Shown: positions 1 to 64,000 of the stretch, piece after piece
How positions within the stretch are numbered: the stretch's first letter is position 1
How the letters are laid out: each line of letters starts with the position of its first letter
Source: an uncultured Kiritimatiellota bacterium
Lineage (GTDB): Bacteria > Verrucomicrobiota > Kiritimatiellia > RFP12 > DVOR01
Direction: 5' to 3'
Assembly (NCBI GenBank): GCA_944389585.1
Contig: CALXMW010000007.1
Coordinates: forward strand, 11,372-75,371
Length of the DNA stretch: 64,000 nucleotides
Position numbers and translations under genes: made by a program
Notes under the pieces: model-generated
Seen by the model: only the letters and a program-made list of their open reading frames with translations
The model's database searches: none
Told to the model about the DNA's origin: nothing

Positions 1-788
1 GTGGCCTCGACGAGGATGCCGCCCTTGAAGACGAGGGCGGTGCCGTCGTCGGCGGCGATCGTGGCGTCCACGCCGTTGATGCCGTTGACGGAGAGGCCGC
101 CGGTGATGGGCAGGTAGTCGCCGACGCCGACGGCGGAGCCCTCGGTGGCGATGATTTTGGCGAAGCCGGACTGCTTGGGGAAGTCCGCGGCGAAGGTGTA
201 GACGGCGCGGGTGTCGGCGCTGTCGTTGGGGTTGCCGACGGAGGTGGGATAGCTGCAGGCGTAGGTGACGTCGGCGAAGGCGTCGTCGAGGGTGGCGGTG
301 CCGACCATGGCCACCTGGCTGGCGGCGACGGGCGCGGGGGCGAAGGCCACCCAGAGGGTGAGGGTGCTCTTGGTCGTGTCCGCCGTGGAGGGGGCGACGG
401 TGAGGTGGACGATCTCGATTTCGCCCTCGTATTCGGGCGTTCCGGAGAGGAGCCCGATGGAATTGACGTAGCCCTCCAGCGCCCAGACGCCGTCCTCGCC
501 CAGGTCGTCGAGGGCGGCCTCGAGGGCGTTGACGCGGGAGCCGAGGGTGTCGGCGATGCCGGCGAGGTCGGCGACGGAGGCCTCGACGGAGGCGACCTGG
601 TTGGTGGCGGCGTTGACGGAGGCCTTGGTGGCGACGGTGTCCAGCGGCCAGATGGTCTGGCCGTCCGTGACGAGTTGGTAGCGATAGGGCGTGGGGGGCG
701 CGGGCGGCGTCTCCGCCGCGGACGCTGCGCGGCTCCCACAAAGGACACAAAGGGCCGCAAAGAGCACAAAGTGTTTCATGGTTTTCAT
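1..788 (-). CDS. Prophage protein with signal-peptide-like N-terminus (3' end outside window)
   Basis: Manual translation from ATG 788: MKTMKHFVLFAALCVLCGSRAASAAETPPAPPTPYRYQLVTDG..., open to the window edge. Starts 5 nt after the stop of the upstream gene. Confidence 0.75.
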   Translation of the reverse strand, partial: MKTMKHFVLFAALCVLCGSRAASAAETPPAPPTPYRYQLVTDGQTIWPLDTVATKASVNAATNQVASVEASVADLAGIADTLGSRVNALEAALDDLGEDGVWALEGYVNSIGLLSGTPEYEGEIEIVHLTVAPSTADTTKSTLTLWVAFAPAPVAASQVAMVGTATLDDAFADVTYACSYPTSVGNPNDSADTRAVYTFAADFPKQSGFAKIIATEGSAVGVGDYLPITGGLSVNGINGVDATIAADDGTALVFKGGILVEA

Positions 789-793
789 CGGCT

Positions 794-2449
794 TCAGTCC
801 TCCACGGGTTTCATGGCGAAGGTTTGGAAGGTGTCGTCCCAGCCCCAGCGGTAGGTGACGCCGCCGGCGGTGGCCTGGACGGAGGAGAGGGGCGCGTAGA
901 GGCCCTCGATCTGGGCGAGGAGCTGGGTTTTGGCGGCGGCGACGGCGGCGGCGATGGCGGCGTCCACCTCGCTCTTGGTGTAGGTCTGGGCCTTGGGGTA
1001 GACGTCGGCGCTGTTGGCCTTTGGGGCGACGGCCTGGGCGATGGCCTGGTTGCGGGCGACGACCTCTGCGGCGATGGCCTGCGCGGTGGCGGTGGAGAGG
1101 GCGTTGTAGGCCTGCTGGACATTGGCCTGGATGGCGGCATTGGTCTGCTCGGCGGTGCTGTAGGCGCTCAGGTCGACGGTGGCGCCGAGGGCGTCCCAGG
1201 CCGAGCCCGTCCAGGCGACGTTCTGGCCGTCCTCGTCCTGGACGTTGTAGACGTCGCCGACGGCGGGGGCGGAGGGGAGGGCGGAGCGGGTGGCGACGCT
1301 GCCCTTGTAGTGGTAGACCCCCGCCACCTTGCCGTCCACCTCGGCCTTGGTGTACGTCTGCGCCTTGGGATAGACGTCGGCGCTGTTGGCCTTCTGGGCC
1401 AGGGCGGCGTCCAGCCCGGCGACCTGCGCGGTGGTGTGGGTGTGGGTCTTCTCTGCTTTCTGGTCGAGGGCGGCCTTGACGGCCTTGGAGGAGGGGACCC
1501 AGTCGATGGCGTCGGCGGAGTTTGCGTGGGCGATTGTCTCGCGGTCGATTTGGAGGGCGAGGGTGACCTTCTGGACGTAGCCGACGGACTCCGGGGTGAC
1601 GGTGACGGGCTTGGTGGCGGCGAGGTCGCCGATGCGCAGGATGGACTTCGGCTGGTTTCGGTTCTGCGGGCCGATGAGGTAGCGCTCCACCACCGTCTCA
1701 TCCGCGCCGAAGGCGGTGATGGACTCGCGCTGATACATGGTGACGAAGGCGTCGTCTTCGGGCTTTGCGCCCTGCTTGCCGGAGACGGCGAAGCCGCCCT
1801 GGGTGCCGTTTTGGGTGACGAGTGCGGTTTTGCCGTGGGTGTCGGGGTCGGCGTGTTCGCCGGGGGCGAGGAGGGGGACGCAGCGCTTGGCGTGGCCCTG
1901 CAGGGCGGTTTCGAGTGCGTTGTCGGCCTGTTGCCGGGCCTGGGTCTCGTCCTTGAGGGCGTCCTGGAGTTTGTCGAGCTGGGATTCGGGGAGGCGCTGT
2001 GCGGGGGTGAAGCCCGGGGAGGGGGCGAGGTCGAGGGCGCCGTAGGCGCGGAAGGAGGCGCCCTGGGGGGTGGTGAGGGCGAGGAAGAAGCGGACGCGGT
2101 CGTGGCCGGTGTCGCAGTCGGGGTCCCAGGTGGCGGAGAGGGTTCCGGCGGCGGGGTCGTATTCGCCGGGCTTTTCGTACCACTCGTCCTCGGCCATGCC
2201 GTCGGTCTGCCAGCGGAGTGCGACGGTGGCGCCGGAGAGGCCGGTGAGGGGCTGGGCGTATTGGGTGGGGGTGCAGGCGAGGGTGAAGGATTCGCCGTGG
2301 AAGGCCCGCGCCCGGAAGGGGCGCGGGGCGGAGACCTCGGTCTGCCAGGCGAAGCGCAGGGGCGCTTCGCTTCGTGAATCGAGAATCGCGAATGGCGAAT
2401 CGTTCGCCCCTTGCGGGGCGTCCAAGGCGGTTGCGTCCGTAGCGTCCAT
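794..2449 (-). CDS. Putative tail fibre / baseplate-associated protein
   Basis: 551 aa with RBS (AAGGAAAAG). Duplicated KANSADVYPKAQTYTK motif and a YKGSV..ALP..GDVYNV...WTGSAWDALG segment typical of fibre proteins. Lies downstream of the head genes. Confidence 0.55.
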   Translation of the reverse strand: MDATDATALDAPQGANDSPFAILDSRSEAPLRFAWQTEVSAPRPFRARAFHGESFTLACTPTQYAQPLTGLSGATVALRWQTDGMAEDEWYEKPGEYDPAAGTLSATWDPDCDTGHDRVRFFLALTTPQGASFRAYGALDLAPSPGFTPAQRLPESQLDKLQDALKDETQARQQADNALETALQGHAKRCVPLLAPGEHADPDTHGKTALVTQNGTQGGFAVSGKQGAKPEDDAFVTMYQRESITAFGADETVVERYLIGPQNRNQPKSILRIGDLAATKPVTVTPESVGYVQKVTLALQIDRETIAHANSADAIDWVPSSKAVKAALDQKAEKTHTHTTAQVAGLDAALAQKANSADVYPKAQTYTKAEVDGKVAGVYHYKGSVATRSALPSAPAVGDVYNVQDEDGQNVAWTGSAWDALGATVDLSAYSTAEQTNAAIQANVQQAYNALSTATAQAIAAEVVARNQAIAQAVAPKANSADVYPKAQTYTKSEVDAAIAAAVAAAKTQLLAQIEGLYAPLSSVQATAGGVTYRWGWDDTFQTFAMKPVED

Positions 2450-2518
2450 CGTTCTTTTCCTTCGCTTGGTTTGTCGCGCGCTTGCCGCGCGTCCGATTCA
2501 CGATTCGCGATTCACGGC

Positions 2519-2950
2519 CTAGTCGAGCACGTGGCCGTGCGAGACGGCGATTTCGGGGAGGGGGAGGGCGACGGCGTCGGGGGCCTCGAGGTTTTCCTCC
2601 TCGGGCGGGGCGTAGGAGACCTTGGCGAGGGCGTCGCGGACGGCCATGGCGCGGTCCCACTCGGCCACGCGGCGCTCGTCGAGGAGACTGCGCATGCCCG
2701 GCAGGCGGGTGAAGGCACGGTAGCGGAAGTCCGCGAGGATGTGGAGGAGGATCTCGGAGGGGACGGCGTCGGGGCGTTTGTCGAGGGCGGTGACGCGGCG
2801 GAGTCCGCCGCGCCAATCCTCGGCGACCTCGTGCGCGATGTCGGCGAGGGGGGAGTCTTGGCCCCAGCCGGCGGCGGCGCGGTCGAGCGCCTCGTGCTCG
2901 GGGGCGGTGAGGCGGGAGAGGAGAGAATCTGCGGTCAGAATCATCCACAT
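2519..2950 (-). CDS. Mu gp36-like head-tail connector (DUF1320-like)
   Basis: MWMILTADSLLSRL..., 143 aa, GAAGGGAG RBS, immediately after the capsid gene as in Mu. Confidence 0.65.
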   Translation of the reverse strand: MWMILTADSLLSRLTAPEHEALDRAAAGWGQDSPLADIAHEVAEDWRGGLRRVTALDKRPDAVPSEILLHILADFRYRAFTRLPGMRSLLDERRVAEWDRAMAVRDALAKVSYAPPEEENLEAPDAVALPLPEIAVSHGHVLD

Positions 2951-3311
2951 GGTGTGTGTGCTCCCTTCGGTCGCACGGTGAATCGTGAATCGTGAATCGC
3001 GAATCGTTGGTGGGTGGGGCTGCGCCCCACGCCCCTTCGGACGGCCCGCGCACCATTCGCGATTCGCGATTCGCCATTCGCGGGTTGCCCCGCCAGAGGC
3101 CCGTGGAGGGCTTCGTGGGGCTTTGGGGTGAAATCCTGCGCCGAAAATCTTTGCAACGATTCTGCGGGCTTGCAGGGGCCTTTGCAACGGCATTGCGCGG
3201 CGGGGCCGCGCGGAAGCTTGGAAGTTTGGAGACTTGGAAGGTTGGTTTTGGCTTCGCCGGTCGCCCTTCGGGCGCGCCAAGCCTCCAAGCCTCCAAACTT
3301 CCCGACGGCCG

Positions 3312-4220
3312 TCAGGCCGTCGCGGCGGAGACGAGGCGGACGCACTTTTCGGCCTGGGCGAGGGCGGCGCCGAAGACGATCTCGTGGGTGGCGTAGTTGG
3401 AGCCGGTGGCGGGGGAGCCGTGGCGGCGCGCACCGAGGACGAGGCCGGAGACTTCGTCGCGGGTGGTGCCGATTTCCTCATAGACGGAGGGGGATTTGAC
3501 GGGGACCAGGCGCGAGGCGACGACGAGGGCGTCGGTGGGGATGAGGGCGCCGTTGAGCTTTTCGTCGGCGGAGGTGGAGAGGTCGCTGTTCTCGATGACG
3601 GCCTTGAAGCCGTAGAGCCCCTCGACGACGCCGTGGCGGATGGCCTCGGGGCCGCCGTAAGCGTTGGCGTCGAGCGTCGCCAGCAGGGCGGCAAAAAGCG
3701 TGGGCGTCAGCATGAGGACGGTCTCACCGGGGTCGATGTCGGCCTTGGAGCAGGTGTCGCGGAGTTTGGCCACCGTTTCCTTGGTGACGGAGGCGAAGAC
3801 GGATTCGTTGGTGGCGGACTTGGGGATTTTGGTTTTGTTGATGAGGGCGGAGACGGAGGAGGCGATGGCCTTGGAAATGGCGACGCCGCTGGCCTCGCCG
3901 GCCTTGCTCCAGAAGTTGGAGCCGTTCACCTCCATGAAATCCTTGTCGGTGAAACCAAAGGTGTGCTTGACGTGGTGATCAAAGGTGACTTCGGGATAGA
4001 GAACGGAACCGTCGATCGTCTCGTAGTTGTTGGTTTTTTCGTTGAACTCGGAGGCGACGCCGTGCTTGAAGACCGGGACCTTCATGGTGGTGCCGGGCTG
4101 GACGGCCTCGCTGGAGAAGTCCGTTGCGAAGTAGACGACCCTGGCAAGGGCCTTGCGGGAAGCGACGATGGCCTTGTCGGTGGCGAAGGTCAACTGGGGG
4201 GAGGTGAGGGAAGTAGGCAT
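3312..4220 (-). CDS. Major capsid protein
   Basis: 302 aa, follows protease/scaffold, has coat-like GTTMKVP and C-terminal EIVFGAAL motifs, AAAGGA RBS. Confidence 0.8.
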   Translation of the reverse strand: MPTSLTSPQLTFATDKAIVASRKALARVVYFATDFSSEAVQPGTTMKVPVFKHGVASEFNEKTNNYETIDGSVLYPEVTFDHHVKHTFGFTDKDFMEVNGSNFWSKAGEASGVAISKAIASSVSALINKTKIPKSATNESVFASVTKETVAKLRDTCSKADIDPGETVLMLTPTLFAALLATLDANAYGGPEAIRHGVVEGLYGFKAVIENSDLSTSADEKLNGALIPTDALVVASRLVPVKSPSVYEEIGTTRDEVSGLVLGARRHGSPATGSNYATHEIVFGAALAQAEKCVRLVSAATA

Positions 4221-4273
4221 GGCGATGTCCTTTCTGGAAGTTTGGAAGTTTTGAGGCTTGGTTGCCTAGGGCC

Positions 4274-5245
4274 TCAGAGGAGGCCGCGCTCGATGGCGGC
4301 GCAGCGCTCCTCGGGGGTGCGGCAGGCGGCCAGGGGGTTGGCGGGCTCGGCGGGGCGGCGGGCGGCGGCGGCGTTGCAGACGGGGCGCGCGGCGGGCTTG
4401 GGCGCGGGGGCGGGGGACTTGAGGCAGGCCAGGGTGGCCTTGACGGCGTCGCGGTTGGTCACGTAGAGGCGCTTGAAGGCCTCCTTGTTGGCGATCTTGT
4501 CCTTGTTTTCCTCGGCGGCGGCCTCGGCCTCGGCGTTGAGGGCGGCCTCCTGCGCCTCGGCGGCGGCCTGGGCGAGGCCATCGACGGCCTGGAGGATGGC
4601 GGCGTCGTCGGCGTCGGGGCCGAGGCCGAGGATCTCGAGGAGGCGCGCGCGGAGGTCGGGCGCGGCGGGGGTGGGTTCGGTGGTGTCGGGTTCCATGGTG
4701 GTTCCTTTGTTGGGGGTGAAAACGTGAATCGTGAATCGCGAATCGCGAATCGTCTCGGGGTGGGGCTTCGCCCCACGCCCCTGCGGCTTGCCTGTCGCGG
4801 CACGCGGTTCCATTCGCGTGTTCAAGACCGGGCGGACGGGCAGATTGGGCTTGTTGGTGAGGCCGACGGAGACGAGGCGGCAGGGGCGGTCGTGAGAGTC
4901 GAGCTCCCAGACGGGGGAGAGGAAGCGGAGGCGGCGGTTGGAGACGGCGTCGGCCCCCGCGTCGGTGAAGCGGAAGGTGGCCAGCAACCCCTTGGCGGGG
5001 TCGACGCGCACGCGCTGGACCCAGGCCGCCGCCTCGGTGTCGCCCCCCGTCTCGGCGTGGTGCTCGAAGTCGACGAGGACCTCGGGGCGGAAGTTGGCCA
5101 CGACGGCCTCGAAGGCGGCGCGGTCGCAGCGCTGGATCACGCGCTCATCCCCGCGCAGGCCGGGGAAGGCGCCGTAGGGGGAGAGCTGCACCTCCAGCTC
5201 GTCGCCGGGTCGGATGGTCTTGGGAAGGGTCTGCGTCGCGTTCAT
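4274..5245 (-). CDS. Mu-like prophage I protein (head protease plus C-terminal scaffold)
   Basis: LVDFEH, AAAWV, RFLSPV and SVGLTNKP motifs of the Mu gpI family. In-frame internal ATG at 4696 with AAAGGA RBS. Confidence 0.88.
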   Translation of the reverse strand: MNATQTLPKTIRPGDELEVQLSPYGAFPGLRGDERVIQRCDRAAFEAVVANFRPEVLVDFEHHAETGGDTEAAAWVQRVRVDPAKGLLATFRFTDAGADAVSNRRLRFLSPVWELDSHDRPCRLVSVGLTNKPNLPVRPVLNTRMEPRAATGKPQGRGAKPHPETIRDSRFTIHVFTPNKGTTMEPDTTEPTPAAPDLRARLLEILGLGPDADDAAILQAVDGLAQAAAEAQEAALNAEAEAAAEENKDKIANKEAFKRLYVTNRDAVKATLACLKSPAPAPKPAARPVCNAAAARRPAEPANPLAACRTPEERCAAIERGLL

Positions 5246-5260
5246 GGCCCTAGTATCGCA
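5246..5260 (-). promoter_or_regulatory. Candidate late promoter, extended -10 (TGcGATACT), leaderless
   Basis: Hexamer ends 6 nt before ATG 5245, no Shine-Dalgarno, just downstream of a terminator. Confidence 0.5.
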
Positions 5261-5311
5261 CGGGGGGCGGGGGCGCTGAAGGGCAAGTCTTGCAACTTTG
5301 CCAAATCTGGC

Positions 5312-5345
5312 AAAAAACGAGCCGCCCGAAGGCGGCCCGTTTTTT
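5312..5345. terminator. Bidirectional intrinsic terminator ending the early operon
   Basis: AAAAAACGAGCCGCC-CGAA-GGCGGCCCGTTTTTT. Confidence 0.8.
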
Positions 5346-5473
5346 GGAAGCTTGGAAGCTTGGATGTTTGGAAGTTTGGAGGAGCGGAGGAGGTTGGGGC
5401 CCGGGCTGTCGCCTGCGGCGACGATGTGGCCGAAGGGGTGTGGGGCGGAGCCCCACCGCCTAGGGCCAAGCCT

Positions 5474-5791
5474 CTAAGCCTCCAAACTTCCCGCCTTCGC
5501 CTCGCCGAGGCGGACGCGGATGCCGGAGAGCTCGGCGGAGAGGCGGTAGGCGCGGTCGGTACCTTTGGCGATGAAGGCGCGGTGGGCCTTGAGGGCGTCG
5601 AGGAGCTCGGCCTCCTTGGCGAGTTGCCTGGCGCGCCAGTCGCGGTAAGCGTCGAGGCGCTGCTCGATTTCCTTGGCGCGCGCCAGGAGGCGTTGACGCT
5701 CTGCGCTGTCGCGCGGCGAATCGTGAATGGCGAATCGTGAATCGTTCGCCCCTTGCGGGGCGTCGGAGCTGTTCTGGCCGGATACTTGCAT
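5474..5791 (-). CDS. Small coiled-coil phage protein
   Basis: MQVSGQNSS..., GAGGG RBS, last gene of the early operon. Confidence 0.55.
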   Translation of the reverse strand: MQVSGQNSSDAPQGANDSRFAIHDSPRDSAERQRLLARAKEIEQRLDAYRDWRARQLAKEAELLDALKAHRAFIAKGTDRAYRLSAELSGIRVRLGEAKAGSLEA

Positions 5792-5883
5792 GGTTTTCCC
5801 TCGGTTTGCCTGTCGCGCGCTTGTCGCGCGCACGATTCGCGATTCACGATTCACCATTCACGGCGGCGTCAGCCGCCTGCCCG

Positions 5884-6435
5884 TCAGGCCTCCTCCGTCT
5901 TGGGCTCGCAGTAGAAGCGCTCGGTCTGGGCGACGCGCAGGCCGCAGGCGGCGAGGTCCTCGGCGTCGAGCGCCTTGCCGGCGACGGCGGCCAGGAGCGC
6001 GGCCTTGTCGAGCTCCTCGGTGGTGCGGACGTATTGGGGGAGGCGCTCCTTGACCATTTGGAGGGCCTGCTCGGCCTTGACGCGGGGGCGGAGGCGGACG
6101 GCGGGGTTGCCGAGGCGCCAGCCGATGGTGCCGTGGGTGAGGACGAGGCTGCGCTTCTCGCCGAAGGCGGCCTTGTGGAGCTCGGCCCAGGAGGCAATCT
6201 CCTCGGCGAGGGCCTTTTGGGCGGCGTCGAGGGCGTCGAGGTCGGCGGCGTAGCGGTCGCGGACGGCCTTGAGCTCGGCGTCCATCTTGGCGGTGAGGGC
6301 GCGGCGGCGGGCGTCCTTGAGGGCCAGCTCGCCCATCAAACGCTCGACGTCGTCGAGCGTTTGGGGCGAATCGTGAATCGCGAATCGCGAATCGTTGCGC
6401 CCCTTCGGGGCGTCAGGTGTGGGTTTCGTTTTCAT
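5884..6435 (-). CDS. gam: Host-nuclease inhibitor Gam
   Basis: Coiled coil followed by HGTIGWR, YVRTTEELDK and FYCEP, the Mu Gam pattern. Confidence 0.88.
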   Translation of the reverse strand: MKTKPTPDAPKGRNDSRFAIHDSPQTLDDVERLMGELALKDARRRALTAKMDAELKAVRDRYAADLDALDAAQKALAEEIASWAELHKAAFGEKRSLVLTHGTIGWRLGNPAVRLRPRVKAEQALQMVKERLPQYVRTTEELDKAALLAAVAGKALDAEDLAACGLRVAQTERFYCEPKTEEA

Positions 6436-6502
6436 GGTGGGATGTCCTTTCTGGAAGTTGGGGGTGTTTGTCGCGCGGCTTGCCGCGCGGGCGATTCGCG
6501 AT

Positions 6503-7162
6503 TCACGATTCGCGATTCACGAGCCTGACGCGGAAGAGGCGGGGAAGGTCCTTGCCGGGGGCGCGCCGGGGCGTCTTGAGCAGCGCGTTCACCGTCAGCA
6601 CGTAGCGGGCGTGGAGGTCGAAGGCCAGGCGCATGGGCCCGCGGGAGCCGTCGGGGAGCTCCTCCCACTTGGCGAAGGGGACGCGGCGGAGGAGGCGGCG
6701 GCGGTGGGTGTCGAGCATCTGGAAGAGGCGGTGGAGGCGGGGGAGGTCGAGGTCGAGCCACCACTCCTCGCCCTCGGCGTGGAGGGCGTCGCGCCAGCCG
6801 GCCTGCGCGAGGACGCCGCGGAGGTAGGGGATGGCGCCGGGGGTCCATTGCTCGGCGAGGTCGGGGAGGGCTTGGGCGATCTCGAAGCACTGGCGGGCGC
6901 ATGCCTCGGCCATCCTGGCCAGGCGGCGGCCCTCGGCCGTTCCCCACCGCATGGCCTCGCCGTGGCTCTCGGCCAGGCGGCTGACGTGGGCCATCAGGCG
7001 GTCGAAGTCGGCGCCGGAGCCGACGGCCTTGAGGCTGGGGACGCCGCAGGCCTCGCGGACGATCTCGTGGCGCCAGGCCTCGCGTTCGCCGGGCGGGATG
7101 CACTGCCGGTCGCACGCCTGTTGGAAGACCTTGAAAAAGGCGACTCTCTGTTTGTCCGTCAT
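6503..7162 (-). CDS. GemA/gp16-like phage regulatory protein
   Basis: N-terminal WRHEIVREACGVPSLK..DFDRLM resembles GemA-like proteins. AAAGGAG RBS. Stop codon is supplied by a heptamer array. Confidence 0.45.
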   Translation of the reverse strand: MTDKQRVAFFKVFQQACDRQCIPPGEREAWRHEIVREACGVPSLKAVGSGADFDRLMAHVSRLAESHGEAMRWGTAEGRRLARMAEACARQCFEIAQALPDLAEQWTPGAIPYLRGVLAQAGWRDALHAEGEEWWLDLDLPRLHRLFQMLDTHRRRLLRRVPFAKWEELPDGSRGPMRLAFDLHARYVLTVNALLKTPRRAPGKDLPRLFRVRLVNRES

Positions 7163-7301
7163 GGTTCACTCCTTTCAGTCGTTCGCGCGAATCGTGAATC
7201 GTGAATCGTCTCGGGGTGGGGCTGCGCCCCACGCCCCCTCGTTGCTTCAATCCTCATTGTGGTATCCTTTTGCATGGTTTGATTCAGCATTTGGAGAAGA
7301 G

Positions 7302-7652
7302 ATGAAAACGTACCGTGACTTAGAGGCTTGGCAGGTCGGGATGGACTTGGTGGAGGCTGTCTATCACCTGGCCCGGCGACTTCCCGCCGAGGAACGTTAT
7401 GCGCTGTCGGACCAGTTGCGCCGGGCGGCGGTCTCGGTGCCGGCCAACATCGCGGAGGGCTACGCCCGGAACTCCCCGGCGGAGTTTCGCCGATTCGTGC
7501 TGATTGCGGCGGGGTCGTGCACGGAGGTGCAGACGCACCTGCTGATTTGCGAGCGCGTCGGGTTGCAAACGCGTGAGCAGACGCGCCCCGCGCTGTTGCT
7601 GACCGACCGGCTTGGCAGAATGCTCCATAAGTTGGCCTCCTCGTTGGGCTGA
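7302..7652 (+). CDS. Four-helix-bundle protein (23S rRNA IVP / TIGR02436, Avd-like fold)
   Basis: MKTYRDLEAWQ...EERYALSDQLRRAAVSVPANIAEG...FRRFVLIAAGS..EVQT signature. GGAGA RBS and TGgTATCCT -10 at 7260-7268. Confidence 0.92.
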   Translation: MKTYRDLEAWQVGMDLVEAVYHLARRLPAEERYALSDQLRRAAVSVPANIAEGYARNSPAEFRRFVLIAAGSCTEVQTHLLICERVGLQTREQTRPALLLTDRLGRMLHKLASSLG

Positions 7653-7697
7653 CGATTCGCGATTCACGATTCACGATTCACGGAGTTGGTGCGCGCG

Positions 7698-8783
7698 TTA
7701 GCGCGTCACCAACTCATACGCGCGGAGGACGTGGGGCCAGGCGAGGGGCTCGCCGCGCTTGGCGGCGAGGTTGCCGCCCAGGGCGAGGAGCTTGGTGTAG
7801 CGGTTGAGGCGCATATGGCGGAAGGTGGGGAGGGCCTCGGGCGGGGGCTCGGGCAGGCCGTAGGCCGCGGCCACCTTGAGGAGATCGCCCCACGGCAGGT
7901 CGTCGGGGAGCACCAGGCGCTTGATGCACCGCTCGCTGAACTGCTCCAGCCACCCCTTGAGGGGGCCCTGGATGAGGTCGTGGTCCAGCGCGCGGGTGCC
8001 GCAGACGACGAGCCCGCAGCCGGAGAGGTCGTGGAGCTCGCGGATATACTCCATGATCTTCATGGCGGCATGGCGGCCCGAGGAGATGGCGAGCTGGTGG
8101 AGCTCGTCGACAATGAGGAGGGACTTGGAATCGAGCGCCTGTGCGACGCGGCGGCGGAGTTGCTCGGGGGTGGCGCGGGTGGTGACGCCGCAGGCCTCGG
8201 CCAGGGCGAAGAGGGCGGTGCGGAAGCCCGGCGCCGCGGGCATCCGCACGTAGCGGACGACGTACTCCGAGCGCCGCTTGTATTCCAGCAACGCCGTGGT
8301 CTTGCCGAGCTGACTGGGGCCGACGACGATGGCGGGCATCTGGTGGATCAGCGCCAGGTCGCAGGTCTGGCGGATTTTCTCCCAGACGCTCGTCTCCACG
8401 AAGGCGGCGCTCGCCAGCTTGGCGCGCTCGGCGCGGAGGTGGCGGTATTGCCGGATCTTCTCGATGACGTTCTGCCAGGAGCCCTGATAGGCGCCGTTGA
8501 GGACGCGGCTGACGGTGGAGGCGTTGTAGCCGATGCGGCGCCCGGCCTCGGCGTAGCTGAGGCCCTCGGCGCGCATCTCGCCGATGAGCCAGAGCACCTG
8601 CGCGCGGTCGTCGCCGGTGAGGGTGCCCTCCTCCACCAGCGGCGCGAGCGCCCGGCTCACGGTGTCCGCGCTCATGAGGGCGAGGCCCGTGGGCGGCTTC
8701 GCCGCCGGTGAATCGTGAATCGCGAATCGCGAATCGTCCCGCCCCTGCGGGGCGACGGATTGCGCTGTGTGTGTCGTGTCCAT
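7698..8783 (-). CDS. MuB-like transposition AAA+ ATPase
   Basis: N-terminal HTH, Walker A GPSQLGKT, Walker B LLIVDE, directly after the transposase. Confidence 0.9.
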   Translation of the reverse strand: MDTTHTAQSVAPQGRDDSRFAIHDSPAAKPPTGLALMSADTVSRALAPLVEEGTLTGDDRAQVLWLIGEMRAEGLSYAEAGRRIGYNASTVSRVLNGAYQGSWQNVIEKIRQYRHLRAERAKLASAAFVETSVWEKIRQTCDLALIHQMPAIVVGPSQLGKTTALLEYKRRSEYVVRYVRMPAAPGFRTALFALAEACGVTTRATPEQLRRRVAQALDSKSLLIVDELHQLAISSGRHAAMKIMEYIRELHDLSGCGLVVCGTRALDHDLIQGPLKGWLEQFSERCIKRLVLPDDLPWGDLLKVAAAYGLPEPPPEALPTFRHMRLNRYTKLLALGGNLAAKRGEPLAWPHVLRAYELVTR

Positions 8784-8798
8784 TGTGTACTCCTTGGG

Positions 8799-11057
8799 TT
8801 AGATCAAATCGTCCATGGTGGCGCCGGCGAGGCCGTGGCCGGAAGCTTGGAGGCTGGCCGTGGAAGGTTTGGCGCGTTGCGCCTGCACGGGAAGGTTGGA
8901 GGCTTGGCTTTCGGGGCGGGGGTCGGCCCGTCGCCCGTCAGGGCGCATCGATTCGCGATTCACGATTCGCGATTCACCCTGCGCCTCCGCGAGGAGGTGC
9001 TTGTTCCACGCCACATCGGCCTGGTGCTCCGCGGCGCGGCGCTCGGCCCAGGGGAGGATCTCGCGGCGCTCGAGGGCCTGGATCTTGGCGCGGATCTTGA
9101 GGTTGGCCGCCACGCCCTCGGGGTCGTCCTGGTGGCTGGGGGCGAGGACGGGGGCGAGGCCGAGGTAGCGCCAGGAGCCGTCCTTGGCGGGCTCGGCGAC
9201 GTAGGCGACGAGCGGTTCGAGGGGGTTGACCCAGACCAGCGCCTCCTGGCCGCGGCGGAGGAGCCGCTCCTCGCCCTCGGGGGTCCGGACGACGCCGGCG
9301 ACCGTGGCGGCGAAGTCGATGGCGGGGTCCTTGACGCGGAGCTCCACCTTGGCGGAGACGGTGGCGCGCATGGCGAGGCCCTCGCCGAGGATGAGGGGCA
9401 TGAAGGCGCGGTCGGCGCGGATGACGTCGCCCTCCCGCCGCTCCCACGCCTCGGCGGGGGAGAGGCGGCGGGCGCGGGTGAGGGCGGGGTCGGCCTCGAG
9501 GGCGGCGCGGACGGCGGCGGCGACGGCGGGGGGCAGCCCCTCGAGGTCGGCCAGCGGCCGCCAGGGCTCGCGGGGGCCCAACCGCCAGGCGGTCTCCACG
9601 AAGCCCTGTTCCGCCCACCCCTCGAGGGCGTGGTCGGTGCGGCCGTTGAGCTCCGCCACGGCCTCGGCCACCAGCGCGGCATAGTCCTGGAAGGGGAGGT
9701 AGGGCCAGCGGAGGCGGGCGGGGAGGTCGGGGTCGCGGGCGGCGAGGGCGCGGCAGGCGCGGAGGAGGGCGGCCTCGGCCTTGTCGCGGGCGTAGAGGTC
9801 CTCGGGCGCGGCGTCGCGGTCCTTGCCGACCTGCCCGGGCACGTCGGCCAGCAAATCGTGGAGGAGGCTGTGGTTGCCTTCGAGCCGCGCCTTGAAGCGG
9901 AAGTTGCCGCGGGGGCGGCCCTCCCAGAGGCCCTGCGCGAGAGGCTTGGAGAGCTTGCCGCCGGCCAGGAAGCGGACCTTCCCGCCTGTCGCCGCTTCCA
10001 CGGCGGCGGCGAGGCGCTTGTCGGCGGCGGCGGTGCCGTGCTCGCCCATCACCGTGGCCCCGCCGGGGGCGTAGCCCTGGACGATGAGCCAATAACCGAT
10101 GAGGTAGGGCATCATGCGGGCCATGACGACCTCGCGCGTGCCGTCGTCGCGGCGCCGGATGGGCTTGAGGAGGTAGCTGCGGAAGCCGGTGGCCACGTCG
10201 AGCAGCGCGAGCTCGACGCACCGCTCGGCGGGGGCGCCGTCGGCCGCGCGGACCTTGACGTCGTGCCACATGTCGTCGATCTCGACGATCTGCCCGCGCA
10301 GGAGCCCGGCGCGCGTGCGGGGGACGGAGGGGAGGAGGGCGCTCGCCGCCAGCGTCCCCTGCCGCGCGGCGGTGAGCGCCCACTTGGAGGGGAGCAGCCG
10401 CATGAGGTTGGCCTTGCTCCACCCCGCGGGGAGCAGCACGCCCGCGCGGTAGGGGCACACGGCCGGCGCCTCGCGCCCGGGGAACTCCGCCGCGTAGAGC
10501 TGCCGCCACGTGCCCACCCCGGGGATGGCCTCGCCCGCGCGGAGGTGGGCGAGGAGCTTATCCCAGGCGCGGCTGGAGACGCGCTGATTCTGGAGGACCA
10601 GGCCGCGCCAGAACTGGACGAAGGCGGCGTTGGCGGCGACCCCCGCGGGGGCGGCGTGGGCGGCCGCGGGCACCAGCGCCTCCCACCCGCGGCCGGGACG
10701 CTCGGCCTCGCGCCGACGCCACGCCGCGGCCTTGCGGTAAAGACTCTTCAGGCTCAGGCCGCGGAGCCCCGCGTGCTCGGCGGCGAGGCGTGCGGCGACG
10801 AGCGCGCGCCCCTCGGGCGGGGCGGCGAGGAAGGCGTGCATCACCCCCACCCATTCCCGCAGCTCCCCCAGCTGACGCGCCGTCAGACGCCCCGCCAGCC
10901 GCGCCCAGTCCTCGGCGGGGATGGCGCAGGGCGGCTGCGCCGCCGCGTGAATCGTGAATCGCGAATCGTGAATCGCTTCGGGGTGGGGCTCCGCCCCACA
11001 CCCCTTCGTCCCCTCGACCCCGAGGGCGACCAAGCCGTTTGCGTTCACTGGTTCCAT
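8799..11057 (-). CDS. MuA-like transposase
   Basis: Start MEPVNA with AAGGAAAGG RBS. Integrase-core motifs EIDDMWHD, LLDVATG, EHG and KARLEG. Paired with a B-like ATPase. Confidence 0.87.
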   Translation of the reverse strand: MEPVNANGLVALGVEGTKGCGAEPHPEAIHDSRFTIHAAAQPPCAIPAEDWARLAGRLTARQLGELREWVGVMHAFLAAPPEGRALVAARLAAEHAGLRGLSLKSLYRKAAAWRRREAERPGRGWEALVPAAAHAAPAGVAANAAFVQFWRGLVLQNQRVSSRAWDKLLAHLRAGEAIPGVGTWRQLYAAEFPGREAPAVCPYRAGVLLPAGWSKANLMRLLPSKWALTAARQGTLAASALLPSVPRTRAGLLRGQIVEIDDMWHDVKVRAADGAPAERCVELALLDVATGFRSYLLKPIRRRDDGTREVVMARMMPYLIGYWLIVQGYAPGGATVMGEHGTAAADKRLAAAVEAATGGKVRFLAGGKLSKPLAQGLWEGRPRGNFRFKARLEGNHSLLHDLLADVPGQVGKDRDAAPEDLYARDKAEAALLRACRALAARDPDLPARLRWPYLPFQDYAALVAEAVAELNGRTDHALEGWAEQGFVETAWRLGPREPWRPLADLEGLPPAVAAAVRAALEADPALTRARRLSPAEAWERREGDVIRADRAFMPLILGEGLAMRATVSAKVELRVKDPAIDFAATVAGVVRTPEGEERLLRRGQEALVWVNPLEPLVAYVAEPAKDGSWRYLGLAPVLAPSHQDDPEGVAANLKIRAKIQALERREILPWAERRAAEHQADVAWNKHLLAEAQGESRIVNRESMRPDGRRADPRPESQASNLPVQAQRAKPSTASLQASGHGLAGATMDDLI

Positions 11058-11136
11058 GTTGCCTTTCCTTCGCTTGCTTTGTCGCGCGGCCCGCCGCGCG
11101 CCCGATTCACGATTCACGATTCGCGATTCACGGCGT

Positions 11137-11949
11137 TCACGCATCCGCGTGGACGACCTCATGGAGGAGGTCGATGGCGTCGCGGAGGGTGTGGAGGTCG
11201 GTGGGGGTGAGGGCGGCGTGGCGGCGCTGGCGCACGATGAGGTCGGAGAGGCGGTCGAGGGGCTCGGAGAGCTCCTTCCACGCGATCTCGGGACTCGCAT
11301 CGAGGGCGGCGGCGAAGTCCTTCGCCTTCCGCCCCGCGCCCTCGCGCTTCCCGCCCAGGCGGAGGATGGACCGCTGACTGCGGCCCGCGAGAAACTCGCG
11401 GACCTTGTCAGGGTCGGGTGAATCGTGAATCGTGAATCGCGAATCGTTGGACGCCCCCTGCGGGGCGTCGGGCAAGGCTGTGGCCGCGCCGCCCTCCGCC
11501 TCGTCGGCCAAGGCCAGCGCCGCGACCGTCTTCTCCGCCACCGCGAGAAAACGGCAAGCGGTCTTGTAGTTGATTTCAGGGCAGTGGATGGCCAACCACC
11601 CTTTCAGCCCCATCCCGCGGTTCCAGCCGTGCATGTCATCGAAGCTTTTCCCCGCAGTCTCACGTGCGAGAACGCGGGAGGAGCCCTCTATTTGCAAGGG
11701 TTCGGCGGTTTGCCCGTCGCCCGTCAGGGCGTACGATTCACGATTCGCGATTCGCGATTCACCGGCGGCCGTCTCGGCCGCCTCGGCGTCTTCGAGGCGC
11801 TCTTTCACGGCGCGGAGCATCATGCCGAATTGGTAGGCCTCGTAGAGGCCGTCGAGGGCCTTTTGGTACTGCCGGGTCAGCATCGCCACGTCCTCGGCGG
11901 TGGGCTCGAGGGATTGGGGCTGCAGGGTCATTGCAAGGGTGTTGTCCAT
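11137..11949 (-). CDS. DUF3102-like phage protein with in-frame repeat insertions
   Basis: G..LRAVKERL...LKGWL...INYKTACRFL pattern, AAAGGA RBS. Confidence 0.55.
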   Translation of the reverse strand: MDNTLAMTLQPQSLEPTAEDVAMLTRQYQKALDGLYEAYQFGMMLRAVKERLEDAEAAETAAGESRIANRESYALTGDGQTAEPLQIEGSSRVLARETAGKSFDDMHGWNRGMGLKGWLAIHCPEINYKTACRFLAVAEKTVAALALADEAEGGAATALPDAPQGASNDSRFTIHDSPDPDKVREFLAGRSQRSILRLGGKREGAGRKAKDFAAALDASPEIAWKELSEPLDRLSDLIVRQRRHAALTPTDLHTLRDAIDLLHEVVHADA

Positions 11950-12107
11950 CTTTGTGTCCTTTTGGAAGTTTGGAGGCTTGGAAGTTAGCCGTGGAAGGTT
12001 TGGCGCTTTGCGCCTGCACGGGAGGCTTGGTTTCTCCGTCGCCCCGCAGGGGCGCACGATTCACGATTCGCGATTCACGATTCACGGGGCGTCTAGGCGC
12101 CTCGCGC

Positions 12108-12374
12108 CTAGACGCCCTCCGCCATATGGCGCGCCAGGGCGACGGCCGACTCGCGGGGGATTTTCCAGAAGGTCTTTTTGCCGGTGCCGGCGTTGAGGTT
12201 CACGGCCTCGAGGCGGCCTTCCTCGATCCACTCGGTGACGGTGGTGGTGGAGGCGCAGAAGGCCAACGCCACGTCCGCCACGCTCAGGAAGTCCTGCGCC
12301 GGCAGGCGCCGGAGCACCGTCCGCAGCCAGGCGGGCGGCGGGGCGAAGAGGTCGCCTTGGATGGGGCAGGCCAT
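12108..12374 (-). CDS. Excisionase/MerR-like HTH DNA-binding protein
   Basis: LSVADVA...TVTEWIEEGRLEA...WKIPRES pattern, AAGGAG RBS. Confidence 0.75.
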   Translation of the reverse strand: MACPIQGDLFAPPPAWLRTVLRRLPAQDFLSVADVALAFCASTTTVTEWIEEGRLEAVNLNAGTGKKTFWKIPRESAVALARHMAEGV

Positions 12375-12400
12375 GGGGCGTCTCCTTTGCGGCCTGGCGC

Positions 12401-12562
12401 TCAGCGCAGGACGGCGTCGGCCTCGGCCTCGTCGCCATGGAGCCAAAACCACAGCGCGTCGGCCAGCCGCTTGCGGCGACTGCCCGCAGGCAGCCCCTTC
12501 CATGCCCACAGCAGCCGCGACAGCGGCCCCGGGCGGAACGATTCCTCGTGAAATGCTCTCAT
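12401..12562 (-). CDS. Small hypothetical phage protein
   Basis: 53 aa, strong AAAGGAGG RBS, in the early operon. Confidence 0.55.
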   Translation of the reverse strand: MRAFHEESFRPGPLSRLLWAWKGLPAGSRRKRLADALWFWLHGDEAEADAVLR

Positions 12563-12594
12563 GGTGTCCTCCTTTGGTTTGGGTTCTCTGAAAA

Positions 12595-12822
12595 TCAGCG
12601 GGCCAGGTGGCGGTCGAGCGCCGCCCGCGCCTCCTGGCTGATGGAATGGCCCTCCGCACGCGCCCGGCGGTCGAGCGCCGCGTAGGTCTCCGGCGAGACC
12701 AGCAGGTTCACCCGCACGGTCCCCTCGGGAAACTGGCACCGCCGCCCGCGGGGGCGCCCGGCCATCGGCAGGGGGGCGGGGGCGGACAACGCGCGGAAAC
12801 GCGCCAGACCCACGCGGTTCAT
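12595..12822 (-). CDS. Ribbon-helix-helix (CopG/Arc-like) protein
   Basis: VRVNLLVSPETYAALDRRARAEGHSISQEARAAL, ATGA overlap with the upstream gene. Confidence 0.7.
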   Translation of the reverse strand: MNRVGLARFRALSAPAPLPMAGRPRGRRCQFPEGTVRVNLLVSPETYAALDRRARAEGHSISQEARAALDRHLAR

Positions 12823-13025
12823 CGCGCCGCCTCCGCCGCGCGCGCCTTCGCCGCCTGGCGCCCGGGCCGCCAGCCGCGCGCCAAGGCCGCCGCCTCGATG
12901 CGCAGGCTCCGCTTCTGCCCTGTCAGCACCCGGCTCACCGTCCCGGGGTTCACCCCGAGCTCCTCCGCCAGGGCGTTCACCCCGGCCCACGTCTCGCGCC
13001 GCCGCAACCGGCTCTTTGTCTGCAT
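12819..13025 (-). CDS. Ner/Cro-like HTH regulator
   Basis: VNALAEELGVNPGTVSRVLTG, divergent from the repressor and first gene of the early operon. Confidence 0.75.
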   Translation of the reverse strand: MQTKSRLRRRETWAGVNALAEELGVNPGTVSRVLTGQKRSLRIEAAALARGWRPGRQAAKARAAEAAR

Positions 13026-13083
13026 GCCTCTGTCCCTTCTTTGGTATACTGTCCGTGTAGGAGGGCAACAGTTGCCCTAGAAC

Positions 13084-13152
13084 ATGAAAGAATGTAGCAC
13101 GAAATCTTACATCAGGCAAGGAAAATCTTTCATTATGGACGAAAATCTTTCA
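13084..13152. promoter_or_regulatory. Candidate operator array in the lysis-lysogeny switch
   Basis: GAAA(A)TCTT copies at 13101, 13121 and 13141 (20-bp period) plus an imperfect inverted copy at 13084, between divergent HTH genes. Confidence 0.6.
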
Positions 13153-13515
13153 CTCCGCGAGATTAGGGAACGTCTGGGGCTTACACAACAAGAACTAGCG
13201 GACGCGCTTGGAATGGCGCGTGCCTATATTTCAGCAGTCGAAAGAGGCGCCAGCCCATTTTCTGACAAGTTTCGAAAGAAAGTTGAAAATCTTTCATTCA
13301 ATGGTAGGGCAGTTTCATTGCGTGACAATCACGGGGCGCTGGCGGTGGGGTCTCCGGGTGCGCGTGTGCACAACACGGCGACGCCAACCCCTTCGGGAGG
13401 CGAGCCGCCGGCCTGGGCGGAGGCGCTGCGGGACGAATTGCGGGGGGAGTTGGCACGGCTGCGCGGACAGCTGGCGGACATCCAAGCGCTGTTGGTGAAG
13501 CTGGCTGGGAAGTGA
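13135..13515 (+). CDS. XRE-family prophage repressor
   Basis: LREIRERLGLTQQELADALGMARAYISAVERG HTH with C-terminal coiled coil. No obvious S24 peptidase domain. Confidence 0.85.
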   Translation: MDENLSLREIRERLGLTQQELADALGMARAYISAVERGASPFSDKFRKKVENLSFNGRAVSLRDNHGALAVGSPGARVHNTATPTPSGGEPPAWAEALRDELRGELARLRGQLADIQALLVKLAGK

Positions 13516-13527
13516 GGAGATGGCGCT

Positions 13528-14256
13528 ATGAAAATGTTCGTAACACCCGAAGAGTTTCGCATTTTACGAAAGATGAAAGAGGAGAAGTTTGAGGAAGTGT
13601 ATTTGTGGTGCAGTATTTGTTCCGAATTCCTAGCTGCTACACCAACAGAACGAAAGAAGGTTGCCGCGTCTCTGATTCAGAGATATAGCGGAAAAGGTCT
13701 AAGAGGAATGTCCCTCAAATCCATTTACCGAAAGGCAAATATATATCGCCAAAAGGGATGGAAGGGATTTGTACGGAAAGAAAAAGATATCCTCTCTCTT
13801 TTATTTTCTGCGCAAGAGAATATAAGTACCAATGATGAGTTTCTTAAATACTGGAAAATGTTATGTGTAGAGCATAAGGGTGTAGCGACTCATGCATTCA
13901 AATCCCTCATTGAGAGTCTTGTCAAGGGGGACCAAATCCCTGGCTATGGAACGTGGCGTGACATCTATCTTGATGAACATCCCTCTTGCGTAATTCCTGA
14001 GACTTGCCCATATACCTCTGCGAAGCCTCCGATAGGATGGAGTTATGCAAACTTATCTCGATATAAAGTCAAAGATGGTCAAGTGCATGTGTCTCTTCAG
14101 GAAATCTTTGATACGGATTACATCAGAGAATATTTATATGCCGAGATTGACAGTTTGTATCTACAGTTGGAAGAGATACGAGCACGTATTAGAAAGATGA
14201 ATGAGCTATCGTTTTTAGAGGACAATCACTCACCGCCGCCGACTGGCGAGGCTTGA
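13528..14256 (+). CDS. Stand-alone homolog of the transposase N-terminal domain
   Basis: Shares FLAA, GLRG.SLKS.YRKA, IPG.GTWR..Y, CPY and P.GWS.ANL.R with the 8799-11057 product. No catalytic core. AT-rich. Confidence 0.85.
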   Translation: MKMFVTPEEFRILRKMKEEKFEEVYLWCSICSEFLAATPTERKKVAASLIQRYSGKGLRGMSLKSIYRKANIYRQKGWKGFVRKEKDILSLLFSAQENISTNDEFLKYWKMLCVEHKGVATHAFKSLIESLVKGDQIPGYGTWRDIYLDEHPSCVIPETCPYTSAKPPIGWSYANLSRYKVKDGQVHVSLQEIFDTDYIREYLYAEIDSLYLQLEEIRARIRKMNELSFLEDNHSPPPTGEA

Positions 14257-14310
14257 CTCTGCGTATTCGCAGGTGCTGGGCGTGCTGTGGCACAAACTGT
14301 GAGGGTTGCG

Positions 14311-14742
14311 ATGAAAAGCTTGTGCGGCGTTTTGGCGGCGCTTCTGCTCTTGGGGTGCGAGGCGCCCACTGTCCCCTCGCCCACCGCCGTCTCCCCGGCG
14401 CCTGCGGCGGCGGATGCCGCCCCGTCCTCCGCGGAGGGGGTGTTCGCCGCCGCGATCCGCGGCCGGCGGCCGGTGGCCTTTGTGTACAACGGGGTTGCGC
14501 GGGTGGCGCACCCGCACCGCCTGGGCCCCAGCGCGGCGGGGAACGGGAAGGTCCTCGTGCGTGCGTGGGAGGTGTCGCGCGGGGGCGAGGCGACGGGGAC
14601 GTGGAAGCTCTACGACGTGGCCAAGATCTCCGCCCCGCGCCTCCTGCCCGGCGCGCCCTTCGCCCCCGCCCCCGGCTACACCCCCGCCGACCGCGCGATC
14701 CCCGCGCCGTCGGCGGAGGTGCCCGCGCCGCAGGCGCGGTAA
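14311..14742 (+). CDS. Lipoprotein with WYL-like domain
   Basis: Lipobox LLLLG-C and Pro/Ala linker, then AIRGRRPVAFVYNG..RVAHPHRLG...VRAW...WKLYDVAKI...F....GY.P.D. Confidence 0.65.
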   Translation: MKSLCGVLAALLLLGCEAPTVPSPTAVSPAPAAADAAPSSAEGVFAAAIRGRRPVAFVYNGVARVAHPHRLGPSAAGNGKVLVRAWEVSRGGEATGTWKLYDVAKISAPRLLPGAPFAPAPGYTPADRAIPAPSAEVPAPQAR

Positions 14743-14907
14743 ATGGTGAGGGGTAAATGGTAAATGGTGAGTGGCGCGTGGTTTTTGAGAAAGGAAGAGA
14801 CGATGGGCAAATCGCATGCAGCGCCCGGGCCGAAGGGCGGGGGAGGATAACTGTTGCCCTGGCGGATGGGATGTGAGATAATGAAGTGAGTGAGAAAGGA
14901 CGTGCAT

Positions 14908-15096
14908 ATGAAAGGAAAGTTACAAACGGTTCCCATAAGAAAACCGCAGGCGCAGATGGAACGTATCCGCCAAATTATGCATCTCCAAGAGCGGATGCCG
15001 ACGGGGGTCTTTATGACTCGAAACGAGGCGCTGCGCTCGATTGGTATTAAAACCACTGGAGAATCTTCTTACGGATTCTGTATAATCACAAACTAA
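14908..15096 (+). CDS. Small hypothetical protein
   Basis: 62 aa, AAAGGA RBS, precedes the peptidase gene. Confidence 0.5.
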   Translation: MKGKLQTVPIRKPQAQMERIRQIMHLQERMPTGVFMTRNEALRSIGIKTTGESSYGFCIITN

Positions 15097-15120
15097 CGGC
15101 CATCCCAACAAGGTAAGACA

Positions 15121-16008
15121 ATGCCATCAACCGTAGAGATTCAGCAGGAGGCAATGCCTCGTGGAAGTGCCAAGGATGTATTGGCTCGCTACATGCAGGC
15201 TTTTGTCGATCGGACAAAACGAAATCTGATTCTTTATTATTCAGGGTTTCTATTTGCCCCAAATGAGAACGTCAGTATCCAAGAAGAGGATATGGAAGGT
15301 TTCATGGCGGCATTGTATAAAATGGATAAGTCCAGTGGGCTTGACCTTTTTCTGCACACGCCTGGAGGTTCCGTTTCGGCAACGGAAGGCATCGGAAATT
15401 ATCTGAAATCCGTGTTCAACAACAACATCAATTGTTACGTGCCGCACATGGCAATGTCCTGTGGAACGTTATTGGCGATGGCGTGCCGAACGATTTATAT
15501 GGGAAAACATTCCTGTTTAGGGCCGATTGACCCAGCCATCGGGATGTATCGGACGGATGCCGTTGTCGAGGAATTCAATACCGCCAAAACTGACATCGCG
15601 CAGGATCCCAACCTTTCGCTGTTGTGGCAACCAATTTTAAGCAAATATCCAATCACATTATTGGGGGAATGCAAAAAGGCAACAGAACTCGCAAAAATCG
15701 TGTCTGAGAAATGGCTCACGGACAATATGCTGGCGCAAGCGCCAGATGCGAGACTGCGTCTCAATCGCATCTTATCGTTGTTTGCTTCTCATCAAAACAC
15801 CAAGGCACATGACCGCCATATCTCCGCATCTGAATGCTTAAAGATTGGCCTTGAGGTCAAAATGATAGAAGAAGACCCGGACCTTCAGGACGCTGTGTTA
15901 AGCGTTCATCATGCCGCCACACTCTTCATGAAGCAAAATAATCTTGTAAGTATGGTGACCAATCCTCGGTGTACAGGACTTTTTCGCAATGCAAACCCGT
16001 CAAAATGA
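15121..16008 (+). CDS. SDH/ClpP-class serine peptidase (S49-like)
   Basis: LHTPGGS, AMSCGTLLA, LGPIDP and HDRHI motifs. AT-rich moron-like gene. Confidence 0.85.
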   Translation: MPSTVEIQQEAMPRGSAKDVLARYMQAFVDRTKRNLILYYSGFLFAPNENVSIQEEDMEGFMAALYKMDKSSGLDLFLHTPGGSVSATEGIGNYLKSVFNNNINCYVPHMAMSCGTLLAMACRTIYMGKHSCLGPIDPAIGMYRTDAVVEEFNTAKTDIAQDPNLSLLWQPILSKYPITLLGECKKATELAKIVSEKWLTDNMLAQAPDARLRLNRILSLFASHQNTKAHDRHISASECLKIGLEVKMIEEDPDLQDAVLSVHHAATLFMKQNNLVSMVTNPRCTGLFRNANPSK

Positions 16009-16032
16009 ATGTGTAAAACAACCATTCAGTAT

Positions 16033-16062
16033 GCCCGCCTGTTCGGCGGGCTCTTTTATTTT
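16033..16062 (+). terminator. Intrinsic terminator
   Basis: GCCCGCC-TGTTC-GGCGGGC followed by TCTTTTATTTT. Confidence 0.65.
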
Positions 16063-16147
16063 CGGAGAGTTTGAGGCGGATGTCGGCAAATTGGATGGGA
16101 GGGCTCGCCTCGGGGAGCTCGAACGGAAACTCGCGGATGAGCAGCCC

Positions 16148-16336
16148 TCAGCGAAGGTGAGGCGGGCCAGGAAGTGGCTCGGCCTGAAGCTGAGAGATTT
16201 GATTTTTGCCGCCCTCGGAGCCATTGTCACAAAGTTGATCGAGTTTCTTTTTTAGTTCGGCGTATTGCATGGCGAGCGTCAGCACCGCTCCCAAAAGCGC
16301 CATAAGCAGGTAATGATCGACGGTTTGGCGGTCCAT
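16148..16336 (-). CDS. Small single-TM phage protein
   Basis: AAGGAG RBS, hydrophobic YLLMALLGAVLTLAM. Confidence 0.5.
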   Translation of the reverse strand: MDRQTVDHYLLMALLGAVLTLAMQYAELKKKLDQLCDNGSEGGKNQISQLQAEPLPGPPHLR

Positions 16337-16459
16337 GGCTTGCGTTCTCCTTGGGTTTGTGGTTTACTGTGGGTGTTGGCGGTAACTGCCGGGGACTAGT
16401 TCATGAACGCCTCGGCCAGTAGAGCCACGAGACTAACAGTGGTATCACCTGCCTCCTAG

Positions 16460-16490
16460 AAAGCCCGCCTTTATGGTGGGCTTTCACTTT
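16460..16490. terminator. Hairpin/terminator after the portal gene
   Basis: AAAGCCCGCC-TTTAT-GGTGGGCTTT next to the portal stop codon. Confidence 0.5.
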
Positions 16491-18746
16491 TCAGTTCTCG
16501 CCTTTCGTATGATACCTTCCGCCGACCTTCCGGCGCTCAACCTCTTTGTCGCTCAATTCCCCATAGTCCGTGATCAGCAGGCGGCCGGTGCGGTGTTTGG
16601 TGAGCACGGCGACGGAATTGCCGTGGATGAGGTAGAGCTTGGAGCGGGAGCGGTCGTGCTTGTAGGCCTCGCCTTCTTGGAGGGTGTCGACGAGGGTGTC
16701 CTTGGCCTTGGGGTGTTTGGCGAGGATGTGGGCGAGGCCATGGCCGCCGGCGAAGGCGTTGTCTTTGTTGCCGGGCTCGCCGTAGTCGATACCAATCCAG
16801 CCGGTGTCTTGGCGGTAAAGGGCTTTGGGCACGGAGCCTCCGCGCTTGGCCATGAGGTGGGTGACGACGCTGCGGGCACGCGCGGCGTTGGCCTTGGGGT
16901 CGGCGGCAAGCTTGGTCTCATCGAAGGTGCCGTGGGCGTCGCGCTTGGAGGGTGTCTCACCTTCGCGTTGGTGGGTGCCGGGGTGATTGGTCTCGGAGAA
17001 CTTGCCGTTTTCGTCGCGCTTGTATTCCCGGGGGGCGCGGTTGGAGGCGGCTGTCGCCGCCGGTGAATCGTAAATCGTGAATCGCGAATCGTCTCGGGGT
17101 GGGGCTTCGCCCCACGCCCCTTCGGTTTGCCTGTCGCGGGACGCGGCACGATTCGCGATTCGCGATTCACCATTCGCGCTTTCCGCGGCGAAGGTGTCGT
17201 CGAGGAGGGTGCGGATCTGGGCGGCGAGGGCGGGGTCTTCGGGGAGAAGCTCGGGGAGGCGCGCGGCGAGGGCGCGGGCGGCCTCGGGGGAGGGGTCGGA
17301 GAGGAGGCTTTGCAGGGCCTCGGCAAGGGGAGCGCAGTCGCTTTGCAATGCCTCTGCGAGGGCGGCGACCTGCGTCGCCGGAGAATCGTGAATCGTGAAT
17401 CGCGAATCGTCTCGGGGTGGGGCTTTGCCCCACGCCCCTTCGGTCTGACCGTCGCGGGACGCGGCACGATTCGCGATTAGCGATTCACGATTCGCGAAGG
17501 GGAGCGCGCCGAAGGCGGGCACCCCGCCCGCTCCCGCGGGCTCCAGCGCATACCCGGTGCGTTCCTGGAGCTCGGCCTGGGTGACGCGGTAGCCGGCCTG
17601 GACGGCTTTGGCGGCGAGGTCGAAGACCTCGGCGGGGCCGGGGGCGGGCTCGGTCTCGAAGTCGAAGGCGGCGAGGTGGGGGCGGCCGGGGAAGGCGCGG
17701 TCGAGGAGGGTGTCGGTGACGGTGCGGTTGAGGGCGGTGGCGACGGCGGCGGCGTCGCGGCGGACGATGGTGCGCCAGGTCTCCTCGTGGGCGTCGGTGG
17801 CGCCCTGGCCGATGCCGGTGGCGCCGGTGAGGGAGGTGAGCATGCCGCCGGTGGCCATGAGGACGATGAGGCGCTGCTGGTGATCGAGGAAGGCGGTGAA
17901 GGGGTCGGTGCCGCGGGCCTCGTGGGCGTAGGAGACGAGGGAGCCGGCGGGGAGGGCGCCGGAGCCGCCATCGGCGACCTGGGTGGCGGCGGCACAGTAG
18001 TCGGAGACGCGGGCGGGGTCCATGTCGGGCGGCATGGTGATGATGACGGGGGGGATGCCGTAGCGCTCGAGGAAGCGGCCCCAGGCCTTTTCGCCTAGTG
18101 CGTTGCGCAGGAAGATGGGCATGGCGGGATAGTCGATGTGGCGGGTGCGCAACAGGGTGACGATCTCGCCTTCGGGGACGGGGTCGAGGCTGCCGAAGTC
18201 GAGGGTCTCGTCGGCGGAGGGGTTCCAGTGCCAGAGGCCGGTGACGAGGTCGCGGCAGAGGTTCCAGGCGTTGAGGAGCTCGAAGCCGGCGAGGCCCAGG
18301 CCGTCGTCGCTCCAGAGGGGACGGACGTGGGCGTGGCCGCGGAAGAAGGCGGAGGCGAGGCGCTCGATGGCGGGGAAGAGGTTGCGCTCCTCGGCCTGGC
18401 CGTAGACCTGCTCAAGGAAGGCGGCCTGCTCGTCGGCCAAGGCTTGGTCGAAGCCTTTGGCGCGGGCGGCGGCCTTGGGGCGGATGGTCCAATCGAGGTC
18501 GACCAGCGCGGAGGCGCGGCGCTCGGCGCAGATCATGAGCGTGGGGTCGCTCTGCTCGAGGTTCTCGTAGATCCACTGGAGGCGGACGTCGTTGCCGCGG
18601 CGGGCGGCGTCGAAGATCATCTGGGCGCGGCGGATGGTGAGCCCGCGCAGGGGGTTGTAGCTCTCGAGGAAGGCGTTGGCCTCGCGGTCGTGGCGGGTAC
18701 GCACCGCGGTGGGCAGGACGACGGGTCTGGCGGGTTTGGTTTTCAT
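16491..18746 (-). CDS. Mu gp29-like portal (DUF935) with C-terminal extension and PBECR-like domain
   Basis: WGRFLERYGIP portal motif in the first ~410 aa. Tail carries RDENGKF and GGHGLAHILAKH. Follows the terminase. Confidence 0.85.
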   Translation of the reverse strand: MKTKPARPVVLPTAVRTRHDREANAFLESYNPLRGLTIRRAQMIFDAARRGNDVRLQWIYENLEQSDPTLMICAERRASALVDLDWTIRPKAAARAKGFDQALADEQAAFLEQVYGQAEERNLFPAIERLASAFFRGHAHVRPLWSDDGLGLAGFELLNAWNLCRDLVTGLWHWNPSADETLDFGSLDPVPEGEIVTLLRTRHIDYPAMPIFLRNALGEKAWGRFLERYGIPPVIITMPPDMDPARVSDYCAAATQVADGGSGALPAGSLVSYAHEARGTDPFTAFLDHQQRLIVLMATGGMLTSLTGATGIGQGATDAHEETWRTIVRRDAAAVATALNRTVTDTLLDRAFPGRPHLAAFDFETEPAPGPAEVFDLAAKAVQAGYRVTQAELQERTGYALEPAGAGGVPAFGALPFANRESLIANRAASRDGQTEGAWGKAPPRDDSRFTIHDSPATQVAALAEALQSDCAPLAEALQSLLSDPSPEAARALAARLPELLPEDPALAAQIRTLLDDTFAAESANGESRIANRAASRDRQTEGAWGEAPPRDDSRFTIYDSPAATAASNRAPREYKRDENGKFSETNHPGTHQREGETPSKRDAHGTFDETKLAADPKANAARARSVVTHLMAKRGGSVPKALYRQDTGWIGIDYGEPGNKDNAFAGGHGLAHILAKHPKAKDTLVDTLQEGEAYKHDRSRSKLYLIHGNSVAVLTKHRTGRLLITDYGELSDKEVERRKVGGRYHTKGEN

Positions 18747-20023
18747 AGGTCTTCAAGGCTCCCACGGAAACGGAAGGGACGGGGCAGGAAGTCGCAGCCG
18801 CGGCGCTCGGCGGCGTGGATGAGGAGGGCGAGGGCGGAGGTGCGGTCGCTGTGGCCGTCCTCGGAGCGGGGGGCGGCGTAGGTGACGGTGCCGCCGGCGC
18901 TGACGTTGCGCTGGACGGCGTGGAGGTCCTCGCGCAGGTCGCGGTCGGCGGGGATGCGCAGCGCCTTGTCCTCGAAGCGGCGGCGGAGGGCGGCATAGAG
19001 CTCGCCCTTGCTCTTGGCGGTGAAGGTGACGGGCTCGACGCGCCCGCCGAGGCGGCGACGGGCCTCCTCGGCCAGCATGGCGCCGATGCCGGTGGCGTCC
19101 ACCGCGATGCGCCGCACGCGCGGGTCCGCGCCGATGGCGCAAAGGCATTGCAACTGCTCGGCAAAGGGTTTGCGGCGGAGCGTCTCGACCCGCACCAGGT
19201 GCAGGACGCCGGCCACCAGCGCGCCGACCATGATGACGGAGAGGTCTTTGCTCCGGCCCACGTCCATGCCCACATAGAGCGGCGCGTCGCCGGGCGCGGG
19301 CCGGATGGCGGGTACCTCGCAGGCGGAGATGAGGTCGTAGGGCAGGAGGACGGAGGAGGAATCGATGAACTCGCAGAGATACTCCTGCGCCCAGATGTCG
19401 GGGTCGTCGACGCCGGCGCGGAGCTCGTCGAGGTCGACGGGCAGCCCCTGTGCCTTGGCGTCGATGATGGTGACCTTGTGCTTGGAATAGGCGGGGTTCT
19501 TGAACCAAAGGTCGGCGAACTTGTTGCCCATGCCCTTGGGGGTGGAGACGACGCGGAGGAGTTTGCGGCCGTTGAGGGGGTTGGTGATGGAGGGGTAGAT
19601 GGCGGCCCAGATGTCCCAGGGCTTCTCGTGGATGGCGAACTCGTCAAGCACGAGGTTGGCGGAGTAGCCGCGGGCGGTGTCGGGGTTGGCCGGGATGGCG
19701 AGGATGCGGCTTTTGTTGGCGAAGGCGATCTCGGCGCGGGTCATGAGGGCCTGGCCTTGGCGGAGCTCGTCGTAGGCCTCGATGGCGAGCTTGACGGCCT
19801 CGGCCCATTGGCGGGCTTTGCGCATCCATTCGATGGCCTGGCGCTCGCCGGCGGAGAGCACCACCCACAGCGCGCCGGGGTGCAGCAGGCAGTGCAGGAC
19901 GGCCTCGCACGCGGTGGAGAAGCTCTTGCCCGTCTGGCGGCTCCAAAGCCCGATCTTGAAGCGGGCGGGGTCCTCGACCCAGGCGCGTTGATAGGGCAGG
20001 AGGATTTCGTCAAGCAACTTCAT
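18743..20023 (-). CDS. Terminase large subunit (Mu gp28-like)
   Basis: LLPYQ, SRQTGKS, LVLDEFA, VSTPKG, QEYLCEF, GMDVGR, DATGIG and HSD motifs. Confidence 0.93.
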   Translation of the reverse strand: MKLLDEILLPYQRAWVEDPARFKIGLWSRQTGKSFSTACEAVLHCLLHPGALWVVLSAGERQAIEWMRKARQWAEAVKLAIEAYDELRQGQALMTRAEIAFANKSRILAIPANPDTARGYSANLVLDEFAIHEKPWDIWAAIYPSITNPLNGRKLLRVVSTPKGMGNKFADLWFKNPAYSKHKVTIIDAKAQGLPVDLDELRAGVDDPDIWAQEYLCEFIDSSSVLLPYDLISACEVPAIRPAPGDAPLYVGMDVGRSKDLSVIMVGALVAGVLHLVRVETLRRKPFAEQLQCLCAIGADPRVRRIAVDATGIGAMLAEEARRRLGGRVEPVTFTAKSKGELYAALRRRFEDKALRIPADRDLREDLHAVQRNVSAGGTVTYAAPRSEDGHSDRTSALALLIHAAERRGCDFLPRPFRFRGSLEDL

Positions 20024-20577
20024 GGCAGGCCGAAGATGGTTTTGATGCGCGCGAGGCGCTCGGTCTCGGAAAGGGTCTCGTCGGCGGCGACGCCGGTGGC
20101 GTCGGCCAGGCGTTTCTCGGCGGCCTCGAAGCGTTCGCGCCTGAGGGCGAGTTCTTGCCGCTGGAGGTCGAGGCGCTCGGCCTGTTGGCGCTGTTCGGCC
20201 AGGCGCAGGCTGGCGGCGTTGATCTTCACCGCGGCCTCGACGATCTTGGCGGCGCGGTCGGGGTCGCCGGAGAGGATGGCGTCGTTGGCCAGGGCGAGGT
20301 AGGCGTCGGCCGTGCGGGCGTCGAGCGCGGCGTAGTCGGAGAGGCCTTTGAGCTCCTGACGGGCGGCGATGGCGCGTTCCAGGCGGTGGGTGCCCTCCTG
20401 CCGGCGCATCCACGCCTGCCACTCGTAGATGGCCGTCTTGCCGACGGTCAGGCCGTATTCCTCGGCGAGCCAGGCGGCGAAGGTGGGCCACGGGACGCCC
20501 TTGGAGCGCTCGTAGGCCTCCCAGCGCTGGGCCTCGGTCAGCGGCGTGTCCCAGGCGTCGTTGCGGCGTTTCTTCAT
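20020..20577 (-). CDS. Putative terminase small subunit (Mu gp27/DUF3486-like)
   Basis: N-terminal HTH and coiled coil, translationally coupled upstream of the large subunit. Confidence 0.65.
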   Translation of the reverse strand: MKKRRNDAWDTPLTEAQRWEAYERSKGVPWPTFAAWLAEEYGLTVGKTAIYEWQAWMRRQEGTHRLERAIAARQELKGLSDYAALDARTADAYLALANDAILSGDPDRAAKIVEAAVKINAASLRLAEQRQQAERLDLQRQELALRRERFEAAEKRLADATGVAADETLSETERLARIKTIFGLP

Positions 20578-20912
20578 GGCACGAGCCTCCCGATTGCGGT
20601 GTCGAGCTTGCCCTCGATGCGGGTGAGGGACTGGTTGATGTGCGGCATTTGGCCCTTGAGCTCGGCGACGTCCTTCTCGGTGGTGGTCAGGCGCATGGAG
20701 ATGTTGGCGACGGCCTTGGCGTTCTCGGCCACCTGTTCCTCGAGGTTCTTGCGGAGCAGGGTGCAACTGTCGGGGGCCACCTCCACGCGGTTGGGTTCCA
20801 GTTTCACCTCGCGTTTGCGGCCCATGAAGTAACCGCCGCCGCCCGTGACCAAGAGGCCGATGACCCACAGCAACGCCTGGGTGCCCTCGCTCATGCCGCC
20901 CGTGTCAATCAT
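20574..20912 (-). CDS. TM plus coiled-coil protein (Mu gp25-like or holin-like)
   Basis: LLWVIGLLVTGGGGYF TM segment and LTRIEGKLD coil, coupled to neighbours. Confidence 0.55.
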   Translation of the reverse strand: MIDTGGMSEGTQALLWVIGLLVTGGGGYFMGRKREVKLEPNRVEVAPDSCTLLRKNLEEQVAENAKAVANISMRLTTTEKDVAELKGQMPHINQSLTRIEGKLDTAIGRLVP

Positions 20913-21166
20913 AACGCCCCCAAGGCCAGGCGGCCGCGTTCCGTGATCGTAAAGCGCGGGACGTCCGTCAGCGGGTCCTCAAAACGCTCCGCCAAATCTT
21001 TCGCCAGCAACGTGTGCAACAACGCGCGCCGCTCAAGCGACGACAGCAACATCTCGGAAAACGTCCCCGCCTGCTCGGCCAAGGCACCCTCCGACAAACC
21101 CGCCCCGCCGGCGCCAACAAGCGCCCGCAAAGCACCCTTCACAATTGTGGTCTCTCTCGGCGTCAT
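20909..21166 (-). CDS. Small winged-helix-like protein (Mu gp26-like)
   Basis: AAAGGAG RBS, C-terminal FTITERGR, first gene of the packaging operon. Confidence 0.55.
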   Translation of the reverse strand: MTPRETTIVKGALRALVGAGGAGLSEGALAEQAGTFSEMLLSSLERRALLHTLLAKDLAERFEDPLTDVPRFTITERGRLALGAL

Positions 21167-21380
21167 CCGACACTCCTTTCCTGAATGACGCCAGTATCCC
21201 ACCTTCCCCCGCCCCCGCCAAGGCCAACTCCCGCAACTCCCGCAACTTTCTCAAATCTTTGATAAACGCCCCATTTCCCGCCTTCCCATTCTCATTTCCC
21301 CCTCCGCCCCAAAATCCCCACAAGTCCTTCCAATTCCGCCCTCTTCCGCCCTCTTCCCCATTCTCGCCGCCCTTGAACTA

Positions 21381-21716
21381 GGCCAGGGTAATCATGTGGT
21401 CACCATCACGGGTTCTTGGAACTCGGGCGCTAGGCGTTGGGATGTCGAAATGACGATTGACGGGAATCCCGTTGCGTGGAGCCAAAACGAGGGCCAACAG
21501 CAGATTCGCCCTGAAAGCAACGCGCTTACGCTGACCTTCCATTCCCAGGAGAATGCTTGGTCGCTCAAGGAAGTCGCTGTTTATGACGGCTTGCTTTCTC
21601 AGGAGCAGATTGATTATCTCAGCGAAAAAGAGGTTGCCGTCCTCCCCGAGCCGACGGCGTTGGCGCTGCTCGCCCTGGGCGTGGCCGGCGTGGCCCTCCG
21701 CCGCCGCGCGGCCTAA
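21381..21716 (+). pseudogene. 5'-truncated PEP-CTERM protein gene
   Basis: Ends PEPTALALLALGVAGVALRRRAA but has no RBS or signal peptide. Matches only the C-terminal half of paralog 49980-50651. Confidence 0.75.
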
Positions 21717-21730
21717 GCGCCTTGCCCAAA

Positions 21731-21769
21731 GACAAAGAAGCCCCCGGAGCCCCGGGGGCTTCTTTGTCT
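21731..21769. terminator. Bidirectional intrinsic terminator
   Basis: GACAAAGAAGCCCCCGG...CCGGGGGCTTCTTTGTC between convergent genes. Confidence 0.8.
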
Positions 21770-21779
21770 TTGGCGCGGG

Positions 21780-22475
21780 TCAGAGCCAGTCGGCGGGGCG
21801 CGAGTCGTCGCGGACTTGGTAGCCTTGGGCGGGGCGGAGGCGGTGCCCGCGGAGGCGCTTGATGAGGGTGAAGAAGGCCGGGTCGGCGTCTTTGGCCTGG
21901 GCGAGCAGGCGGAAGGCCTGGCGGTCGCTGATGCGGTGGCGTTTGGCGAGGGCGGCGACGGGGATGGGGCGATTGGGGCGCTTGGGGTCGGGGAGGTGGG
22001 CCCAGTCTTGGACGAGGCGGCGGTCGCGCTCGGGGAGGGCGCCTAGGCGTTGGTCGAAGGCGGCGGTGAGGGTGTCCTGGCGGGTGGCGAGGGAGTCTAG
22101 GCGGCGCTGGGCGTCGTGTGCGGCGGCGTTGGGGTGGGCGCGGCAGGCGGGCTCCTGTCCGCAGGGGCAGGGGGCGCCCGGGGCGAGGGGGCGGACGGGG
22201 CGGCCCCAGGCTTCCTCGGCCCGGCGGGCCCAGGCGCGGAGGTCGCGGGGCTCGGGGGCGAGCCAGGGGCCCGGCGCGCCGGGGGCGAGGAGGAGGCAGC
22301 GCGCGGGGGCGTCGGGGCCGAGGGCGGCGACGGCGCGGAGGACGTCCGCGAGCCCCCGGGGGCGGAGGGCGGCGGGGTCTTCGCCTTCGGGGGCGTAGGG
22401 GCAGGGGTGGGGGACGAGGCGCGGGGGCGGGCCGGGGTCGTCGGGGCGGTCGATGAGGTAGGGTTCGTCTTCCAT
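21780..22475 (-). CDS. Hypothetical protein with C-terminal HTH
   Basis: 231 aa, IPVAALAKRHRISDRQAFRLL HTH-like segment. Confidence 0.55.
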   Translation of the reverse strand: MEDEPYLIDRPDDPGPPPRLVPHPCPYAPEGEDPAALRPRGLADVLRAVAALGPDAPARCLLLAPGAPGPWLAPEPRDLRAWARRAEEAWGRPVRPLAPGAPCPCGQEPACRAHPNAAAHDAQRRLDSLATRQDTLTAAFDQRLGALPERDRRLVQDWAHLPDPKRPNRPIPVAALAKRHRISDRQAFRLLAQAKDADPAFFTLIKRLRGHRLRPAQGYQVRDDSRPADWL

Positions 22476-22481
22476 GGCGCT

Positions 22482-23240
22482 TCAGCAGGCGTGGTCGATG
22501 AGGGCGGCGAGGGCGGAGAGGGTGTGGGGGCTGAGGGCGGCGAGGAGGTCGCCGCCGCGGTGGAGCTCGGCGACGAAGGCGGCGCCGGGTTTGGCGCCCG
22601 GGGGGCGGATGAGGAGGGTGAGGCGCTGGAGGCGCTCGGGCCAGGGCTCGGCGGCGTCGAAGCCGTCGCCGTCCCAGCGGAGCTCGCCGCGGGCGCCGCC
22701 GAGGCCGGGCTCGCGCCAGGCGAGGGCTTTGAGGCGGAGCTCGGCCCAGGGGGCGTTGGGTGCGCCGGGGCGGCGGTCTTGGGGGGAGAGGAGGCGGAGG
22801 CGGTCGGGGTCGAGGGGGAGGGTTTGGAAGGGGGCGGCGGGGCGGCGCCCGGGGAAGAGGGTGCCGTTGAGGGCGGCGAGGAAGGCGGGGAGGGCGTCTT
22901 GGCGGGGGGTGGCGGCGTAGAGGAGGCCGTGGCGCCAGTCCGCGAGGAGGAGGGCGGCGGCGCGCGGGGTGAAGCGGATGGTGCCGGGGCGGCCGTGCTC
23001 GTAGGTGGCGGCGCGTTTGGGGCGGGGGGCGGCGTGGAGGAAGGCGCAGAGCCAGGCGCCGGGGGCGGTGGGGCGGATGATGGGGTGGAGGTCCGGGGTG
23101 AGGGCGTCGCGGATGGCGGCGGTGAGGCGGGCCTGCCCGGCGGGGGCCTCGGGGGGTTGGAAGGCATCGGGGAGGGCGAGGCAGCGGTAACGGCGGCGGG
23201 GGCGCATGAGGATGCGGGGAAGGGCGGGGTCTTCGGGCAT
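22482..23240 (-). CDS. Hypothetical protein
   Basis: MPEDPALP..., AGGAG RBS and upstream TGcTACAAT. This is the real 3' part of the 1103-aa shadow ORF. Confidence 0.6.
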   Translation of the reverse strand: MPEDPALPRILMRPRRRYRCLALPDAFQPPEAPAGQARLTAAIRDALTPDLHPIIRPTAPGAWLCAFLHAAPRPKRAATYEHGRPGTIRFTPRAAALLLADWRHGLLYAATPRQDALPAFLAALNGTLFPGRRPAAPFQTLPLDPDRLRLLSPQDRRPGAPNAPWAELRLKALAWREPGLGGARGELRWDGDGFDAAEPWPERLQRLTLLIRPPGAKPGAAFVAELHRGGDLLAALSPHTLSALAALIDHAC

Positions 23241-23380
23241 GGCGGTGTCTCCTGGGTAAGCTTCCGTGCGGGTGGTTCGGGGGCATTGTAGCACATCCTG
23301 GGTCGGGGCGCTTTTGCGGCGTATGTTGTGCCAATGGCGCATGGGGGGCACAATATTTTGTGTCCCGTGGTGGGGCGGGC

Positions 23381-23410
23381 TTGACAGGCGCAAATTGTAT
23401 TTGGTACAGT
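23381..23410 (+). promoter_or_regulatory. Sigma70-type promoter of pflB
   Basis: TTGACA-18 nt-TACAGT with a TG extension. Confidence 0.55.
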
Positions 23411-23489
23411 TTGGGCACTTTCTCGGCTGATTGCGGCGGGGTTCCGCCGGGGCCGGGAGCAGATTGGAAACACGGCAAAGGAGGGCATC

Positions 23490-25727
23490 ATGGCCCAGTA
23501 TCCTGAGTTCAAGCCCGGCAAGTGGCAGGACGCGATCGACGTCCGCGATTTCATTCAGACGAACTACACGCCCTATGAGGGGGATGCGTCGTTCCTCGTG
23601 GGGCCGACGGCGCGCACCGTGAAGGTGAACGCCGAATACGAGCGCCTCCACAAGGAGGAGTTCGAGAAGGGCGGCGTGCTGGACGTGGACGTGGAGAACG
23701 CCTCGAGCCTGCTGAACCACGCGCCCGGCTACCTGGACAAGGAGAACGAGATCGTCGTCGGCCTGCAGACCGACGCGCCGCTGAAGCGCTCCGTGAACCC
23801 CTTCGGCGGGATGCGCATGGCCGTCCAGGCCGCCGAGGCCTACGGCTACCACATCAGCGAGAAGCTGAAGACCGAGTTCACCTACCGCACCACGCACAAC
23901 GACGGCGTCTTCCGCGCCTACACCAAAGACATGCGCGCCCTCCGCTCCGCGCACGTGCTCACCGGCCTGCCCGACGCCTACGGCCGCGGCCGCATCATCG
24001 GCGACTACCGCCGCGTGGCGCTCTACGGCGTCGACCGCCTCATCGCGGAGAAGCAGAAAGACCTCGACCAAATCGGCACCGCCCCCGACGCGGTGATGGA
24101 CGACGAGACCATCCGCCTGCGCGAGGACGTCTGGCGCCAGATCGACTACCTCGGCCGCCTCAAGCAGATGGCCGCGATGTACGGCCACGACATCTCCAAG
24201 CCCGCCCAGAGCGCCCGCGAGGCCGTCCAGGCCACCTACTTCGGCTACCTGGCCGCCATCAAGGAGCAGAACGGCGCGGCCATGAGCCTGGGCCGCACCG
24301 CCACCTTCCTGGACATCTACATCGAGCGCGACCTCCAGGCCGGCGTCCTCACCGAGGAGACCGCCCAGGAGCTCATCGACGACTACGTGCTGCACCTGCG
24401 CATGAACCGCCAGCTGCGCACCCCCGAGTACAACGAGCTCTTCGCCGGCGACCCCACCTGGACCACCGAATCCCTCGGCGGCATGGGCCTCGACGGCCGC
24501 ACCCTCGTCACCAAGACCACCTTCCGCGTCCTCCACACCCTCGAAAACCTCGGCCCCGCCCCCGAGCCCAACATGACCGTCCTCTGGGCCCAAGCCCTGC
24601 CCCAAGGCTGGAAAGACTACTGCGCCCACGTCTCCATCGTCACCGACTCCGTGCAGTACGAGAACGACGACCTCATGCGCGAGCGCTTCGGCGACGACTA
24701 CGCCATCGCCTGCTGCGTCTCGGCCATGACCATCGGCAAAGACATGCAGTTCTTCGGCGCCCGCGCCAACCTCCCCAAGGCCCTTCTCCTGGCCCTCAAC
24801 GGCGGCCGCGAGGAAATCAACGGCAAACAGGTCGCCCCCAAGACCGACCTCCCGCCCGAGGGCCCGCTGGATTACGAGGACACCCTCGCCCGCTTCAAGG
24901 CCGTCCTCTCCTGGCTCGCGCACCAGTACGTGAACACCATGAACGTGATCCACTACATGCACGACAAATACGCCTACGAGAAGATCCAGATGGCCCTGCA
25001 CGACACCCACCTCGCGCACCGCTGGATGGCCTTCGGCGCGGCCGGCCTCTCCGTCGCCGCCGACTCCCTCTCCGCCATCAAGTACGCCAAGGTCACCCCC
25101 GTCCGCAACGAAGACGGCCTGACCGTCGACTTCAAGGTCGAGGGCGACTTCCCCAAGTTCGGCAACGACGACGACCGCGTCGACGCCATCGCCAAGGAAC
25201 TCGCCGAGTTCTTCTACGCCGAACTCCGCAAGACCCCCTGCTACCGCGGCGCCGAGCACACCCTCAGCCTCCTCACCATCACCTCCAACGTCATGTACGG
25301 CAAAAACACCGGCGCGACGCCCGACGGCCGCAAGGCCGGCGAACCCTTCGCCCCCGGCGCCAACCCCATGCACGGCCGCGACGCCTCCGGCGCCACCTTC
25401 TCCCTCAACTCCGTCGCCAAGCTCAACTACGACGCCTGCCGCGACGGCATCTCCAACACCTTCACCATCAACCCCTCGGCCCTCGGCAAGGACGAGCCCG
25501 AGCAGGTCGCGCACCTCACCCGCCTCATGGACGGCTACTTCGTCCAAGGCGCCCACCACCTCAACGTCAACGTCTTCAACACCGACCTCCTCCGCGACGC
25601 CCAGGCCCACCCCGACAAGTACCCCAACCTCACCATCCGCGTCTCCGGCTACGCCGTCCGCTTCGTCACCCTCTCCAAAAAACACCAAGACGAAGTCATC
25701 GCCCGCACCTGCCACAGCTGCCTGTGA
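23490..25727 (+). CDS. pflB: Formate C-acetyltransferase (pyruvate formate-lyase)
   Basis: IACCVS active-site cysteines and IRVSGY glycyl-radical motif, 745 aa. Confidence 0.97.
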
Positions 25728-25744
25728 GCCCCTGCGGCAACCCC

Positions 25745-25777
25745 AAAAAAGCCCCGCCCCCGCGGGGCCTTTTTTTG
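25745..25777 (+). terminator. Intrinsic terminator after pflB
   Basis: AAAAAAGCCCCGC...GCGGGGCCTTTTTTT. Confidence 0.75.
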
Positions 25778-25787
25778 CCCCGCCCCG

Positions 25788-26113
25788 ACACAATCACCCA
25801 CGCAAAGAAAACCGGCAGGCGGGCCGTCGACGAGGAAAAGGCCCCCGGCACAATCACCCACGCAAAGGAAACGGTCAGGGCCAACCCAAGAAAGCCCCCC
25901 GCCCCACAGCCGAAACACCCCTCCACCCAGAACCCTATATAGGGCTCTTCTGGAACCCTACATAGGGCTCCACCGGAACCCTAGCTACGGCTCCCGCCCC
26001 CGCCCCCCAAGGCACGCGCTTTTCACTTGCCCCCGGGCACGGGGGAGAAGTCGCTGCTCGCAAGCAGGACGCAGAGGTGGGGCTCACTTGCCGCCGGGCG
26101 CGGGGGAGAAGTG
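25788..26113. repeat. Cluster of short intergenic repeats
   Basis: CACAATCACCCACGCAAAG x2, GAACCCTAnnTAnGGCTC x3 at 23-bp period, CACTTGCCnCCGGGCnCGGGGGAGAAGT x2. Confidence 0.75.
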
Positions 26114-26248
26114 AGCGGGGCGTGGGCCCAGGCGGGCGGGGTTTCGCGCCCCGCCTCTTTTTTCGCCGGGCGGGGTTTCGCGCCGCGCCTCTTTGTTTCC
26201 CGGGCGGGATCTGCGGCGGGGCCGCGGGTGTGGTATAATGAAGGCTGA

Positions 26249-27160
26249 ATGAAGCGCGTTTGCTTTTATCTTCAATATTTGGTTTTGGCCGGGCTTTGGT
26301 GGCTTTATCGCCTGATGCCGGTGCGGTGGGCCTATCCCTTCGGGTGGGGGCTCGGCGCGGGGGCGTTCTCGCTTTGCCGGGGCACCAAACGCGCGCGCAC
26401 GGCGGTGGACAACGTGCTCATCGCGGGGTTCGCGCGGACGCGGGCGGAGGCGTATCGCATCGCGCGCCATTCGATGGGGCATTTCGTGGGGCACGTCTGC
26501 GAGGCCCTGCGCGTCTCCGAGACCGTCACGCGCGAGAATTGGCGCGACCACGTCGTTCTGGAGATGGACGCGGAGAGCGAGCGGCTGCTTTTCCGGCCCA
26601 CGTGCCCCATCATCCTGGCCACCGGGCACCTGGGCTCGTGGGAGGCCGGCATCACCGCCATCACCAGCGCCCGCCCCTTCTTCGCCGTCGCGCGCCTGAT
26701 GGACAATCCCTTCCTCCAGCGCTTCCTCAACCGGCACAACTTCCGCGGCGGCGCCACCGTCATCCCCAAGCAGCACGGCTTCCGCGGCGACGCCATGCGC
26801 CGTTGGCGCACCCAGAACGCCGCCCTGGCCGTCCTCTTCGACCAGTATGCCTCGCACGGCGTCTGGGTGCCCTTCTTCGGCCACAAGGTCCCCGTCTACA
26901 CCTCCCCCGCGCGCCTGCACCTCTCCACCGGCGCGCCGATCCTCGTGGGCGGCTTCCTGCGCACCGGCCCCCTGCGCTACAAGATGGTCGCCGTCGGCGC
27001 GCCCATCGTGGCCGACCCCGCCCTCCCGCACGACGAGGCCGTCCGCGCCCTCACCGCCGAGCTTGTCTCCCGCCTCGAGCGCGTCATCCGCATGGCCCCC
27101 GAGCAATACCTGTGGCTTCACCGCCGTTTCCGCGGCATCCCCGCGCCGGAGGTCTCCTGA
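26249..27160 (+). CDS. Lipid A lauroyl/lysophospholipid acyltransferase (LpxL/HtrB family)
   Basis: GHLGSWE, LFDQ, VPFFG and PEQYLWLHRRF motifs. Confidence 0.88.
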   Translation: MKRVCFYLQYLVLAGLWWLYRLMPVRWAYPFGWGLGAGAFSLCRGTKRARTAVDNVLIAGFARTRAEAYRIARHSMGHFVGHVCEALRVSETVTRENWRDHVVLEMDAESERLLFRPTCPIILATGHLGSWEAGITAITSARPFFAVARLMDNPFLQRFLNRHNFRGGATVIPKQHGFRGDAMRRWRTQNAALAVLFDQYASHGVWVPFFGHKVPVYTSPARLHLSTGAPILVGGFLRTGPLRYKMVAVGAPIVADPALPHDEAVRALTAELVSRLERVIRMAPEQYLWLHRRFRGIPAPEVS

Positions 27161-27162
27161 CC

Positions 27163-27456
27163 ATGGCCTGGTACCAACCCGTCGACGAGGCCCACATCCG
27201 GCGCGAACGCGAGCGCGCCCGCGCCCTCCGCGCCAGCGCCTGGTGGAAGGCCCAGCTCGCCAAAGGCGAATGCCACCACTGCCATGGCCGCTTCCCCCCC
27301 GGCAAGCTCACCATGGATCACCTCATCCCCGTCGCCCGCGGCGGCAAATCCGTCAAAGGCAACGTCGTCCCCGCCTGCTTCGCCTGCAACCAGGTCAAGG
27401 CCGCCGCCACGCCCGCCGAGCGCATCCTCGAGGAACTCTTCCCCGACGAGCCATGA
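27163..27456 (+). CDS. Small HNH endonuclease
   Basis: CHHC...TMDHLIPVARGG...NVVPACFACN. Confidence 0.88.
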   Translation: MAWYQPVDEAHIRRERERARALRASAWWKAQLAKGECHHCHGRFPPGKLTMDHLIPVARGGKSVKGNVVPACFACNQVKAAATPAERILEELFPDEP

Positions 27457-27555
27457 AAAGACTTGCGGCCGCCGGGGGGAATGTGGTATTATGCAAGGAC
27501 TTTTTCTTTCTGCGGGGTTCAGACCCGCGACGCAACGTTCAAGGAGGTTCGCGAA

Positions 27556-27711
27556 ATGAGCCAGCACAGAAGTCTCAAAGGGTCGGGCAAAATCACCGCC
27601 AAGCGCAACGTGCTCAAGCGTTTTGAGCGCATCAACCTGTTGATCAAGCGCGGCCAGTGGAAGGAAGGCGACCGCGGCCAGGGCCTGCGCAAGACCATGC
27701 CCGAGGCCTGA
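27556..27711 (+). CDS. Small basic protein (TIGR04137-like PVC signature protein)
   Basis: MSQHRSLK...RNVLKRFERI..L...G.W..G...GLRK, AAGGAGG RBS. Confidence 0.85.
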   Translation: MSQHRSLKGSGKITAKRNVLKRFERINLLIKRGQWKEGDRGQGLRKTMPEA

Positions 27712-27777
27712 CCCACCTGCCCCCGGCAGCCAAAGGCGCCGTGCGCGAGCGCGGCGCTTTTGCTATCCTAAGGAGAC

Positions 27778-30036
27778 ATGAAAGCGCTCCTCCTCGCACT
27801 CCTCGCGGCCTGCGCCGCCCCCGCCTGGGCGGACGGCGCGCGCCTGGCCTTCGCCGACGGGCTGGCCCGCCGCGGCCTGCACGCCCAGGCCGTCCGCGAA
27901 TACGAGGCCATCCTCCAGGAAGACCCCGCTGCCGACGACGCGCGCTATGCCCTCGCCGCCAGCCTCGAGGCACTCGGGCGCGACGCCGAGGCCCTGACGC
28001 TCTACCGCGACCTCGCCGGGCGCCTCGCCGGTGAACGCCAGGCCGCCGCACGCCTCCGCCTGGCCCTCGCCCTCCGCCGTGCCGACCCCCGCTCCGACGA
28101 GGCCCGCCGCCTCCTCGAGGCCGTCGCCACCGGCCCGGCCACCGACGCCGTGCGCCAGGCCTCGCTCCTGAACCTAGGCCTCTGCTACGCCGACCTCGGC
28201 CGCGCGAAAGACGCCGAATCCGTCCTCCGCCGCGTGGCCGCCGACGGCTCCTGCGCCCCCCAGGCCAAGGCCGCCCTCGCCGCCCTTGCCCTTGCCCAAG
28301 GCGACGCCGACCAAGCCTGGGCCCTCCACCGCGAGGCCATCGCCCAGGCCTCCGAGGCCGGGCGCCCCGCCGCCGCCGCCGCGGCCTTCGCCGCCGCCTT
28401 CGCCGCGCAGGCTTGGCCCCAGGCCGCCGCCTTCGCCCAGGCCGCCGGGCAGGCCGGCCTGCCGGACGCCGCCGGGCGCGACGCCGCGGCCTACGCCGCG
28501 CTCCGCGCCCAACGGCCCGAGGAGGCCCGCGCGTGGCTCGAGGCCGCCAAACGCGCCGCCCCCGCGCCCACGCCCGGGCGCCTCGCCCTCGAGGGCGCCG
28601 TCGCCGAGGCGTTGGGGGACGCCCCGGGCGCGCTCACCGCCTATGAGCGCATCCTCTCCGAGTTTCCCCAAGCCCCCGGCGCGCCTGCCGCCGCCCACGC
28701 CATGCTGGCCCTCCGCGCCAAGGCCGGTGACCCCGCCGACTTCCTCCGCGCCTGGGCCCGCGCCGCCGGGCGCCTGACGCCGGAGGCCCGCGCCGCGCTC
28801 GAGCCCTTCCGCCTCGACGCGGCCATCCGCGCCAAGGACGCGCCGCAGGCCCGCGCCGCGGCCGCCTGGCTGATGGAGAACGCCCCCGCCGAGCAGGCCG
28901 CCGACGCGGGCTACCGCCTGGGCTGGTTCGAGCGGCAGTCCGGCGCCGACGCCCAGGCGGGCGAGACGTGGCTGCGCACCGCCGAGCGTTGGCCCGGCGC
29001 GCCCGCGGCCGGCCGCGCGGCCTACGCCGCGGCCTATGCCTTCACCCAGGCCAGGGACGCCGACCGCGCGGAGCGCGCGTTGGCCTTGGCTTTGGCCTCC
29101 GGGGACGCGGGGGTGGCGGCGGACGCGCTGTTGCTCCGGGCGCGCAACGCCTTGGCGGAGAACGACGCGGCGGGCGCGGCGGCCGCGCTGGACGAGTATC
29201 TCGCGCGCTTCCCGCGGGGGCAGGGCGCGGCGGAGGCGGCGTATCTGCGTGGCCTTCTTTTTTTCAACGCGCGTGACTTCCAGGCCGCGGAGGGCCTCCT
29301 GGCCCAGGCTTTGGCCGCGGACGGCGCGGACGGCGTGGCGCCGCTTGACCATGCGCGCCGGACGGACGCGGCGATGCGGCGCGCCCAGAGCCTCCATGCC
29401 TTGGGGCGGGGCGACGAGGCCGCCGCGCTGCTCCAGCCCATCGTGGCGCTGAAGGACGCCCAGGGGCTGGCCCCCGAGTATCTGGCCTGGCTGGCCGAGT
29501 TCCGCGCCGGGCGCGGGGAGTGGGCCCAGAGCGAGGCGGCGGCGCGGGCGTTGGCCGGGCGCGGGGGCGAGGCGCGGGCGTGGGGGAACGTGCTTTTGGG
29601 GCGTGCGGCGGAGGCGCAGGGACGGCGGGCCACGGCGTTGGCGGCGTATGAGGCGGCGTTGGCGGCGGGCGGGGGGGCGCATGGCGCGTCGGCGGCGTTG
29701 GGGGTGGGGCGGCTCCGGGCGGCGGGGGGCGAGCAGGAGGCGGCGCGCGAGGCCTTCGCCTTGGCGGCGGAGCGGGCGGACACGGCCACGGCGGAGGGGC
29801 AGGCGGCGCGGGCCCAGGCGTATGCGGGGCTGGCGGCGGCGTGCGCGGCGTTGGGGGACGCGGACGGCGCGCTCCGCGCGAACATGGCGCTGATCATCTT
29901 TTTCGACGACGAGGCGTTGGTGCCGGGGGCCTTCCGCGCGGCCATCGCCACGCTTGAGGCCCAGGGGTTGGCGGGCGAGGCGAAGGCCCTCCGCGAGGAG
30001 TTCGCCCAGCGTTACCCCGAGGCCGCCAAGGAGTGA
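27778..30036 (+). CDS. Exported TPR-repeat protein
   Basis: Signal peptide and repeated TPR-like helices (YERILSEFP, YLARFP). Confidence 0.8.
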   Translation: MKALLLALLAACAAPAWADGARLAFADGLARRGLHAQAVREYEAILQEDPAADDARYALAASLEALGRDAEALTLYRDLAGRLAGERQAAARLRLALALRRADPRSDEARRLLEAVATGPATDAVRQASLLNLGLCYADLGRAKDAESVLRRVAADGSCAPQAKAALAALALAQGDADQAWALHREAIAQASEAGRPAAAAAAFAAAFAAQAWPQAAAFAQAAGQAGLPDAAGRDAAAYAALRAQRPEEARAWLEAAKRAAPAPTPGRLALEGAVAEALGDAPGALTAYERILSEFPQAPGAPAAAHAMLALRAKAGDPADFLRAWARAAGRLTPEARAALEPFRLDAAIRAKDAPQARAAAAWLMENAPAEQAADAGYRLGWFERQSGADAQAGETWLRTAERWPGAPAAGRAAYAAAYAFTQARDADRAERALALALASGDAGVAADALLLRARNALAENDAAGAAAALDEYLARFPRGQGAAEAAYLRGLLFFNARDFQAAEGLLAQALAADGADGVAPLDHARRTDAAMRRAQSLHALGRGDEAAALLQPIVALKDAQGLAPEYLAWLAEFRAGRGEWAQSEAAARALAGRGGEARAWGNVLLGRAAEAQGRRATALAAYEAALAAGGGAHGASAALGVGRLRAAGGEQEAAREAFALAAERADTATAEGQAARAQAYAGLAAACAALGDADGALRANMALIIFFDDEALVPGAFRAAIATLEAQGLAGEAKALREEFAQRYPEAAKE

Positions 30037-30049
30037 AGGAGGCGCCGTC

Positions 30050-30289
30050 ATGGCCGAGAGGAAGAGAGCCGAGCCCAAGACCTTTGAGGAGGCATCCGCG
30101 CGTTTGGAGGCGCTGGTGGCGCAGATGGAGGCGGGGCAGCTGCCGTTGGACGAGATGATCGCGGCGTTCGAGGAGGGGCGGCGCCTGGTGGCGTTCTGCA
30201 ACGCGAAGCTGTCGGAGGTGCAGAGGCGGGTGGAGGTGATCAAGGCCCAGGAGGCCGACGGCTCCATCGCCCGCGAGCCGTTCCAGTGA
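30050..30289 (+). CDS. xseB: Exodeoxyribonuclease VII small subunit
   Basis: TFEEASARLEALVAQMEAGQLPLDE....FEEG. Confidence 0.92.
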   Translation: MAERKRAEPKTFEEASARLEALVAQMEAGQLPLDEMIAAFEEGRRLVAFCNAKLSEVQRRVEVIKAQEADGSIAREPFQ

Positions 30290-30431
30290 GGCTTGGCGCC
30301 TTTGTGCGCCCGGCGCCGGCGGGGACGGCCCGCCGGGGCGGTGGGATTGCGCGTTGGGGTGGGGGATGGTAAAATAAGGGGTTGTTTTTTGATTGCATTG
30401 AAATCGGTAAGCAGAGCGGAGAGCACGCGGC

Positions 30432-31832
30432 ATGGTGACACGGAACAAGAAGGACGCCCCCGAGACGCGCACGGACACGCTTTTGACGGAGGAGCGGCTG
30501 GCGCGGTATGAGGGTTTGGCGCGTGCGTGCGCGCAGATCGACCCGCAGCTGTACCGGCGGTACAACGTGAAGCGGGGGCTGCGCAACGAGGATGGCTCGG
30601 GCGTGTTGGTGGGGCTGACGCGGGTGGGCTCGGTGCATGGGTACGTGGTGGACGAGAACGAGATCGTCCCGGTGCCGGGCAAGCAGTATTACCGCGGGGT
30701 GGACGTGCAGGATTTGGTGCACGGCTTCCAGAGCGAGGGGCGGCCGGGGTTCGAGGAGACGGCGTATCTGCTGCTGTTCGGGCAGATGCCGTCGCAGGCG
30801 GAGCTGGAGGAGTGGAACGCGGTGCTGGATTCGAAGCGCGCGTTGCCGTACCAGCTGCTGGAGAAGATCATCCGCGAGCCGAGCCGGGACATCATGAACT
30901 CGCTGGCGCGCTCGGTGTTGGCGGCGTACAGCGACGACGAGACGCCCGACGCGGTGAGCATCCCGGCGGTGTTGCGCCAGAGCATCGACCTGGTGGCGCG
31001 CTTCCCGGCGATGGCGGCGTATGCGTACCAGGCGAAGATGCATTATTACCACGGGGAGTCGCTCTTCGTGCGCAACCCGGTGCCGGGGCGCTCGACGGCG
31101 GAGAACTTCCTGATGATGCTGCGCGAGGACGCGGCGTACACGCCGTTGGAGGCGGAGCTGCTGGATCTGTGCCTGGTGCTGCACGCGGAGCACGGCGGCG
31201 GCAACAACTCGGCCTTCACGACGCACGTGGTGACGTCGGCGGCGACGGACACGTATTCGGCGATCGCCGCGGCCATCCTCTCGCTCAAGGGCCCGCGCCA
31301 CGGCGGCGCGAACCTGCGCGTGATGCACCAGATGGACGAGATCAAGGACGCGCTGCCGGATTGGGGCGACGAGGGGGCCATCGCCGATTACCTGCGCAAG
31401 ATCCTGCGCAAGGAGGCGGGGGACGGCTCGGGGCTCATCTACGGCCTGGGACACGCGGTCTACACGCTCTCCGACCCGCGCGCGACGCTCCTCAAGGAGA
31501 AGGCCCGCGAGCTGGCCGAGACGAAGGAGCGGATGGAGGAGTTCCGGCTGTACGAGGCCATCGAGCGCCTGGGGCCGCAGATCTTCAACGAGGGGCGCGA
31601 GAAGACCAAGGAGCTGTGCGCGAACGTGGACTTCTACTCGGGCTTCGTCTACGACATGCTCAACATCCCGGTGGATCTGTACACGCCGCTCTTCGCCATC
31701 TCGCGCGTGGTGGGGTGGAGCGCGCACCGCCTGGAGGAGCTGGTGAACGGCGGGCCCATCGTGCGCCCGGCGTTCAAGGCGATCACCGGCAAGGGGCCGC
31801 GGACTTACGTGCCGTTGGCCGGGCGCGCCTGA
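30432..31832 (+). CDS. gltA: Citrate synthase
   Basis: HAEHGGGNNS, GPRHGGAN, GLGHAVY and ANVDFYSG motifs. Confidence 0.93.
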   Translation: MVTRNKKDAPETRTDTLLTEERLARYEGLARACAQIDPQLYRRYNVKRGLRNEDGSGVLVGLTRVGSVHGYVVDENEIVPVPGKQYYRGVDVQDLVHGFQSEGRPGFEETAYLLLFGQMPSQAELEEWNAVLDSKRALPYQLLEKIIREPSRDIMNSLARSVLAAYSDDETPDAVSIPAVLRQSIDLVARFPAMAAYAYQAKMHYYHGESLFVRNPVPGRSTAENFLMMLREDAAYTPLEAELLDLCLVLHAEHGGGNNSAFTTHVVTSAATDTYSAIAAAILSLKGPRHGGANLRVMHQMDEIKDALPDWGDEGAIADYLRKILRKEAGDGSGLIYGLGHAVYTLSDPRATLLKEKARELAETKERMEEFRLYEAIERLGPQIFNEGREKTKELCANVDFYSGFVYDMLNIPVDLYTPLFAISRVVGWSAHRLEELVNGGPIVRPAFKAITGKGPRTYVPLAGRA

Positions 31833-31833
31833 G

Positions 31834-32910
31834 ATGGCCGGCGCCGGGGAGGCCGCGTTGCCCGCGCCCGTGCTTGTCACGGGCGGGAGCGGCTTTTTGG
31901 GCGTCAACCTCATCCGCTGGCTGCTCGCGCACGGGGTGGGGGAGGTGCGCTCGCTGGATCTGGCGGCCTTCGATTACCCGGAGAAGGGCGACCCGCGCGT
32001 GCGGGCGGAGGTCGGCGACGTGCGCGACCGCGCGGCGGTGCGGGCGCTGACGGCCGGGTGCGGCGCGGTCGTCCACTGCGCGGCGGCGTTGCCGCTGTGC
32101 GACGAGGCGGAGATCCGCTCGACCGACGTGGGGGGCGCGCGGGTGGTGCTCGAGGAGGCCAAGGCCGCGGGCGTGCGGCGCTTCGTCTACATCTCCTCGA
32201 CGGCGGTCTACGGGATTCCCGACCATCACCCCGTCTTCGAGGGCGACCGGCTGTGCGGCGTGGGGCCCTACGGGGAGAGCAAGATCGAGGCCGAGGGCAT
32301 CGCGCGGGGGTTGGACGCGCCGGGCTTCGCGGTCTCCATCCTGCGGCCCAAGAGTTTCGTGGGGCCGGAGCGGCTGGGCGTCTTCGCGCTGCTGTACGAC
32401 TGGGCCTACACGGGCCACGGCTTCCCCATGATCGGCTCGGGGCGCAACCGCTACCAATTGCTGGACGTGGAGGATCTGTGCGACGCGATCGGCCTTTGCC
32501 TCTCCCACCCCGACGAGGCGGCGGTGCGCGACACCTACAACGTCGGCGCCGACCGCTTCGCCACGATGCGCGAGGATTGGCAGGCCGTGCTCGACGCCGC
32601 GGGCCACGGCAAGCGTGTGCGCGGCACGCCGGCGTGGCTCGTCATCCCCGCCCTGCGCGCGTTGGAGGCGCTCCGCCTCTCGCCGCTCTACCGGTGGGTG
32701 TACGAGACCGCGCCGCGGGACAGCTTCGTGGACGTGGGCAAGATCCGCGCGCGCCTGGGGTGGGCGCCGCGCTTCTCCAACCAGGAGGCGCTCCTGCGCA
32801 ACTATGCGTGGTATGTGGAGAACCTGCCGCGCTTCCGGGGGCAGAGCGGGAAGACCCACCGCGTGCCGTGGAAGCAGGGCATCCTGGCCCTTGCAAAGAG
32901 GTGTTTCTGA
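31834..32910 (+). CDS. NAD-dependent epimerase/dehydratase (extended SDR)
   Basis: TGGSGFLG, SSTAVYG and YGESK motifs. Confidence 0.88.
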   Translation: MAGAGEAALPAPVLVTGGSGFLGVNLIRWLLAHGVGEVRSLDLAAFDYPEKGDPRVRAEVGDVRDRAAVRALTAGCGAVVHCAAALPLCDEAEIRSTDVGGARVVLEEAKAAGVRRFVYISSTAVYGIPDHHPVFEGDRLCGVGPYGESKIEAEGIARGLDAPGFAVSILRPKSFVGPERLGVFALLYDWAYTGHGFPMIGSGRNRYQLLDVEDLCDAIGLCLSHPDEAAVRDTYNVGADRFATMREDWQAVLDAAGHGKRVRGTPAWLVIPALRALEALRLSPLYRWVYETAPRDSFVDVGKIRARLGWAPRFSNQEALLRNYAWYVENLPRFRGQSGKTHRVPWKQGILALAKRCF

Positions 32911-33488
32911 TGACGGACGCGCTGATTTTGGATCGCTCCACGGCCCGCACGCTCGCGGCCTTCGCGGGCGAGACGCTTGAGCTGGAAGGGCGCGACCCCG
33001 CGTGGTGCGGGCGCCTGCGCGGGCTGCTCGCCGGGCGGCGGCCGGGGCTGCTGGCCGTGGGGTTGGGGCCCGGGTCGTTCGCCGGGGTGCGCTCGGCCAT
33101 CGCGTGCCTGCAGGGGATGGGGCTGGCGTGGGGGCTGCGGCCCAAGGGCTTCCCCTCGGCCGCGCTCTGCGCCCTGGCCTCCGGGCTGCCGGAGGTGACG
33201 GTGGTGGGCGACGCGCGGCGCGGCACGCTCTGGGCCGTGCGCTTCGCCGTCGGGCCGGACACGATCGCGCAACGCGGGCCTTTCCGCATCCTGGCGCGCG
33301 GGCGTTTCGAGCCGTCTGGGGACATGGTGAGCCCGGACGCGGCGCGCCTGGCCGAGTTCGGCCTGCGCCCCGTGGCGCTTTCCGCGGCGCTGTTGCCCGA
33401 GGCCGTGCGGCGCCTGGGCGGCGCGCTCACCGAGGATCCCGCGCCGTATTACCTTCATCCCGCCGTGGGGGCCGCCCCTGCCGAGTGA
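32910..33488 (+). CDS. tsaB: tRNA t6A modification protein TsaB-like
   Basis: AVGLGPGSFAGVR, DARRG and P.YL motifs. Confidence 0.8.
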   Translation: MTDALILDRSTARTLAAFAGETLELEGRDPAWCGRLRGLLAGRRPGLLAVGLGPGSFAGVRSAIACLQGMGLAWGLRPKGFPSAALCALASGLPEVTVVGDARRGTLWAVRFAVGPDTIAQRGPFRILARGRFEPSGDMVSPDAARLAEFGLRPVALSAALLPEAVRRLGGALTEDPAPYYLHPAVGAAPAE

Positions 33489-33493
33489 GCGCC

Positions 33494-34846
33494 ATGGCCA
33501 CCGACATGACCAACGGTTCGCCGCTCCGGCTGTTGGTGGCCTTTTCGTGGCCCCTGCTGGTGGGCAACGTCATCCAGATGGCGTATGCGCTGGCGGACAT
33601 GGTCATCGTGGGGCGCCTGCTGGGGCGGGAGGCGTTGGCGGCGGTGGGGAGCGTGGGCTCGACGATTTTCGTGGTGCTGGGGTTTGTCTTCGGCGTCACG
33701 GCGGGCGTGGCGGTGGTGACGGCGCAGCGTTTCGGGGCGGGGGACCCGCGCGGCGTGCGCCAATCCGTCGGCACGGGGGCGTGGGTGTGCGCGGCCATCG
33801 CGGGGGCGGTGACGGCGGCGTGCTGGCTGGGCACGGAGGCCATCCTGCGCCTGCTGAACACGCCGCCGGACATCTTCGAGCAGACGCGCGCGTACCTTTC
33901 GGTCAGCTTCCTGGGCACGCCGTTCATGGTCTTCTTCAACTTCCAGAGCGCCACGTTGCGCGCGCTTGGCGACAGCCGCACGCCGCTCTTTTTCCTGGCC
34001 GGCGCGTCGTTGCTGAACGTCGTGCTGGACATCCTTTTCATCACGGTCTTCGGGATGGGCGTGGCCGGCGCGGCGTGGGCCACCAACACGGCCATCCTGG
34101 CCTCGGCGCTCACCTGCCTGGCCTGCGTCACGGGGCGTTTGCCGGAGCTTCGGCTGCGCCTGTCGGATTGGCGGCCGCGGCCGCGGATGGCGCTGCGGCA
34201 GCTGTGGATCGCCGTGCCGATGGGGCTGCAGTTCTCGGTGACGGGGCTGGGCGCGATGGTGCTGCAGGCGGCCATCAACACCTTCGGCGTGGCGCTCGTG
34301 GCGGGGATGACGGCGGCGCGGAACGTGGAGAACGTGGCGTGCCAGCTGCCGGTGGCGCTCGGCCAGGCCATGGCCACCTACGCGGCGCAGAATTACGGCG
34401 CGGGCAAGCTGGGGCGCATCCGCGCGGGGGTGCGGGCCTCGGTGTTGGTCTCGGTCGTCTCCGGGCTGGCGATGACGGCGCTGGCGCTGTGCTTTGGAGA
34501 CCTGTTCGTCTCGGCGTTCCTCAGGGAGCGGAGCGAGGAGGTGCTGGCCGTGGGGCGGCGGATGCTGTGGGTGTGCGCGCCCTTCTTCGTGCCGTTGGGG
34601 CTCATCTTCATCTTCCGCAACACGCTCCAGGGCATCGGCCGCTCCTGCCTGCCCATGCTGGCGGGGTTCGTGGAGATGGCGATGCGCGCGGGCGTGGCGC
34701 TGGGGCTGCTCCGGCTGCTGGGCGTGAACGCCGTCTATTGGGGCGACCCCGCGGCGTGGGTGGGCGCGGCGGCGTTGCTGGTCGTGGCCTATTGGGCCTA
34801 CACGCGCCGCTGGCCGCATGAACGGGGGGCCGAGCCATGCCCCTGA
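33494..34846 (+). CDS. MATE-family efflux transporter
   Basis: DMTNG, AQRFGAG, LRALGDSRTP and AQNYGAG motifs, multiple TM segments. Confidence 0.92.
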   Translation: MATDMTNGSPLRLLVAFSWPLLVGNVIQMAYALADMVIVGRLLGREALAAVGSVGSTIFVVLGFVFGVTAGVAVVTAQRFGAGDPRGVRQSVGTGAWVCAAIAGAVTAACWLGTEAILRLLNTPPDIFEQTRAYLSVSFLGTPFMVFFNFQSATLRALGDSRTPLFFLAGASLLNVVLDILFITVFGMGVAGAAWATNTAILASALTCLACVTGRLPELRLRLSDWRPRPRMALRQLWIAVPMGLQFSVTGLGAMVLQAAINTFGVALVAGMTAARNVENVACQLPVALGQAMATYAAQNYGAGKLGRIRAGVRASVLVSVVSGLAMTALALCFGDLFVSAFLRERSEEVLAVGRRMLWVCAPFFVPLGLIFIFRNTLQGIGRSCLPMLAGFVEMAMRAGVALGLLRLLGVNAVYWGDPAAWVGAAALLVVAYWAYTRRWPHERGAEPCP

Positions 34847-35955
34847 GCCTGGCCGCCGCGCTCCGTTTCCTGCGGGCCAACGCCGTCACGGCCGTCTCGC
34901 TGTTGGCCGCGGCGCTCTCTTTCCTGCTGGTGGAGGCCCCTGGCGCGTGGTGGCGGGCCATCGACCTGCGCACGCTGAACCTGCTTTTCTGCCTGATGGT
35001 GGTGGTGGCCGGGCTGCGCGGGTGCGCGCTTTTCCGCGTGCTGGCGCAGTCGCTGCTGGCCGGGCGCACGCGCTTCCGATCGCTGGCGCACACGCTGGTG
35101 CAGCTTCCGTTTTGGATCTCGATGGTGGCGACGAACGACGTCGCGCTCATCGCCCTGGTCCCCTTCGCCATCTACGCGCTCGACCGCCTGGGCCTGCGCC
35201 GCCGCCTGCCCGGCCTCGTCGCCCTGCAGACCGTCGCGGCGAACCTCGGCTCCATCGCCACGCCCGTCGGCAACCCGCAGAACCTCTTTCTTTACACCGC
35301 GTACGCCATCCCGGCGGCGGACTTTTTCGCGGCCACGCTCCCCGTCGCCTTCGGCGGCGCGCTCCTGCTCTTCGCCCTCACGCACGCCCTGCGGGATGAG
35401 CCCATCGACTTCCACTTCGAGCACCGCCGCACCCTGGCCCACCCGCGCAAGGCCGTGCTCTGCGGCGCGCTCTTCCTGCTCTGCCTGCTGACGGTCTTCC
35501 GTCTCTTGCCACACGGGTGGCTCTTCGGGATCGTCCTCGGCGCGACGCTTCTCTTTTACCGCGCCGCCCTGCGCGGCGTCGACTACGGCCTGTTGCTCAC
35601 CTTCGTGGGCTTCTTCGTCTTCTCGGGCAACCTCGGGCGCATCCCCGCCGTCGACGCGCTTCTTGGGCGGCTCCTCGAGGACCACGCGCAGGCCACCGCC
35701 GCGCTCGCCTCGCAAGTCCTCTCCAACGTCCCCGCCGCCATCCTCCTCTCTCCCTTCACCGACGACTGGGCCGGCCTGCTCTGGGGCGCCGACATCGGCG
35801 CCTTCGGCACCCCCGTCGCCTCCCTGGCCAGCCTCATCTCCCTGGGGCTTTACCTCCGCGAGCCGGACGCGCGCCCGTGGCGCTACCTGCTGCTCTTCAC
35901 GCTCCTGAACCTTGCCTTCCTTTGCGTCCTCTCCGCCCTCACCCTCATCCTGTGA
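34837..35955 (+). CDS. SLC13/CitMHS-like anion permease
   Basis: TNDVAL, AANLGSIATPVGNPQNL and SNVPAA motifs. Confidence 0.85.
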   Translation: MPLSLAAALRFLRANAVTAVSLLAAALSFLLVEAPGAWWRAIDLRTLNLLFCLMVVVAGLRGCALFRVLAQSLLAGRTRFRSLAHTLVQLPFWISMVATNDVALIALVPFAIYALDRLGLRRRLPGLVALQTVAANLGSIATPVGNPQNLFLYTAYAIPAADFFAATLPVAFGGALLLFALTHALRDEPIDFHFEHRRTLAHPRKAVLCGALFLLCLLTVFRLLPHGWLFGIVLGATLLFYRAALRGVDYGLLLTFVGFFVFSGNLGRIPAVDALLGRLLEDHAQATAALASQVLSNVPAAILLSPFTDDWAGLLWGADIGAFGTPVASLASLISLGLYLREPDARPWRYLLLFTLLNLAFLCVLSALTLIL

Positions 35956-36940
35956 CCTGGCGGAGGCCGAGGGTCGCGAGGTCGGCGCGGAGGGCGTCGA
36001 TGGCGTCGGCCTGGGGGGCGACGACGCAGATTTTCCCCGGGTAGATCTGGTAATCCGCGCGGTAGGCCGCCGGCGTCAGGTTCGGCATGAAGACGTTGGC
36101 GCCGCTGGAGAGCCCGCGCAGGCGCCCGTTCGCCGGGTCGAGCGTCGAGAGCGCGGTGGTCGAGGGGATGTTCGCGTGGGGCAGGAGGAGGCGCGCCAGC
36201 GCGTAGCACCGGCACGTGAAGTCCACGTCCACGGGCACCCCGCTCGGCGTCTTGTCCCGCCCCAACGGCGTGCCGGGGTGGGCCAGGTAAGGCCCCAGCC
36301 CCACCATGTCCGCGTTCAGCTCCCGGAGCGTGAGCAGGTCGTCCGCCACCGATTCAAGCGTCTGCCCCGGCAGGCCCAGCATCATCCCGCCGCCGATCGC
36401 GTAGCCCTGCGCCTTCATCCGGCGCAGCTGGGCCAGGCGCGGGTGCTCGCCGCCCACGGGCGCGCCGGGGTGGATGCGCGCGAAGAGGGCGCGGTCGGTG
36501 GTCTCGAAACGCAGGAGGTAACGCGCCGCCCCCGCCTCGCGCCACGCCGCCGTGTCGGCCTCCGTGCGCTCGCCCAACGAGAGGGTGACGTGCTGGCCCG
36601 TCTCGCCCCGCACGCGCCGCACCAGCTCGGCCACGCGCCGGCGCGTCCACAGCGCCGGGCATTCGCCGGCCTGCAGCACCACGGTGCCGAAGCCCAGCTC
36701 CCGCGCCAGGCGCGCGCAGGCGACGACCTCGTCGTCGCGCATGGCGTAGCGGTGCGCCGCCGCGTTGGAGCGGCGCATCCCGCAATAGAGGCAGTCGCGG
36801 TCGCAGACGCTGGAAAGCTCGATCAGGCCGCGGAAGAAGACGCCGTCGCCCTTCGTCTCGGCGCGGACCGCCCGGGCTTGGGCGAAGAGCGCCTCGCCCT
36901 CCGGCGCGCGGAGCGCCGCCAAGATTTCCGCCTTGTCCAT
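35945..36940 (-). CDS. hydE: [FeFe]-hydrogenase maturase HydE-like radical SAM protein
   Basis: RGLIE..CDRDCLYCG, YLLRFET, GANVFMPN and YQIYPGK motifs. Confidence 0.85.
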   Translation of the reverse strand: MDKAEILAALRAPEGEALFAQARAVRAETKGDGVFFRGLIELSSVCDRDCLYCGMRRSNAAAHRYAMRDDEVVACARLARELGFGTVVLQAGECPALWTRRRVAELVRRVRGETGQHVTLSLGERTEADTAAWREAGAARYLLRFETTDRALFARIHPGAPVGGEHPRLAQLRRMKAQGYAIGGGMMLGLPGQTLESVADDLLTLRELNADMVGLGPYLAHPGTPLGRDKTPSGVPVDVDFTCRCYALARLLLPHANIPSTTALSTLDPANGRLRGLSSGANVFMPNLTPAAYRADYQIYPGKICVVAPQADAIDALRADLATLGLRQVTG

Positions 36941-36951
36941 GGCCGGCACGC

Positions 36952-38550
36952 TCACGCCCGCTCCAGGAGGCGGCCGCGGCGCGGGGCGGAGGGGTTGAGC
37001 TGGCCGCCCATGAGGACGGGCGAGCCGTTCACGAGCACCGTGTCCACGCCCGTGGCGAAGCGGTGCGGGTGGGCGTAGTCGGCCGCGTCGCGCCACGCCG
37101 CGGGGTCGATGAGCGCCAGGTCGGCGAAGAACCCTTCCCTCACCAGCCCGCGCCTGGGGATGGCGAAGGCGTGCGCCGGCAGGCCCGTCATGCGGCGGAA
37201 GGCCTCCTCCGGCGGCAACCCGAGGCGCTCGGTGAGCGTGCGGAAGAAGCGCGGGTGCGTGCCGTAGGCGCGCGGGTGCGGCCAATCGCGCCCCAGCGGC
37301 CCCCACGGCGCGCGCAACGAGGCGTCCGAGCCGGGCATCACCCACGGCCGGGCCAGGATCTTGAGCAGGTTGTCCTCGCACATCCCGAAGAAGAAGGCCC
37401 CCGTGCGGCTGCGGTCGGCCCGCAGGATGCGCACCGCCGCCTCGCCGAAGGAACACCCCCACGCCGCCATGACCTCGGCGAGCGTCCGCCCCGAGAGGGG
37501 GCGCGTCTCGGGCGCCCACGTGCCGCCGACCATCACCTCGCGCGGGTCGCGCCCCGAGGCGTCGAGCGCGGCGGCGATGCGCCGTGCGTCGGCCGGGTCA
37601 TCCAGATGGGCGAGGATGGCCGCGTTGCCGCCCGCCGCCGCCCAGTCGGGCAAGACGATGTCCAGATCCGTCCCCGCCGAAAGGTAGGGGTAGCGGTCGG
37701 AATGGAGCCACAGACCCTCGGCGCGCGCGGCCTCGATCTTGCCGATGGCCGCCTCGGCCTTGCGCCAGTTGGCGCGGCCCGAGGTCTTGAGGTGGGAGAT
37801 TTGGGCGTGGATGCCCGTGGCGCGGACGAGCGCGAGCACCTCGTCGATGGCCTCCAGGAGGCGGTCGCCCTCGCTGCGCATATGCGTGGCGTACATCCCC
37901 CCGCGCCTGGCGCACGCCCCGGCCAGGGCCAGCACCTCCCCCGGCGCGCTGTGGACGCCCGGGTGGTAGACCAGCCCCGTCGTCAGCCCCCAGGCTCCCT
38001 CGTCGAGCGCCTGCTCCAGCACGCGGGCCATCTGGGCGACCTCGTCGGCCGTCGCCGGGCGCGGCGCGTCGCCCATCACGCCCTTTCGGATGGTGTTGTG
38101 GCCCGCGAAGAGGATCAGGTTCGTCGCCGGCCGGGCCGCCTCGAGGCAGACGCGGTAATCGGCCACCGTGCCCCAATTCGGCCCCGGCCCCGCGTGGCCC
38201 GGGCGCGGCGGATAGGTCTGCGCCTCCCAATCCGAGGGCAGGCGCGCCCCGTTCAGGCGCGGCGCTGCGCTGCCGCCGCACTGCCCGCCGATTTCCGTGG
38301 TCACGCCCTGGGCCAACTTGCTGGGGCACATCGGCTCCAAGAGCAGGAAGGCGTCCGAGTGGGTGTGCGCGTCGATGAGCCCCGGCGTCAGCCACAGGCC
38401 CCGCGCGTCGCGGCGCTCCCGCGCCTCCGCCTGTGCCAGGTCGCCGACGGCCGCGATTGTCTCCCCCCGCACGCCCACGTCCGCCGTGAAGGGTTTGGCG
38501 CCCGTGCCGTCGAAGACCGTCGCCCCGCAAAACAGAAAGTCAAAGTCCAT
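36952..38550 (-). CDS. N-acyl-D-amino-acid deacylase
   Basis: PGLIDAHTHSD, GQCG, HMRSEG, SHLK and HPRAYG motifs. Confidence 0.9.
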   Translation of the reverse strand: MDFDFLFCGATVFDGTGAKPFTADVGVRGETIAAVGDLAQAEARERRDARGLWLTPGLIDAHTHSDAFLLLEPMCPSKLAQGVTTEIGGQCGGSAAPRLNGARLPSDWEAQTYPPRPGHAGPGPNWGTVADYRVCLEAARPATNLILFAGHNTIRKGVMGDAPRPATADEVAQMARVLEQALDEGAWGLTTGLVYHPGVHSAPGEVLALAGACARRGGMYATHMRSEGDRLLEAIDEVLALVRATGIHAQISHLKTSGRANWRKAEAAIGKIEAARAEGLWLHSDRYPYLSAGTDLDIVLPDWAAAGGNAAILAHLDDPADARRIAAALDASGRDPREVMVGGTWAPETRPLSGRTLAEVMAAWGCSFGEAAVRILRADRSRTGAFFFGMCEDNLLKILARPWVMPGSDASLRAPWGPLGRDWPHPRAYGTHPRFFRTLTERLGLPPEEAFRRMTGLPAHAFAIPRRGLVREGFFADLALIDPAAWRDAADYAHPHRFATGVDTVLVNGSPVLMGGQLNPSAPRRGRLLERA

Positions 38551-38589
38551 GCCCTTATTGTACCACTTCCGGTCGTTTCGCCCCGGCGC

Positions 38590-38628
38590 GAAAAAGGCCC
38601 CCGGCGTTCTCCGCCGGGGGCCTTTTTT
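38590..38628. terminator. Intrinsic terminator
   Basis: AAAAAGGCCCCCGGCG...CGCCGGGGGCCTTTTTT. Confidence 0.8.
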
Positions 38629-38644
38629 GTGGGTTGCCGAGGGC

Positions 38645-39304
38645 TTAGGCCACGCGGCGGCGGAGGGCCACGCCGGCCACGCCGAGGGCGAGCAGCGCCA
38701 GGGCGGTGGGCTCGGGCACCACGGCCACGCCGGTCTTCACCGTCAGGTCGCTGAAGACGACGTCGCCGGTGTCCGTGTTGGAGCCGTTCGCGAGCGGCGC
38801 GTTGCCGGAGCTGTCCCGCTGGCCCCAGTTGATCACGGGGTTGCCGTCCGGGATGGTGGTGGTCGTGGCGATCAGCGTGTCGTTGACGTAGAGCGCCAGC
38901 ATCTCCCCGTTGCAGGAGAGCGTGAGCTCATAGGTCTTGCCGGCCTGGAGCTTGGCGGCGCCGATGGCCGTCACGGTCCCGGCGAGCTTGCCGGGAACGA
39001 TGTTGCCGTTGGCGTCCGCGGAGCTGTTGTACATGTCCGCCATCAGGTAGCTGGAGTCATCGATGCCGAAGATGCCGGGATAGCGCTGGTTGGAGCCTGC
39101 CGGGTATTGGTCGAGCGAGAAGTTCTCGCCGAGCGTGAGGGTGACCTTGGCGGACCATGCCGTCGCGCCGTTCAGGGCCAGCGTGTGCGAGCCCTTGGAG
39201 GCGTTGGTCTCCACGCTCGTGGCGCCCGACCAGTCGATGTTCAAGGCCTGGGCGGCGCCGAGGGCCAGGGCGGCGCAGGCCGCGGTGAGGAGTGTGCGTT
39301 TCAT
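38645..39304 (-). CDS. PEP-CTERM surface protein
   Basis: Signal peptide MKRTLLTAACAALALGAAQA and VPEPTALALLALGVAGVALRRRVA tail. Confidence 0.9.
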   Translation of the reverse strand: MKRTLLTAACAALALGAAQALNIDWSGATSVETNASKGSHTLALNGATAWSAKVTLTLGENFSLDQYPAGSNQRYPGIFGIDDSSYLMADMYNSSADANGNIVPGKLAGTVTAIGAAKLQAGKTYELTLSCNGEMLALYVNDTLIATTTTIPDGNPVINWGQRDSSGNAPLANGSNTDTGDVVFSDLTVKTGVAVVPEPTALALLALGVAGVALRRRVA

Positions 39305-39380
39305 GTGGGTGTGGGGCTCCTTTCGCCCCGTTGCGGAATCGGAAGCGGCCTGGGACGAGAAGGCCCCTTTCGATGTCACT

Positions 39381-39481
39381 TACGAGGCCTTAGGAATGCC
39401 CTACCAAGAACAACGAAAGGGGCAAATGCAGGTGCATTTGCTCACTTCGCGGACGCTTGGTGAAAGTTCCTAAGTGTCGTA
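39381..39481 (-). ncRNA. Candidate structured leader / rod-shaped RNA
   Basis: Five nested complementary blocks, with a TGcTATTCC -10-like box at ~39544-39552. Confidence 0.4.
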
Positions 39482-39740
39482 GGTCGTCCGCGTTGTGTCG
39501 CCACAACGCTTGGGTGTGCCGGCTCATCCCGGGACGTATCAATGGAATAGCACAACGCGGCGGGGGGCGGCCACCTTTTTTTGCCCGTCGGTTTGGCGGG
39601 GGCTTCCGGGAAAGGCCGCGCCCGGGGTCGTTGTTGGTCTCTGGCGAGGGGCGCCCGCGCAAATCGCGCGTTGCTTCGTGGGTCATGCAGACCCAGTTTG
39701 GCGGCTGTTTATTGATTGGCCGGGGCGGGGGTGGGCGGGG

Positions 39741-42077
39741 TTATTCGGCGCGGGCGTCTTCGATGCGTTTGTCGATGAGGCGGCGGACGAGGCCGCGCGC
39801 GGCGGGTTTGCCGATGGCGTAGAGGTCGGCGGCGTGGCGGCGGCAGGCGCGGGCGAAGGGGGTGTCTTTGCGGGCGTCGGCGTAGTCCCACCAGCGGTCG
39901 GCGAGGTCGAGGGCGGCTTCGGCGCTGGGGGGGCTGTCCATGGCTTCGTCGGCGGCGAGCGCGGCGAGGGTTTTGTCGTCGCAGACGGCGAGGGCGCCGA
40001 GGGTTTCGTCGTCCCATTGCCCCAGTTGGGCGAGGGTCTCGCCGTAGAGGCGGGTGGCCTTGGGGTCGCCGTCGGCGGCGGCTTCGCGGAGGGAGGCGAG
40101 CTTGGCCTGGGCGGCGCGGGCCTTGTCGACGTCGGCGAGGGTGCGTTTCCATTCGGCGTGGGTCTTGCCTTTGGCGAGCCACCGGTCGATCTGCGCGGTG
40201 AGGTTCTTGACGGATCGGACGAGCGCGGGGCGGTCGCCCCTGAGGGCGAAGTCGAGGACGAAGCGGGCGTGGGCGATGGCGGCGTCGGGGTCCTTGGCGG
40301 CGGTGTCGCGGAGGGCTTCCTTGAGGATGGCCGCGGCCTCGGCGTCCTTGACGGCGCCGGGGAAGGCGCGCTCGCGCAGGGCCAGGACCCGGAGGGCGGC
40401 GTCTGGGCGGCCTTCCTTGACGAGGGCGTTTTCGGCGCGGGAGAGGAGGGCGAGGCGCGTGGCGTCTCCCTCGGCCTCGGAGACCATCTGGAGGAGGCCC
40501 TTGGCGTCGACTTCCTCGCCGCCGAGGAGCTCGTCGAGGAGGTCGCGGGCTTCGGCCAGGTCGGCGGCGGAGGGGAGTGGCGCGCCGTCGGGGAGGGTGG
40601 GGAGGTCGATGGGCGTGCCGGCGGGGGCGGCCTTTGGGGCGTCTGGGAGGCGGAGGCCGGGGCGGGCGGCGCGGAAGGTGGGCTTGGCGGCGGCGCGGGG
40701 CGCGGCGAGGGGCTGCCTGCCGTCGGTCTTGAGGAGGCCGGCGACGTAGCCGATTTCCTCGGGGGTGAGGGCGCGGCCGAAGATTTTGAGGTCGTCGACG
40801 ACGAAGCCCTGGAGGTCGGCGCCGGGGGTCATGAGTTCCTCTGATCCGCCGTAGAGGGTGCCGAACTGGAGGCCCATGACGTCGAGGCGGCCGTTCGGGA
40901 GGGGCGGGGTGGCGGAGCCTTGGCGTTTGCCGTCGACCCAGAGGGAGAGCTCGCTGCGCTCGTGGCGGATGGCGTAGCAGTGGAAGGCCGAGGAGGCGTC
41001 CGGCAGGCGGACGGCGATGGGGTCGAAGGGGAACTTTTTGGAGTCGGTGCGGAGCACGACGGTGTCGCCCTCGCCGCGTTCCAGGCGGAGGTGGTCGTGC
41101 CAGGGGGAGCCGGTGGCGTTGCCGAGGGCGAGGCAGAGGAGGATGCTGCCGGGGGTGGCGCCGAACTTGCCGACGACGACGAAGGTGGCGGTGTCACCGG
41201 TGGCGAGGGGCTGGGATTCGAGGGCGTCCTTGTGGGTGTAGTAGCGGACGGAGGTGCCTTCGCCGCTCGGGGTGCGGAGGTGCTCGCGGCCGCCTTCCGC
41301 TACGAGACGGTGGCCGTAGAGCCAGTTGGTTCGGCCCGGGCCACCGTCGCCGCAAATCCAGTGGTAGGGCGGCTGGGGGCGCTCCTCGGGCGGGGTGGCG
41401 CGGGTGATGAGGGCGCGGGCGGCGTCCTGGGGGGTGAAGTCCTCGGAGAGGGGCTCGTCGTAGAGGGCGACGCGGCTGATGGCGGCGCCTTCGCCCTCGA
41501 GGACGAGGGAGGCCAGGCAGTTTTGGAGGATGTTGGTCAGCTGGCAGTGGTAGGCCTGCCCGTCGACCACGATGACGCAGGGGGTTGTCCTAGGGGTGCC
41601 GCCGGTCGGGAACTTGGGGAAGGAGAGGGCCACGTGGACCCACTTGCCCACGAGGTCGGCGGGGAAGGGGACGATGGCGGTGGTGCCGGCGCCGTGGCGG
41701 TTGAGGATGAGCCTGTAGCCGCCGCCTTTGTCGGGATCCAGCCACAGGGAGATGGTGTTGTGCTCGTGGTGGCCCGTGCCGGGCATGGCGTTGAAACGGA
41801 CGATGCCCTTGGCTTTGTGGGGACTTTTGGGGACGTAGACCCAGGCCGAGAAGGTCATCCCGGAGAGGCCGTACCAACCGACCCCGCGGGCGCCGCGTCT
41901 GATGGTAGGGGCGACTTCGCGGATTTGGGGATAGTCGTCTGCCGCGAAGTGGACCCGGGAGGTCAGCGGCTCGCGGTCGCCGGGCCAAGTGAAGATGGGC
42001 GTGGGTGCGGCGGCGCGGGCAATCGCGGCGGTGAGGATGCCGAGGCAGAGCAAGGCGAGGGTGCGGGTGGTGCGCAT
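39741..42077 (-). CDS. Exported protein with LamG/ConA-like domains and helical C-terminus
   Basis: Signal peptide, TFSAWV, KWVHVAL and VDDLKIFGRALTPEEI LamG-like motifs. Confidence 0.7.
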   Translation of the reverse strand: MRTTRTLALLCLGILTAAIARAAAPTPIFTWPGDREPLTSRVHFAADDYPQIREVAPTIRRGARGVGWYGLSGMTFSAWVYVPKSPHKAKGIVRFNAMPGTGHHEHNTISLWLDPDKGGGYRLILNRHGAGTTAIVPFPADLVGKWVHVALSFPKFPTGGTPRTTPCVIVVDGQAYHCQLTNILQNCLASLVLEGEGAAISRVALYDEPLSEDFTPQDAARALITRATPPEERPQPPYHWICGDGGPGRTNWLYGHRLVAEGGREHLRTPSGEGTSVRYYTHKDALESQPLATGDTATFVVVGKFGATPGSILLCLALGNATGSPWHDHLRLERGEGDTVVLRTDSKKFPFDPIAVRLPDASSAFHCYAIRHERSELSLWVDGKRQGSATPPLPNGRLDVMGLQFGTLYGGSEELMTPGADLQGFVVDDLKIFGRALTPEEIGYVAGLLKTDGRQPLAAPRAAAKPTFRAARPGLRLPDAPKAAPAGTPIDLPTLPDGAPLPSAADLAEARDLLDELLGGEEVDAKGLLQMVSEAEGDATRLALLSRAENALVKEGRPDAALRVLALRERAFPGAVKDAEAAAILKEALRDTAAKDPDAAIAHARFVLDFALRGDRPALVRSVKNLTAQIDRWLAKGKTHAEWKRTLADVDKARAAQAKLASLREAAADGDPKATRLYGETLAQLGQWDDETLGALAVCDDKTLAALAADEAMDSPPSAEAALDLADRWWDYADARKDTPFARACRRHAADLYAIGKPAARGLVRRLIDKRIEDARAE

Positions 42078-42131
42078 GAGGGAGGCTCCTGCCGGGATCG
42101 GCGCTGGCGGGGTGTGGGGGGCCGGTCGCCC

Positions 42132-44804
42132 TCAGAGGGCGGCGCGGCGGGCGTGGAGGGTGGCGAGCTGGGCTTCGAGCTCGGCTTTGCGGTCGCGTTG
42201 GTTTTGGATGATGGGGGCGGGGGCTTTGGAGACGAAGGCCTGGTTGTTGAGCTTGGCGTTGACGCCGTCGAGGAAGCCTTGGAGTTTGGCGATTTCCTTG
42301 TCGAGCTTGTCGGCTTCGGCCTTGGCGTCGACGAGGCCGTCGAGGGGGAGGTAGGCGGCGCCGGCGCGGAGGAGTTTGGTGGGCATGGGGGCGGCGGGGG
42401 GCGCGTCGACGAGGTCGATGGCTTGCGCGCGGAGAGCGGTTTTGAGGGTGTCGGCGTCGCGGGCGAGACGTTCGCGGAGGGCGTCGGTGGCGGGGTGGAG
42501 GAGGACGCGGACGTTGAGGGCGGGGGGGAGGCCGGCCTCGGCGCGGAGGGCGCGGATGCCGGTGATGAGGTCGCGCTTGGTTTCGACGTAGGCGAGGACG
42601 TCTTCGGTGAGGCCCCAGGCGGCGAGGTGGGCGTCGTCGCAGCCGGTGGGGTAGGGGGCGCGCATGATGGTGGCGTCTTCGGCGCAGTAGCCGAGCTGGT
42701 GCCAGATTTCCTCGGTGACGAAGGGCATGTAGGGGTGGAGGAGGCGGAGGATTTGGCCGTAGACGTGGGCGAGGATGGCGAGGGTTTGGCGGCGGCGGGG
42801 GGCGTCTGGGGCGTTGAGGTCGGCCTTGGCGTATTCGAGGTACCAGTCGCAGAAGTCGGTCCAGGCGAAGTCGTAGATGGCCAGGGCGCCGTCTTGGATG
42901 CGGTATTTGGCGAGCGCGGCGTTGAGCGCGGCGCAGGTGCGGTGGGCCTTGAGGAGGAGGTGGCGGTCGTCGTCGCGCAGGAGGGCGGGGTCGAGGGCGA
43001 GGCCGCCGCCGGCGTGGTCGGCGAAGGAGAAGCCGGGGAGCTTCTCGGCGTTCATCTGCAGGAAGCGGGCGGCGTTCCAGAGTTTGGTGCCGAAGTTGCG
43101 GCCGATCTCGAACTTGCCCATGTCCACCTTGGTGTCGGTTTCCATGGAGGTGATGAGGGCGAGAGAGAAGCGGAGCGCGTCGGCAGAGTACTTCTCGATG
43201 ATTTCGAGCGGGTCGAGGGAGTTGCCGAGGGATTTGGACATTTTGCGGCCTTGGGCGTCTCGGACGATGCCGTGGAGGATGACGTTCTTGAAGGGGGGCT
43301 TGCCCATGAAATGGTAGCCGGCCATCATCATGCGCGCCACCCAGAAGAAGAGGATGTCGGCGGCGGTGATGAGGTCGGCGGTGGGGTAGTAGAAGGCGAG
43401 GTCGGCGGTCTGTTTGGGCCAGCCGAAGACGGTGAAGGGCCAGAGCCAGGAGGAGAACCAGGTGTCGAGGACGTCGGGGTCTTGGTCGATGGCCGCGGCG
43501 CCGCATGTGGGGCAGGCGGCGGGCTTTTCGGGGGCGGCCCATTCGTGGCCGCAGGCGCGGCAGGTGTAGACGGGGATGCGGTGGCCCCACCAGATTTGGC
43601 GGCTGATGCACCAGTCGCGGATGTTCTCCATCCAGTTGAAGAAGACGCTCTCCCAGCGCTTGGGCTGGATGGCGATCTCGCCTTTGCGCACGGCCTCGAT
43701 GGCGGGTTGGGCCAGGGGCTTCATGCGCACGAACCATTGCTTGGAGAGGCGGCTGTCGACGACGGTGTGGCAGCGGTAGCAGTGGCCGACCTGGTTTTGG
43801 TAGGGCTCGACCTTGACGAGGTAGCCGCCTTTCTCGAGGTCTTTGACGATGGCCTCGCGGCAGGCGAAGCGATCCATCCCCTCGTAGCCCGAGAGGGCGT
43901 TCATGGTGCCGTCGCCGTTCATGACGTCGACCTGCGGCAGGCTGTGGCGCTGGCCGACGGCGAAGTCGTTGGCGTCGTGGGCGGGGGTGATCTTCACCAC
44001 GCCGGTGCCGAAGTCCTTCTCCACGTAGTCGTCGAAGACGACGGGGATTTCCTTGCCCACCAACGGGAGGATGACCTTCTTGCCCTTGAGGTGGGCGTAG
44101 CGCGCGTCCGAGGGGTTGACGGCCACGGCGGTGTCGCCGGGGAGGGTCTCGGGGCGGGTGGTGGCCACGGTGACGAACTCGCCCTCGCTCCCCGCCACGG
44201 GATAGCGCACGTACCACAAGTAGCCCTCGTTGGGCTCGTGCTCCACCTCGTCGTCGGCCAGGGCCGTGCCGCAGCGGGGGCACCAGTTGACGATGTAGTT
44301 GCCACGGTAGATGAGCCCCTCGTCGTAGAGGTCGCAGAAGACTTTGGCGACGGCGGCGGAGAGCCCCTCGTCCATGGTGAAGCGCTCGCGCTGCCAGTCG
44401 GTGGAGTTGCCGAGCTTCCGCTGTTGGTGGACGATGGTGCCGCCGTACTGCCGCTTCCACTCCCACACGCGCTCGACGAAGGCCTCGCGGCCGAGGTCTT
44501 GGCGGCGCTTGCCCTCCTTGCGCAGGGCCTTCTCCACCACGTTCTGCGTGGCGATGCCCGCGTGGTCGGTGCCGGGCACCCAGCAGGTGTTGTCGCCGCG
44601 CATACGGTGCCAGCGCACAAGCACGTCCTGGATGGTCTGGTTCAGCGCGTGGCCCATGTGCAGGATGCCCGTGACGTTCGGCGGGGGGATGACCACCGCG
44701 TAGGGCGCGCCCCCGCGGCCGGGCTCGTCATGGAAGCAGCCGTGCTGCTCCCACCAAGGGTACCACTTCGCCTCGACGGCCTTCGGGTCGTAGTTCTTGT
44801 CCAT
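42132..44804 (-). CDS. valS: Valine--tRNA ligase
   Basis: PPPNVTGILHMGH, DWCISRQ, KMSKS and C-terminal coiled coil. Confidence 0.97.
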   Translation of the reverse strand: MDKNYDPKAVEAKWYPWWEQHGCFHDEPGRGGAPYAVVIPPPNVTGILHMGHALNQTIQDVLVRWHRMRGDNTCWVPGTDHAGIATQNVVEKALRKEGKRRQDLGREAFVERVWEWKRQYGGTIVHQQRKLGNSTDWQRERFTMDEGLSAAVAKVFCDLYDEGLIYRGNYIVNWCPRCGTALADDEVEHEPNEGYLWYVRYPVAGSEGEFVTVATTRPETLPGDTAVAVNPSDARYAHLKGKKVILPLVGKEIPVVFDDYVEKDFGTGVVKITPAHDANDFAVGQRHSLPQVDVMNGDGTMNALSGYEGMDRFACREAIVKDLEKGGYLVKVEPYQNQVGHCYRCHTVVDSRLSKQWFVRMKPLAQPAIEAVRKGEIAIQPKRWESVFFNWMENIRDWCISRQIWWGHRIPVYTCRACGHEWAAPEKPAACPTCGAAAIDQDPDVLDTWFSSWLWPFTVFGWPKQTADLAFYYPTADLITAADILFFWVARMMMAGYHFMGKPPFKNVILHGIVRDAQGRKMSKSLGNSLDPLEIIEKYSADALRFSLALITSMETDTKVDMGKFEIGRNFGTKLWNAARFLQMNAEKLPGFSFADHAGGGLALDPALLRDDDRHLLLKAHRTCAALNAALAKYRIQDGALAIYDFAWTDFCDWYLEYAKADLNAPDAPRRRQTLAILAHVYGQILRLLHPYMPFVTEEIWHQLGYCAEDATIMRAPYPTGCDDAHLAAWGLTEDVLAYVETKRDLITGIRALRAEAGLPPALNVRVLLHPATDALRERLARDADTLKTALRAQAIDLVDAPPAAPMPTKLLRAGAAYLPLDGLVDAKAEADKLDKEIAKLQGFLDGVNAKLNNQAFVSKAPAPIIQNQRDRKAELEAQLATLHARRAAL

Positions 44805-44854
44805 CGTCAATCCTCTGAAAATCCGGGGAAGTATACCAAAACGGGCACGGGCGG

Positions 44855-45688
44855 TCAGCGCATGAGCCCCTCGAGCGCGGCGTCGTCGTCTTCCTCGATG
44901 GCCTTTCGGAAGGCGGCCAGGTGCTCGGCGAAGGCGTCGACGGCCTCGAGGAGCGGCCCCCTGTTCTGGCGGAAGATGGGCTGCCACATGGAGATGGGGC
45001 TGTGGGCGATGCGCGTCATCGAGGCCAGGCCGCCCCCGGCGAAGCGGGCGTTCAGGGCCTGGTTGCGCTCGGCCTCCTTGATGGTGCGCGCGAGGGCGTA
45101 GGCCAGCACGTGGGGCATGTGCGAGAGCAGGGCCGCGGTGCGGTCGTGCTCGGGCGCGCTCATCTCCGCCAGCACGGCCCCGACGCGCTCCCACAGCGTG
45201 CGCACCCGGGCCAGGGCCGCCGGGTCGCTCCGCTCGGGGTCGATGATCAGGGTGAAGCGGTTGCGGAAGAGGTTGTCGACGGCCGCGTCGGGGCCGGAGC
45301 GCTCGGTGCCGGCCATGGGGTGGCAGGCCACGTAGCGCGGGCGGTTGGGGTGCGCGGCGACGGCCTCGGCCAGGGCGCGCTTGGTGGAGCCCACGTCGAT
45401 GAAGGTCTGGCCCGGGCGCGCGGCGTCGAGGAGCGCGGGGAGCGTGCGCACGAGCACGTCCACCGGCATGGCCAGTACCATCAGGTCGCACCGCGCCGCG
45501 AGCGCTTCGAGCGTGGGCGCGGCCTCGTCCACCAGCCCCAGCTCGAGGGCGCGCTCGGCGTGCGCGCGCGTGCGGTTCCAGCCCAGGATGCGCCCCGCCA
45601 GGCCGAAGGTGCGCAGGTCTTTGGCGAGCGAGCCGCCGATGAGGCCGATGCCCGCGATGCCGATGGAGTCGAAGAGGGTGTCTGTCAT
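44855..45688 (-). CDS. tyrA: Prephenate dehydrogenase
   Basis: GIGLIGGS, DVGSTK, HPMAGTE and SHMPH motifs. Confidence 0.9.
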   Translation of the reverse strand: MTDTLFDSIGIAGIGLIGGSLAKDLRTFGLAGRILGWNRTRAHAERALELGLVDEAAPTLEALAARCDLMVLAMPVDVLVRTLPALLDAARPGQTFIDVGSTKRALAEAVAAHPNRPRYVACHPMAGTERSGPDAAVDNLFRNRFTLIIDPERSDPAALARVRTLWERVGAVLAEMSAPEHDRTAALLSHMPHVLAYALARTIKEAERNQALNARFAGGGLASMTRIAHSPISMWQPIFRQNRGPLLEAVDAFAEHLAAFRKAIEEDDDAALEGLMR

Positions 45689-46464
45689 GGGGTGGGGTGG
45701 GGGGTGGCGTTGGGGTGGGCGGCGGCCTCGCGGCGGCAGCCGAGGTTCGCCAGGCCGTAGAGCGCGGCGGTCTCGACGCGGAGGATGAGGGGGCCGAGGG
45801 AGACGGGGACGGCGCCGCAGGCGAGGATGGCCCGCAGCTCCTCGGGCGTGAAGTCGCCCTCCGGGCCGCACCACCAGCCCCACTCCTGCCCCGGGCGCGC
45901 GGGGTCGAGCGCCTCGAGCACGGGCGCCAGGGGCCGGGCCTCCGGGGTGAGCGCCGCCACGATGAGGGCGGTGCAGGCGCGCATCAGCGGCGCGGTCTCG
46001 GCGAAGGGGGTGGGGGCGAGCACCTCGGGCACGCGGGCGGCGCCGCATTGGCGCGCGGCGGCCTCGGCGACGCGCAGCCAGCGCTCGCGCTTGGCCGCGG
46101 CCTGGCGCCCTTCGAGGCGGACGACGGTGCGGGCGCTGAGCACGGGCACGATGCGGTCGGCGCCCAGCTCGACGGCCTTCTCGAGCATCCAGTCCATGCG
46201 CTCGCCCTTGGGCACGCAGGCGAAGAGCGTCAGGCGCACGGGGCGCTCGCCTTGGCGGAAGAGGGGTTGCTTGGCCACGAGGGTGAGCGCCTCGGGCGTG
46301 CGCGCGGCGACGTGGTAGAGGCGCGTGGCGCCGGCGCCGTCGAAGGCGCCCACCTCGTCGCCCTCGCGCAGGCGCAGGACGTGGAGGAGGTGGTGGGCGG
46401 CGGGCCCGGTGAGGGTGAGTGTCTCGCGCGCGATGTCCTCGGTCGTGACGTGCTGGCGGTGCAT
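45685..46464 (-). CDS. rsmE: 16S rRNA m3U1498 methyltransferase
   Basis: HLLHVLRL, KAVELG, GPEGDF and LRVETA motifs. Confidence 0.92.
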   Translation of the reverse strand: MHRQHVTTEDIARETLTLTGPAAHHLLHVLRLREGDEVGAFDGAGATRLYHVAARTPEALTLVAKQPLFRQGERPVRLTLFACVPKGERMDWMLEKAVELGADRIVPVLSARTVVRLEGRQAAAKRERWLRVAEAAARQCGAARVPEVLAPTPFAETAPLMRACTALIVAALTPEARPLAPVLEALDPARPGQEWGWWCGPEGDFTPEELRAILACGAVPVSLGPLILRVETAALYGLANLGCRREAAAHPNATPHPTP

Positions 46465-46467
46465 CGG

Positions 46468-46902
46468 TTACTCCGAGAGCTGGACGGCGGAGACGCGGCC
46501 CTGGGTGAACTCCACGCGGAGCGCCTCCTTCCATTCGTACTCGGGCGTGTCGTCGATGTAGTAGGTGCCGGTGCGGCGGCCGAAGCGGTCGACGAAGACG
46601 GGGCGGAGGGTGGGGTAGACGCTGTCGGAGAAGCCGAGGATCTTGTAGATCCACACCTCGGTGACGCCGTCCCGGTCGGTGCGCCGGAGCGTCTCGGAGG
46701 GGTTGCCGTAGACCATCCAGACGGCGTCCTTGTCGTCGCCCAGGCGGATCTGCCCGCGGGCGATGCGCGCCTGGACGTCGGCCGGGTAGGCGTCGAAGGC
46801 CTCCTGGCGCTGGGCGATGCGGTCGGCCACGCCGCCGGCGCACCCGGCCAGCAGGAGGGCCGCGAGGGCGGCGCACAGGCCAAGTCCGGCACGCCGGGTC
46901 AT
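46468..46902 (-). CDS. Lipoprotein (BamE/SmpA-like)
   Basis: Lipobox LLAGC and I.LG....V...YG.P......EVW.Y pattern. Confidence 0.65.
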   Translation of the reverse strand: MTRRAGLGLCAALAALLLAGCAGGVADRIAQRQEAFDAYPADVQARIARGQIRLGDDKDAVWMVYGNPSETLRRTDRDGVTEVWIYKILGFSDSVYPTLRPVFVDRFGRRTGTYYIDDTPEYEWKEALRVEFTQGRVSAVQLSE

Positions 46903-47969
46903 TGCTTGTACCCCCAGTCGAGGAGCGCCTTGCAGAAGGCGTCGCGGTCGCGGTGGGATTTGAAGCCGGTGACGCAGCCGATGAGGCGGCGGCCGCCGCG
47001 CTCGCAGGTGACGGTGACGCAGAATCCGGCCTTGTTGGTGAAGCCGGTCTTCAGGCCGTCGACGCCGGGCACCTGGTTGAAGACCAGGTTGTTGTGGTTC
47101 TTCAGGTCCAGCTTGCCGTTCCGGAAGGTGTCGGTGCGGGTGGCGGCCAGGCGCATGACCTCGGGGTACTTGAGCAGCTGCTCGGCCAGGATCACCATGT
47201 CGTGGGCGGAGGAGAGGTTGTCGTGGCCCTGGTCGTCGCCCAGGCCGTGCGCGTCGTAGAAGCGCGTGTGGGTCATGCCCAGCTGCTTGGCGCGGGCGTT
47301 CATCGCCGCCACGAAGGCCGCCATGCTCCCGCCGCCGAGGTACTCGCCCACCAGGTAGGCCGAGTCGTTGGCGGATTTGATGGCGATGGTCTTCTCCAGC
47401 TCGCTCAGGGGGAAGGACTCGCGCGGGTCCAGCCACACCTGCGCCCCGCCGATCTTGTACGCCTCGACGGTGACCTGGATGACGGTGTCGCGCCCCACCT
47501 TCCCCGCGGCGATGGCTTCCTCCGTCAGCAGCAGGGTCATCATCTTGGTCATCGAGGCGACGGGGACGGCCTTGTCGGCGTGCTTGGCCCAGAGCACCTT
47601 GCGCGTCGTCGGGTCCACCAGGATGCCCGTGCCGCAGAGCGCCTCCTTGGGCAGTCCCAGCGCCGAGGCCGCCCCCTGGAAATCGTAGGGCGCGGTAGAG
47701 CCGGGCGCGGGCGCGGGTTTTTCGGGCTGGGCCGGCGTTTCGGGCTGTGCGGGCGTTTCGGGCCGCGCCGGCTGTGCGGGCTGTGCGGGTTGCTCGGCGG
47801 GGGCGGGCGTTTCGGGTGCCTCGGCCGTCTCGCCGCCGTTCCCGGCGAAGACGAGCCAGCCGACGATGAGCGCCAGCCAGGCGGCCAGCGGCAGGCCCCA
47901 GACCAGGAGGGTGCGGCCCCAGGCGCGGGGGGCGCCCACGCCGCCGGGAAGATCGTAGCGTTCGGACAT
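46899..47969 (-). CDS. dacA: D-alanyl-D-alanine carboxypeptidase
   Basis: SMTK, SAN and KTG motifs, N-terminal TM and a Pro-rich repeat linker. Confidence 0.88.
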   Translation of the reverse strand: MSERYDLPGGVGAPRAWGRTLLVWGLPLAAWLALIVGWLVFAGNGGETAEAPETPAPAEQPAQPAQPARPETPAQPETPAQPEKPAPAPGSTAPYDFQGAASALGLPKEALCGTGILVDPTTRKVLWAKHADKAVPVASMTKMMTLLLTEEAIAAGKVGRDTVIQVTVEAYKIGGAQVWLDPRESFPLSELEKTIAIKSANDSAYLVGEYLGGGSMAAFVAAMNARAKQLGMTHTRFYDAHGLGDDQGHDNLSSAHDMVILAEQLLKYPEVMRLAATRTDTFRNGKLDLKNHNNLVFNQVPGVDGLKTGFTNKAGFCVTVTCERGGRRLIGCVTGFKSHRDRDAFCKALLDWGYKQ

Positions 47970-47978
47970 GGCGGAACC

Positions 47979-49078
<1,100 letters not shown>

Positions 49079-49082
<4 letters not shown>

Positions 49083-49867
49083 CTCCAGCCTCCGTATGTC
49101 TCCTCGTAGCGCACGTATTCCAGCTCGCGCTTCCCGGAGACCCAAATCATGTAAGCGATCAGAAGCAGCAGGATCCCGCCGCGCCCGAACACGATGTCGA
49201 AAATCAGCTGCAGCGCCCATGGCCACCCCGCCGGCGCATGGAAGCGCACCCCGGTGAAGTCCAGCACGCAAATCACCGCCCACAGCACCGCGAAGCCCTG
49301 CCCCACCCGCACCGCGACCTCCGTGGCCGCCACCTTGGCGCGTCCCAGGCACTGCAGGCCCGCGCGCAGGATCCGCCCCCCGTCCATCGGGAAGGCCGGC
49401 ACCAGGTTGAAGAGCGCCAGGCCCAGGTTCAACCCCGCCGCCAGCCCCAGCCACGGGTTCGGCGCGCTCTCTGTCACCTCATACGGCCCCAGCGTCCCCA
49501 CCACCACCCGCGTCGGGAAGGCCCCCGCCAGCGTCCAGCACAGCGCCGCCAGCGCCAACGAGCACACCGGCCCCGCCGCCGCCATCAACACCTCATGCGA
49601 CGGCCTGGGCGGCATCCGCGTGATCATCGCGCACCCACCCAGCAACTGCAGCGTGATATCCCGCACCTGTCCGCCGAAGGCCACCGCCACCGCGCTGTGC
49701 GCCAGCTCGTGCAGCAAAATCGAAACCAGGAGCGCCGCGGTCAGGAAAAGCCCCACGCCCACGTGCGGCAACGTCGAGAACACCACGTAAACCGCCAGCA
49801 CCAGCACGGACAAATCCGCCCGCACCGGGATACCCATGGCCGTGAAAAGCGTCCACCTGCTTCGCAT
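49079..49867 (-). CDS. Site-2 protease (M50)
   Basis: HELAH and NLVPAFPMDGGR motifs. Confidence 0.9.
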
Positions 49868-49979
49868 AGTCCCCTTATTATACCAGATTTGCCCCTCCCA
49901 CAAACACGCCCGCCCCGGCCGCCGGGCACAAAAAAGCCCCGGCGCGGGCCGGGGCTTCGTGTCGCGGGGGCCGCCGACC

Positions 49980-50651
49980 TTAGGCCGCGCGGCGGCGGAG
50001 AGCCACACCGGCCACGCCCAGGGCCAACAGCGCCAGGGCGGTCGGCTCGGGGAGAACCGCGGTCTTTTTGTTGGCCATCCAAGTGATTTCCTCTTGGGTG
50101 AGGATGCCTTCATAGGCCGCCGTCTCATTGATGGTCCAATAATCATCATTCCTAAAGGTCGAGACATTGACGTTTGCGATGGTATTTTCCTCCTCGATGG
50201 AGAAGATTTGCTTGCCGTTCACATAACCGGCAATAGTGGCCTGGTTGTCATCGTTACGTGAAATCGTGATGGTGAGCAGGTATTTCGTACCGACCGAAAG
50301 GGTTGGGGTATTGCTTGTGGTTCCCCAGCCAGACTCAGAACCACCCTTCTTTTCCACGCCGATATGACCATTGAGGCGATTCCCAGAGCCATACATATAG
50401 GCATAGGCGTGTCCGGCATCCCAGAGGCCGAGATCTGCGATGGCGGCTTGTTCTGTGCTGGCAGCCGTCGCATTCGCGGTCACCACCATGGCAAAGGAGA
50501 GTGTCTTGGTGGAGGTGGAGCCACTCGTGGCGAAGTATTTACTGGTGTAGATGCTGTTCTCGGCTCCGGTTTGCCACTGCATGGTGACAGCCTGGGCGGA
50601 GAGGGCGAGGCCTGCGGCGGCGCAGGCAAGGAACAAACGGGAGAGTTTCAT
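49980..50651 (-). CDS. PEP-CTERM surface protein
   Basis: Signal peptide MKLSRLFLACAAAGLALSAQA and LPEPTALALLALGVAGVALRRRAA tail. Confidence 0.9.
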   Translation of the reverse strand: MKLSRLFLACAAAGLALSAQAVTMQWQTGAENSIYTSKYFATSGSTSTKTLSFAMVVTANATAASTEQAAIADLGLWDAGHAYAYMYGSGNRLNGHIGVEKKGGSESGWGTTSNTPTLSVGTKYLLTITISRNDDNQATIAGYVNGKQIFSIEEENTIANVNVSTFRNDDYWTINETAAYEGILTQEEITWMANKKTAVLPEPTALALLALGVAGVALRRRAA

Positions 50652-50797
50652 GGTTGGTGTGCCTCTTTTCGCTGTCGCTTTGGGCGGAATGCCCAAGGAC
50701 GCTGAATAAGATAGCACAAGTGGCGGGGGGGGCAAGACTTATTTTTTTGTGGTTCGGCGGCGTGGTCGCTGGGGCGGTTCCCCCGCCCTTCGGGCGC

Positions 50798-51739
50798 TCA
50801 CGGCAGGGGCAGGGGCGGCAGGCGGCCGAAGCGGCGGGTGGCGAGGGCCAGGTAGTGCCGCCACGTGGGGCGGAGGGTGACGCGGGGGAGAAAGTCGCGC
50901 TCGGCGCGTCGGCGCACGAAGGGCAACGGGTCGCGCCGGGGCCGGGGGAGGACGCCGTGGCGGAGCCCGCCAAGGAACACGGCGGCCAGGAAAAAAGGCC
51001 CGGCGGTGAACCAGAAGCGGCGCCCGCGAAGGTCGAAGGCGGAGGTCAGGAGGTTGGAAAGGTAACGCCGCCAGACGCGGCGGCGGGGAAGGGCGCGGGC
51101 GGTGGCGCCTTCGTCGTGGAGGACGGGCGGGGTGGGGACGAACCAGCATTCCCAGCCGGCCAGCCAGAGGCGGTGGCAGAGGTCGACGTCCTCGTAGTAG
51201 CAGAAGAAGGTGGGGCGGAAGAGCCCGCCGGCGTCGGCGAGGGCCTCGCGGCGGAGGAGGAGGCAGGCGGCCTTGCAGGCGAAGGCGGGGTGGGGGCGCG
51301 CGGCGTGGGGGCCGGGGGGCCGGCGGTAGCCGTGGTGCCAGAGGAGGCCGAGGGGGGTGAGGTACTCGCCGCAGGCGTCGAGCGTGCCGTCGGGGAGGGC
51401 GAGGGTGGCTTGGGCGGCGGCGACGCGGGGGTGGGCCTCGAGGAAGGCTTCGAGGCGGCGGACGGGTTCGGCGGAGGGGAGGAGGGCGTCGGTGTTGAGG
51501 AGGAGGAGGCGCTCGCCTGCGGCGTGGGGGAGGGCGAGGTTGTTGCCGCCGGCGAAGCCGAGGTTGCGCGGGGCGCGCAGGAGGGTAACGCCGGGAGGGA
51601 CGGCGAGGGGAGGCTCGGAGGCGTTGTCCACCACAAGCACTTGCGCCTCGGGGAGACACCGACGGACGGCCCCCAGGCTGCGGTCAAGGAGGTCTTGGCG
51701 GTTCCAGGCAACAAGGATGACGGTCAGCCGCGCACGCAT
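50798..51739 (-). CDS. GT2 glycosyltransferase
   Basis: VVDNAS, NLGFAGGNN, LLNTD and YYEDVDLC motifs. Confidence 0.9.
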   Translation of the reverse strand: MRARLTVILVAWNRQDLLDRSLGAVRRCLPEAQVLVVDNASEPPLAVPPGVTLLRAPRNLGFAGGNNLALPHAAGERLLLLNTDALLPSAEPVRRLEAFLEAHPRVAAAQATLALPDGTLDACGEYLTPLGLLWHHGYRRPPGPHAARPHPAFACKAACLLLRREALADAGGLFRPTFFCYYEDVDLCHRLWLAGWECWFVPTPPVLHDEGATARALPRRRVWRRYLSNLLTSAFDLRGRRFWFTAGPFFLAAVFLGGLRHGVLPRPRRDPLPFVRRRAERDFLPRVTLRPTWRHYLALATRRFGRLPPLPLP

Positions 51740-51778
51740 GGCGCAATTATAGCACAGCGGCTGATGGGCGGGTTGGCG

Positions 51779-51977
51779 CGACGCAGGAGGAGATCACAGC
51801 GGGCACAGAGGACGCATGGAGGGACACAGAGAAAGGAAATCACAACGGACACAACGGACACAAAGGCTTGCACGACGCAGGGGGAGATCACAGAGGACAC
51901 AGAGGACACACGGGGGAACACAGAGAAAGTAAATCACAACGGGCACAGAGGACACAAAGGCTTGCACGACGCAGGGG
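51779..51977. repeat. Two imperfect ~94-bp tandem units rich in CACAGAGGA/CACAAAG
   Basis: CGACGCAGGG recurs at 51779, 51873 and 51967. Confidence 0.8.
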
Positions 51978-52071
51978 AAAGGGGAAAGGGGAAAGGAAAT
52001 GGGGAGGGGAGGGGCAAGGGGCGCTGCCCCTTGAACCCCGGCAGGGCGAAGTTCGCCCTGCACCCCCGGCA

Positions 52072-52374
52072 CGTCTGCGACGTGCCTGACAGGCACCCCA
52101 AAAGACTTTGTGTCCTTTGTGGTTCTTTGGGTCTTTGTGATAGCCCGCGCAGCGAAAACCCGCGGCGCGTCTGCGACGTGCCTGACAGGCACCCCAAAAG
52201 ACTTTGTGTCCTTTGTGGTTCTTTGGGTCTTTGTGATAGCCCGCGCAGCGAAAACCCGCGGCGCGTCTGCGACGTGCCTGACAGGCACCCCAAAAGACTT
52301 TGTGTCCTTTGTGGTTCTTTGGGTCTTTGTGATAGCCCGCGCAGCGAAAACCCGCGGCGCGTCTGCGACGTGCC
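52072..52374. repeat. Three identical 96-bp tandem units plus 15 bp
   Basis: CGTCTGCGACGTGCC starts at 52072, 52168, 52264 and 52360 with identical intervening sequence. Confidence 0.92.
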
Positions 52375-52532
52375 AATGACGACGCGGGTTTCACCTCTGG
52401 GGCTCCTCCAAGCCTCCAAGCTTCCAAGCCTCCAAACTTCCAAACTTCTGGTGTGGCGGGAGCCGTCCCCGAGGCTAGGGCAAAAAAGAAGGGCCCCGTG
52501 GGGGGCCCTTGCTTGTGCGTCTGGCGGAGGGT

Positions 52533-54830
<2,298 letters not shown>

Positions 54831-54903
54831 TCACAACAGTCTTTAGTTTAGCGGAATGTCGGGGCGGTTGCAAGCGGGAAATGCGGTTGGGCGGAAAAAT
54901 CTT

Positions 54904-55743
54904 TCAGAGGAGGGTGTTGTCGATGAGGCGGAGGCCGTCTTTTCGGGCGGCGAGGAGGAGGGCGGAGGCGCCGGGGAGGAGGGTTTGCAGGGGCATGAGC
55001 GTCTCGGCGTCGACGACGGCGGCGTAGTCGGGGGCCCAGCCGGCGGCTTGGAGGGTCTCGCGGGCGGCGGCCTCGATGGCGGCGGCGTCGCGCTGGCCTT
55101 GGGCGACGGCGTCCTGGGCTTGGCGGAGGGCGCGGCTGAGGCAGCGGGCGGAGGCGCGGTTCTGGGGGGTGAGGTAGGCGTTGCGGGAGGAGAGGGCCAG
55201 GCCGTCGGCGTCGCGGACGATGGGGGCGCGGAGAATCTCGACGGGGAAGTCGAGGTCGCGGACCATGCGGCGGATGACGGCGACTTGCTGGAAGTCTTTT
55301 TGTCCGAAGACGGCGAGGTCGGGCTGGACGATGTTGAAGAGTTTGGCGACGACGGTGCAGACGCCGGCGAAGTGGGTGGGGCGTTGGGCGCCTTCGAGGG
55401 TTTTGGCCAGGAGGGTTTCCTCGACGCGGCAGGAGGCGTCCTGGGCGTACATGGCGGCGGGGGCGGGGAGGAAGACGGCGTCGGCGCCGGTGCGTTCGCA
55501 GAGGTCGAGGTCGGCCTGTTCGCGGCGGGGGTAGGCGTCGTAGTCTTCGTTGGGGGCGAATTGGGTGGGGTTGACGAAGACGCTGACGACGACGCGGTCG
55601 CAGCGTTCTTTGGCCAGGCGGATGAGGGAGAGGTGGCCTTCGTGGAGGCAGCCCATGGTGGGGACGAGGCCGATGGCGCGGCCGAGGCGTTTCTCGGCGG
55701 CGCACCAGGCGTGGAGTTCGGCGGGGTTGCGGAAGCTTTCCAT
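54904..55743 (-). CDS. panC: Pantoate--beta-alanine ligase
   Basis: PTMGCLHEGH, FGQKDFQQ, LALSSRN and RLIDN motifs. Confidence 0.96.
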   Translation of the reverse strand: MESFRNPAELHAWCAAEKRLGRAIGLVPTMGCLHEGHLSLIRLAKERCDRVVVSVFVNPTQFAPNEDYDAYPRREQADLDLCERTGADAVFLPAPAAMYAQDASCRVEETLLAKTLEGAQRPTHFAGVCTVVAKLFNIVQPDLAVFGQKDFQQVAVIRRMVRDLDFPVEILRAPIVRDADGLALSSRNAYLTPQNRASARCLSRALRQAQDAVAQGQRDAAAIEAAARETLQAAGWAPDYAAVVDAETLMPLQTLLPGASALLLAARKDGLRLIDNTLL

Positions 55744-55764
55744 GGCGGGTTGGCGGGTTGGGGG

Positions 55765-57831
55765 TCAGTGGAGTTTGGCGCCGGGGGCGGTGGGGGCGGC
55801 GGGGCGGATGACGCGGGGCGAGCCGTCGGCGTCGGTGGCGGCCAGGATCATGCCTTCGGAGAGGCCGAAGCGCATTTTGCGGGGGGCGAGGTTGGCGACG
55901 AGGATGAGCTGGGTGCCGGCGAGGGTCTCGGGGGCGTAGGCTTTGCGGATGCCGGCGAAGACGGTGCGGGGTTTGGCCTCGCCCGCGTCGAGGGTCAGGC
56001 GCAGGAGTTTGTCGGAGCCTTCGACGGGCTCTGCGGCGAGGACGGTGGCGACGCGGAGGTCCACCTTGGCGAGGTCGTCGATGGCGATGGTGTCGGCGGG
56101 GGGCTCGGGGAAGGTGGCGGGGGCGGGGGCGTGGGCCAGCTGGCGGATGCCTTTTTTGATGTCTTGCCCGGAGAGCTTGGGGGCGGCTTTTTGGGCGGCC
56201 TGGGCTTTGGTTTCGGCGACCATGGCCTCGACGGCTTTGGGGTCGATGCGCGCGGCGAGGTGCTCGTAGGGGGCGATGGGGCGGTTTTCGAGGTCTTTGG
56301 CGGCGTCGGCGAAGGTGTAGGGCGCTTCGCCGAAGAGGGCCTCGACCTTGGCGGCGTAGGCCGGGAGGATGGGTTTGAGGGCGATGGCCATGAGGCGGAA
56401 GAGGTTGAGGGTGCCGGTGAGGAGGGCGCGGGTGGCCTCGGGGTCTTCCTTGACGAGTTTCCAGGGGGCTTTGGCGTCGAAGAGCTGGTTGGCTTTGTCG
56501 GCCCAGTCGCGGACGATGACCATGGCGCGGCAGAAGTCGCGCCGCTCGTAGGCGGCGAGGGCCTCGGGGAGTTGGGCGCGGCAGGCTTCGAGGAGCTCGC
56601 GGCTCTCGGGGTCCATGGCGCCGAGGCGGCCGCCGCAGTTTTTGTTGAGCATCTGGGCGCCGCGGGAGGCGAGGTTGGTGATCTTGCCGACGAGGTCGGA
56701 GTTGACGCGGCCGACGAAGTCCTTGAGGTCCAGGTTCATGTCGTCGACGGTGCCGTTGAGCTTGCAGGCGTAGTAGAAGCGGAGGGCCTGGGCGGGGAGG
56801 TGTTTGAGGTAGGTGGCCGCGGAGATGAAGGTGCCTTCGCTCTTGGACATCTTGGCGCCGTTGACCATGAGGAAGCCGTGGACGAAGACTTGGGTGGGGG
56901 TGCGGAAGCCGGCGTTCTCGAGCTCGCTGGGCCAGAAGAGGCAGTGGAAGCGGACGATGTCCTTGCCGATGAAGTGGTAGATCTCGGCCTTGGGGTCTTG
57001 CCACCAGTCCTCGAGCGTTTGGCCGCGTTCCTTGGCCCAGGCCCAGAGGGTGGCCATGTAGCCGATGGGGGCGTCGAGCCAGACGTAGAAGTATTTGTCG
57101 TCGTAGCCGGGGATCTTGAAGCCGAAGTAGGGCGCGTCGCGGGAGATGTTCCAGCCGCGGAGGGGCTCGTTGAACCATTCCAGGAGCTTGTCGGCGGTGC
57201 CTTTGTCGGTGTGGCCGGGGAGCCAGGCCTTGAGGAAGTCGCGGCAGGGCTCGAGCTCGACGAAGAGCTGCTCGCTTTGGCGCAGGGCGGGCTTGCCGCC
57301 GCAGATGGCGCAGTGGGGGTCTTTGAGCTCGGCGGTGTTGTACGTCGCGCCGCAGACCGAGCAGTTGTCGCCGTCGCGGTCGGGCGCGCCGCAGCGCGGG
57401 CAGGTGCCTTTGACGAAGCGGTCGGGCAGGAACATCGCGCAACGCTCGCAGTAGAGCTGCTCGACGGGGCGCGAGGAGATGAGGCCGCGCGCCTTCAGGC
57501 GCAGGTAGATTTGCTCGGAGAGGACGCGGTTTTCCTCGCAGTTCGTCGAGCCGTAGCGGTCGAAGCTCATCTCGAAGGCGCCGAACTCCTTGACGCGCAC
57601 CTCGTAGGAGCGGGCGATGACGGCCTCGGGCGTGGTGCCTTCCTGGCGCGCGCGGATCATGATGGGCGTGCCGTGCGTGTCGTCCGCGCAGACGTAGACG
57701 CAGTCGTGCCCCATCATCCGCTGGTAGCGCGCCCAGAAATCGGTCTGCAGGTATTCCACCAAATGGCCCAGGTGCAGCGCGCCGTTCGCGTAAGGCAGGG
57801 CGCTCGTGACGATGATTTTCCGCTTGTCCAT
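55765..57831 (-). CDS. metG: Methionine--tRNA ligase
   Basis: [13 protein letters not shown], zinc knuckles, KMSKS and C-terminal tRNA-binding domain. Confidence 0.96.
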
Positions 57832-57969
57832 GGTCGCTCTTCGCTTTCTTTTGGGGCAGGGCGGGCGCGTCTCAGGCGCGCCGGGCGCGCGGGGAGGGCC
57901 TCTCCCCGCCGGGGCGTGGGGCGGCGCCCCGCGGCGTTTCCCGCCTGTCCTTTCCCATTTTCCGTTCCT

Positions 57970-59217
57970 TCAATCCGCCAACATCAGCGCGCCGCCGCGC
58001 AGGCGGCTGGCCTCCGCCGCGAAGGCGATGCGGTGGCTCTCCAGCGAGGCCTCGAAAAGGGCCGGGTAGCCCGCCGGGTCGCCCTCGGAGAGCTGGCGCA
58101 CCAGCTCGTCCATCAGGCCGTAGTCGCCGCCGCCGTGGCCCGAGCCCTGCGCCAGGCCGGCCTCGAGCGCGCTGTCCCACAGCTCCGTGGCGCGCGTGTC
58201 GAAATGGTGGATGGTCAGCGTGCGCCCGTCGCCCACGATCTCGCCGCGCGTGCCGAAGATCTTGGTCTTGCGCCCGCCGGCGTAGGTGAAGCTCTCCATC
58301 TGATGGGCCACGGTCACCCCGCCCTCGAAGCGCAGGTTCACCACCTGGTGGTCCACCGCGTCGTTGTCGCAGGCATAGACGCACCGGCCGTAAGGCCCCT
58401 CGCGCAACATCTTCTCCATCGCCGCGTCGCTCTTCTCCACGAAGGGATAGCGCCAATCCTGGCGCTCCAGGTAAATCTTCCGCGCCGAGAACGCGCACCT
58501 GCGCTCCACCGCCGCCGGGCAATCCAGGCACCGCGCCGCCGCGCCCTCGGGCCGGTGCGCCGCGTTGAAGAGCGACGTCTCCCCGAAGCTCGAGACGCCC
58601 GTGCACCTGCGCCCCCCCAGCCACCACACGAACTGGTCGAAGTCGTGGCAGCACTTCTGCAGGATCATCGGCGTGGCGCGCTCGGTGTTCCCCCAGTTCC
58701 CCCGGCAGAAACTGTGCGCCGCGTGCATGTACCCCACCTGCTCCAAATGCTGGATGCTCACCACCTCGCCGATCGCCCCTTCCGCGATGAGGTCGTGGAT
58801 CTTCCTGAAATAGACCGTGTAACGCAGCACGTGCCCCACCATCACCAGGCGATCCCCCTTCTCGCGCACCTTCCTGGCCAACGCCTCGCACGCGGCCCAC
58901 CGCCGCGCCATCGGTTTCTCCAAAAGCAGGTGATGGCCCGCGTCCAGGCACGCCACGGCCGGCTCCAGATGCGTCGCGTCGGGCATCGCGATCACCATCA
59001 CGTCGCAATCCGGCCGCGCCGCCACAGCCTCCGACCAATCCCCCCACACCGCCCCGGGCCCCAGGCCATGCGCCGCCGCCACCGCCTGCGCCGCCGCCGG
59101 GTCGACGTCCGCCACCCCCACCACGCGCGCCTTGTCCGGGTACGCCGCCGCGTAAGAGGCATACGTCCTGCCGCGGTCGCCCGCGCCCAAAATCACCAAA
59201 CGAATCGGCGTCTTCAT
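57970..59217 (-). CDS. Gfo/Idh/MocA oxidoreductase
   Basis: GAGDRG, LLEKP, KCCHDFD and GHGGGD motifs. Confidence 0.9.
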   Translation of the reverse strand: MKTPIRLVILGAGDRGRTYASYAAAYPDKARVVGVADVDPAAAQAVAAAHGLGPGAVWGDWSEAVAARPDCDVMVIAMPDATHLEPAVACLDAGHHLLLEKPMARRWAACEALARKVREKGDRLVMVGHVLRYTVYFRKIHDLIAEGAIGEVVSIQHLEQVGYMHAAHSFCRGNWGNTERATPMILQKCCHDFDQFVWWLGGRRCTGVSSFGETSLFNAAHRPEGAAARCLDCPAAVERRCAFSARKIYLERQDWRYPFVEKSDAAMEKMLREGPYGRCVYACDNDAVDHQVVNLRFEGGVTVAHQMESFTYAGGRKTKIFGTRGEIVGDGRTLTIHHFDTRATELWDSALEAGLAQGSGHGGGDYGLMDELVRQLSEGDPAGYPALFEASLESHRIAFAAEASRLRGGALMLAD

Positions 59218-59333
59218 CGCATTGCTCCAAACTTCCCGCCCATTATAGCACACCCGCGCCCCCCTGCCCACGGAAAGGCCGAGCGGCATGGTGCGCAGTT
59301 CGCGCCGATAGACCCCGCGCCCCTGCGGCGGCC

Positions 59334-59525
59334 CGCGAAAAGGCGCGCCGCCTTTTCGCGTACTTTCTTGAGGCCCTGGGAAGCCCTCCATGAATACGTG
59401 CAAAGACGGCGCGCCGGAACCGGCGCGCCCTGCCAAACACGTCGCTCATGGATGAAGTCTCTCAGGTTTCAAGGAAGCGACCTGTCCGCGCAAAGCGCAA
59501 ACATTGCCAAGGCTCACCCTTGGCG
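59334..59525 (-). ncRNA. Candidate ~190-nt ncRNA with long interrupted hairpin
   Basis: -10-like TGcTATTGT at 59533-59541, nested pairing across 59362-59478, terminal hairpin at 59334-59360. Confidence 0.45.
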
Positions 59526-59660
59526 TGCCCATACAATAGCACACTTCCCCGCCCGGGAGGCAAGCGCCCCCTGCCTAGCCCCGCGCGGCGGCGATTTGAC
59601 GCGGCGGGGCGGTTTGCGCTATAGTAACGCGGTTTACGACGCATAGAGAAGGACAGAGCC

Positions 59661-60224
59661 ATGTATACCGCTTCCGACCTCAAAAAAGGCCTCAAGATCA
59701 TGTTCGAGGGCCAGCCCTGGATCATCACCGACTTCGATTTCTCCAAGCCCGGCAAGGGCCAGGCCATCTACAACTGCAAGCTCCGCAACATGCTCAACGG
59801 CTCGGGCAAATCCTGCTCGTTCCGCTCCAACGACCGCTTCGAGAAGCCCGACCTCGCCCAAAAGCCCCTCGTCTACTCCTACGAGGACGCCGGCGAATAC
59901 GTCTTCAACGACGAGGACTACAACGAAATCCGCGTCGGCAAGGACGTCCTCGGCGACAAGACCTACTTCCTCACCGACGGCCTCGAGGTCGACGCCCTCC
60001 TCTACGAGGACAAGGTCATCGACGTCGAGCTCCCCTCCTTCATCGAGCGCAAGGTCATCAAATGCGACCCCGGCGTCCGCGGCAACACCGCCGCCGGCAA
60101 GGTCACCAAGCCCGGCACCGTCGAAGGCGGCTACGAGCTCCCCGTCCCCCTCTTCATCAACGAGGGCGACCTCATCCGCATCGACACCCGCACCGGCGAA
60201 TACGCCGACCGCGTCAAGGCCTAA
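59661..60224 (+). CDS. efp: Elongation factor P
   Basis: KPGKGQA, PGVRGNTA and VPLFINEGD.IRIDTRTGEY motifs. Confidence 0.96.
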   Translation: MYTASDLKKGLKIMFEGQPWIITDFDFSKPGKGQAIYNCKLRNMLNGSGKSCSFRSNDRFEKPDLAQKPLVYSYEDAGEYVFNDEDYNEIRVGKDVLGDKTYFLTDGLEVDALLYEDKVIDVELPSFIERKVIKCDPGVRGNTAAGKVTKPGTVEGGYELPVPLFINEGDLIRIDTRTGEYADRVKA

Positions 60225-60237
60225 CAAGGAGCCGCCC

Positions 60238-60912
60238 ATGGCCACGAAGGAGCTCCCCACCCTCAAAGACGTCTCGCGCATCCCCGAGGAACTGCGCCCC
60301 CTCGTCCTCTGGTGGCAAGACCACGGTACCAAGACCCTCACCTGGGCCGCCCTCGCCGTGGCCGTCTGCGTCGCCGCCGCCCTCTGGCAAAACAAATCCC
60401 GCGCCGCCGACGCCGCCGCGGCCGTCGCCCTCGCCTCCTCCACCCAAGGCCTCGACGCCCAAGGCCTTCTCGACCAAGCCCCCGCCTCCGCCCCCCTCGT
60501 CCGCCTCGTCCAAGCCCGCGCCCTCTACGACGCCGGCGACTACGAGAACGCCCTCGTCGCCTACGACGACGCCGCCGCGGAGCTCGACGGCGACCCCGCC
60601 CTCGCGGACATCGCCGCCCTCGGCCGCGCCTGCGCCCTCGAGGCCCTCGGCCGCGTGGACGAGGCCCTCACCGCCGTCGGCGCCCTCGAGGCCGCCTTCG
60701 CCCAAAGCCCCGCCCCCCACTACCTCGCCTCCGAGCTCATCCTCGCCAAGGCCCGCCTCCTCTGCCAGAAAGGCGACAAAGCCGCCGCCAAGGCCGCCCT
60801 CACCCCCATCCTCCAGGCCAAAGACACCGACCCCCTGGCCAAATACGCCAACCGCGCCGAACGCCTCGTCCAGGTCATCGACGCCTACGCCCCCGCCGCC
60901 CCCGAGGCCTGA
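60238..60912 (+). CDS. YfgM-like membrane-anchored TPR protein
   Basis: WWQDHG plus TM followed by TPR-like helices, terminator at 60927-60961. Confidence 0.7.
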   Translation: MATKELPTLKDVSRIPEELRPLVLWWQDHGTKTLTWAALAVAVCVAAALWQNKSRAADAAAAVALASSTQGLDAQGLLDQAPASAPLVRLVQARALYDAGDYENALVAYDDAAAELDGDPALADIAALGRACALEALGRVDEALTAVGALEAAFAQSPAPHYLASELILAKARLLCQKGDKAAAKAALTPILQAKDTDPLAKYANRAERLVQVIDAYAPAAPEA

Positions 60913-61145
60913 CCCCGCGCGGCGCGAAAAGGCCCCCGGCAGCCGCCGGGGGTCTTTTTTTCGCGTGGCAGGGCGCGCGGGCAAACCGAGGGTGCGCGGG
61001 GTGGGGGTAGGCGGGCAGCCCTTCCCCCTCGGCTCTGGGGGGCGGCGGGCTTGGTGCGCCTCGGGATTTGACAGGAGGGGGGGTATGCCAGTGTTTCTTA
61101 CGTCTTTTCTCAAAGTGAGGAAGGGTCGCTGTTAGGAGACACTTG

Positions 61146-64000
61146 ATGAGACGCTCTTTGGTGTTGTGTCTTGGCGTGTTGGCTGCGCTGACGGCCTCGG
61201 CCGGGTTTCACGTTGACGATGACGTCTGGGTGGATTATCAGGACGGGAACTATGGGTTTACCGTCAGCGGCAACGAGGCGACGATTGTCTGGGCGCCCAT
61301 GGGGCTGTCCGGGAAGGTGACGGTGCCGGGCACGCTTGAAGGGGGAGGGCAGGCCTACACGGTCACGTCCATCGAGGGCGCGTTCTACGATTGCACGCGC
61401 ATCACCGAGATGATCCTCCCCGAGAGCGTGCGCACCATCGGCGAGGAGGCCTTCGTGAATTGCGCGGCCATGACCGCCATCACGCTTCCTTCGGGGCTGG
61501 CCGCCATCGGGGACTATGCCTTCGAGGCGTGCGCGAAGCTGAAGGCCATCGAACTGCCGGCCGGCGTGGGGGATATCGCGGAGTCGGCCTTCTGCGGGTG
61601 CCGCGACCTGACCTTCTCGGTGGCGGAAGGGAATGGGGCTTACAAATCCGTCAATGGCGGGCTGTTCGACAAGTCCGTGGAGCGCCTGATCCGCGGGGCG
61701 GGCGGCGTCGCGGCGTTCACGGTGCCGGAGACGGTCACGTCGCTCGGCGCCTTTGCCTTCGATGGGCTTGAGACGCTGACGCTGCTCCATTTCCAGGGCG
61801 GCGTGCCGGACTATCAAGGCTATCCCGACTACACGTTCAATGCCGCCATCACGCAGGGTACCTATCCGGCGGCCCATGCCGAGGAGTGGAAAAACGTCCT
61901 TCAGGACGGCAAGTGGAGGGTTGAGCTGACGGAAGACAACGACGACGAGGAGGATTGGGAGGCGTGGCCGGTGCCGCACGACATCGCGATGATGCCGCAT
62001 GGGATGTGGCTGCTTCAATCGACCAACGCGAAGTGGCTGACGATCGGCGGCACCGAGACGTGCGTCTGCCAAGAGGCCGCGGGATCCGGAGGCTTTGTCA
62101 GCGAAGGGTATATCATCTCGAAATGCTCGACCTCCATCAGCGGGGAGCTGGAAATCCCCGCGGAAATCGACGGCATCCCCGTGGTTCACATCTGCTTCGA
62201 TGCGTTCAAAGGGTGCGCCGGCCTGACGAAGGTAACCATCCCGGGAACGATCCGGACAATCCCGAACGGGCTCTTCTCCGGGTGCGCCGGCCTGACCGCC
62301 GTGACCTTCGCCGAGGGCGTCCAAACGCTTGCCGCCCCCGTTCCCGGGCAGGCCTCGCCCAGGACCTTTGCGAGTTGCGCGAAGCTGAAGACGGTCAAGG
62401 TGCCCTCCACGATGGACGCTTTTGGCGACCATTGCTTCGGAGACAGCCCCTTGGTGGGCTTCAGCGTCGCCCCTGGCAACCCAATCGTGTCCGCCGTCGA
62501 CGGCGCGTTGCTGAGCGCGGACGGAAGTCGCCTTTTGGTGGCGCCGGGCGGGGTCGCGTCCTATGCGACGCCGGGCGGGGTGACGTGTGTCGGCGGCCAT
62601 GCGTTCGACGGCCGCACCGCGCTCAAGTCGGTCTCGCTGCCGGCCTCGGTGTCCAATGTCGAAACGCCGCTCTTGGGCGCGACGGCCGCGGTGAGCGTCG
62701 ACGCGGCCAACCCCGTCTACGCCGCCCAGGCCGGCTCGCTCTTCGACAAGGATTTGTCCACGCTCCTCTACTATGGCGGCGGCAGTCAGAGCGTCTATAC
62801 GCTCCCGGACACCGTTTCGGGGGTCGACCGCTTCGCCTTCAACGGCGCGGTCTCCGTGCAGCAGGTAAAGGTTCATGCCGGCGTCACGCGGATTGACGAC
62901 GCCGCTTTCTCCGGCAACGTCGGCGCCGTGGATGTCGACGCCGCCAACCCCAACTACGTCTCCACGGCCGAGGGCGCGGTGATGGCCCTGCCCAAGGAGG
63001 GCCAGGCCGGGAAACGCCTCATTCACCTGCCCTACAAACTCGCCTCCTATACGATCCCTGACGACGTGACGGCAATCGGCGATTATTCCCTGTGGGGCTG
63101 CCAGGTCGCGAACCTGACCCTGCCTTCGGTGGTCTCCTTTGGCGAGGCGGCCTTCGCCGGGTGCGCCAATCTGGCGACGCTTACCTTCAAGGGGCGCCCA
63201 GCCGACGTTCTCGGCCTCGCGCCCGCCGAGGGCTGGCCCGAACGCGCGGTCGGCCGCTATCCCTCGCTCTGGACCGGCGCCTGGGCCGCCGTGATGGAGG
63301 ACGGCCGTTGGCAGGGCCTGAGGATGGAACCCTACACGATTTCCGGCGTGGCCGGCCTGCTGGCCTATTCCGACGATAGCGTCGAACCCGTCGTGACGGG
63401 CTTCACCTCCACGCCGAACGGCGCGCTTGAGATCCCGCAGGGCGTCGCCGGCATCGCGCCCGGCGCCTTGCAGAACCAAGCCACCCTCACCGCCGTCTCC
63501 GTGCCGGGCTCCGTCACGACGATCGGCGCCGACACCTTCGGCAACAATCCTCGCCTGGCCACTGTCTCCTTCGGCGAAGGGGTCTCCGCCATCGCCGAAG
63601 GCGCCTTCCGTGACTGCACGGCGCTGACGAAGGTGGCCATCCCCGCCAGCTGCGTCTCCATCGCGTCGGGGGCCTTCGGCGCCTGCGGCAACGTGCTCTT
63701 CGAGGTCGCCGCCGGCAATACGGCCTTCAAGGCCGTGGATGGCGCGCTGTTGAGCGCGGACGGCACGCGCCTGCTTGCCGCGCCCGGGAACGTCGCCGAC
63801 TACGCCGTCCCCGAGGGCGTGCAGACCATCGACGACAACGCCTTTGCCGGGCGCCCGCGCCTGACTTCCGTCTCCCTGCCGGCCTCGCTGCGCGCCGTGC
63901 AGCCCGGCGCCTTCCTCGCCAGCGCGGCGAAGGTCTCCGTCGACGGGGCGAACCCGACCTTCTGGGCCTCGGATGGCGGGTTGCTCCAGCGGGACGTCTC
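61146..64000 (+). CDS. BspA-type leucine-rich-repeat surface protein (3' end outside window)
   Basis: Manual translation MRRSLVLCLGVLAALTASA...LPESVRTIGEEAFVNC..LPSGLAAIGDYAFEAC, AGGAG RBS. Confidence 0.88.
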   Translation, partial: MRRSLVLCLGVLAALTASAGFHVDDDVWVDYQDGNYGFTVSGNEATIVWAPMGLSGKVTVPGTLEGGGQAYTVTSIEGAFYDCTRITEMILPESVRTIGEEAFVNCAAMTAITLPSGLAAIGDYAFEACAKLKAIELPAGVGDIAESAFCGCRDLTFSVAEGNGAYKSVNGGLFDKSVERLIRGAGGVAAFTVPETVTSLGAFAFDGLETLTLLHFQGGVPDYQGYPDYTFNAAITQGTYPAAHAEEWKNVLQDGKWRVELTEDNDDEEDWEAWPVPHDIAMMPHGMWLLQSTNAKWLTIGGTETCVCQEAAGSGGFVSEGYIISKCSTSISGELEIPAEIDGIPVVHICFDAFKGCAGLTKVTIPGTIRTIPNGLFSGCAGLTAVTFAEGVQTLAAPVPGQASPRTFASCAKLKTVKVPSTMDAFGDHCFGDSPLVGFSVAPGNPIVSAVDGALLSADGSRLLVAPGGVASYATPGGVTCVGGHAFDGRTALKSVSLPASVSNVETPLLGATAAVSVDAANPVYAAQAGSLFDKDLSTLLYYGGGSQSVYTLPDTVSGVDRFAFNGAVSVQQVKVHAGVTRIDDAAFSGNVGAVDVDAANPNYVSTAEGAVMALPKEGQAGKRLIHLPYKLASYTIPDDVTAIGDYSLWGCQVANLTLPSVVSFGEAAFAGCANLATLTFKGRPADVLGLAPAEGWPERAVGRYPSLWTGAWAAVMEDGRWQGLRMEPYTISGVAGLLAYSDDSVEPVVTGFTSTPNGALEIPQGVAGIAPGALQNQATLTAVSVPGSVTTIGADTFGNNPRLATVSFGEGVSAIAEGAFRDCTALTKVAIPASCVSIASGAFGACGNVLFEVAAGNTAFKAVDGALLSADGTRLLAAPGNVADYAVPEGVQTIDDNAFAGRPRLTSVSLPASLRAVQPGAFLASAAKVSVDGANPTFWASDGGLLQRDV

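Follow-up and report, generated by a model that had tools for sequence, protein, structure and literature searches.

The DNA analysed, hereafter the window, is a 64,000-nt stretch of contig CALXMW010000007.1 (C7) from an uncultured Kiritimatiellota bacterium; it contains a Mu-like prophage with every gene on the minus strand, in which inverted arrays of about four heptamers, (GYGAATC)~4, are densely placed. The 13-mer GAATCGYGAATCG, with up to one mismatch allowed, matches the window 64 times, always within 2376-17493, against a mean of 0.21 in shuffled sequences, none of 100 of which reached 64; that the arrays are not a product of chance is confirmed. Across the rest of the 1.95-Mb genome (GYGAATC) arrays are near-absent: a strict scan placed 23 of 25 arrays within C7:5758-28779, and a looser period-7 census put 20 of the 22 arrays of this unit in C7:1-30000. 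Two further array sites lie upstream of the window (C7:8031-8144 and C7:5755-5785). An earlier, sequence-only reading of this DNA had seen no such arrays in 42 kb of host DNA, which holds for the GYGAATC unit, near-confined to the prophage, but not for arrays in general, as the chromosome carries analogous ones composed of different units (GGAGAAC heptamers, TTGGARGY octamers and CACAAAGGN nonamers). Arms comprise three to five units, mostly ~4.3-4.9, in line with the usual four noted earlier, and contigs from other samples of the same study carry the arrays unchanged (6353-7680, for example, with one difference). Every unit contains GANTC, which we take to be a methylase/HinfI-type site. CpG deamination was considered as the source of the Y/R variation and rejected, only one of the two expected variants being present.

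Read on the coding strand, each element runs armL, GC hairpin A, an open stretch, GC hairpin B and armR (Table 1), with the orientation of the inner parts relative to the coding strand identical in 12 of 12 elements compared by eye. The basic module consists of about four tandem heptamers and a small GC hairpin, two facing modules making one element; in many copies GAC stands before hairpin B and after hairpin A. An S23p/PF05635 ORF, encoding a 23S rRNA IVS-type protein, occupies the loop of one element; the remaining 11 pairs lack one and would be miniature forms. Several elements are read through in frame and translated, namely two in the portal ORF, that in the Mu I protease/scaffold (I/Z) ORF and that in a 447-aa ORF; ORF L208:7467-8810 is open through an arm pair. 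This anatomy is well supported. Both left hairpin types and the TGTCGCG..GCGC hairpin recorded in the sequence-only reading are present, but its inventory had missed both portal pairs, the pair inside ORF 11137-11949 and the GGTAAAT array, and it had overlooked the translation of arms, the separate half-modules and the kinship with IVS-protein genes.

Table 1. Repeat elements of the prophage and the IVS-protein gene, in window positions
Feature	Position	Strand	Remarks
Fibre-like gene start element	2372-2516	-	Encloses SD and ATG (ATG 2449); armR translated (..DAPQGANDSPFAILDSR..); MFE -65.1 kcal/mol, z -4.63
Parts of the fibre-like gene element	armL 2494-2516; hairpin A ~2471-2491; hairpin B ~2403-2425; armR 2372-2402	-	
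'Empty' element	2976-3084	-	Arms and both hairpins, without SD/ATG; z -4.47
Element with degenerate armL	4721-4822	-	In frame in linker of Mu I protease/scaffold ORF (4274-5245); z -2.41
Start element of ORF 5474-5791	5714-5862	-	Encloses SD and ATG; hairpin B begins 27 nt past A of ATG; z -6.86
gam start element	6364-6522	-	Encloses SD and ATG (ATG 6435); stop of upstream ORF within armL
Long element with IVS-protein gene in loop	7185-7683	-	armR 7185-7209; armL 7654-7683
23S_rRNA_IVP / four-helix-bundle protein gene (S23p family)	7302-7652	+	PF05635 1.2e-35, 122.3 bits; TIGR02436 116.4 bits
A-stop/B-start junction element	8706-8978	-	Encloses junction (B ATG 8783); armL 8950-8978 translated in A C-terminal tail, armR 8706-8737 in B N-terminal tail; loop also contains an octamer-armed element
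Transposase A start element	10944-11133	-	Encloses SD and ATG (ATG 11057); armL begins 5 nt past upstream stop
In-frame arm pair	11416-11763	-	Inside ORF 11137-11949; flanks ~290 nt of coding sequence
Solitary armL with GC hairpin (half-module)	12055-12086	-	Upstream of octamer element and start 11949
Solitary GGTAAAT array	14738-14768		GGTAAAT is a sister unit
Complete 'empty' element, portal ORF linker	17061-17178	-	Read in frame; z -7.75
Complete 'empty' element, portal ORF linker	17380-17498	-	Read in frame; z -8.82

The placement of the elements relative to genes is far from random. Arm pairs had been said to enclose the ribosome-binding site and ATG of five genes, and the mapped pairs bear this out at 2449, 5791, 6435 (gam), 8783 (B) and 11057 (A); the arrays described as ending just upstream of 2950, 4696 (an internal start) and 7162 have R arms that stop 26, 25 and 23 nt short of them, respectively. 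Within 700-12500, eight of nine pairs are start-associated, where random placement yields a mean of 2.1 and reaches eight or more in about 2 per 100,000 simulations, so the proximity to starts proposed earlier stands. Hairpin B begins exactly 27 nt after the A of the ATG at six of nine starts in three phages, a count that includes one start (g5791 of the G007 prophage) counted by hand from its second in-frame ATG, the script, anchored 6 nt upstream, having returned 33. In five of the eight start-associated elements armL either overlaps the upstream stop or begins no more than 22 nt beyond it. The idea that such arms act as a 'universal stop' was abandoned, TGA occurring in all three frames in just two of the six arms that follow stops. 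GTG units, counted by eye, account for 16 of 23 in post-stop arms and 7 of 19 in read-through arms, which is suggestive only.

In the predicted MFE and centroid folds the arms pair with one another, the paired cores being 25-34 positions long in 11 elements; z lies between -4.5 and -8.8 for five of the six elements folded and is -2.4 for the sixth, which has a degenerate arm. The stems of ~28 bp that had been envisaged as looping out the initiation region are recovered as predicted stems of 25-34 bp around SD and ATG, and the SD and AUG themselves are unpaired in these folds. We lean towards reading the arrays as the arms of IVS-type modular palindromic repeats, whose stems clamp initiation regions and offer sites to RNase III. 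In a polycistronic mRNA, an armL lying directly after or over an upstream stop would pair with an armR located either ~25 nt before the next SD or within the first codons, and in the second arrangement the two GC hairpins would border an open loop containing SD and AUG. Host RNase III would find a double-stranded substrate in the long stem, so that each junction could become a message-cutting site with initiation set apart from its surroundings, and a terminating upstream ribosome would melt armL. Against the clamp, SD and AUG stay out of the predicted pairing, and a cut in the stem of an SD/ATG-enclosing element would separate the start from its ORF, which makes the sign of the effect ambiguous. 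In vivo folding, cutting by RNase III and whatever influence there is on translation are our inferences; the start-clamping placement points to an undescribed way to cut and tune phage messages.

A strand-asymmetry test for RNA-level selection was negative, with 11 G.U pairs in the mRNA sense against 13 C.A (antisense G.U), and sense and antisense strands are predicted to fold about equally well; because arm pairing shows no strand asymmetry, hairpins at the DNA level or in the opposite transcript would fit equally. Complementarity fails at about half of the arms' Y/R positions, a point against the clamp. Both the symmetry and these uncoordinated positions would be expected if the elements were selfish palindromic repeats, neutral passengers that often insert or arise, with no role in phage gene expression, purged wherever they break genes and so seen just at junctions and in tolerant in-frame linkers. 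We regard this as a possible explanation, if a rather doubtful one. The in-frame read-through in the portal, I/Z and 447-aa ORFs is in keeping with it, as is the scatter of sister families over the chromosome; the start association of eight of nine pairs, the +27 position of hairpin B at six of nine starts (one re-anchored by eye) and the uniform orientation of the 12 elements sit poorly with it.

Comparison with related prophages of the same genus bears on the same question. The gam, I/Z and g7162 junctions are bare of elements in the G001 prophage (86% nucleotide identity), which makes the elements dispensable there and weighs against the clamp; 423 nt (7248-7670) of the long element are missing from it, and both halves of the gam element are indels flanking a conserved native start. 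The I/Z element (4722-4819) is missing from the G001 DNA and so is a contiguous insertion in the window relative to an empty site in G001, and a variant contig without this element joins 4721 to 4827, skipping 105 nt; another variant contig skips 6367-6547. Both portal elements are indels relative to the G007 prophage, the first coinciding with a 35-aa gap in the G007 portal alignment and the second, a contiguous site, being taken in G007 by a translated octamer element. Presence and absence that differ between such close prophages and among variant contigs speak for neutral passengers. At gam and A/B, however, the two halves flank conserved native sequence and do not form the one contiguous insertion expected of a miniature inverted-repeat transposable element (MITE), which would require coordinated or selected pairing of facing half-modules. 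The related prophages also have the same architecture and the same junctions with different heptamer units, and junctions of the same type holding different units in different phages again argue against mere passengers; GGTAAAT is the main unit of the G009 and G023 prophages, and no fewer than four unit families occur in G007 alone. Complementarity between neighbouring arrays reaches 80% or more in 4/5 pairs in G023, 2/5 in G009, 7/11 in G008 and 3/17 in G007, against backgrounds of 23%, 26%, 23% and 9%, respectively. The operon-wide translational control suggested in the sequence-only reading is weakened, since close relatives lack elements at the same junctions. Modules are gained and lost quickly among this group of Mu-like prophages and persist just at gene junctions or, in frame, in protein linkers and tails.

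The arms might instead act on the DNA itself, as inversion or deletion sites, as handles for module exchange or, since seven is not a multiple of three, as slippage switches that turn genes on and off. Some arms do lie in coding sequence and would shift the frame on gaining or losing a unit, every gene body is bracketed as well by the 28-bp inverted repeats, which alternate along the genome, and the DNA contigs contain two joints between opposite strands (2473/11098 and 10977/11746). We rejected these joints as inversions, their sides being just 32-36 letters long and lying within repeats, as expected of assembly-graph artefacts; no indels of seven or its multiples are listed in four runs, although contigs lose variants that are rare. 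Because the unit differs among related phages, arms could not direct exchange from one to another, and the recombination handles proposed earlier are unsupported; the essential genes A, B and portal would also be endangered. A DNA-level role is, in our view, highly improbable.

The RNA runs are represented as contigs only. One RNA-library contig covers the whole A-start element uncut (10946-11212), with DNA carry-over possible, and zero depth across 7265-7595 in the RNA-run contigs is not a sign of silence. The RNA-run joints 4721->4827 and 3035->3090 were rejected as splicing and are read as strain variants, because the run comes from another study and G001 DNA is without the I/Z element.

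The IVS-protein gene runs antisense to the phage genes, with its stop directly beside an arm. Its setting has parallels on the chromosome, where inverted (GGAGAAC)4 arms or octamer arms stand on either side of PF05635 genes, and throughout the phylum: flanking inverted repeats score at least 15 at 18 of 27 testable PF05635 loci and 7-periodic arms occur at 15 of 27, each against 0 of 56 displaced controls, and the same score is reached by 18 of 27 arms with their own partners vs 7 of 702 with partners from other loci. None of 30 IVS-protein loci examined in the phylum lies in an rRNA gene, no Rfam family matches window positions 1-22000 or these 30 loci, and the phage elements sit in ORFs and junctions rather than in rRNA as S23p-type IVSs do. 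The match to RNase III-excised S23p-type IVSs, together with the presence of an RNase III gene in the host (47.8 bits, exceeding the cut-off), lends support by analogy to the dsRNA processing sites among the earlier suggestions, a role that we consider plausible; taken as a whole, the earlier interpretation is partly supported.

A protein partner raises another reading, in which an oligomeric nucleic-acid-binding protein would bind the arrays, each heptamer taking one subunit, and arm pairing would be secondary; candidates are a phage regulator or the S23p/IVS protein itself, reported as a homopentameric ring in the available text of Warrier et al. (2016, PMC4990558). An array size constant at 4-5 units and a unit invariant except at one position would suit such sites, as would the recurrence of the GAATCGY unit in 33 viral contigs and at least 120 stretches from many phyla. 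In the two pairs compared by eye, IVS-protein similarity also follows the arm unit (the window with G023, GAATCGY; G000-C3 with G006, GGAGAAC-type). We nevertheless judge this quite improbable. The arrays are overwhelmingly complementary pairs, at least four unit families coexist in the G007 prophage, and a small HTH-like protein beside the region is near-identical in phages with different units. Moreover, a search of the related prophage loci turned up no IVS-protein gene, and tblastn of the window IVS protein and 12 phage proteins against 153 unit-bearing loci gave nothing at E <=1e-3 or 1e-4 and two matches at E 0.15-0.8, single-query tblastn being weak for this family.

A bolder and, we think, unlikely reading combines these threads: the array-plus-hairpin module would be a new mobile unit with the S23p/IVS pentameric ring as its partner, reused as junction parts by these Mu-like phages. 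One subunit per heptamer would then explain the four to five units per arm and the co-travel of protein and unit, and 23S rRNA IVSs would be just the best-known landing sites of a very widespread family. As seven equals 1 modulo 3, the upstream arm could offer a stop in any frame, and the downstream arm would be a frame-neutral linker brought into frame by gain or loss of units; the arms would present the initiation region with a constant +27 spacing, making junctions RNase III-controlled switches.

Three findings bear on the origin, mobility and function of IVS elements and S23p proteins. In one phylum the S23p gene is regularly bordered on both sides by inverted arms of tandem heptamers, whose sequences are very diverse; forms without the ORF exist; and elements can saturate the gene junctions of a single phage, some of their arms being translated as protein tails. 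For genome annotation it matters that repeats encode part of the start codons, N-terminal tails and linkers of such phages, and that short-read assemblies break at the arrays. Close prophages with and without each element offer a tractable system for movement, RNase III cutting and translation.

Among known systems, the intergenic hairpins of phage T7 are said, from the work of Dunn and Studier in 1973, to be cut by host RNase III in the polycistronic message. The cuts leave defined mRNA ends beside ribosome-binding sites, and the 'empty' phage elements 23-26 nt before starts resemble these sites; to our knowledge the T7 hairpins are unique sequences with internal loops, neither repeat-built nor translated, and enclose no start codons. 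The Rickettsia palindromic elements that Ogata and colleagues described in 2000 are reportedly ~100-150 bp long, lie in frame within genes and are translated as an extra peptide, a likeness shared by the two portal elements, the I/Z element and ORF L208:7467-8810. We know of no heptamer arms, start association or IVS-protein cargo in the Rickettsia elements, which belong to a different lineage. Our literature search, which covered sources other than subscription journals, found no description of these phage arrays and, apart from a Coxiella paper, no general link between S23p and heptamer arms.

The TAACTGA arrays of Beggiatoaceae, Cyanobacteria and Bacteroidetes are sets of 2-6 tandem heptamers, intergenic and mostly a few nt upstream of start codons, with a unit common to distant phyla, and a post-transcriptional role was proposed for their unknown function (MacGregor 2015, PMC4679880). 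Their unit is another one and the arrays are direct, with one inverted repeat among 170 sets, whereas the phage arrays are inverted pairs rather than forward arrays ending just before a start; the available text of that paper describes no hairpin modules, read-through or phage context. Correia repeat-enclosed elements (NEMIS) of Neisseria (PMC2649163) are small inverted-repeat junction elements reported to be co-transcribed with their neighbours and bound by RNase III, which either cleaves or protects them; they thereby alter adjacent gene expression, and they vary in presence between strains. As far as is known, they differ from the phage elements in having 26-bp unique arms in place of tandem heptamers, in inserting as one contiguous unit, in carrying no protein gene and in being chromosomal.

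The closest counterpart is the Coxiella burnetii IVS, which, in the available text of Warrier et al. (PMC4990558), has a 28-bp terminal stem cut within by RNase III, tandem heptamers whose copy number in the arm varies, and an S23p ORF; it is called a selfish element of unknown mobility there, and the origin, mobility mechanism and function of IVS/S23p are given as unknown since about 1990. The phage elements differ in lying within protein-coding operons, most of them ORF-less, in having arms that are translated or enclose SD and ATG, in being composed of halves that are separate modules, and in that their single IVS-protein gene is antisense to the host transcript; they share with S23p-type IVSs the stem of ~28 bp (25-34 here) and the arms of tandem heptamers.

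The Mu-like prophage that fills approximately the first 20 kb of the window carries modular palindromes with long complementary arms, which are confined to the prophage, turn over fast and are read through in frame. It extends past the upstream edge of the window, to at least position 3400 of the source contig (C7:3400), and all of its listed genes lie on the minus strand. The region is also found in sequencing runs labelled chicken gut, and a record from an uncultured Verrucomicrobia bacterium has 66-84% nucleotide identity to seven pieces of this genome; the host is therefore probably a gut-dwelling member of the Verrucomicrobiota.

Coordinates of the principal prophage genes in the window
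Gene or product	Position	Strand
Terminase large subunit	18743-20491	-
Mu-type portal	16491-18746	-
Transposase A	8799-11057	-
B (AAA+)	7698-8783	-
Gam	5884-6435	-
Mu I protease/scaffold	4274-5245	-
Major head protein	3312-4220	-
Fibre-like protein	794-2449	-

The gene order is odd for a Mu-like phage, with terminase and portal, approximately 4 kb with plus-strand genes, A-B-gam, protease/scaffold, head and fibre following one another (794-20491). One plus-strand gene in this otherwise minus-strand prophage (15121-16008) strongly matches phrog_11747 (1.8e-70), and its product has weak matches to head-maturation/Clp-type proteases. The portal ORF has a C-terminal domain with a weak PBECR1 nuclease match (20.7 bits, below the cut-off of 27.6), and its heptamer elements lie in the linkers between the portal's two domains. 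A long GC hairpin, GGAGTTGGTGCGCGCG..CGCGTCACCAACTC, at 7683-7716 spans the B stop codon, just upstream of an armL.

Tandem GAATCGY heptamers and their complement are extremely over-represented in the prophage region; the 13-mer GAATCGYGAATCG, allowing at most one mismatch, occurs in 64 copies against 0.21 expected, a count that none of 100 shuffles reaches. Across the whole genome (1.95 Mb, 26 contigs), 23 of 25 strict arrays fall in C7:5758-28779, which upholds the sequence-only reading that the arrays are concentrated in the prophage as opposed to being equally dense genome-wide. A looser genome-wide census of period-7 arrays places 20 of 42 in C7:1-30000, a stretch that makes up 1.5% of the genome, including 20 of the 22 with the GAATCGY unit. 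The same arrays, unchanged, are present in contigs that the study obtained from further samples, so they did not arise as an artefact of assembling this record. Tandem repeats in the host part of the window, at 25921-26208 and 47713-47825, have units of 23, 34 and 18/36 bases.

On the coding strand each element runs from armL, (GYGAATC)~4, through GC hairpin A (GCGCG..CGCGC, then GAC and an A-rich run), an open stretch and GC hairpin B (CGCCCC-GCAA/GCAG-GGGGCG or GGGGCGTGGGGC-GNA-GCCCCACCCC) to armR, (GATTCRC)~4. Five elements hold the SD and ATG inside the open stretch (starts 2449, 5791, 6435, 8783 and 11057), and three 'empty' or cargo-bearing elements stop short of the starts at 2950, 4696 and 7162 by 26, 25 and 23 nt, respectively; that at 4696 is an internal scaffold start, and the element there is read in frame in the linker of the protease/scaffold ORF (I/Z). 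That arm pairs enclose or abut prophage gene starts, as had been proposed, holds for 8 of 9 pairs in 700-12500, against a mean of 2.1 under random placement (approximately 2 in 100,000 simulations reach 8), with a null that ignores the purging of repeats from coding DNA. The portal linker contains two complete empty elements, both in frame, a 447-aa ORF upstream of the window contains one arm pair, again in frame, and ORF 11137-11949 has one pair bracketing 290 nt; solitary halves occur at 12055-12086 and C7:5755-5785. Inner orientation relative to the coding strand is identical in 12 of 12 elements (judged by eye, the copies not being independent), to which coding constraints may contribute. 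Owing to the 7-base unit, armR yields one and the same cyclic peptide, DSRF(T/A)IH, whichever frame is read; the fibre-like protein, the product of the gene starting at 5791 (gp5791), Gam and B have this peptide in their N-terminal tails, and A, the portal and others have it internally.

With protein A as query, 10 of 24 further genomes from the genus proved to contain related prophages (36-92% identity), which are syntenic with that of the window. The prophage of one of these, G001, has 86% nucleotide identity to the window's over aligned columns, with the elements appearing as indels; neither the I/Z element nor the 423-nt IVS-protein cassette is present in G001. At the gam junction the window has two separate extra pieces relative to G001, armL and hairpin B with armR, which flank a stretch of SD, ATG and eight codons conserved in G001, a second relative (G007) and beyond (Gam compared: MKTKPTPD[APKGRNDSRFAIHDS]PQTLDD versus MKTKPTPDTPQTLED). 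The A-stop/B-start junction is conserved in three phages, bracketed by different repeats. As separate pieces flank conserved native stretches at both gam and A/B, these alignments suggest that gains come as half-modules, each an array with its hairpin, rather than as a single contiguous insert. In 3 of 3 phages compared, repeats encode the N-terminus of B and the reading frame stays open through them; the two portal elements are in-frame indels when set against G007. The element architecture recurs at the same junction types across prophages with other units, namely GGAGAAC as the main unit in G001, GGTAAAT plus GYGAATC in G009 and G023, GCTGTCR in G008 and G013, and at least four unit families in G007; neighbouring arrays in the related prophages are preferentially complementary.

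Other repeat families also occupy junctions. A second palindrome family has tandem octamer arms (TTGGARGY / RCYTCCAA) and a similar GC-hairpin core; its elements lie at 3212-3296, 4235-4251, 5344-5490, 8840-8910 and 11961-12040, and are scattered over many contigs as well as inside the prophage. One strand of the octamer is SD-like (GGAGG) and the other anti-SD-like, and an array in the CCAAGCYT orientation often directly precedes the SD (for example at the major head gene, and at gam and mcp of G001). Tandem 9-mers, CACAAAGGN, followed by a GC hairpin occur at 737-771 and in G001 (locus L166, ~14300-14440 and ~17640-17830), where they occupy some junctions that carry heptamer pairs in the window; the main unit, AAAGGACAC, forms 15 arrays in the genome. 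A junction repeat, ..TGGCAGTCCCGCG..GCCCCAAATCTGC.., recurs in G001 and G007 (L172 13100-13300 and 17990-18250; L166 17640-17830), and in G007 the fibre-like protein has an N-terminal tail translated from it. The gam junction of G008 (L176 10020-10480) has another repeat-plus-hairpin design, a series of GC hairpins each after GAGAGGTG, later followed by CATTCTCAC.

A PF05635 / TIGR02436 gene, of the S23p or IVS-protein family named from intervening sequences of 23S rRNA, sits in the loop of the element at 7185-7683, and the genome holds three further matches. Two chromosomal loci were examined with their flanks (G000 C3:224109-224643 and C1:120520-120980); one such gene lies between inverted (GGAGAAC)4 arms plus a GC hairpin, another between inverted octamer arrays. 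GGAGAAC is the arm unit at a chromosomal IVS-protein gene as well as the main unit of the G001 prophage. The family is present in 85 of 121 genomes sampled from the phylum, and 20 of 30 fetched loci have a 7-periodic best flanking inverted repeat, with very diverse units. Among the 27 testable loci (3 of 30 were dropped for short flanks), this repeat reaches a score of 15 in 18 and is 7-periodic in 15, versus 0 of 56 displaced controls on either count, and arms match their own partner in 18/27 loci versus other loci's partners in 7/702. None of the 30 loci lies within an rRNA gene. Kinship of the phage elements with IVS-protein elements is clearly indicated by these comparisons.

According to PMC4990558, the single paper found to link IVS, tandem heptamers and S23p, the Coxiella 23S IVS has a 28-bp terminal stem, GACAGAT tandem heptamers in variable number and an S23p ORF, is excised by RNase III within the stem, and is stated to be of unknown origin and mobility. 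Because their features agree with it, the window elements appear to have the build of an IVS, but in phage messages. (GAATCGY)3 is shared by 33 viral contigs and by at least 120 stretches of genomes belonging to many phyla, often in inverted pairs; among the matches listed, tblastn with 12 proteins of the window phage found no homologues nearby. One locus from an uncultured Verrucomicrobia bacterium (L127 230-1920) has three GTGAATC/ACGATTC pairs within 2 kb of an apparent operon; by eye, in two (~1060-1290 and ~1750-1920) the upstream TGA seems to come from the first unit, and the R arm stops ~10 nt short of an ATG.

Minimum free energy and centroid folds pair the arms together, enclose both small hairpins and leave SD and AUG largely unpaired in the loop. 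The idea that the arms form stems looping out the initiation region is thus borne out in prediction, with z of -4.47 to -8.82 in 5 of 6 folded elements (0 of 200 shuffles equally stable); z is -2.41 for the one whose armL is degenerate. Of 9 starts from three phages, 6 have hairpin B starting exactly +27 nt from the A of the ATG, one of them, the G007 counterpart of the 5791 gene, counted by hand from the second ATG (the script's in-frame ATG, 6 nt upstream, gives 33); in the other three it starts at 21, 36 and 53 nt. Hairpin A, which the script located in four window elements, ends 22, 25, 25 and 36 nt upstream of the ATG.

We suggest that the arms would form 25-34-bp duplexes in polycistronic RNA, which would expose the initiation region as an open loop flanked by hairpins A and B or, alternatively, stand ~25 nt before the SD in the manner of T7 processing hairpins. 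By analogy, RNase III, for which the host genome encodes a gene, could cut these duplexes, and a ribosome terminating on the upstream ORF would melt armL; among the 8 start-associated elements, 5 have the upstream stop inside armL or no more than 22 nt from it. Against such a mechanism, half of the Y/R positions in the arms are unpaired, close relatives do without the elements, which are dispensable there, and cleavage of a stem that encloses a start would separate that start from its own ORF; the main rival reading is that the elements are neutral selfish repeats. Strand asymmetry was not found either (11 G.U pairs in mRNA sense versus 13 in antisense), which counts against an RNA-level mechanism; that the arrays act at the DNA level, or are protein-binding sites, is considered less likely.

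In the main texts of openly accessible literature, we found no description of phage heptamer arrays of such build, nor of S23p genes generally embedded between tandem-heptamer arms. The window elements resemble S23p-type IVSs, Correia elements, Rickettsia palindromic elements, TAACTGA heptamer arrays and T7 RNase III sites, and have some, not all, of the defining features of each.

Follow-up and report, generated by a model that had tools for sequence, protein, structure and literature searches.

The stretch of DNA analyzed here (the window, 64,000 nucleotides) carries genes of a Mu-like prophage, including those for A, B, Gam, a portal protein, a MuF-like protein and a protease/scaffold ORF. 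The host of this prophage is a chicken-gut bacterium. Three further ORFs are called GemA-like, DUF3102-like and fibre-like below, after the original prediction. These names did not hold as annotations: there was no match in Pfam or PHROG for the GemA-like or the DUF3102-like ORF, and the fibre label rests on a sub-threshold PTR match (23.3 bits versus a cut-off of 27).

We searched for three consecutive GATTCRC units, with at most one mismatch allowed, and used 100 dinucleotide-preserving shuffles as background. There were 40 matches in the window, while the shuffles gave a mean of 0 (n = 100). The 40 matches merged into 22 arrays spanning positions 2374-17495, of which 14 lay within ORFs and eight were non-coding. 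The original prediction had placed the repeats at 6366..11447. Arrays are indeed found there, but this is not their sole extent, as they fill the wider span given above and continue upstream past the window edge to C7:5756. Within the genome, 24 of the 28 GATTCRC arrays are concentrated in 23 kb of the Mu-like prophage.

Each array is a 28-nt arm adjoining a GC hairpin, and the arrays are halves of paired hairpin modules, not free microsatellites. This anatomy is directly visible at the individual elements. The arms form inverted pairs that fold into stems of approximately 28 bp; canonical pairs are 89-100% complementary over 23-31 nt, and longer spans that reach into the flanks are 77-82% complementary. 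Since arms can also pair out of register (23 nt at 100% in a pairing displaced by one unit), the analysis of pairwise A/G versus T/C covariation between arms was given up. Of the 25 GATTCRC arrays of this contig, 22 had four units, as did 14 of the 17 in the examined stretches of three congeneric genomes. The units are broken up by A/G variants (T/C on the other strand), and the tracts are neither long nor homogeneous.

The window contains 12 GATTCRC elements, one gene-bearing and the others gene-less. The gene-less elements described here lie on the minus strand; the gene-bearing one is unstranded. One of them is at the GemA-like/Gam boundary (6366..6520). Its 5' arm (6493-6520) consists of four GYGAATC units and holds the TGA of the GemA-like ORF at 6503-6505, so that this ORF ends with RVRLVNRES and takes its stop from the array, as had been predicted. 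The 5' arm is followed by a hairpin (6470-6491), a native spacer, an SD site, the Gam ATG (6435) with eight codons, a second hairpin, and the 3' arm (6366-6393), which is translated as APKGRNDSRFAIHDS. At the Gam/ORF 5791 boundary (5716..5861) the 5' arm (5834-5861) is non-coding and the 3' arm (5716-5743) is translated as NDSRFAIHDS.

The gene-bearing element (7187..7681) has inverted arms at 7187-7207 (three units) and 7654-7681 (four units), which are 92% complementary. The GGGGCGTGGGGCGCAGCCCCACCCC hairpin beside the 7187 arm is identical to that of the compact copies. Between the arms lies a plus-strand gene (7302-7652) for a PF05635 protein (23S_rRNA_IVP, a four-helix bundle; Pfam E = 1.2e-35, 122 bits versus a cut-off of 33.8). 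It is located between the B and GemA-like genes of the prophage and not in a 23S rRNA helix.

A further arm pair, recognized by arm pairing and translation, surrounds the tail of A and the start of B (8708..8977). The 5' arm (8950-8977) is in frame within A (GESRIVNRES), as is an octamer-repeat element at approximately 8840-8920. The A stop and an SD site (AAGGAG) follow; B then starts at its ATG (8783) and includes the 3' arm (8708-8735), translated as DDSRFAIHDS. The DUF3102-like/A boundary element (10947..11131; arms 93% complementary over 30 nt) has its 5' arm (11104-11131) directly past the stop at 11137-11139, then a hairpin, an SD site, the A ATG (11057), the hairpin GGGGTGTGGGGCGGAGCCCCACCCC and the 3' arm (10947-10974, EAIHDSRFTIH). 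Within the DUF3102-like ORF, two arms 285 nt apart (11418..11762) are both in frame and give GESRIANRES and NDSRFTIHDS, and a lone 5' arm with a GCGCCCCTGCGGGGCG hairpin is situated upstream of its start (12058..12085).

A compact element (2978..3081) occupies non-coding DNA that separates the major head gene from ORF 2519-2950. At the ORF 2519/fibre-like boundary (2374..2515) the 5' arm of three units (2495-2515) lies past a TAG and the 3' arm (2374-2401) is in the fibre-like N-terminus (NDSPFAILDS). The half element in the protease/scaffold ORF (4724..4826) is in frame (PHPETIRDSRFTIH) and comprises a hairpin and a 3' arm (4724-4751), its 5' part being degenerate; a contig from run X9 has 20 other letters in place of 4721-4826. 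Two compact elements are in frame in the portal gene: site 1 (17381..17495), after YALEPAGAG, and site 2 (17063..17177; ANGESRIANRAASRDRQTEGAWGEAPPRDDSRFTIYDS).

The earlier claim that the repeats are translated was supported, with nine 3' arms and five 5' arms of the family inside ORFs. Peptides of the DSRF(A/T)IHDS type were found in all six proteins named in the original prediction. They span aa 13-30 in Gam, B, ORF 5791 and the fibre-like protein, whereas in A they cover aa 24-41 and in the DUF3102-like ORF aa 165-182. They thus lie just after the start in five of these proteins, as was expected, but not in the DUF3102-like ORF. Two more are in the portal and another is in the protease/scaffold ORF. 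ESRI(A/V)NRES-type peptides likewise occur in several proteins, namely A (aa 690-707), the DUF3102-like ORF (aa 59-76) and the portal (twice), and the one in A is near the end, where such peptides had been placed. In total, in-frame copies were seen in the portal (two), the MuF-like protein, A, the DUF3102-like ORF and the protease ORF, in addition to six N-termini. In all six of these N-termini the arm is in frame with the upstream SD-ATG and the conserved body; translation was read from frames, and the in-frame cases were located by ORF extension, which favours such cases.

The two strands of the repeat differ in what they encode. By translating the repeats we confirmed that (GATTCAC)n and (GATTCGC)n are free of stops in all frames, and all three frames give an identical cyclic heptapeptide, while (GTGAATC)n has a TGA in each of its three frames. 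The nearly identical DSRF(A/T)IHDS sequences given by nine coding 3' arms, usually N-terminal, might suggest that the shared peptide has a function as a tag or domain, for instance in targeting or in binding a partner. But the peptide arises from any repeat frame, eight arrays are non-coding, and orthologues have unrelated peptides or none at the same place. The adjoining hairpin, too, is read in two frames in different proteins: one hairpin-plus-arm DNA is translated as EGAWGEAPPRDDSRFTIHDS in the portal, and the protease ORF and A have GRGAKPHPETIRDSRFTIH or GCGAEPHPEAIHDSRFTIH from it. The functional-tag reading is largely refuted, and we give it almost no credence. Judged from the sequences, it is the DNA and not the peptide that appears to be shared among the copies.

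Comparison with relatives was informative about the origin of these sequences. Two loci, L016 and L017, are syntenic with the prophage, with approximately 86-92% nucleotide identity over most blocks (blocks range from 72 to 97%). Their SD sites and ATGs are identical to those found here, despite other repeats or none at the junctions. At the GemA-like/Gam junction both halves of the element are absent and the ATG and MKTKPTPD are retained; the Gam sequence reads MKTKPTPD, a 15 aa insert and PQTLDDVERLM here, versus MKTKPTPDTPQTLEDVERLM in L017. B of L016 and L017 has the SD site and ATG unchanged and two different repeat inserts, all in frame. Seven repeat-bearing N-termini in these relatives are likewise in frame with the SD-ATG and the body, and all examined inserts, here and in the relatives, keep the frame. 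Portal site 2 is filled here only and is empty in the homologues L036 and L037, while site 1 has different repeat inserts in L036, L037 and a paralogue on contig C1; that paralogue has an additional half element, absent from C7. Filled and empty sites among orthologues thus include the Gam N-terminus, the GemA-like end, portal site 2 and the C1 paralogue.

Alignment of the homologues without inserts demonstrated both presence/absence polymorphism between relatives and the keeping of the frame. The start codons ahead of the arrays are ancestral, their SD and ATG being kept in two relatives with another insert or none. The same SD/ATG and the in-frame cases in two syntenic relatives support the proposal, made as an alternative in the original prediction, that the arrays are probably translated, tolerated insertions comparable to Rickettsia palindromic elements. 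These elements were reportedly first described by Ogata et al. They too are multi-copy short palindromes, which unrelated genes tolerate as in-frame inserts and which vary from one orthologue to another. The likeness is one of mode and not of family, the sequences being probably unrelated. The arms found here consist of four 7-nt units, there is a gene-bearing form as well as half-modules, and the copies are concentrated in a prophage, where they often supply or border stop and start regions.

The leading proposal of the original prediction was that gain or loss of one unit switches the transposition and structural genes ON and OFF by frameshifting, as at contingency loci. Simple-sequence contingency loci are exemplified by the tetramer and heptamer tracts of Haemophilus or Neisseria. 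They share with the present arrays a unit length not divisible by three and a position inside coding DNA (here the nine coding 3' arms), where units are placed so that a one-unit change shifts the frame. Unlike them, the tracts described here are short, interrupted by A/G variants, paired as hairpin arms and of largely constant length, with four units in most arrays both here and in the stretches examined in relatives. We judged strain variation from contigs of four runs, which break at arrays, and only from the rows listed. Run X6 has one extra unit behind 2493, beside the non-coding array 2495-2515 (three units here). A second change is suggested by a contig from run X9, which has seven gap letters over 7152-7680, assigned by inference to the non-coding array 7187-7207. 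Both whole-unit changes, the placed and the inferred one, would bring three-unit arms to four, and there was no 7-nt change in a coding arm among the rows listed. Moreover, at orthologous sites in relatives the entire array is exchanged, with no unit slippage, and transposase, Gam and portal are not usually switched genes. In favour of switching, strains of Coxiella also differ in heptamer number, according to PMC4990558. The contingency-switch reading is not supported, and we regard it as highly improbable.

At least 10 orthologous half-sites carry a different arm in relatives versus GATTCRC here, sometimes with an identical hairpin. At the Gam/ORF 5791 junction the GACGCCCCGCAGGGGCG hairpin is shared with L016, where the arms are GTGARCA/CGCTCRC instead of GTGAATC/GATTCAC. 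In L017 the orthologue of the 12058..12085 module has an identical hairpin, with all four units being GTAAATG/GCGAATG, and the counterpart of 11418..11762 has 28-nt non-array arms, 96% complementary and 294 nt apart. At three junctions of L016 the two arms still match each other, which indicates that the arms are coupled and are not independent arrivals. At least eight heptamer kinds were seen in L016. The maintenance of the 28-nt length and of complementarity while the arm sequences change in concert points to a constraint on the stem itself.

We also considered what relation the arrays have to the PF05635 gene. The three PF05635 genes of this genome are flanked by GATTCRC, GGAAGYTT and GGAGAAC arms, which are three of its five largest non-GC array families (27, 26+7 and 23 arrays, respectively). 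Among 24 congeneric genomes searched, a GATTCRC array was detected in seven, and it was commonest in G025; fewer than seven have the prophage itself. G025 alone also has the closest homologue of the PF05635 gene (74% identity), flanked by GATTCAC arms; this homologue and the arrays reside in a phage-like region unrelated to the present prophage. The PF05635 cassette is missing at the matching junction in L016 and L017. A rule of one PF05635 gene per array family is not supported, as there are relatives with many array kinds and one or no good PF05635 gene: one was found in G001 (with octamer arms) and none in G002 (2.4 and 1.7 Mb; completeness not stated, so that a gene may have escaped assembly). 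No cognate transposase was found, the sole gene seen between GATTCRC arms being that for the four-helix-bundle protein, which is not a known transposase. A telomerase-like or retro-copying origin has no support either, as the genome, at 93.6% completeness, yielded no reverse transcriptase (PF00078).

The reading we prefer, with a probability of roughly 65%, is that a family of DNA repeats, whose half-modules have spread in the prophage, gives rise to the peptides as by-products, and that these are neither protein modules nor switches. The unit is a half-module, that is, a 28-nt arm of four GATTCRC heptamers beside a short GC hairpin, and two inverted half-modules make a stem-loop element. The full form (7187-7681) carries the PF05635 gene and is built like an ORF-bearing intervening sequence of 23S rRNA, while the gene-less copies are either compact elements of approximately 115 nt or two halves that bracket a native stop/SD/ATG junction. 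The family has probably spread within the Mu-like prophage, and we infer that copies survive only at harmless sites, so that selection would be the cause of their placement. With TGA in up to three of its frames, the GYGAATC side lies where a gene ends or beyond, and it is in frame only if C-variants leave that frame free of stops. The GATTCRC side is stop-free in any frame and is therefore tolerated just past start codons and in inter-domain linkers, where it would give one heptapeptide in whichever frame it is read.

Several observations count against this preferred reading. There was no clear target-site duplication, the Gam filled/empty pair showing at most CCCC, which is also hairpin stem; Gam is the one clean pair, the other sites being too diverged for target-site comparison. 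No transposase was found either. Native sequence lies between the two halves of an element, and simple insertion at one site does not explain this. The L016 arms are coupled and not independent arrivals, the different arms at so many half-sites look more like rewriting or conversion of arms than like insertion, and dependence of one array on one gene is unsupported by G001 and G002. Finally, translation was inferred from frames, with the bias of ORF extension noted above.

The stems themselves might be working RNA elements, in which a stem of approximately 28 bp closes a loop containing the SD site and AUG of the gene that follows. RNase III would then process the polycistronic phage RNA at the stems; alternatively, survival of the mRNA would be coupled to upstream translation, with ribosomes melting the 5' arm. 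The stems are predicted to be very stable (-77.4 kcal/mol, z = -9.2 for the GemA-like/Gam junction element; -66.6 kcal/mol, z = -6.3 for portal site 2), and in the predicted fold the SD/AUG is left unpaired in the loop. The complementarity kept at 28 nt at the Gam/ORF 5791 junction, the similar spacing of the non-array arms in L017 (294 versus 285 nt), the presence of an RNase III gene in the host genome and the cleavage by RNase III of the 28-bp stem of a related rRNA intervening sequence, as given in PMC4990558, all agree with such a role. Nevertheless, the stems are dispensable, as L016 and L017 have no arm pair at GemA/Gam and have unpaired or heterologous arrays at other junctions. For the compact copies within the portal and MuF-like ORFs there is no gene junction on which to act, and a double-strand cut in a stem would separate the start codon from its gene. 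In Rfam (E-value mode, window 1-20000) there were four chance-level matches, none at an array and none to rRNA, so no family corresponds to the arrays. A scan of 5600-12200 detected nothing promoter-like and, on the coding (minus) strand, nothing resembling a terminator; by that scan the GC hairpins are not intrinsic terminators. We consider a working RNA element unlikely, though still a serious candidate.

It is also conceivable that the arrays are recognised by the PF05635 protein of their own cassette, acting by itself or together with RNase III, and that it gates about a dozen messages and drives the copying of arms. The arms would then be a structure-defined code, a 28-bp stem written in matched pairs around translation starts and linkers and rewritten in concert to the heptamer of the resident PF05635 cassette, and the protein would mark, process or gate phage messages. 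We find this rather improbable. If true, it would give a concrete function to the PF05635 family, which PMC4990558 describes as being of unknown function.

A quite unlikely alternative is that the modules are recombination joints, with arms and hairpins at gene boundaries letting related phages exchange gene modules. The promoter-stem-loop cassettes of T4-type phages are the comparison for such joints. Identity to L017 drops from 95-97% to 77.5% at 12058-12085 and returns to 91% at 10947-11131; the DUF3102-like gene thus forms a block with a divergence of its own. Similarly, ORF 5791 is 67% identical to L016 and 84.5% to L017, versus 90-93% for its neighbours. Different modules are present at identical sites in different phages, and GATTCAC arrays with a PF05635 gene are found in the unrelated phage-like region of G025. 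However, the diverged blocks correspond to small genes without a known function that may simply evolve faster, the arms differ between relatives and offer little homology for exchange, and the copies inside proteins are at no obvious module boundaries.

With regard to known systems, the closest likeness is to the intervening sequences of 23S rRNA in Coxiella burnetii and Leptospira. According to PMC4990558, the Coxiella sequence contains an S23p ORF and has a 28-bp terminal stem with tandem heptamer repeats; RNase III cleaves within this stem, and the heptamer number differs between strains. The elements described here share the PF05635 four-helix-bundle gene in the loop, the arms of tandem heptamers as terminal inverted repeats forming a stem of approximately 28 bp, the occasional differences in unit number between strains and the appearance of a selfish insertion. 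They differ in that they are in a phage operon and not in rRNA, most copies are gene-less, many are translated in phage proteins, and arm pairs bracket native start sites; any RNase III action on them would be by analogy. Phage MITEs are likewise small, have terminal inverted repeats, are shared by host and phage and can multiply within a phage genome, as their survey states (bioRxiv 10.1101/2024.01.18.576219). The same source gives them as mostly intergenic, in contrast to the 14 of 22 arrays in ORFs here, and here neither a clear target-site duplication nor a cognate transposase was found, and arms are replaced in concert at fixed sites. In the literature covered, which had most subscription journals outside its scope, we found neither heptamer-armed PF05635 cassettes outside rRNA nor gene-less translated copies of such cassettes in phages.

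These elements provide an example of how repeat DNA whose unit length is not divisible by three can live inside essential phage genes, one strand giving a stop-free, frame-independent reading and the other stopping all frames and marking gene ends. They also tie gene-less heptamer hairpins to a gene for an 'rRNA intervening-sequence protein' (one phage, one gene and approximately 24 arms). As close relatives have other arms at the same sites, the copying of arms, the 28-nt length and the action of the protein or RNase III become testable. For annotation, common N-terminal peptides of phage proteins may be translated repeats and not domains.

Tandem heptanucleotide repeats are also known from cyanobacteria (STRR), where they are abundant in intergenic DNA, have no known function and are used for fingerprinting; a likeness to them would lie in the tandem heptamers. 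In viral contigs, four GATTCRC units were found at 10 loci of unrelated phages (39-58% GC), which are not the same element. These loci were mostly single arrays or short hairpins at gene boundaries.

We observed 40 matches to three consecutive GATTCRC units (at most one mismatch) in the window (positions 11372-75371 of contig C7), while shuffled sequence gave none. After merging, these matches corresponded to 22 arrays, all located between 2374 and 17495. The original prediction of repeats within prophage reading frames is confirmed. The source genome (G000; 1.95 Mb, 69% GC, 93.6% complete), whose DNA was best represented in sequencing runs of chicken-gut metagenomes, holds 28 arrays when those with at least two exact units are counted. 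Twenty-four of them lie in C7:5756-28866, two in a small phage remnant on contig C1 and two in or beside a host ORF on contig C5. The latter two (L042, 38093-38113 and 43474-43487) are GATTCRC-type and lie inside or at the edge of an ORF of 2317 codons without a Pfam match, flanked by the IMPDH and YidC genes. The GATTCRC pattern was present in 7 of 24 congeneric genomes and absent from all 16 genomes that represent other genera within the order.

The minus-strand genes belong to a transposable (Mu-like) prophage. They encode a large terminase (18743-20491), a portal with a weak PBECR1 tail (16491-18746), transposase A (8799-11057), the AAA+ protein B (7698-8783), Gam (5884-6435), a Mu-type protease/scaffold (4274-5245) and the major head protein (3312-4220). 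The plus strand carries genes for an HTH repressor-like protein (13084-13515) and a ClpP-like protein (15121-16008). The names GemA-like and DUF3102-like, given earlier to two ORFs, found no family match here, and the name fibre is backed by one sub-threshold match. In the window (794-20491) and in L001, terminase and portal come first, followed by the HTH repressor-like and ClpP-like genes on the opposite strand, then A, B and Gam, then protease and major head protein, with the MuF-like gene far downstream. This arrangement departs from the usual one in Mu-like phages. Since the stretch 13000-5 is syntenic in the related locus L017, an assembly error does not account for it there. A plus-strand ORF at 13528-14256 is 35% identical to residues 53-220 of transposase A, which makes it a partial paralogue covering that protein's N-terminal region; it has no PHROG match.

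On the coding strand we found two kinds of array only, a 5' arm, (GYGAATC)x4, and a 3' arm, (GATTCRC)x4. Each arm is adjoined by a GC hairpin, either GCGCCCC-nnnn-GGGGCGAC or GGGGCGTGGGGC-nnn-GCCCCACCCC. On contig C7 the number of units was four in 22 of 25 arrays and three in the other 3. Canonical inverted pairs of arms were 89-100% complementary over 23-31 nt, and 77-82% over longer spans reaching into the flanks. The elements take three forms. The gene-bearing form (one element, 7187-7681) encloses, in opposite orientation, a four-helix-bundle gene of family PF05635 (E = 1.2e-35), and the compact form is about 115 nt long and has no gene. In the boundary form the 5' half is found at a gene's end or immediately past it and the 3' half a few codons into the next gene; the two enclose the native spacer together with the Shine-Dalgarno site and ATG. 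The RNA of the element between the GemA-like and Gam genes (-77.4 kcal/mol, z = -9.2) was predicted to form a stem of about 28 bp closing a loop, with the Shine-Dalgarno site and AUG unpaired; a compact copy in the portal gene gave -66.6 kcal/mol (z = -6.3). Compact elements in the portal and the MuF-like protein (L001:7467-8813) stand directly before extra C-terminal domains and thus seem to mark joints of polyvalent proteins. One of these domains, at portal residues 642-691, gave a weak PBECR1 nuclease-like match (E = 6e-4, below the cut-off).

As claimed earlier, (GATTCAC)n and (GATTCGC)n contained 0 stops in all frames. Because three units of 7 nt equal seven codons, all three frames yield one cyclic heptapeptide. 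TGA occurs in every frame of (GTGAATC)n, and (GCGAATC)n is free of stops. Within ORFs we found 9 of 11 3' arms vs 5 of 11 5' arms. Of these five, one provides the GemA-like ORF with its stop, as had been proposed, and four are read in the sole frame left open by their T/C pattern. Depending on the protein, the same hairpin-plus-arm DNA is read in one of two frames (EGAWGEAPPRDDSRF... vs GRGAKPHPETIRDSRF...), so the DNA is shared and the peptide is not.

We compared these sites with two relatives' loci, L016 and L017, which are syntenic with positions 1-13000 (about 86-92% nucleotide identity in most blocks, range 72-97%; B protein identity 96% and 94%, respectively). Between the GemA-like and Gam genes, a plain TGA in L016 is followed after 29 nt by ATG, while in L017 the spacer holds an octamer array and Gam starts with MKTKPTPDTPQTLEDVERLM. 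Here Gam begins with MKTKPTPD, continues with a 45-nt insert (APKGRNDSRFAIHDS) and resumes with PQTLDDVERLM. The C-terminus of the GemA-like protein changed from RVRFEERA or RIRLIDA before the stop in the relatives to RVRLVNRES here. AAGGAG and ATGGACA at the start of B are common to all three genomes, and three different repeat inserts follow, each in frame with the conserved KPTGLALMS. N-terminal arms were in frame in 6 of 6 cases here and likewise in seven repeat-bearing N-termini of the relatives, all located by ORF extension, which is biased toward in-frame cases. The first portal site holds a different repeat peptide in each of the three genomes; the second is filled only in this phage. 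Judging from frames and conservation, the start codons probably lie upstream of the arrays and the arrays are probably translated, and the kept Shine-Dalgarno/ATG sites and in-frame inserts in the homologues agree with this placement. The suggestion that the repeats are tolerated translated insertions is well supported. The gene-less translated copies resemble Rickettsia palindromic elements in behaviour.

The original prediction also proposed that gain or loss of one unit shifts the frame, making the arrays ON/OFF contingency loci. This is very unlikely, as the unit number is mostly four and arrays are replaced between relatives. In the examined stretches of three congeneric genomes, 14 of 17 arrays had four units, and between relatives whole arrays were swapped and units had not slipped. 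Strains were compared on contigs of four metagenome runs, which break at arrays, and the figures come from the listed indels; among these, one whole-unit change could be placed, a unit inserted behind 2493 in run X6. A contig of run X9 over 7152-7680 had 7 gap letters, probably a second whole-unit change, in the array 7187-7207. Both arrays are non-coding and have three units here; they would have four there. An 18.6-copy CTGATTC array in an Akkermansiaceae MAG with a distant B homologue (L019:5873-6002) is, by its length, far better suited to slippage than the four-unit arms here.

At no fewer than 10 orthologous half-sites the relatives have a different arm where GATTCRC stands here, and the adjoining hairpin is sometimes identical despite the change. 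Upstream of the DUF3102-like gene, L017 has four units, all GTAAATG/GCGAATG, beside the same GCGCCCCTGCGGGGCG hairpin, and between Gam and the following gene (ORF 5791) the GACGCCCCGCAGGGGCG hairpin is shared with L016, where GTGARCA and CGCTCRC arms flank it. Complementarity between the two arms of an element persists through sequence change. The pair in the DUF3102-like gene is replaced in L017 by 28-nt non-repetitive arms, 96% complementary and spaced 294 nt apart vs 285 nt here. Thus the elements conserve the length and pairing of their arms and not the sequence. L016 holds at least 8 kinds of heptamer. Independent insertions of half-modules (arm plus hairpin) fail to explain its matched arms; concerted evolution of inverted repeats, or some arm-writing process, would explain them.

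GGTAAAT/GTAAATG heptamer arrays were found at 14738-14768, L016:2593-2615 and L017:2479-2507. A second family, of GGAAGCTT-type octamers, occupies the same junctions (3212-3296, 4235-4251, 5344-5380, 8840-8920 and 11961-12030). Translated copies stand in A (C-terminal tail) and in the B protein of L017 (N-terminus), and the family's unit forms the arms of another PF05635 gene (G000:C1:120699-120902). The C1 remnant (L043, G000:C1:261650-265500), flanked by genes for a threonine-dehydratase-like protein and a secretin, contains a C-terminal portal fragment with flanking DNA about 90% identical to the C7 copy. At the same sites it has other arms (GGAGGCTT/GTCCCAG; CCATTTA) and an extra half element, and its middle segment differs in frame from the flanks, yet the long frame is open.

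G000 has three PF05635 genes, with arms of GATTCRC (this phage), GGAAGYTT octamers (C1) and GGAGAAC (C3). These arm types are 3 of the 5 largest non-GC array families in the genome (27, 26+7 and 23 arrays); the remaining two are 9-mers. The closest homologue of the prophage gene (74% identity) belongs to G025, a congeneric genome second only to G000 in array abundance, where GATTCAC arms again flank the gene and the phage-like region is a different one. This region (L070/L071, G025:C2:28000-52000) contains eight GATTCAC arrays with the homologue, a DnaB-like helicase, a collagen-like tail fibre and a weak terminase match. Strict dependence of arrays on the gene is disfavoured: G009, G018 and G011 have arrays without a close homologue, and G001 and G002 combine many kinds of array with at most one good PF05635 gene each.

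According to one report, ORF-bearing 23S-rRNA intervening sequences have a 28-bp terminal stem cut within by RNase III, an S23p ORF and tandem heptamers whose number varies between strains (PMC4990558). The gene-bearing copy matches this anatomy, but lies outside rRNA. The Avd protein of diversity-generating retroelements is described as a relative of PF05635 (PMC10053308). A reverse transcriptase was not found in G000 (93.6% complete). In the literature searched we found no description of such PF05635 cassettes outside rRNA, or of gene-less translated cassette copies in phage; MITEs are reported to multiply in phage genomes (bioRxiv 10.1101/2024.01.18.576219). Distinctive here are the confinement to phage, the bracketing of native start sites and the informative close relatives. 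On a viral contig of 39% GC (L005), direct GTGAATC and GTGAATA arrays with TAGTCAA units beside them (2994-3028 and 3441-3475) flank a small gene, HNH endonuclease-like by eye, and each stands directly before a Shine-Dalgarno site and ATG.

Follow-up and report, generated by a model that had tools for sequence, protein, structure and literature searches.

A four-helix-bundle gene framed by inverted heptamer arrays in a Mu-like prophage, and gene-less cassettes with the same arms

The gene-bearing unit and its gene-less relatives

Within the stretch of 64,000 nucleotides analysed here (the window), a small gene lies enclosed between two inverted arrays of heptamers, and the whole unit (7189-7679) sits in a Mu-like prophage, antisense to both of its neighbours, which are on the minus strand (Table 1). 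The two arms are complementary at 20 of 21 positions. The TGA stop codon occupies 7650-7652, so that the right arm starts on its final base; as called by Tandem Repeats Finder, this arm holds 4.4 copies of ACGATTC and reaches 7682. The sequence GAATCGTGAATCG, with at most one mismatch allowed, occurs 57 times in the window, compared with 0.07 occurrences expected from shuffles. Relatives, too, have TGnTAnnnT motifs resembling the candidate promoter in the space that separates left arm and ATG. Scans of 7100-7760 for the sigma-70 consensus and for intrinsic terminators returned 0 promoters and 0 terminators, respectively.

Much of what the first-pass annotation had described at this locus was recovered, namely a complete four-helix-bundle gene, a hairpin with a TGC loop beside the left arm, a ribosome-binding site, and arms of three and four heptamers. 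Its arm boundaries need correction, however: the left arm had been started at 7187, which is two bases too early, and the right arm had been placed 2 nt past the stop codon whose last base it in fact shares. The -10 box that it listed amounts to the extended -10-like motif and was not returned by the sigma-70 scan. Similarly, the antisense position next to the B ATPase stands, this neighbour being MuB-like, whereas the description of the other neighbour (6503-7162) as GemA-like is not supported by Pfam, NCBIfam or PHROGs.

Table 1. Coordinates of the gene-bearing unit, its prophage neighbours and the cassettes of the same arm type in the window
Feature	Position	Strand	Remarks
Gene-less cassette	2376-2513		Loop bears RBS and ATG of a 551-aa tail-repeat ORF
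Gene-less cassette	2980-3079		100 nt, wholly intergenic
Half-cassette	4726-4826		Single intact arm; read through within protease/scaffold ORF
Gene-less cassette	5718-5859		Loop bears RBS and ATG of ORF 5477-5790
Mu Gam gene	5884-6435		
Gene-less cassette	6368-6518		Gam translation start between its arms
Unnamed ORF	6503-7162	-	On the unit's other side
Left arm, GAATCGT x3	7189-7209	+	Tandem Repeats Finder: period 7, 3.0 copies, 100%
Core hairpin 1, GGGGTGGGGC-TGC-GCCCCACGCCCC	7213-7237	+	Sequence, fold
Extended -10-like TGgTATCCT	7260-7268	+	Candidate own promoter, inferred from sequence
Ribosome-binding site GGAG	7293-7296	+	5 nt 5' of ATG
Four-helix-bundle gene (PF05635/TIGR02436)	7302-7652	+	ATG at 7302; 116 aa and stop
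Right arm, ACGATTC x4	7652-7679	+	Shares last base of stop codon
MuB-like gene	7698-8783	-	AAA_22/TniB/HTH; phrog_296 'DNA transposition protein'
Gene-less cassette	8710-8975		At A/B junction; also contains octamer arrays
Gene-less cassette	10949-11129		Contains likely start of MuA-like transposase gene
Cassette	11420-11760		Both arms in frame within ORF 11137-12057
Solo arm	12056-12083		Right type
Cassette	17065-17175		111 nt, in frame (37 aa) within portal ORF
Cassette	17383-17493		111 nt, in frame (37 aa) within portal ORF

The contig carries 25 arrays: the pair around the gene, 10 pairs without a gene, and 3 solo arms; 11 of these 13 other cassettes and solo arms of the same arm type fall inside the window. 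The earlier count of about ten other cassettes with the same arms and no cargo gene was therefore of the right order. The gene-less pairs on the contig measure 100-341 nt, end in terminal inverted repeats and are multi-copy, and they share a common layout (arm, hairpin 1, hairpin 2, arm); the layout of gene-bearing cassettes is arm, hairpin 1, gene, (hairpin 2), arm. The hairpin type seen at 7213-7237 also adjoins the left arm in gene-less cassettes. Cassettes are placed at prophage gene junctions, and six prophage ORFs apparently start in cassette loops, with a good ribosome-binding site in all three that were inspected by sequence. In-frame read-through of cassettes is established; those in the portal ORF are stop-free, the units that bear TGA having been altered in the reading frame.

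The encoded protein matches the PF05635 profile with 122.3 bits (cut-off, 33.8; E = 1.2e-35) and the TIGR02436 profile with 116.4 bits (cut-off, 24), and its residues 4-97 match PDB entry 2GSC (XCC0516, five chains; E = 1.4e-22). Judged by these matches, it appears to be a single-domain relative of a solved four-helix-bundle ring. The blocks S-[IV]-P-[SA]-N-[IV]-A-E-G and G-S-x-x-E are conserved in it, and S45, P47, N49, E52, G53, G71 and E75 are invariant in an alignment of 17 sequences. Its Pfam matches are limited to PF05635 and bAvd-like, the latter scoring 18.3 bits, under the cut-off of 40, and a Y1 (HUH) transposase match is not among them. PF05635/TIGR02436 is a very large family that has solved structures and no assigned function. 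We know of no nuclease, recombinase or polymerase motif in PF05635, and the protein alone therefore cannot explain movement. The 2GSC protein is a homopentameric toroid according to the passage of Warrier 2016 that cites Lin 2006. The gene itself is under purifying selection, with a dN/dS of 0.24 against the copy in a related genome (G023) and of 0.03-0.24 across family gene pairs (one misaligned pair, L029-L036, was left out).

In the predicted RNA fold of 7180-7690, the two arms are paired in both the minimum free energy and the centroid structure; the fold z-score of the whole element is -3, those of cassettes range from -5 to -7.7, and the host genome has an RNase III gene. When the arm mismatches were sorted by the strand on which they would leave a G.U wobble, the counts were 17 versus 14, with 28 transversions (in the prophage, 10 versus 6, with 10), and in one cassette of the related prophage G007 every unit is mismatched at one same position. 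Given this absence of G.U bias and this repeated mismatch, perfect RNA pairing does not appear to be what is conserved. The RNA libraries found in a search of sequencing runs contained only 0.07-0.17 of the words, and all four runs compared consisted of contigs. One RNA-library contig spans 7405-7598 at a depth of 3.4, and such a contig cannot show transcription, strand or ends; the low depth over 7210-8211 in two RNA libraries comes from contigs only and carries no evidential weight.

Association of gene and arrays across bacteria and viruses

To place the locus among its relatives, we compared the flanks of homologous genes with shifted control positions (n = 71). Strict inverted tandem pairs were found at 28 of the 75 loci with full flanks, drawn from the best 80 of 597 relatives (a best-scoring sample and not a random draw), and at none of the 71 controls; the period was 7 in 91 of the 93 arrays so detected. 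The strict detector is blind to degenerate arrays, which inspection by eye showed in almost every one of the 21 loci examined from the 'no array' group, and a lag test was therefore used instead. Lag 7 was the best lag upstream in 66 of 71 loci and downstream in 60 of 71 (controls, 5 and 10). A lag-7 identity of 0.7 or more in either flank was reached by 67 of 71 loci, belonging to many phyla, versus 1 of 71 controls, bearing in mind that loci from one genus are kin and that detector thresholds were set after the data had been seen. An inverted-match score of at least 12 was obtained for 50/71 loci and 0/71 controls. Among loci on IMG/VR viral contigs, lag-7 flanks were present in 26 of 32 and the inverted match in 23 of 32. 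The arrays also have a polarity: G-rich arms account for 49 of the 54 upstream arrays, and C-rich arms for 39 of the 46 downstream ones. The enrichment of inverted short-period arrays around homologous genes, which the first-pass annotation had put forward as a check on its proposal, is thus borne out, and the association of gene and arrays is established as a general one.

It is equally established that each paralogue has a unit of its own. This genome contains three PF05635 genes above the cut-off and a divergent fourth below it, each framed by inverted arrays of its own unit (GAATCGT, GGAGAAC, the octamer GGAAGCTT and the nonamer GTCCCAGTG), and all four units recur elsewhere in the genome in copies that enclose no gene. 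The paralogue with GGAGAAC arms lies at G000:C3:224283-224597. In five further genomes, too, every paralogue had its own unit. Moreover, the repeat period (7, 8 or 9) follows the protein subfamily. Octamers flank the gene at 4/4 loci of the octamer clade; for the suffix-domain subfamily (TIGR04258, 'four helix bundle suffix'), to which period 9 belongs, strict inverted nonamer pairs were found at 4/8 loci and flanking heptamers at 0/8. Finally, the arms are far better conserved than synonymous sites: they are identical between loci L025 and L020 at a dS of 0.36, and the unit is unchanged between L034 and L001 at a dS of 1.1.

The distribution of the arrays is not the same in every genome. In one other genome the unit is present at the gene only, and dispersal is therefore not universal. 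Three genomes of the same genus (G009 and G016, both 93% complete, and G001, 88%) have GAATCGY arrays and no PF05635 match, so that arrays persist without the gene. In X. codiaei, a GGGAWTC-type array precedes one of the two PF05635 genes, and the pattern has 218 matches genome-wide.

Presence, absence and arm exchange at orthologous sites

Insertion polymorphism of the cassettes is established. The portal cassette at 17065-17175 is absent from all three DNA-aligned orthologues (G006, G007 and G023) and from four more that were aligned as proteins, the portal loci L139 and L140 having been compared by DNA alignment; its flanks are too diverged to define a target-site duplication. The site of the second portal cassette (17383-17493) is occupied in relatives, by cassettes bearing other arms. 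In G007, the closest syntenic prophage, the arms around the Gam start (the site of 6368-6518) are missing, the ORF adjoining the element contains an additional cassette, in frame and about 102 nt long, and the junction between B and the next gene holds a different, gene-less array cassette. In G023, a GAATCGT-armed copy of the gene occupies another phage junction than in G000. The comparison of filled and empty sites suggested by the first-pass annotation turned up a gene-less B junction in G007, and among the related prophages compared none had the gene without arms.

Variation was also seen between samples, in which arm copy number differs by single units. Contigs from other samples, a DNA run among them, skip a 104-nt cassette segment at the half-cassette 4726-4826. 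We considered RNA excision as the source of the joint from 4721 to 4826 and rejected it, since the joint is also present in the DNA run and has 20 other letters between its ends; it is a DNA variant. At orthologous junctions of near-identical prophages, the arms differ and the core hairpins, ribosome-binding site and start codon are kept, so that the process is not simple cut-and-paste; arm exchange around conserved core hairpins occurs at fixed junctions. The gene-less cassettes behave like MITE/RPE-type elements, and the notion of a mobile unit with non-autonomous derivatives, which was one of the two forms of the original proposal, gains support from these presence/absence polymorphisms.

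Interpretation and comparison with known systems

We lean towards reading unit 7189-7679 as the gene-bearing 'master' of a protein-coupled repeat element of the 23S rRNA intervening sequence (IVS) kind, accompanied by non-autonomous derivatives, and give this somewhat better than an even chance. Under this scheme, the PF05635 protein would recognise the repeated units in the arms that frame its gene, at about one unit per subunit, and the inverted arms, with about four units on each side, would make the whole element palindromic. A read-through transcript would fold into a stem of some 21-28 bp, of the type that serves as an RNase III substrate, and such a stem would make insertion in transcribed spacers tolerable. 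The gene-less cassettes, consisting of arms and two core hairpins and mostly some 100-150 nt in length, would then be the non-autonomous derivatives, lodged in intergenic junctions and in ORFs. We infer the binding of protein to repeats, the processing by RNase III and any part played by the protein in the spread or maintenance of cassettes. Our results support the original proposal that gene and palindromes make up a single system; this inference withstood both the array-enrichment test and the search for armless genes. Against the reading of the unit as a master copy stand the lack of a known catalytic motif in PF05635, the arrays in genomes without the gene, the unit confined to the gene in one genome, the missing G.U bias and the arm differences at orthologous junctions. 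In addition, if the promoter does lie inside the arms, the element's own mRNA would be without the left arm, and cutting by RNase III would damage those cassettes that are translated within ORFs.

Alternatively, the arrays and hairpins may be cis-regulatory modules of the phage or its host (T7-like intercistronic RNase III stems, translation-initiation cassettes, or iterons for some regulator), with the four-helix-bundle gene a mere passenger. We consider this unlikely, although the junction placement of the cassettes, the ORF starts in their loops, their strong stems, the presence of RNase III and the persistence of arrays in genomes without PF05635 are all in its favour, as is the proposal, made in the part of Aklujkar 2009 dealing with the paired 4x heptamer/octamer sites of Geobacter, that these bind a global regulator. 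A passenger, however, would not have arrays around it at 67 of 71 loci from many phyla, nor would it have a private unit for each paralogue or a period set by its subfamily. Furthermore, junction cassettes are dispensable, as illustrated by the armless Gam start of G007 and by the portals that lack 17065-17175.

A further possibility, which we regard as somewhat less likely again, makes the gene the mobile entity, with the arrays as landing pad or scar. Either a small selfish ORF would insert by preference at the centre of palindromic array cassettes already in place, or the arrays would arise at its ends during insertion or repair; in both cases the protein would have no sequence-specific relation to the units. 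The gene-less and gene-bearing layouts fit insertion as well as deletion, the strict polarity of the arms could be a mechanistic scar, and the unit copy number slips singly. This is difficult to reconcile with a period that tracks the protein subfamily, with the private unit of each paralogue, and with arms kept far beyond synonymous sites; in some genomes, moreover, the unit occurs at the gene alone, and there was thus no prior pad there.

That the protein acts like Avd in concert with a reverse transcriptase, the arrays being products or templates of reverse transcription, is highly improbable, and we reject it for this genome: the four-helix fold is common to both and the G-rich units running towards the element are reminiscent of templated repeat addition, but the bAvd-like match is weak and below its cut-off, RVT_1 has no match in the whole genome (93.6% complete), and no reverse transcriptase adjoins the gene.

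The reading of the unit as the master of a protein-coupled element can be set against several known systems. Avd, the accessory protein of diversity-generating retroelements (DGRs), has a four-helix-bundle fold and forms a pentameric ring, and PF05635 relatives have this fold and ring in common with it. DGRs, however, comprise a reverse transcriptase with template and variable repeats, all of which are absent here. The Omega repressor of pSM19035 binds 7-bp heptads, direct and inverted, with one protein unit per heptad; it is a ribbon-helix-helix protein, the fold of which is unrelated to the four-helix bundle, and the likeness is one of analogy only. In REPIN-RAYT systems, the RAYT gene is flanked by inverted repeats that are also dispersed as short non-autonomous palindromes, with one family per paralogue. 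The gene described here likewise lies between inverted repeats that recur in the dispersed copies, but RAYTs are Y1 transposases acting with REP hairpins, whereas our protein has no catalytic motif known to us and its repeats are tandem units of 7-9 nt. Rickettsia palindromic elements (RPEs) and MITEs are short, multi-copy palindromes, variable in site and translatable in frame within genes. The gene-less cassettes resemble them in being short, palindromic, multi-copy, site-variable and, within ORFs, in frame and stop-free; they differ in their tandem heptamer arms, their cognate protein gene and the swapping of arms around core hairpins.

Several reports have described arrays of tandem heptamers, in cyanobacteria, Xanthomonas, Geobacter and Beggiatoa, but none has assigned them a partner protein. 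The sections of the respective papers on these repeats describe arrays of GGGAATC in Xanthomonas and of GGGGAYT in Nostoc (Rehm 2015), four copies of GGGACCG and paired octamer/heptamer sites in Geobacter metallireducens (Aklujkar 2009), and tandem TAACTGA in Beggiatoaceae (MacGregor 2015). As described there, these arrays have the same geometry as ours, with at least about four units, often in convergent inverted pairs, intergenic and at times intragenic; the main texts of the three papers contain no mention of an S23 or four-helix protein. Nor did we find in the literature a statement of a general link between PF05635 and arrays, only its pieces (the Coxiella IVS heptamers and the Xanthomonas and Geobacter arrays). 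It is tempting to speculate, and we would put the chance at a little under even, that PF05635 proteins are the missing trans partners of tandem 7/8/9-mer arrays in a pan-bacterial class of protein-coupled elements, including the STRR-type arrays, the Xanthomonas GGGAATC arrays and the Geobacter sites. If this is true, a ring protein reads one unit per subunit and its subfamily sets the repeat period, and elements of this class colonise rRNA (as IVSs), operon spacers, phage genomes and ORFs, with arms that can be rewritten in place. The present data bring an orphan family, the partnerless heptamer arrays and the S23p ORF together under a single, directly testable hypothesis, and the system provides natural sets of orthogonal protein-repeat pairs, several to a genome. 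In the phage genome described here, gene junctions, and even coding regions, are organised around cassettes, and gene calling is affected by start codons inside cassettes and by ORFs fused through them.

The S23p ORF has been regarded as enigmatic since the 1990s. It is carried by intervening sequences of 23S rRNA in Leptospira, Coxiella, Brucella and Haemophilus, inserted at helix 25 or 45. These IVSs and unit 7189-7679 have PF05635 in common, and in both an ORF lies inside terminal inverted repeats that pair. In the account of the Coxiella IVS given in Warrier 2016, the terminal stem is 28 bp long, and RNase III cleaves it at the tandem heptamers that precede S23p, there being three to four GACAGAT heptamers in the stem, depending on the strain. 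The 'new' repeat-bounded element of the first-pass annotation is accordingly not wholly new, in that its anatomy is that of S23p-bearing 23S IVSs, down to the heptamers in the 28-bp stem of Coxiella. The differences concern setting and state. The IVS sits in the 23S rRNA gene, whereas our unit lies between protein-coding prophage genes, in antisense orientation; unlike the IVS, it has an apparent promoter-like element and ribosome-binding site of its own and shares its contig with 13 gene-less copies or solo arms; and while the Coxiella ORF has been reported to be decaying, the gene of unit 7189-7679 is maintained by purifying selection.

The gene-bearing element and its prophage setting

The source genome (G000) comprises 26 contigs (1.95 Mb, 69% G+C), of which C7 holds the window at positions 11372-75371; a sequencing-run search located the same stretch in chicken-gut metagenomes. 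We confirmed that a complete four-helix-bundle gene lies here between inverted heptamer arms, and RNA folding closed the whole unit (7189-7679) by its paired arms. The product matches TIGR02436 ("four helix bundle protein"; 116 bits, cut-off 24) and the solved Xanthomonas protein XCC0516 (2GSC, five chains; E 1.4e-22), and its best outside relative is in an uncultured Kiritimatiellaeota MAG. The right arm, which the first-pass annotation had placed 2 nt past the stop codon, in fact begins on that codon's last base. As for the -10 box and RBS reported there, an extended -10-like sequence and a GGAG are visible, but a consensus promoter scan of the element region returned no promoter.

The flanking genes belong to a Mu-like prophage and run on the opposite strand, leaving the four-helix-bundle gene antisense. 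By a rough ORF heuristic applied to 68 related loci, 31 have the gene in the same direction as both neighbors, and 9 have it antisense to both, as in the window. The neighbor previously labeled GemA-like had no match in three profile libraries.

Features of the element, its prophage and related loci (bare coordinates refer to the window; C1 to C3 are contigs of G000)
Feature	Position	Strand or placement	Basis or remark
Left arm, GAATCGT x3	7189-7209	upstream of ORF	sequence, Tandem Repeats Finder
G+C hairpin	7213-7237	between left arm and ORF	sequence
Extended -10-like TGgTATCCT	7260-7268	upstream of ORF	sequence
GGAG	7293-7296	upstream of ORF	sequence
Four-helix-bundle ORF, complete, 116 codons	7302-7652	+	PF05635 (23S_rRNA_IVP), E 1.2e-35
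Right arm, ACGATTC x4	7652-7679	first base is the stop codon's last base	sequence, Tandem Repeats Finder
MuB-like ATPase (B), neighbor		opposite strand	AAA_22/TniB, phrog_296
Gam; Mu protease I; major-head-like protein			profile matches
Mu-type portal; terminase; transposase			profile matches (transposase weak)
Gam (MKTKPTPDAPKGRNDSRFAIHDSPQ...); an ORF; B; 551-aa tail-repeat ORF; others	5477-5790 (the ORF)	start inside cassette loops	
Octamer arrays	3212-3300, 4235-4251, 5344-5380, 5470-5500, 8850-8930, 11961-11986		
PF05635 gene, GGAGAAC arrays	G000:C3:224283-224597		
PF05635 gene, octamer GGAAGCTT-family arrays	G000:C1:120699-120899		
Divergent TIGR04258 "four helix bundle suffix" + TIGR02436 gene (L004), inverted nonamer GTCCCAGTG-family arrays	G000:C2:82350-83610	outside window	

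Gene-less cassettes and their turnover

The window contains 57 occurrences of the arm motif where 0.07 would be expected. Contig C7 carries 25 arrays, all between positions 5758 and 28864, which resolve into the pair that encloses the gene, ten gene-less ones (inner distance, 48 to 290 nt) and three solo arms, in keeping with the earlier estimate of about ten cassettes with the same arms and no cargo gene. A regular-expression scan placed 3 of the genome's 27 arrays off this contig, one of them adjoining a second portal fragment. The motif was found in 7 of 24 other genomes of the genus and in none of 16 from other families of the order, and lay in related prophage DNA wherever its setting was inspected.

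The basic gene-less cassette consists of four units, two successive hairpins and four inverted units, and such cassettes fold with paired arms (z, -5 to -7.7). On the operon strand, the loop of several cassettes supplies the next gene with its ATG and a good RBS, and translation of that gene continues through hairpin and arm. The portal ORF contains two internal 111-nt cassettes, each translated in frame as 37 residues, in which the units that could give TGA are changed; the protease/scaffold ORF reads through a half-cassette. Within the portal ORF (16491-18746, minus strand), the Portal_Mu match (residues 58-398) is followed by the two translated cassettes and then by a C-terminal part with a weak, below-cut-off match to the nuclease-like PBECR1 (E 6e-4). 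Both arms of cassette 11420-11760 are read in frame by ORF 11137-12057 (minus strand), which has no Pfam match; they bracket a coding segment of ~95 residues. Tandem Repeats Finder also reported repeats at 25921-25994, 26133-26208 and 47713-47825 (periods 23, 34 and 18/36 nt, respectively).

In a syntenic prophage of a related genome, G007 (B proteins 97% identical), the junction after B lacks the four-helix-bundle gene and holds a different gene-less cassette, one of whose arms is made of GGTAAAT units and the other of octamers; homology restarts precisely at the RBS of the following gene. In G007 that gene contains one more in-frame cassette, about 102 nt long. Arms stand on both sides of the Gam start in G000 and are missing there in G007; the following junction has its hairpin, RBS and ATG in common between the two prophages, with both arms of GTGARCR type in G007 and GAATCGY in G000, and one junction further there are octamers in G000 and GAATCGY units in G007. 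Portal cassette 17065-17175 is missing from three related genomes (G006, G007 and G023) and from four more distant orthologues. The other portal site is filled in all four aligned genomes around a common core hairpin; its arms consist of GAATCGY units in G000 and of another heptamer in G023, and G006 and G007 have octamers there. G023 also has a GAATCGT-armed gene, again antisense, between other phage-like genes.

Between samples, arms vary in length by a single unit, and a 104-nt cassette segment is missing from some contigs, at the DNA level too. The differences of exactly one 7-base unit, seen in contigs of sequencing runs X5 and X9, are a CGATTCA inserted at position 2493 and, over 7152-7680, 7 gap positions within a 536-nt contig.

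Arrays around related genes

The other PF05635 genes of G000 are likewise framed by inverted short-period arrays, each of another unit, and gene-less copies exist for every unit family, some of them nested one inside another. Across 28 loci in the genus, which are kin, the flanks are built alike, and no fewer than eight different units occur among them. The nonamer GTCCCAGTG family has about 38 arrays dispersed in G000, and inverted nonamer framing, with other units, recurs at three more of the seven same-genus L004 orthologues. Octamer arrays (GGAAGCTT/GGAGGCTT) occupy several prophage junctions; in the octamer-framed gene the profile match ends at position 67 of 106, where a run of eight Gs marks an apparent frameshift. 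GGTAAAT, the left arm of the G007 cassette after B, also forms an array at 14734-14782. A further nonamer family, CACAAAGGG, for which no cognate gene was found, and "onion" structures, with heptamer, nonamer and hairpin modules symmetrically nested, occur at window 737-771 and on other contigs (C3:71300-72180, C2:7353-7745 and C4:130338-130796). At four same-genus loci (L015, L024, L036 and L037), PF05635 genes lie in longer-period arrays (period ~24) that alternate a short unit with small hairpins and resemble miniature CRISPR arrays.

The wider sample comprised the best 80 of 597 relatives, from one-genome-per-species contigs of many phyla. Among these loci, a strict detector found an inverted tandem pair at 28 of 75 full-flank loci (0 of 71 control intervals shifted by 900 nt) and at least one array at 55 (controls, 5); 91 of 93 arrays had period 7. 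Degenerate arrays escape this detector. In a lag test of 71 loci, lag 7 scored best among lags 5 to 9 in the upstream flank at 66 loci (control, 5) and in the downstream flank at 60 (control, 10); a value of at least 0.7 was reached in one or more flanks at 67 loci (control, 1) and in both at 45 (control, 0), and the two flanks were inverted copies (score of at least 12) at 50 (control, 0). The proposed enrichment of inverted short-period arrays beside homologues is thus present in this sample. From IMG/VR, 26 of 32 nonduplicate viral-contig loci reached 0.7 in at least one flank, and 23 had inverted flanks. Both samples consist of top-scoring relatives rather than a random selection, and the detector thresholds were chosen with the data already in view.

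A proposed protein-repeat system and its known relatives

The repeat period tracks the protein subfamily: octamers occur at all four loci of one protein clade (L003, L030, L038 and L040), while the eight suffix-domain loci comprise four strict inverted nonamer pairs and one one-sided octamer array, with no heptamers at the gene in any of them. Units differ between paralogues of one genome, as seen among the four in G000 and in five additional genomes. Purifying selection acts on the gene (dN/dS, 0.03 to 0.24), and the arms are better conserved than synonymous sites; those of loci L025 and L020 are identical although dS is 0.36, and L034 and L001 retain their unit although dS is 1.1. Polarity is fixed: of 54 upstream arrays, 49 are G-richer, and of 46 downstream arrays, 39 are C-richer. 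An arm typically has about four units. The solved relative 2GSC is described, in the part of the source available, as a "homopentamer toroid" (Warrier 2016). Because units are private to paralogues, periods follow subfamilies, both partners are constrained, polarity is fixed and arms of about four units face a five-chain ring, we infer from these sequence features that a ring of four-helix-bundle chains may recognize the tandem units around its own gene. General framing, private units and subfamily-specific periods all support the idea that protein and heptamer palindromes form one system, which is the most likely reading. Gene-less cassettes would then be non-autonomous derivatives of the gene-bearing element. 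Three same-genus genomes retain arrays without any PF05635 match.

RNase III processing of the stem, as in the S23p-bearing rRNA intervening sequence, is a candidate step. The host has an RNase III gene, and arm pairing is strong in silico in element and cassette folds; arm mismatches show no G.U bias, and in one G007 cassette every unit contains a mismatch. Cleavage of this kind would not be tolerated in translated cassettes. We know of no catalytic motif in the protein family, and no reverse transcriptase was found in the G000 genome.

Several such arrays are on record, as far as the sources were available. In X. codiaei, we found that a GGGAWTC-type array precedes one of two PF05635 genes, and the genome has 218 hits to this pattern (reversed control, 0). 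Rehm (2015) described about 186 GGGAATC sites in Xanthomonas, 70 of them convergent pairs, and GGGGAYT arrays in Nostoc; the main text does not mention S23 or four-helix proteins. TAACTGA arrays have also been reported (MacGregor 2015). A figure legend of Altae-Tran (2023) names "23S rRNA IVP" as one of the CRISPR-array-associated domains, and the period ~24 arrays may account for array finders linking the family with CRISPR. Full-text literature with few subscription journals yielded no statement that framing by heptamer arrays is general among PF05635 genes; if upheld by an unbiased census and binding assays, that link would be a substantial finding. The closest precedent is the Coxiella intervening sequence, for which heptamers and a 28-bp heptamer-built stem cut by RNase III are described in the portion available (Warrier 2016). 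The window element shares the overall anatomy of S23p-bearing rRNA intervening sequences but, unlike them, lies outside rRNA in a prophage: it is an IVS-type S23p element with MITE-like offspring in a phage.
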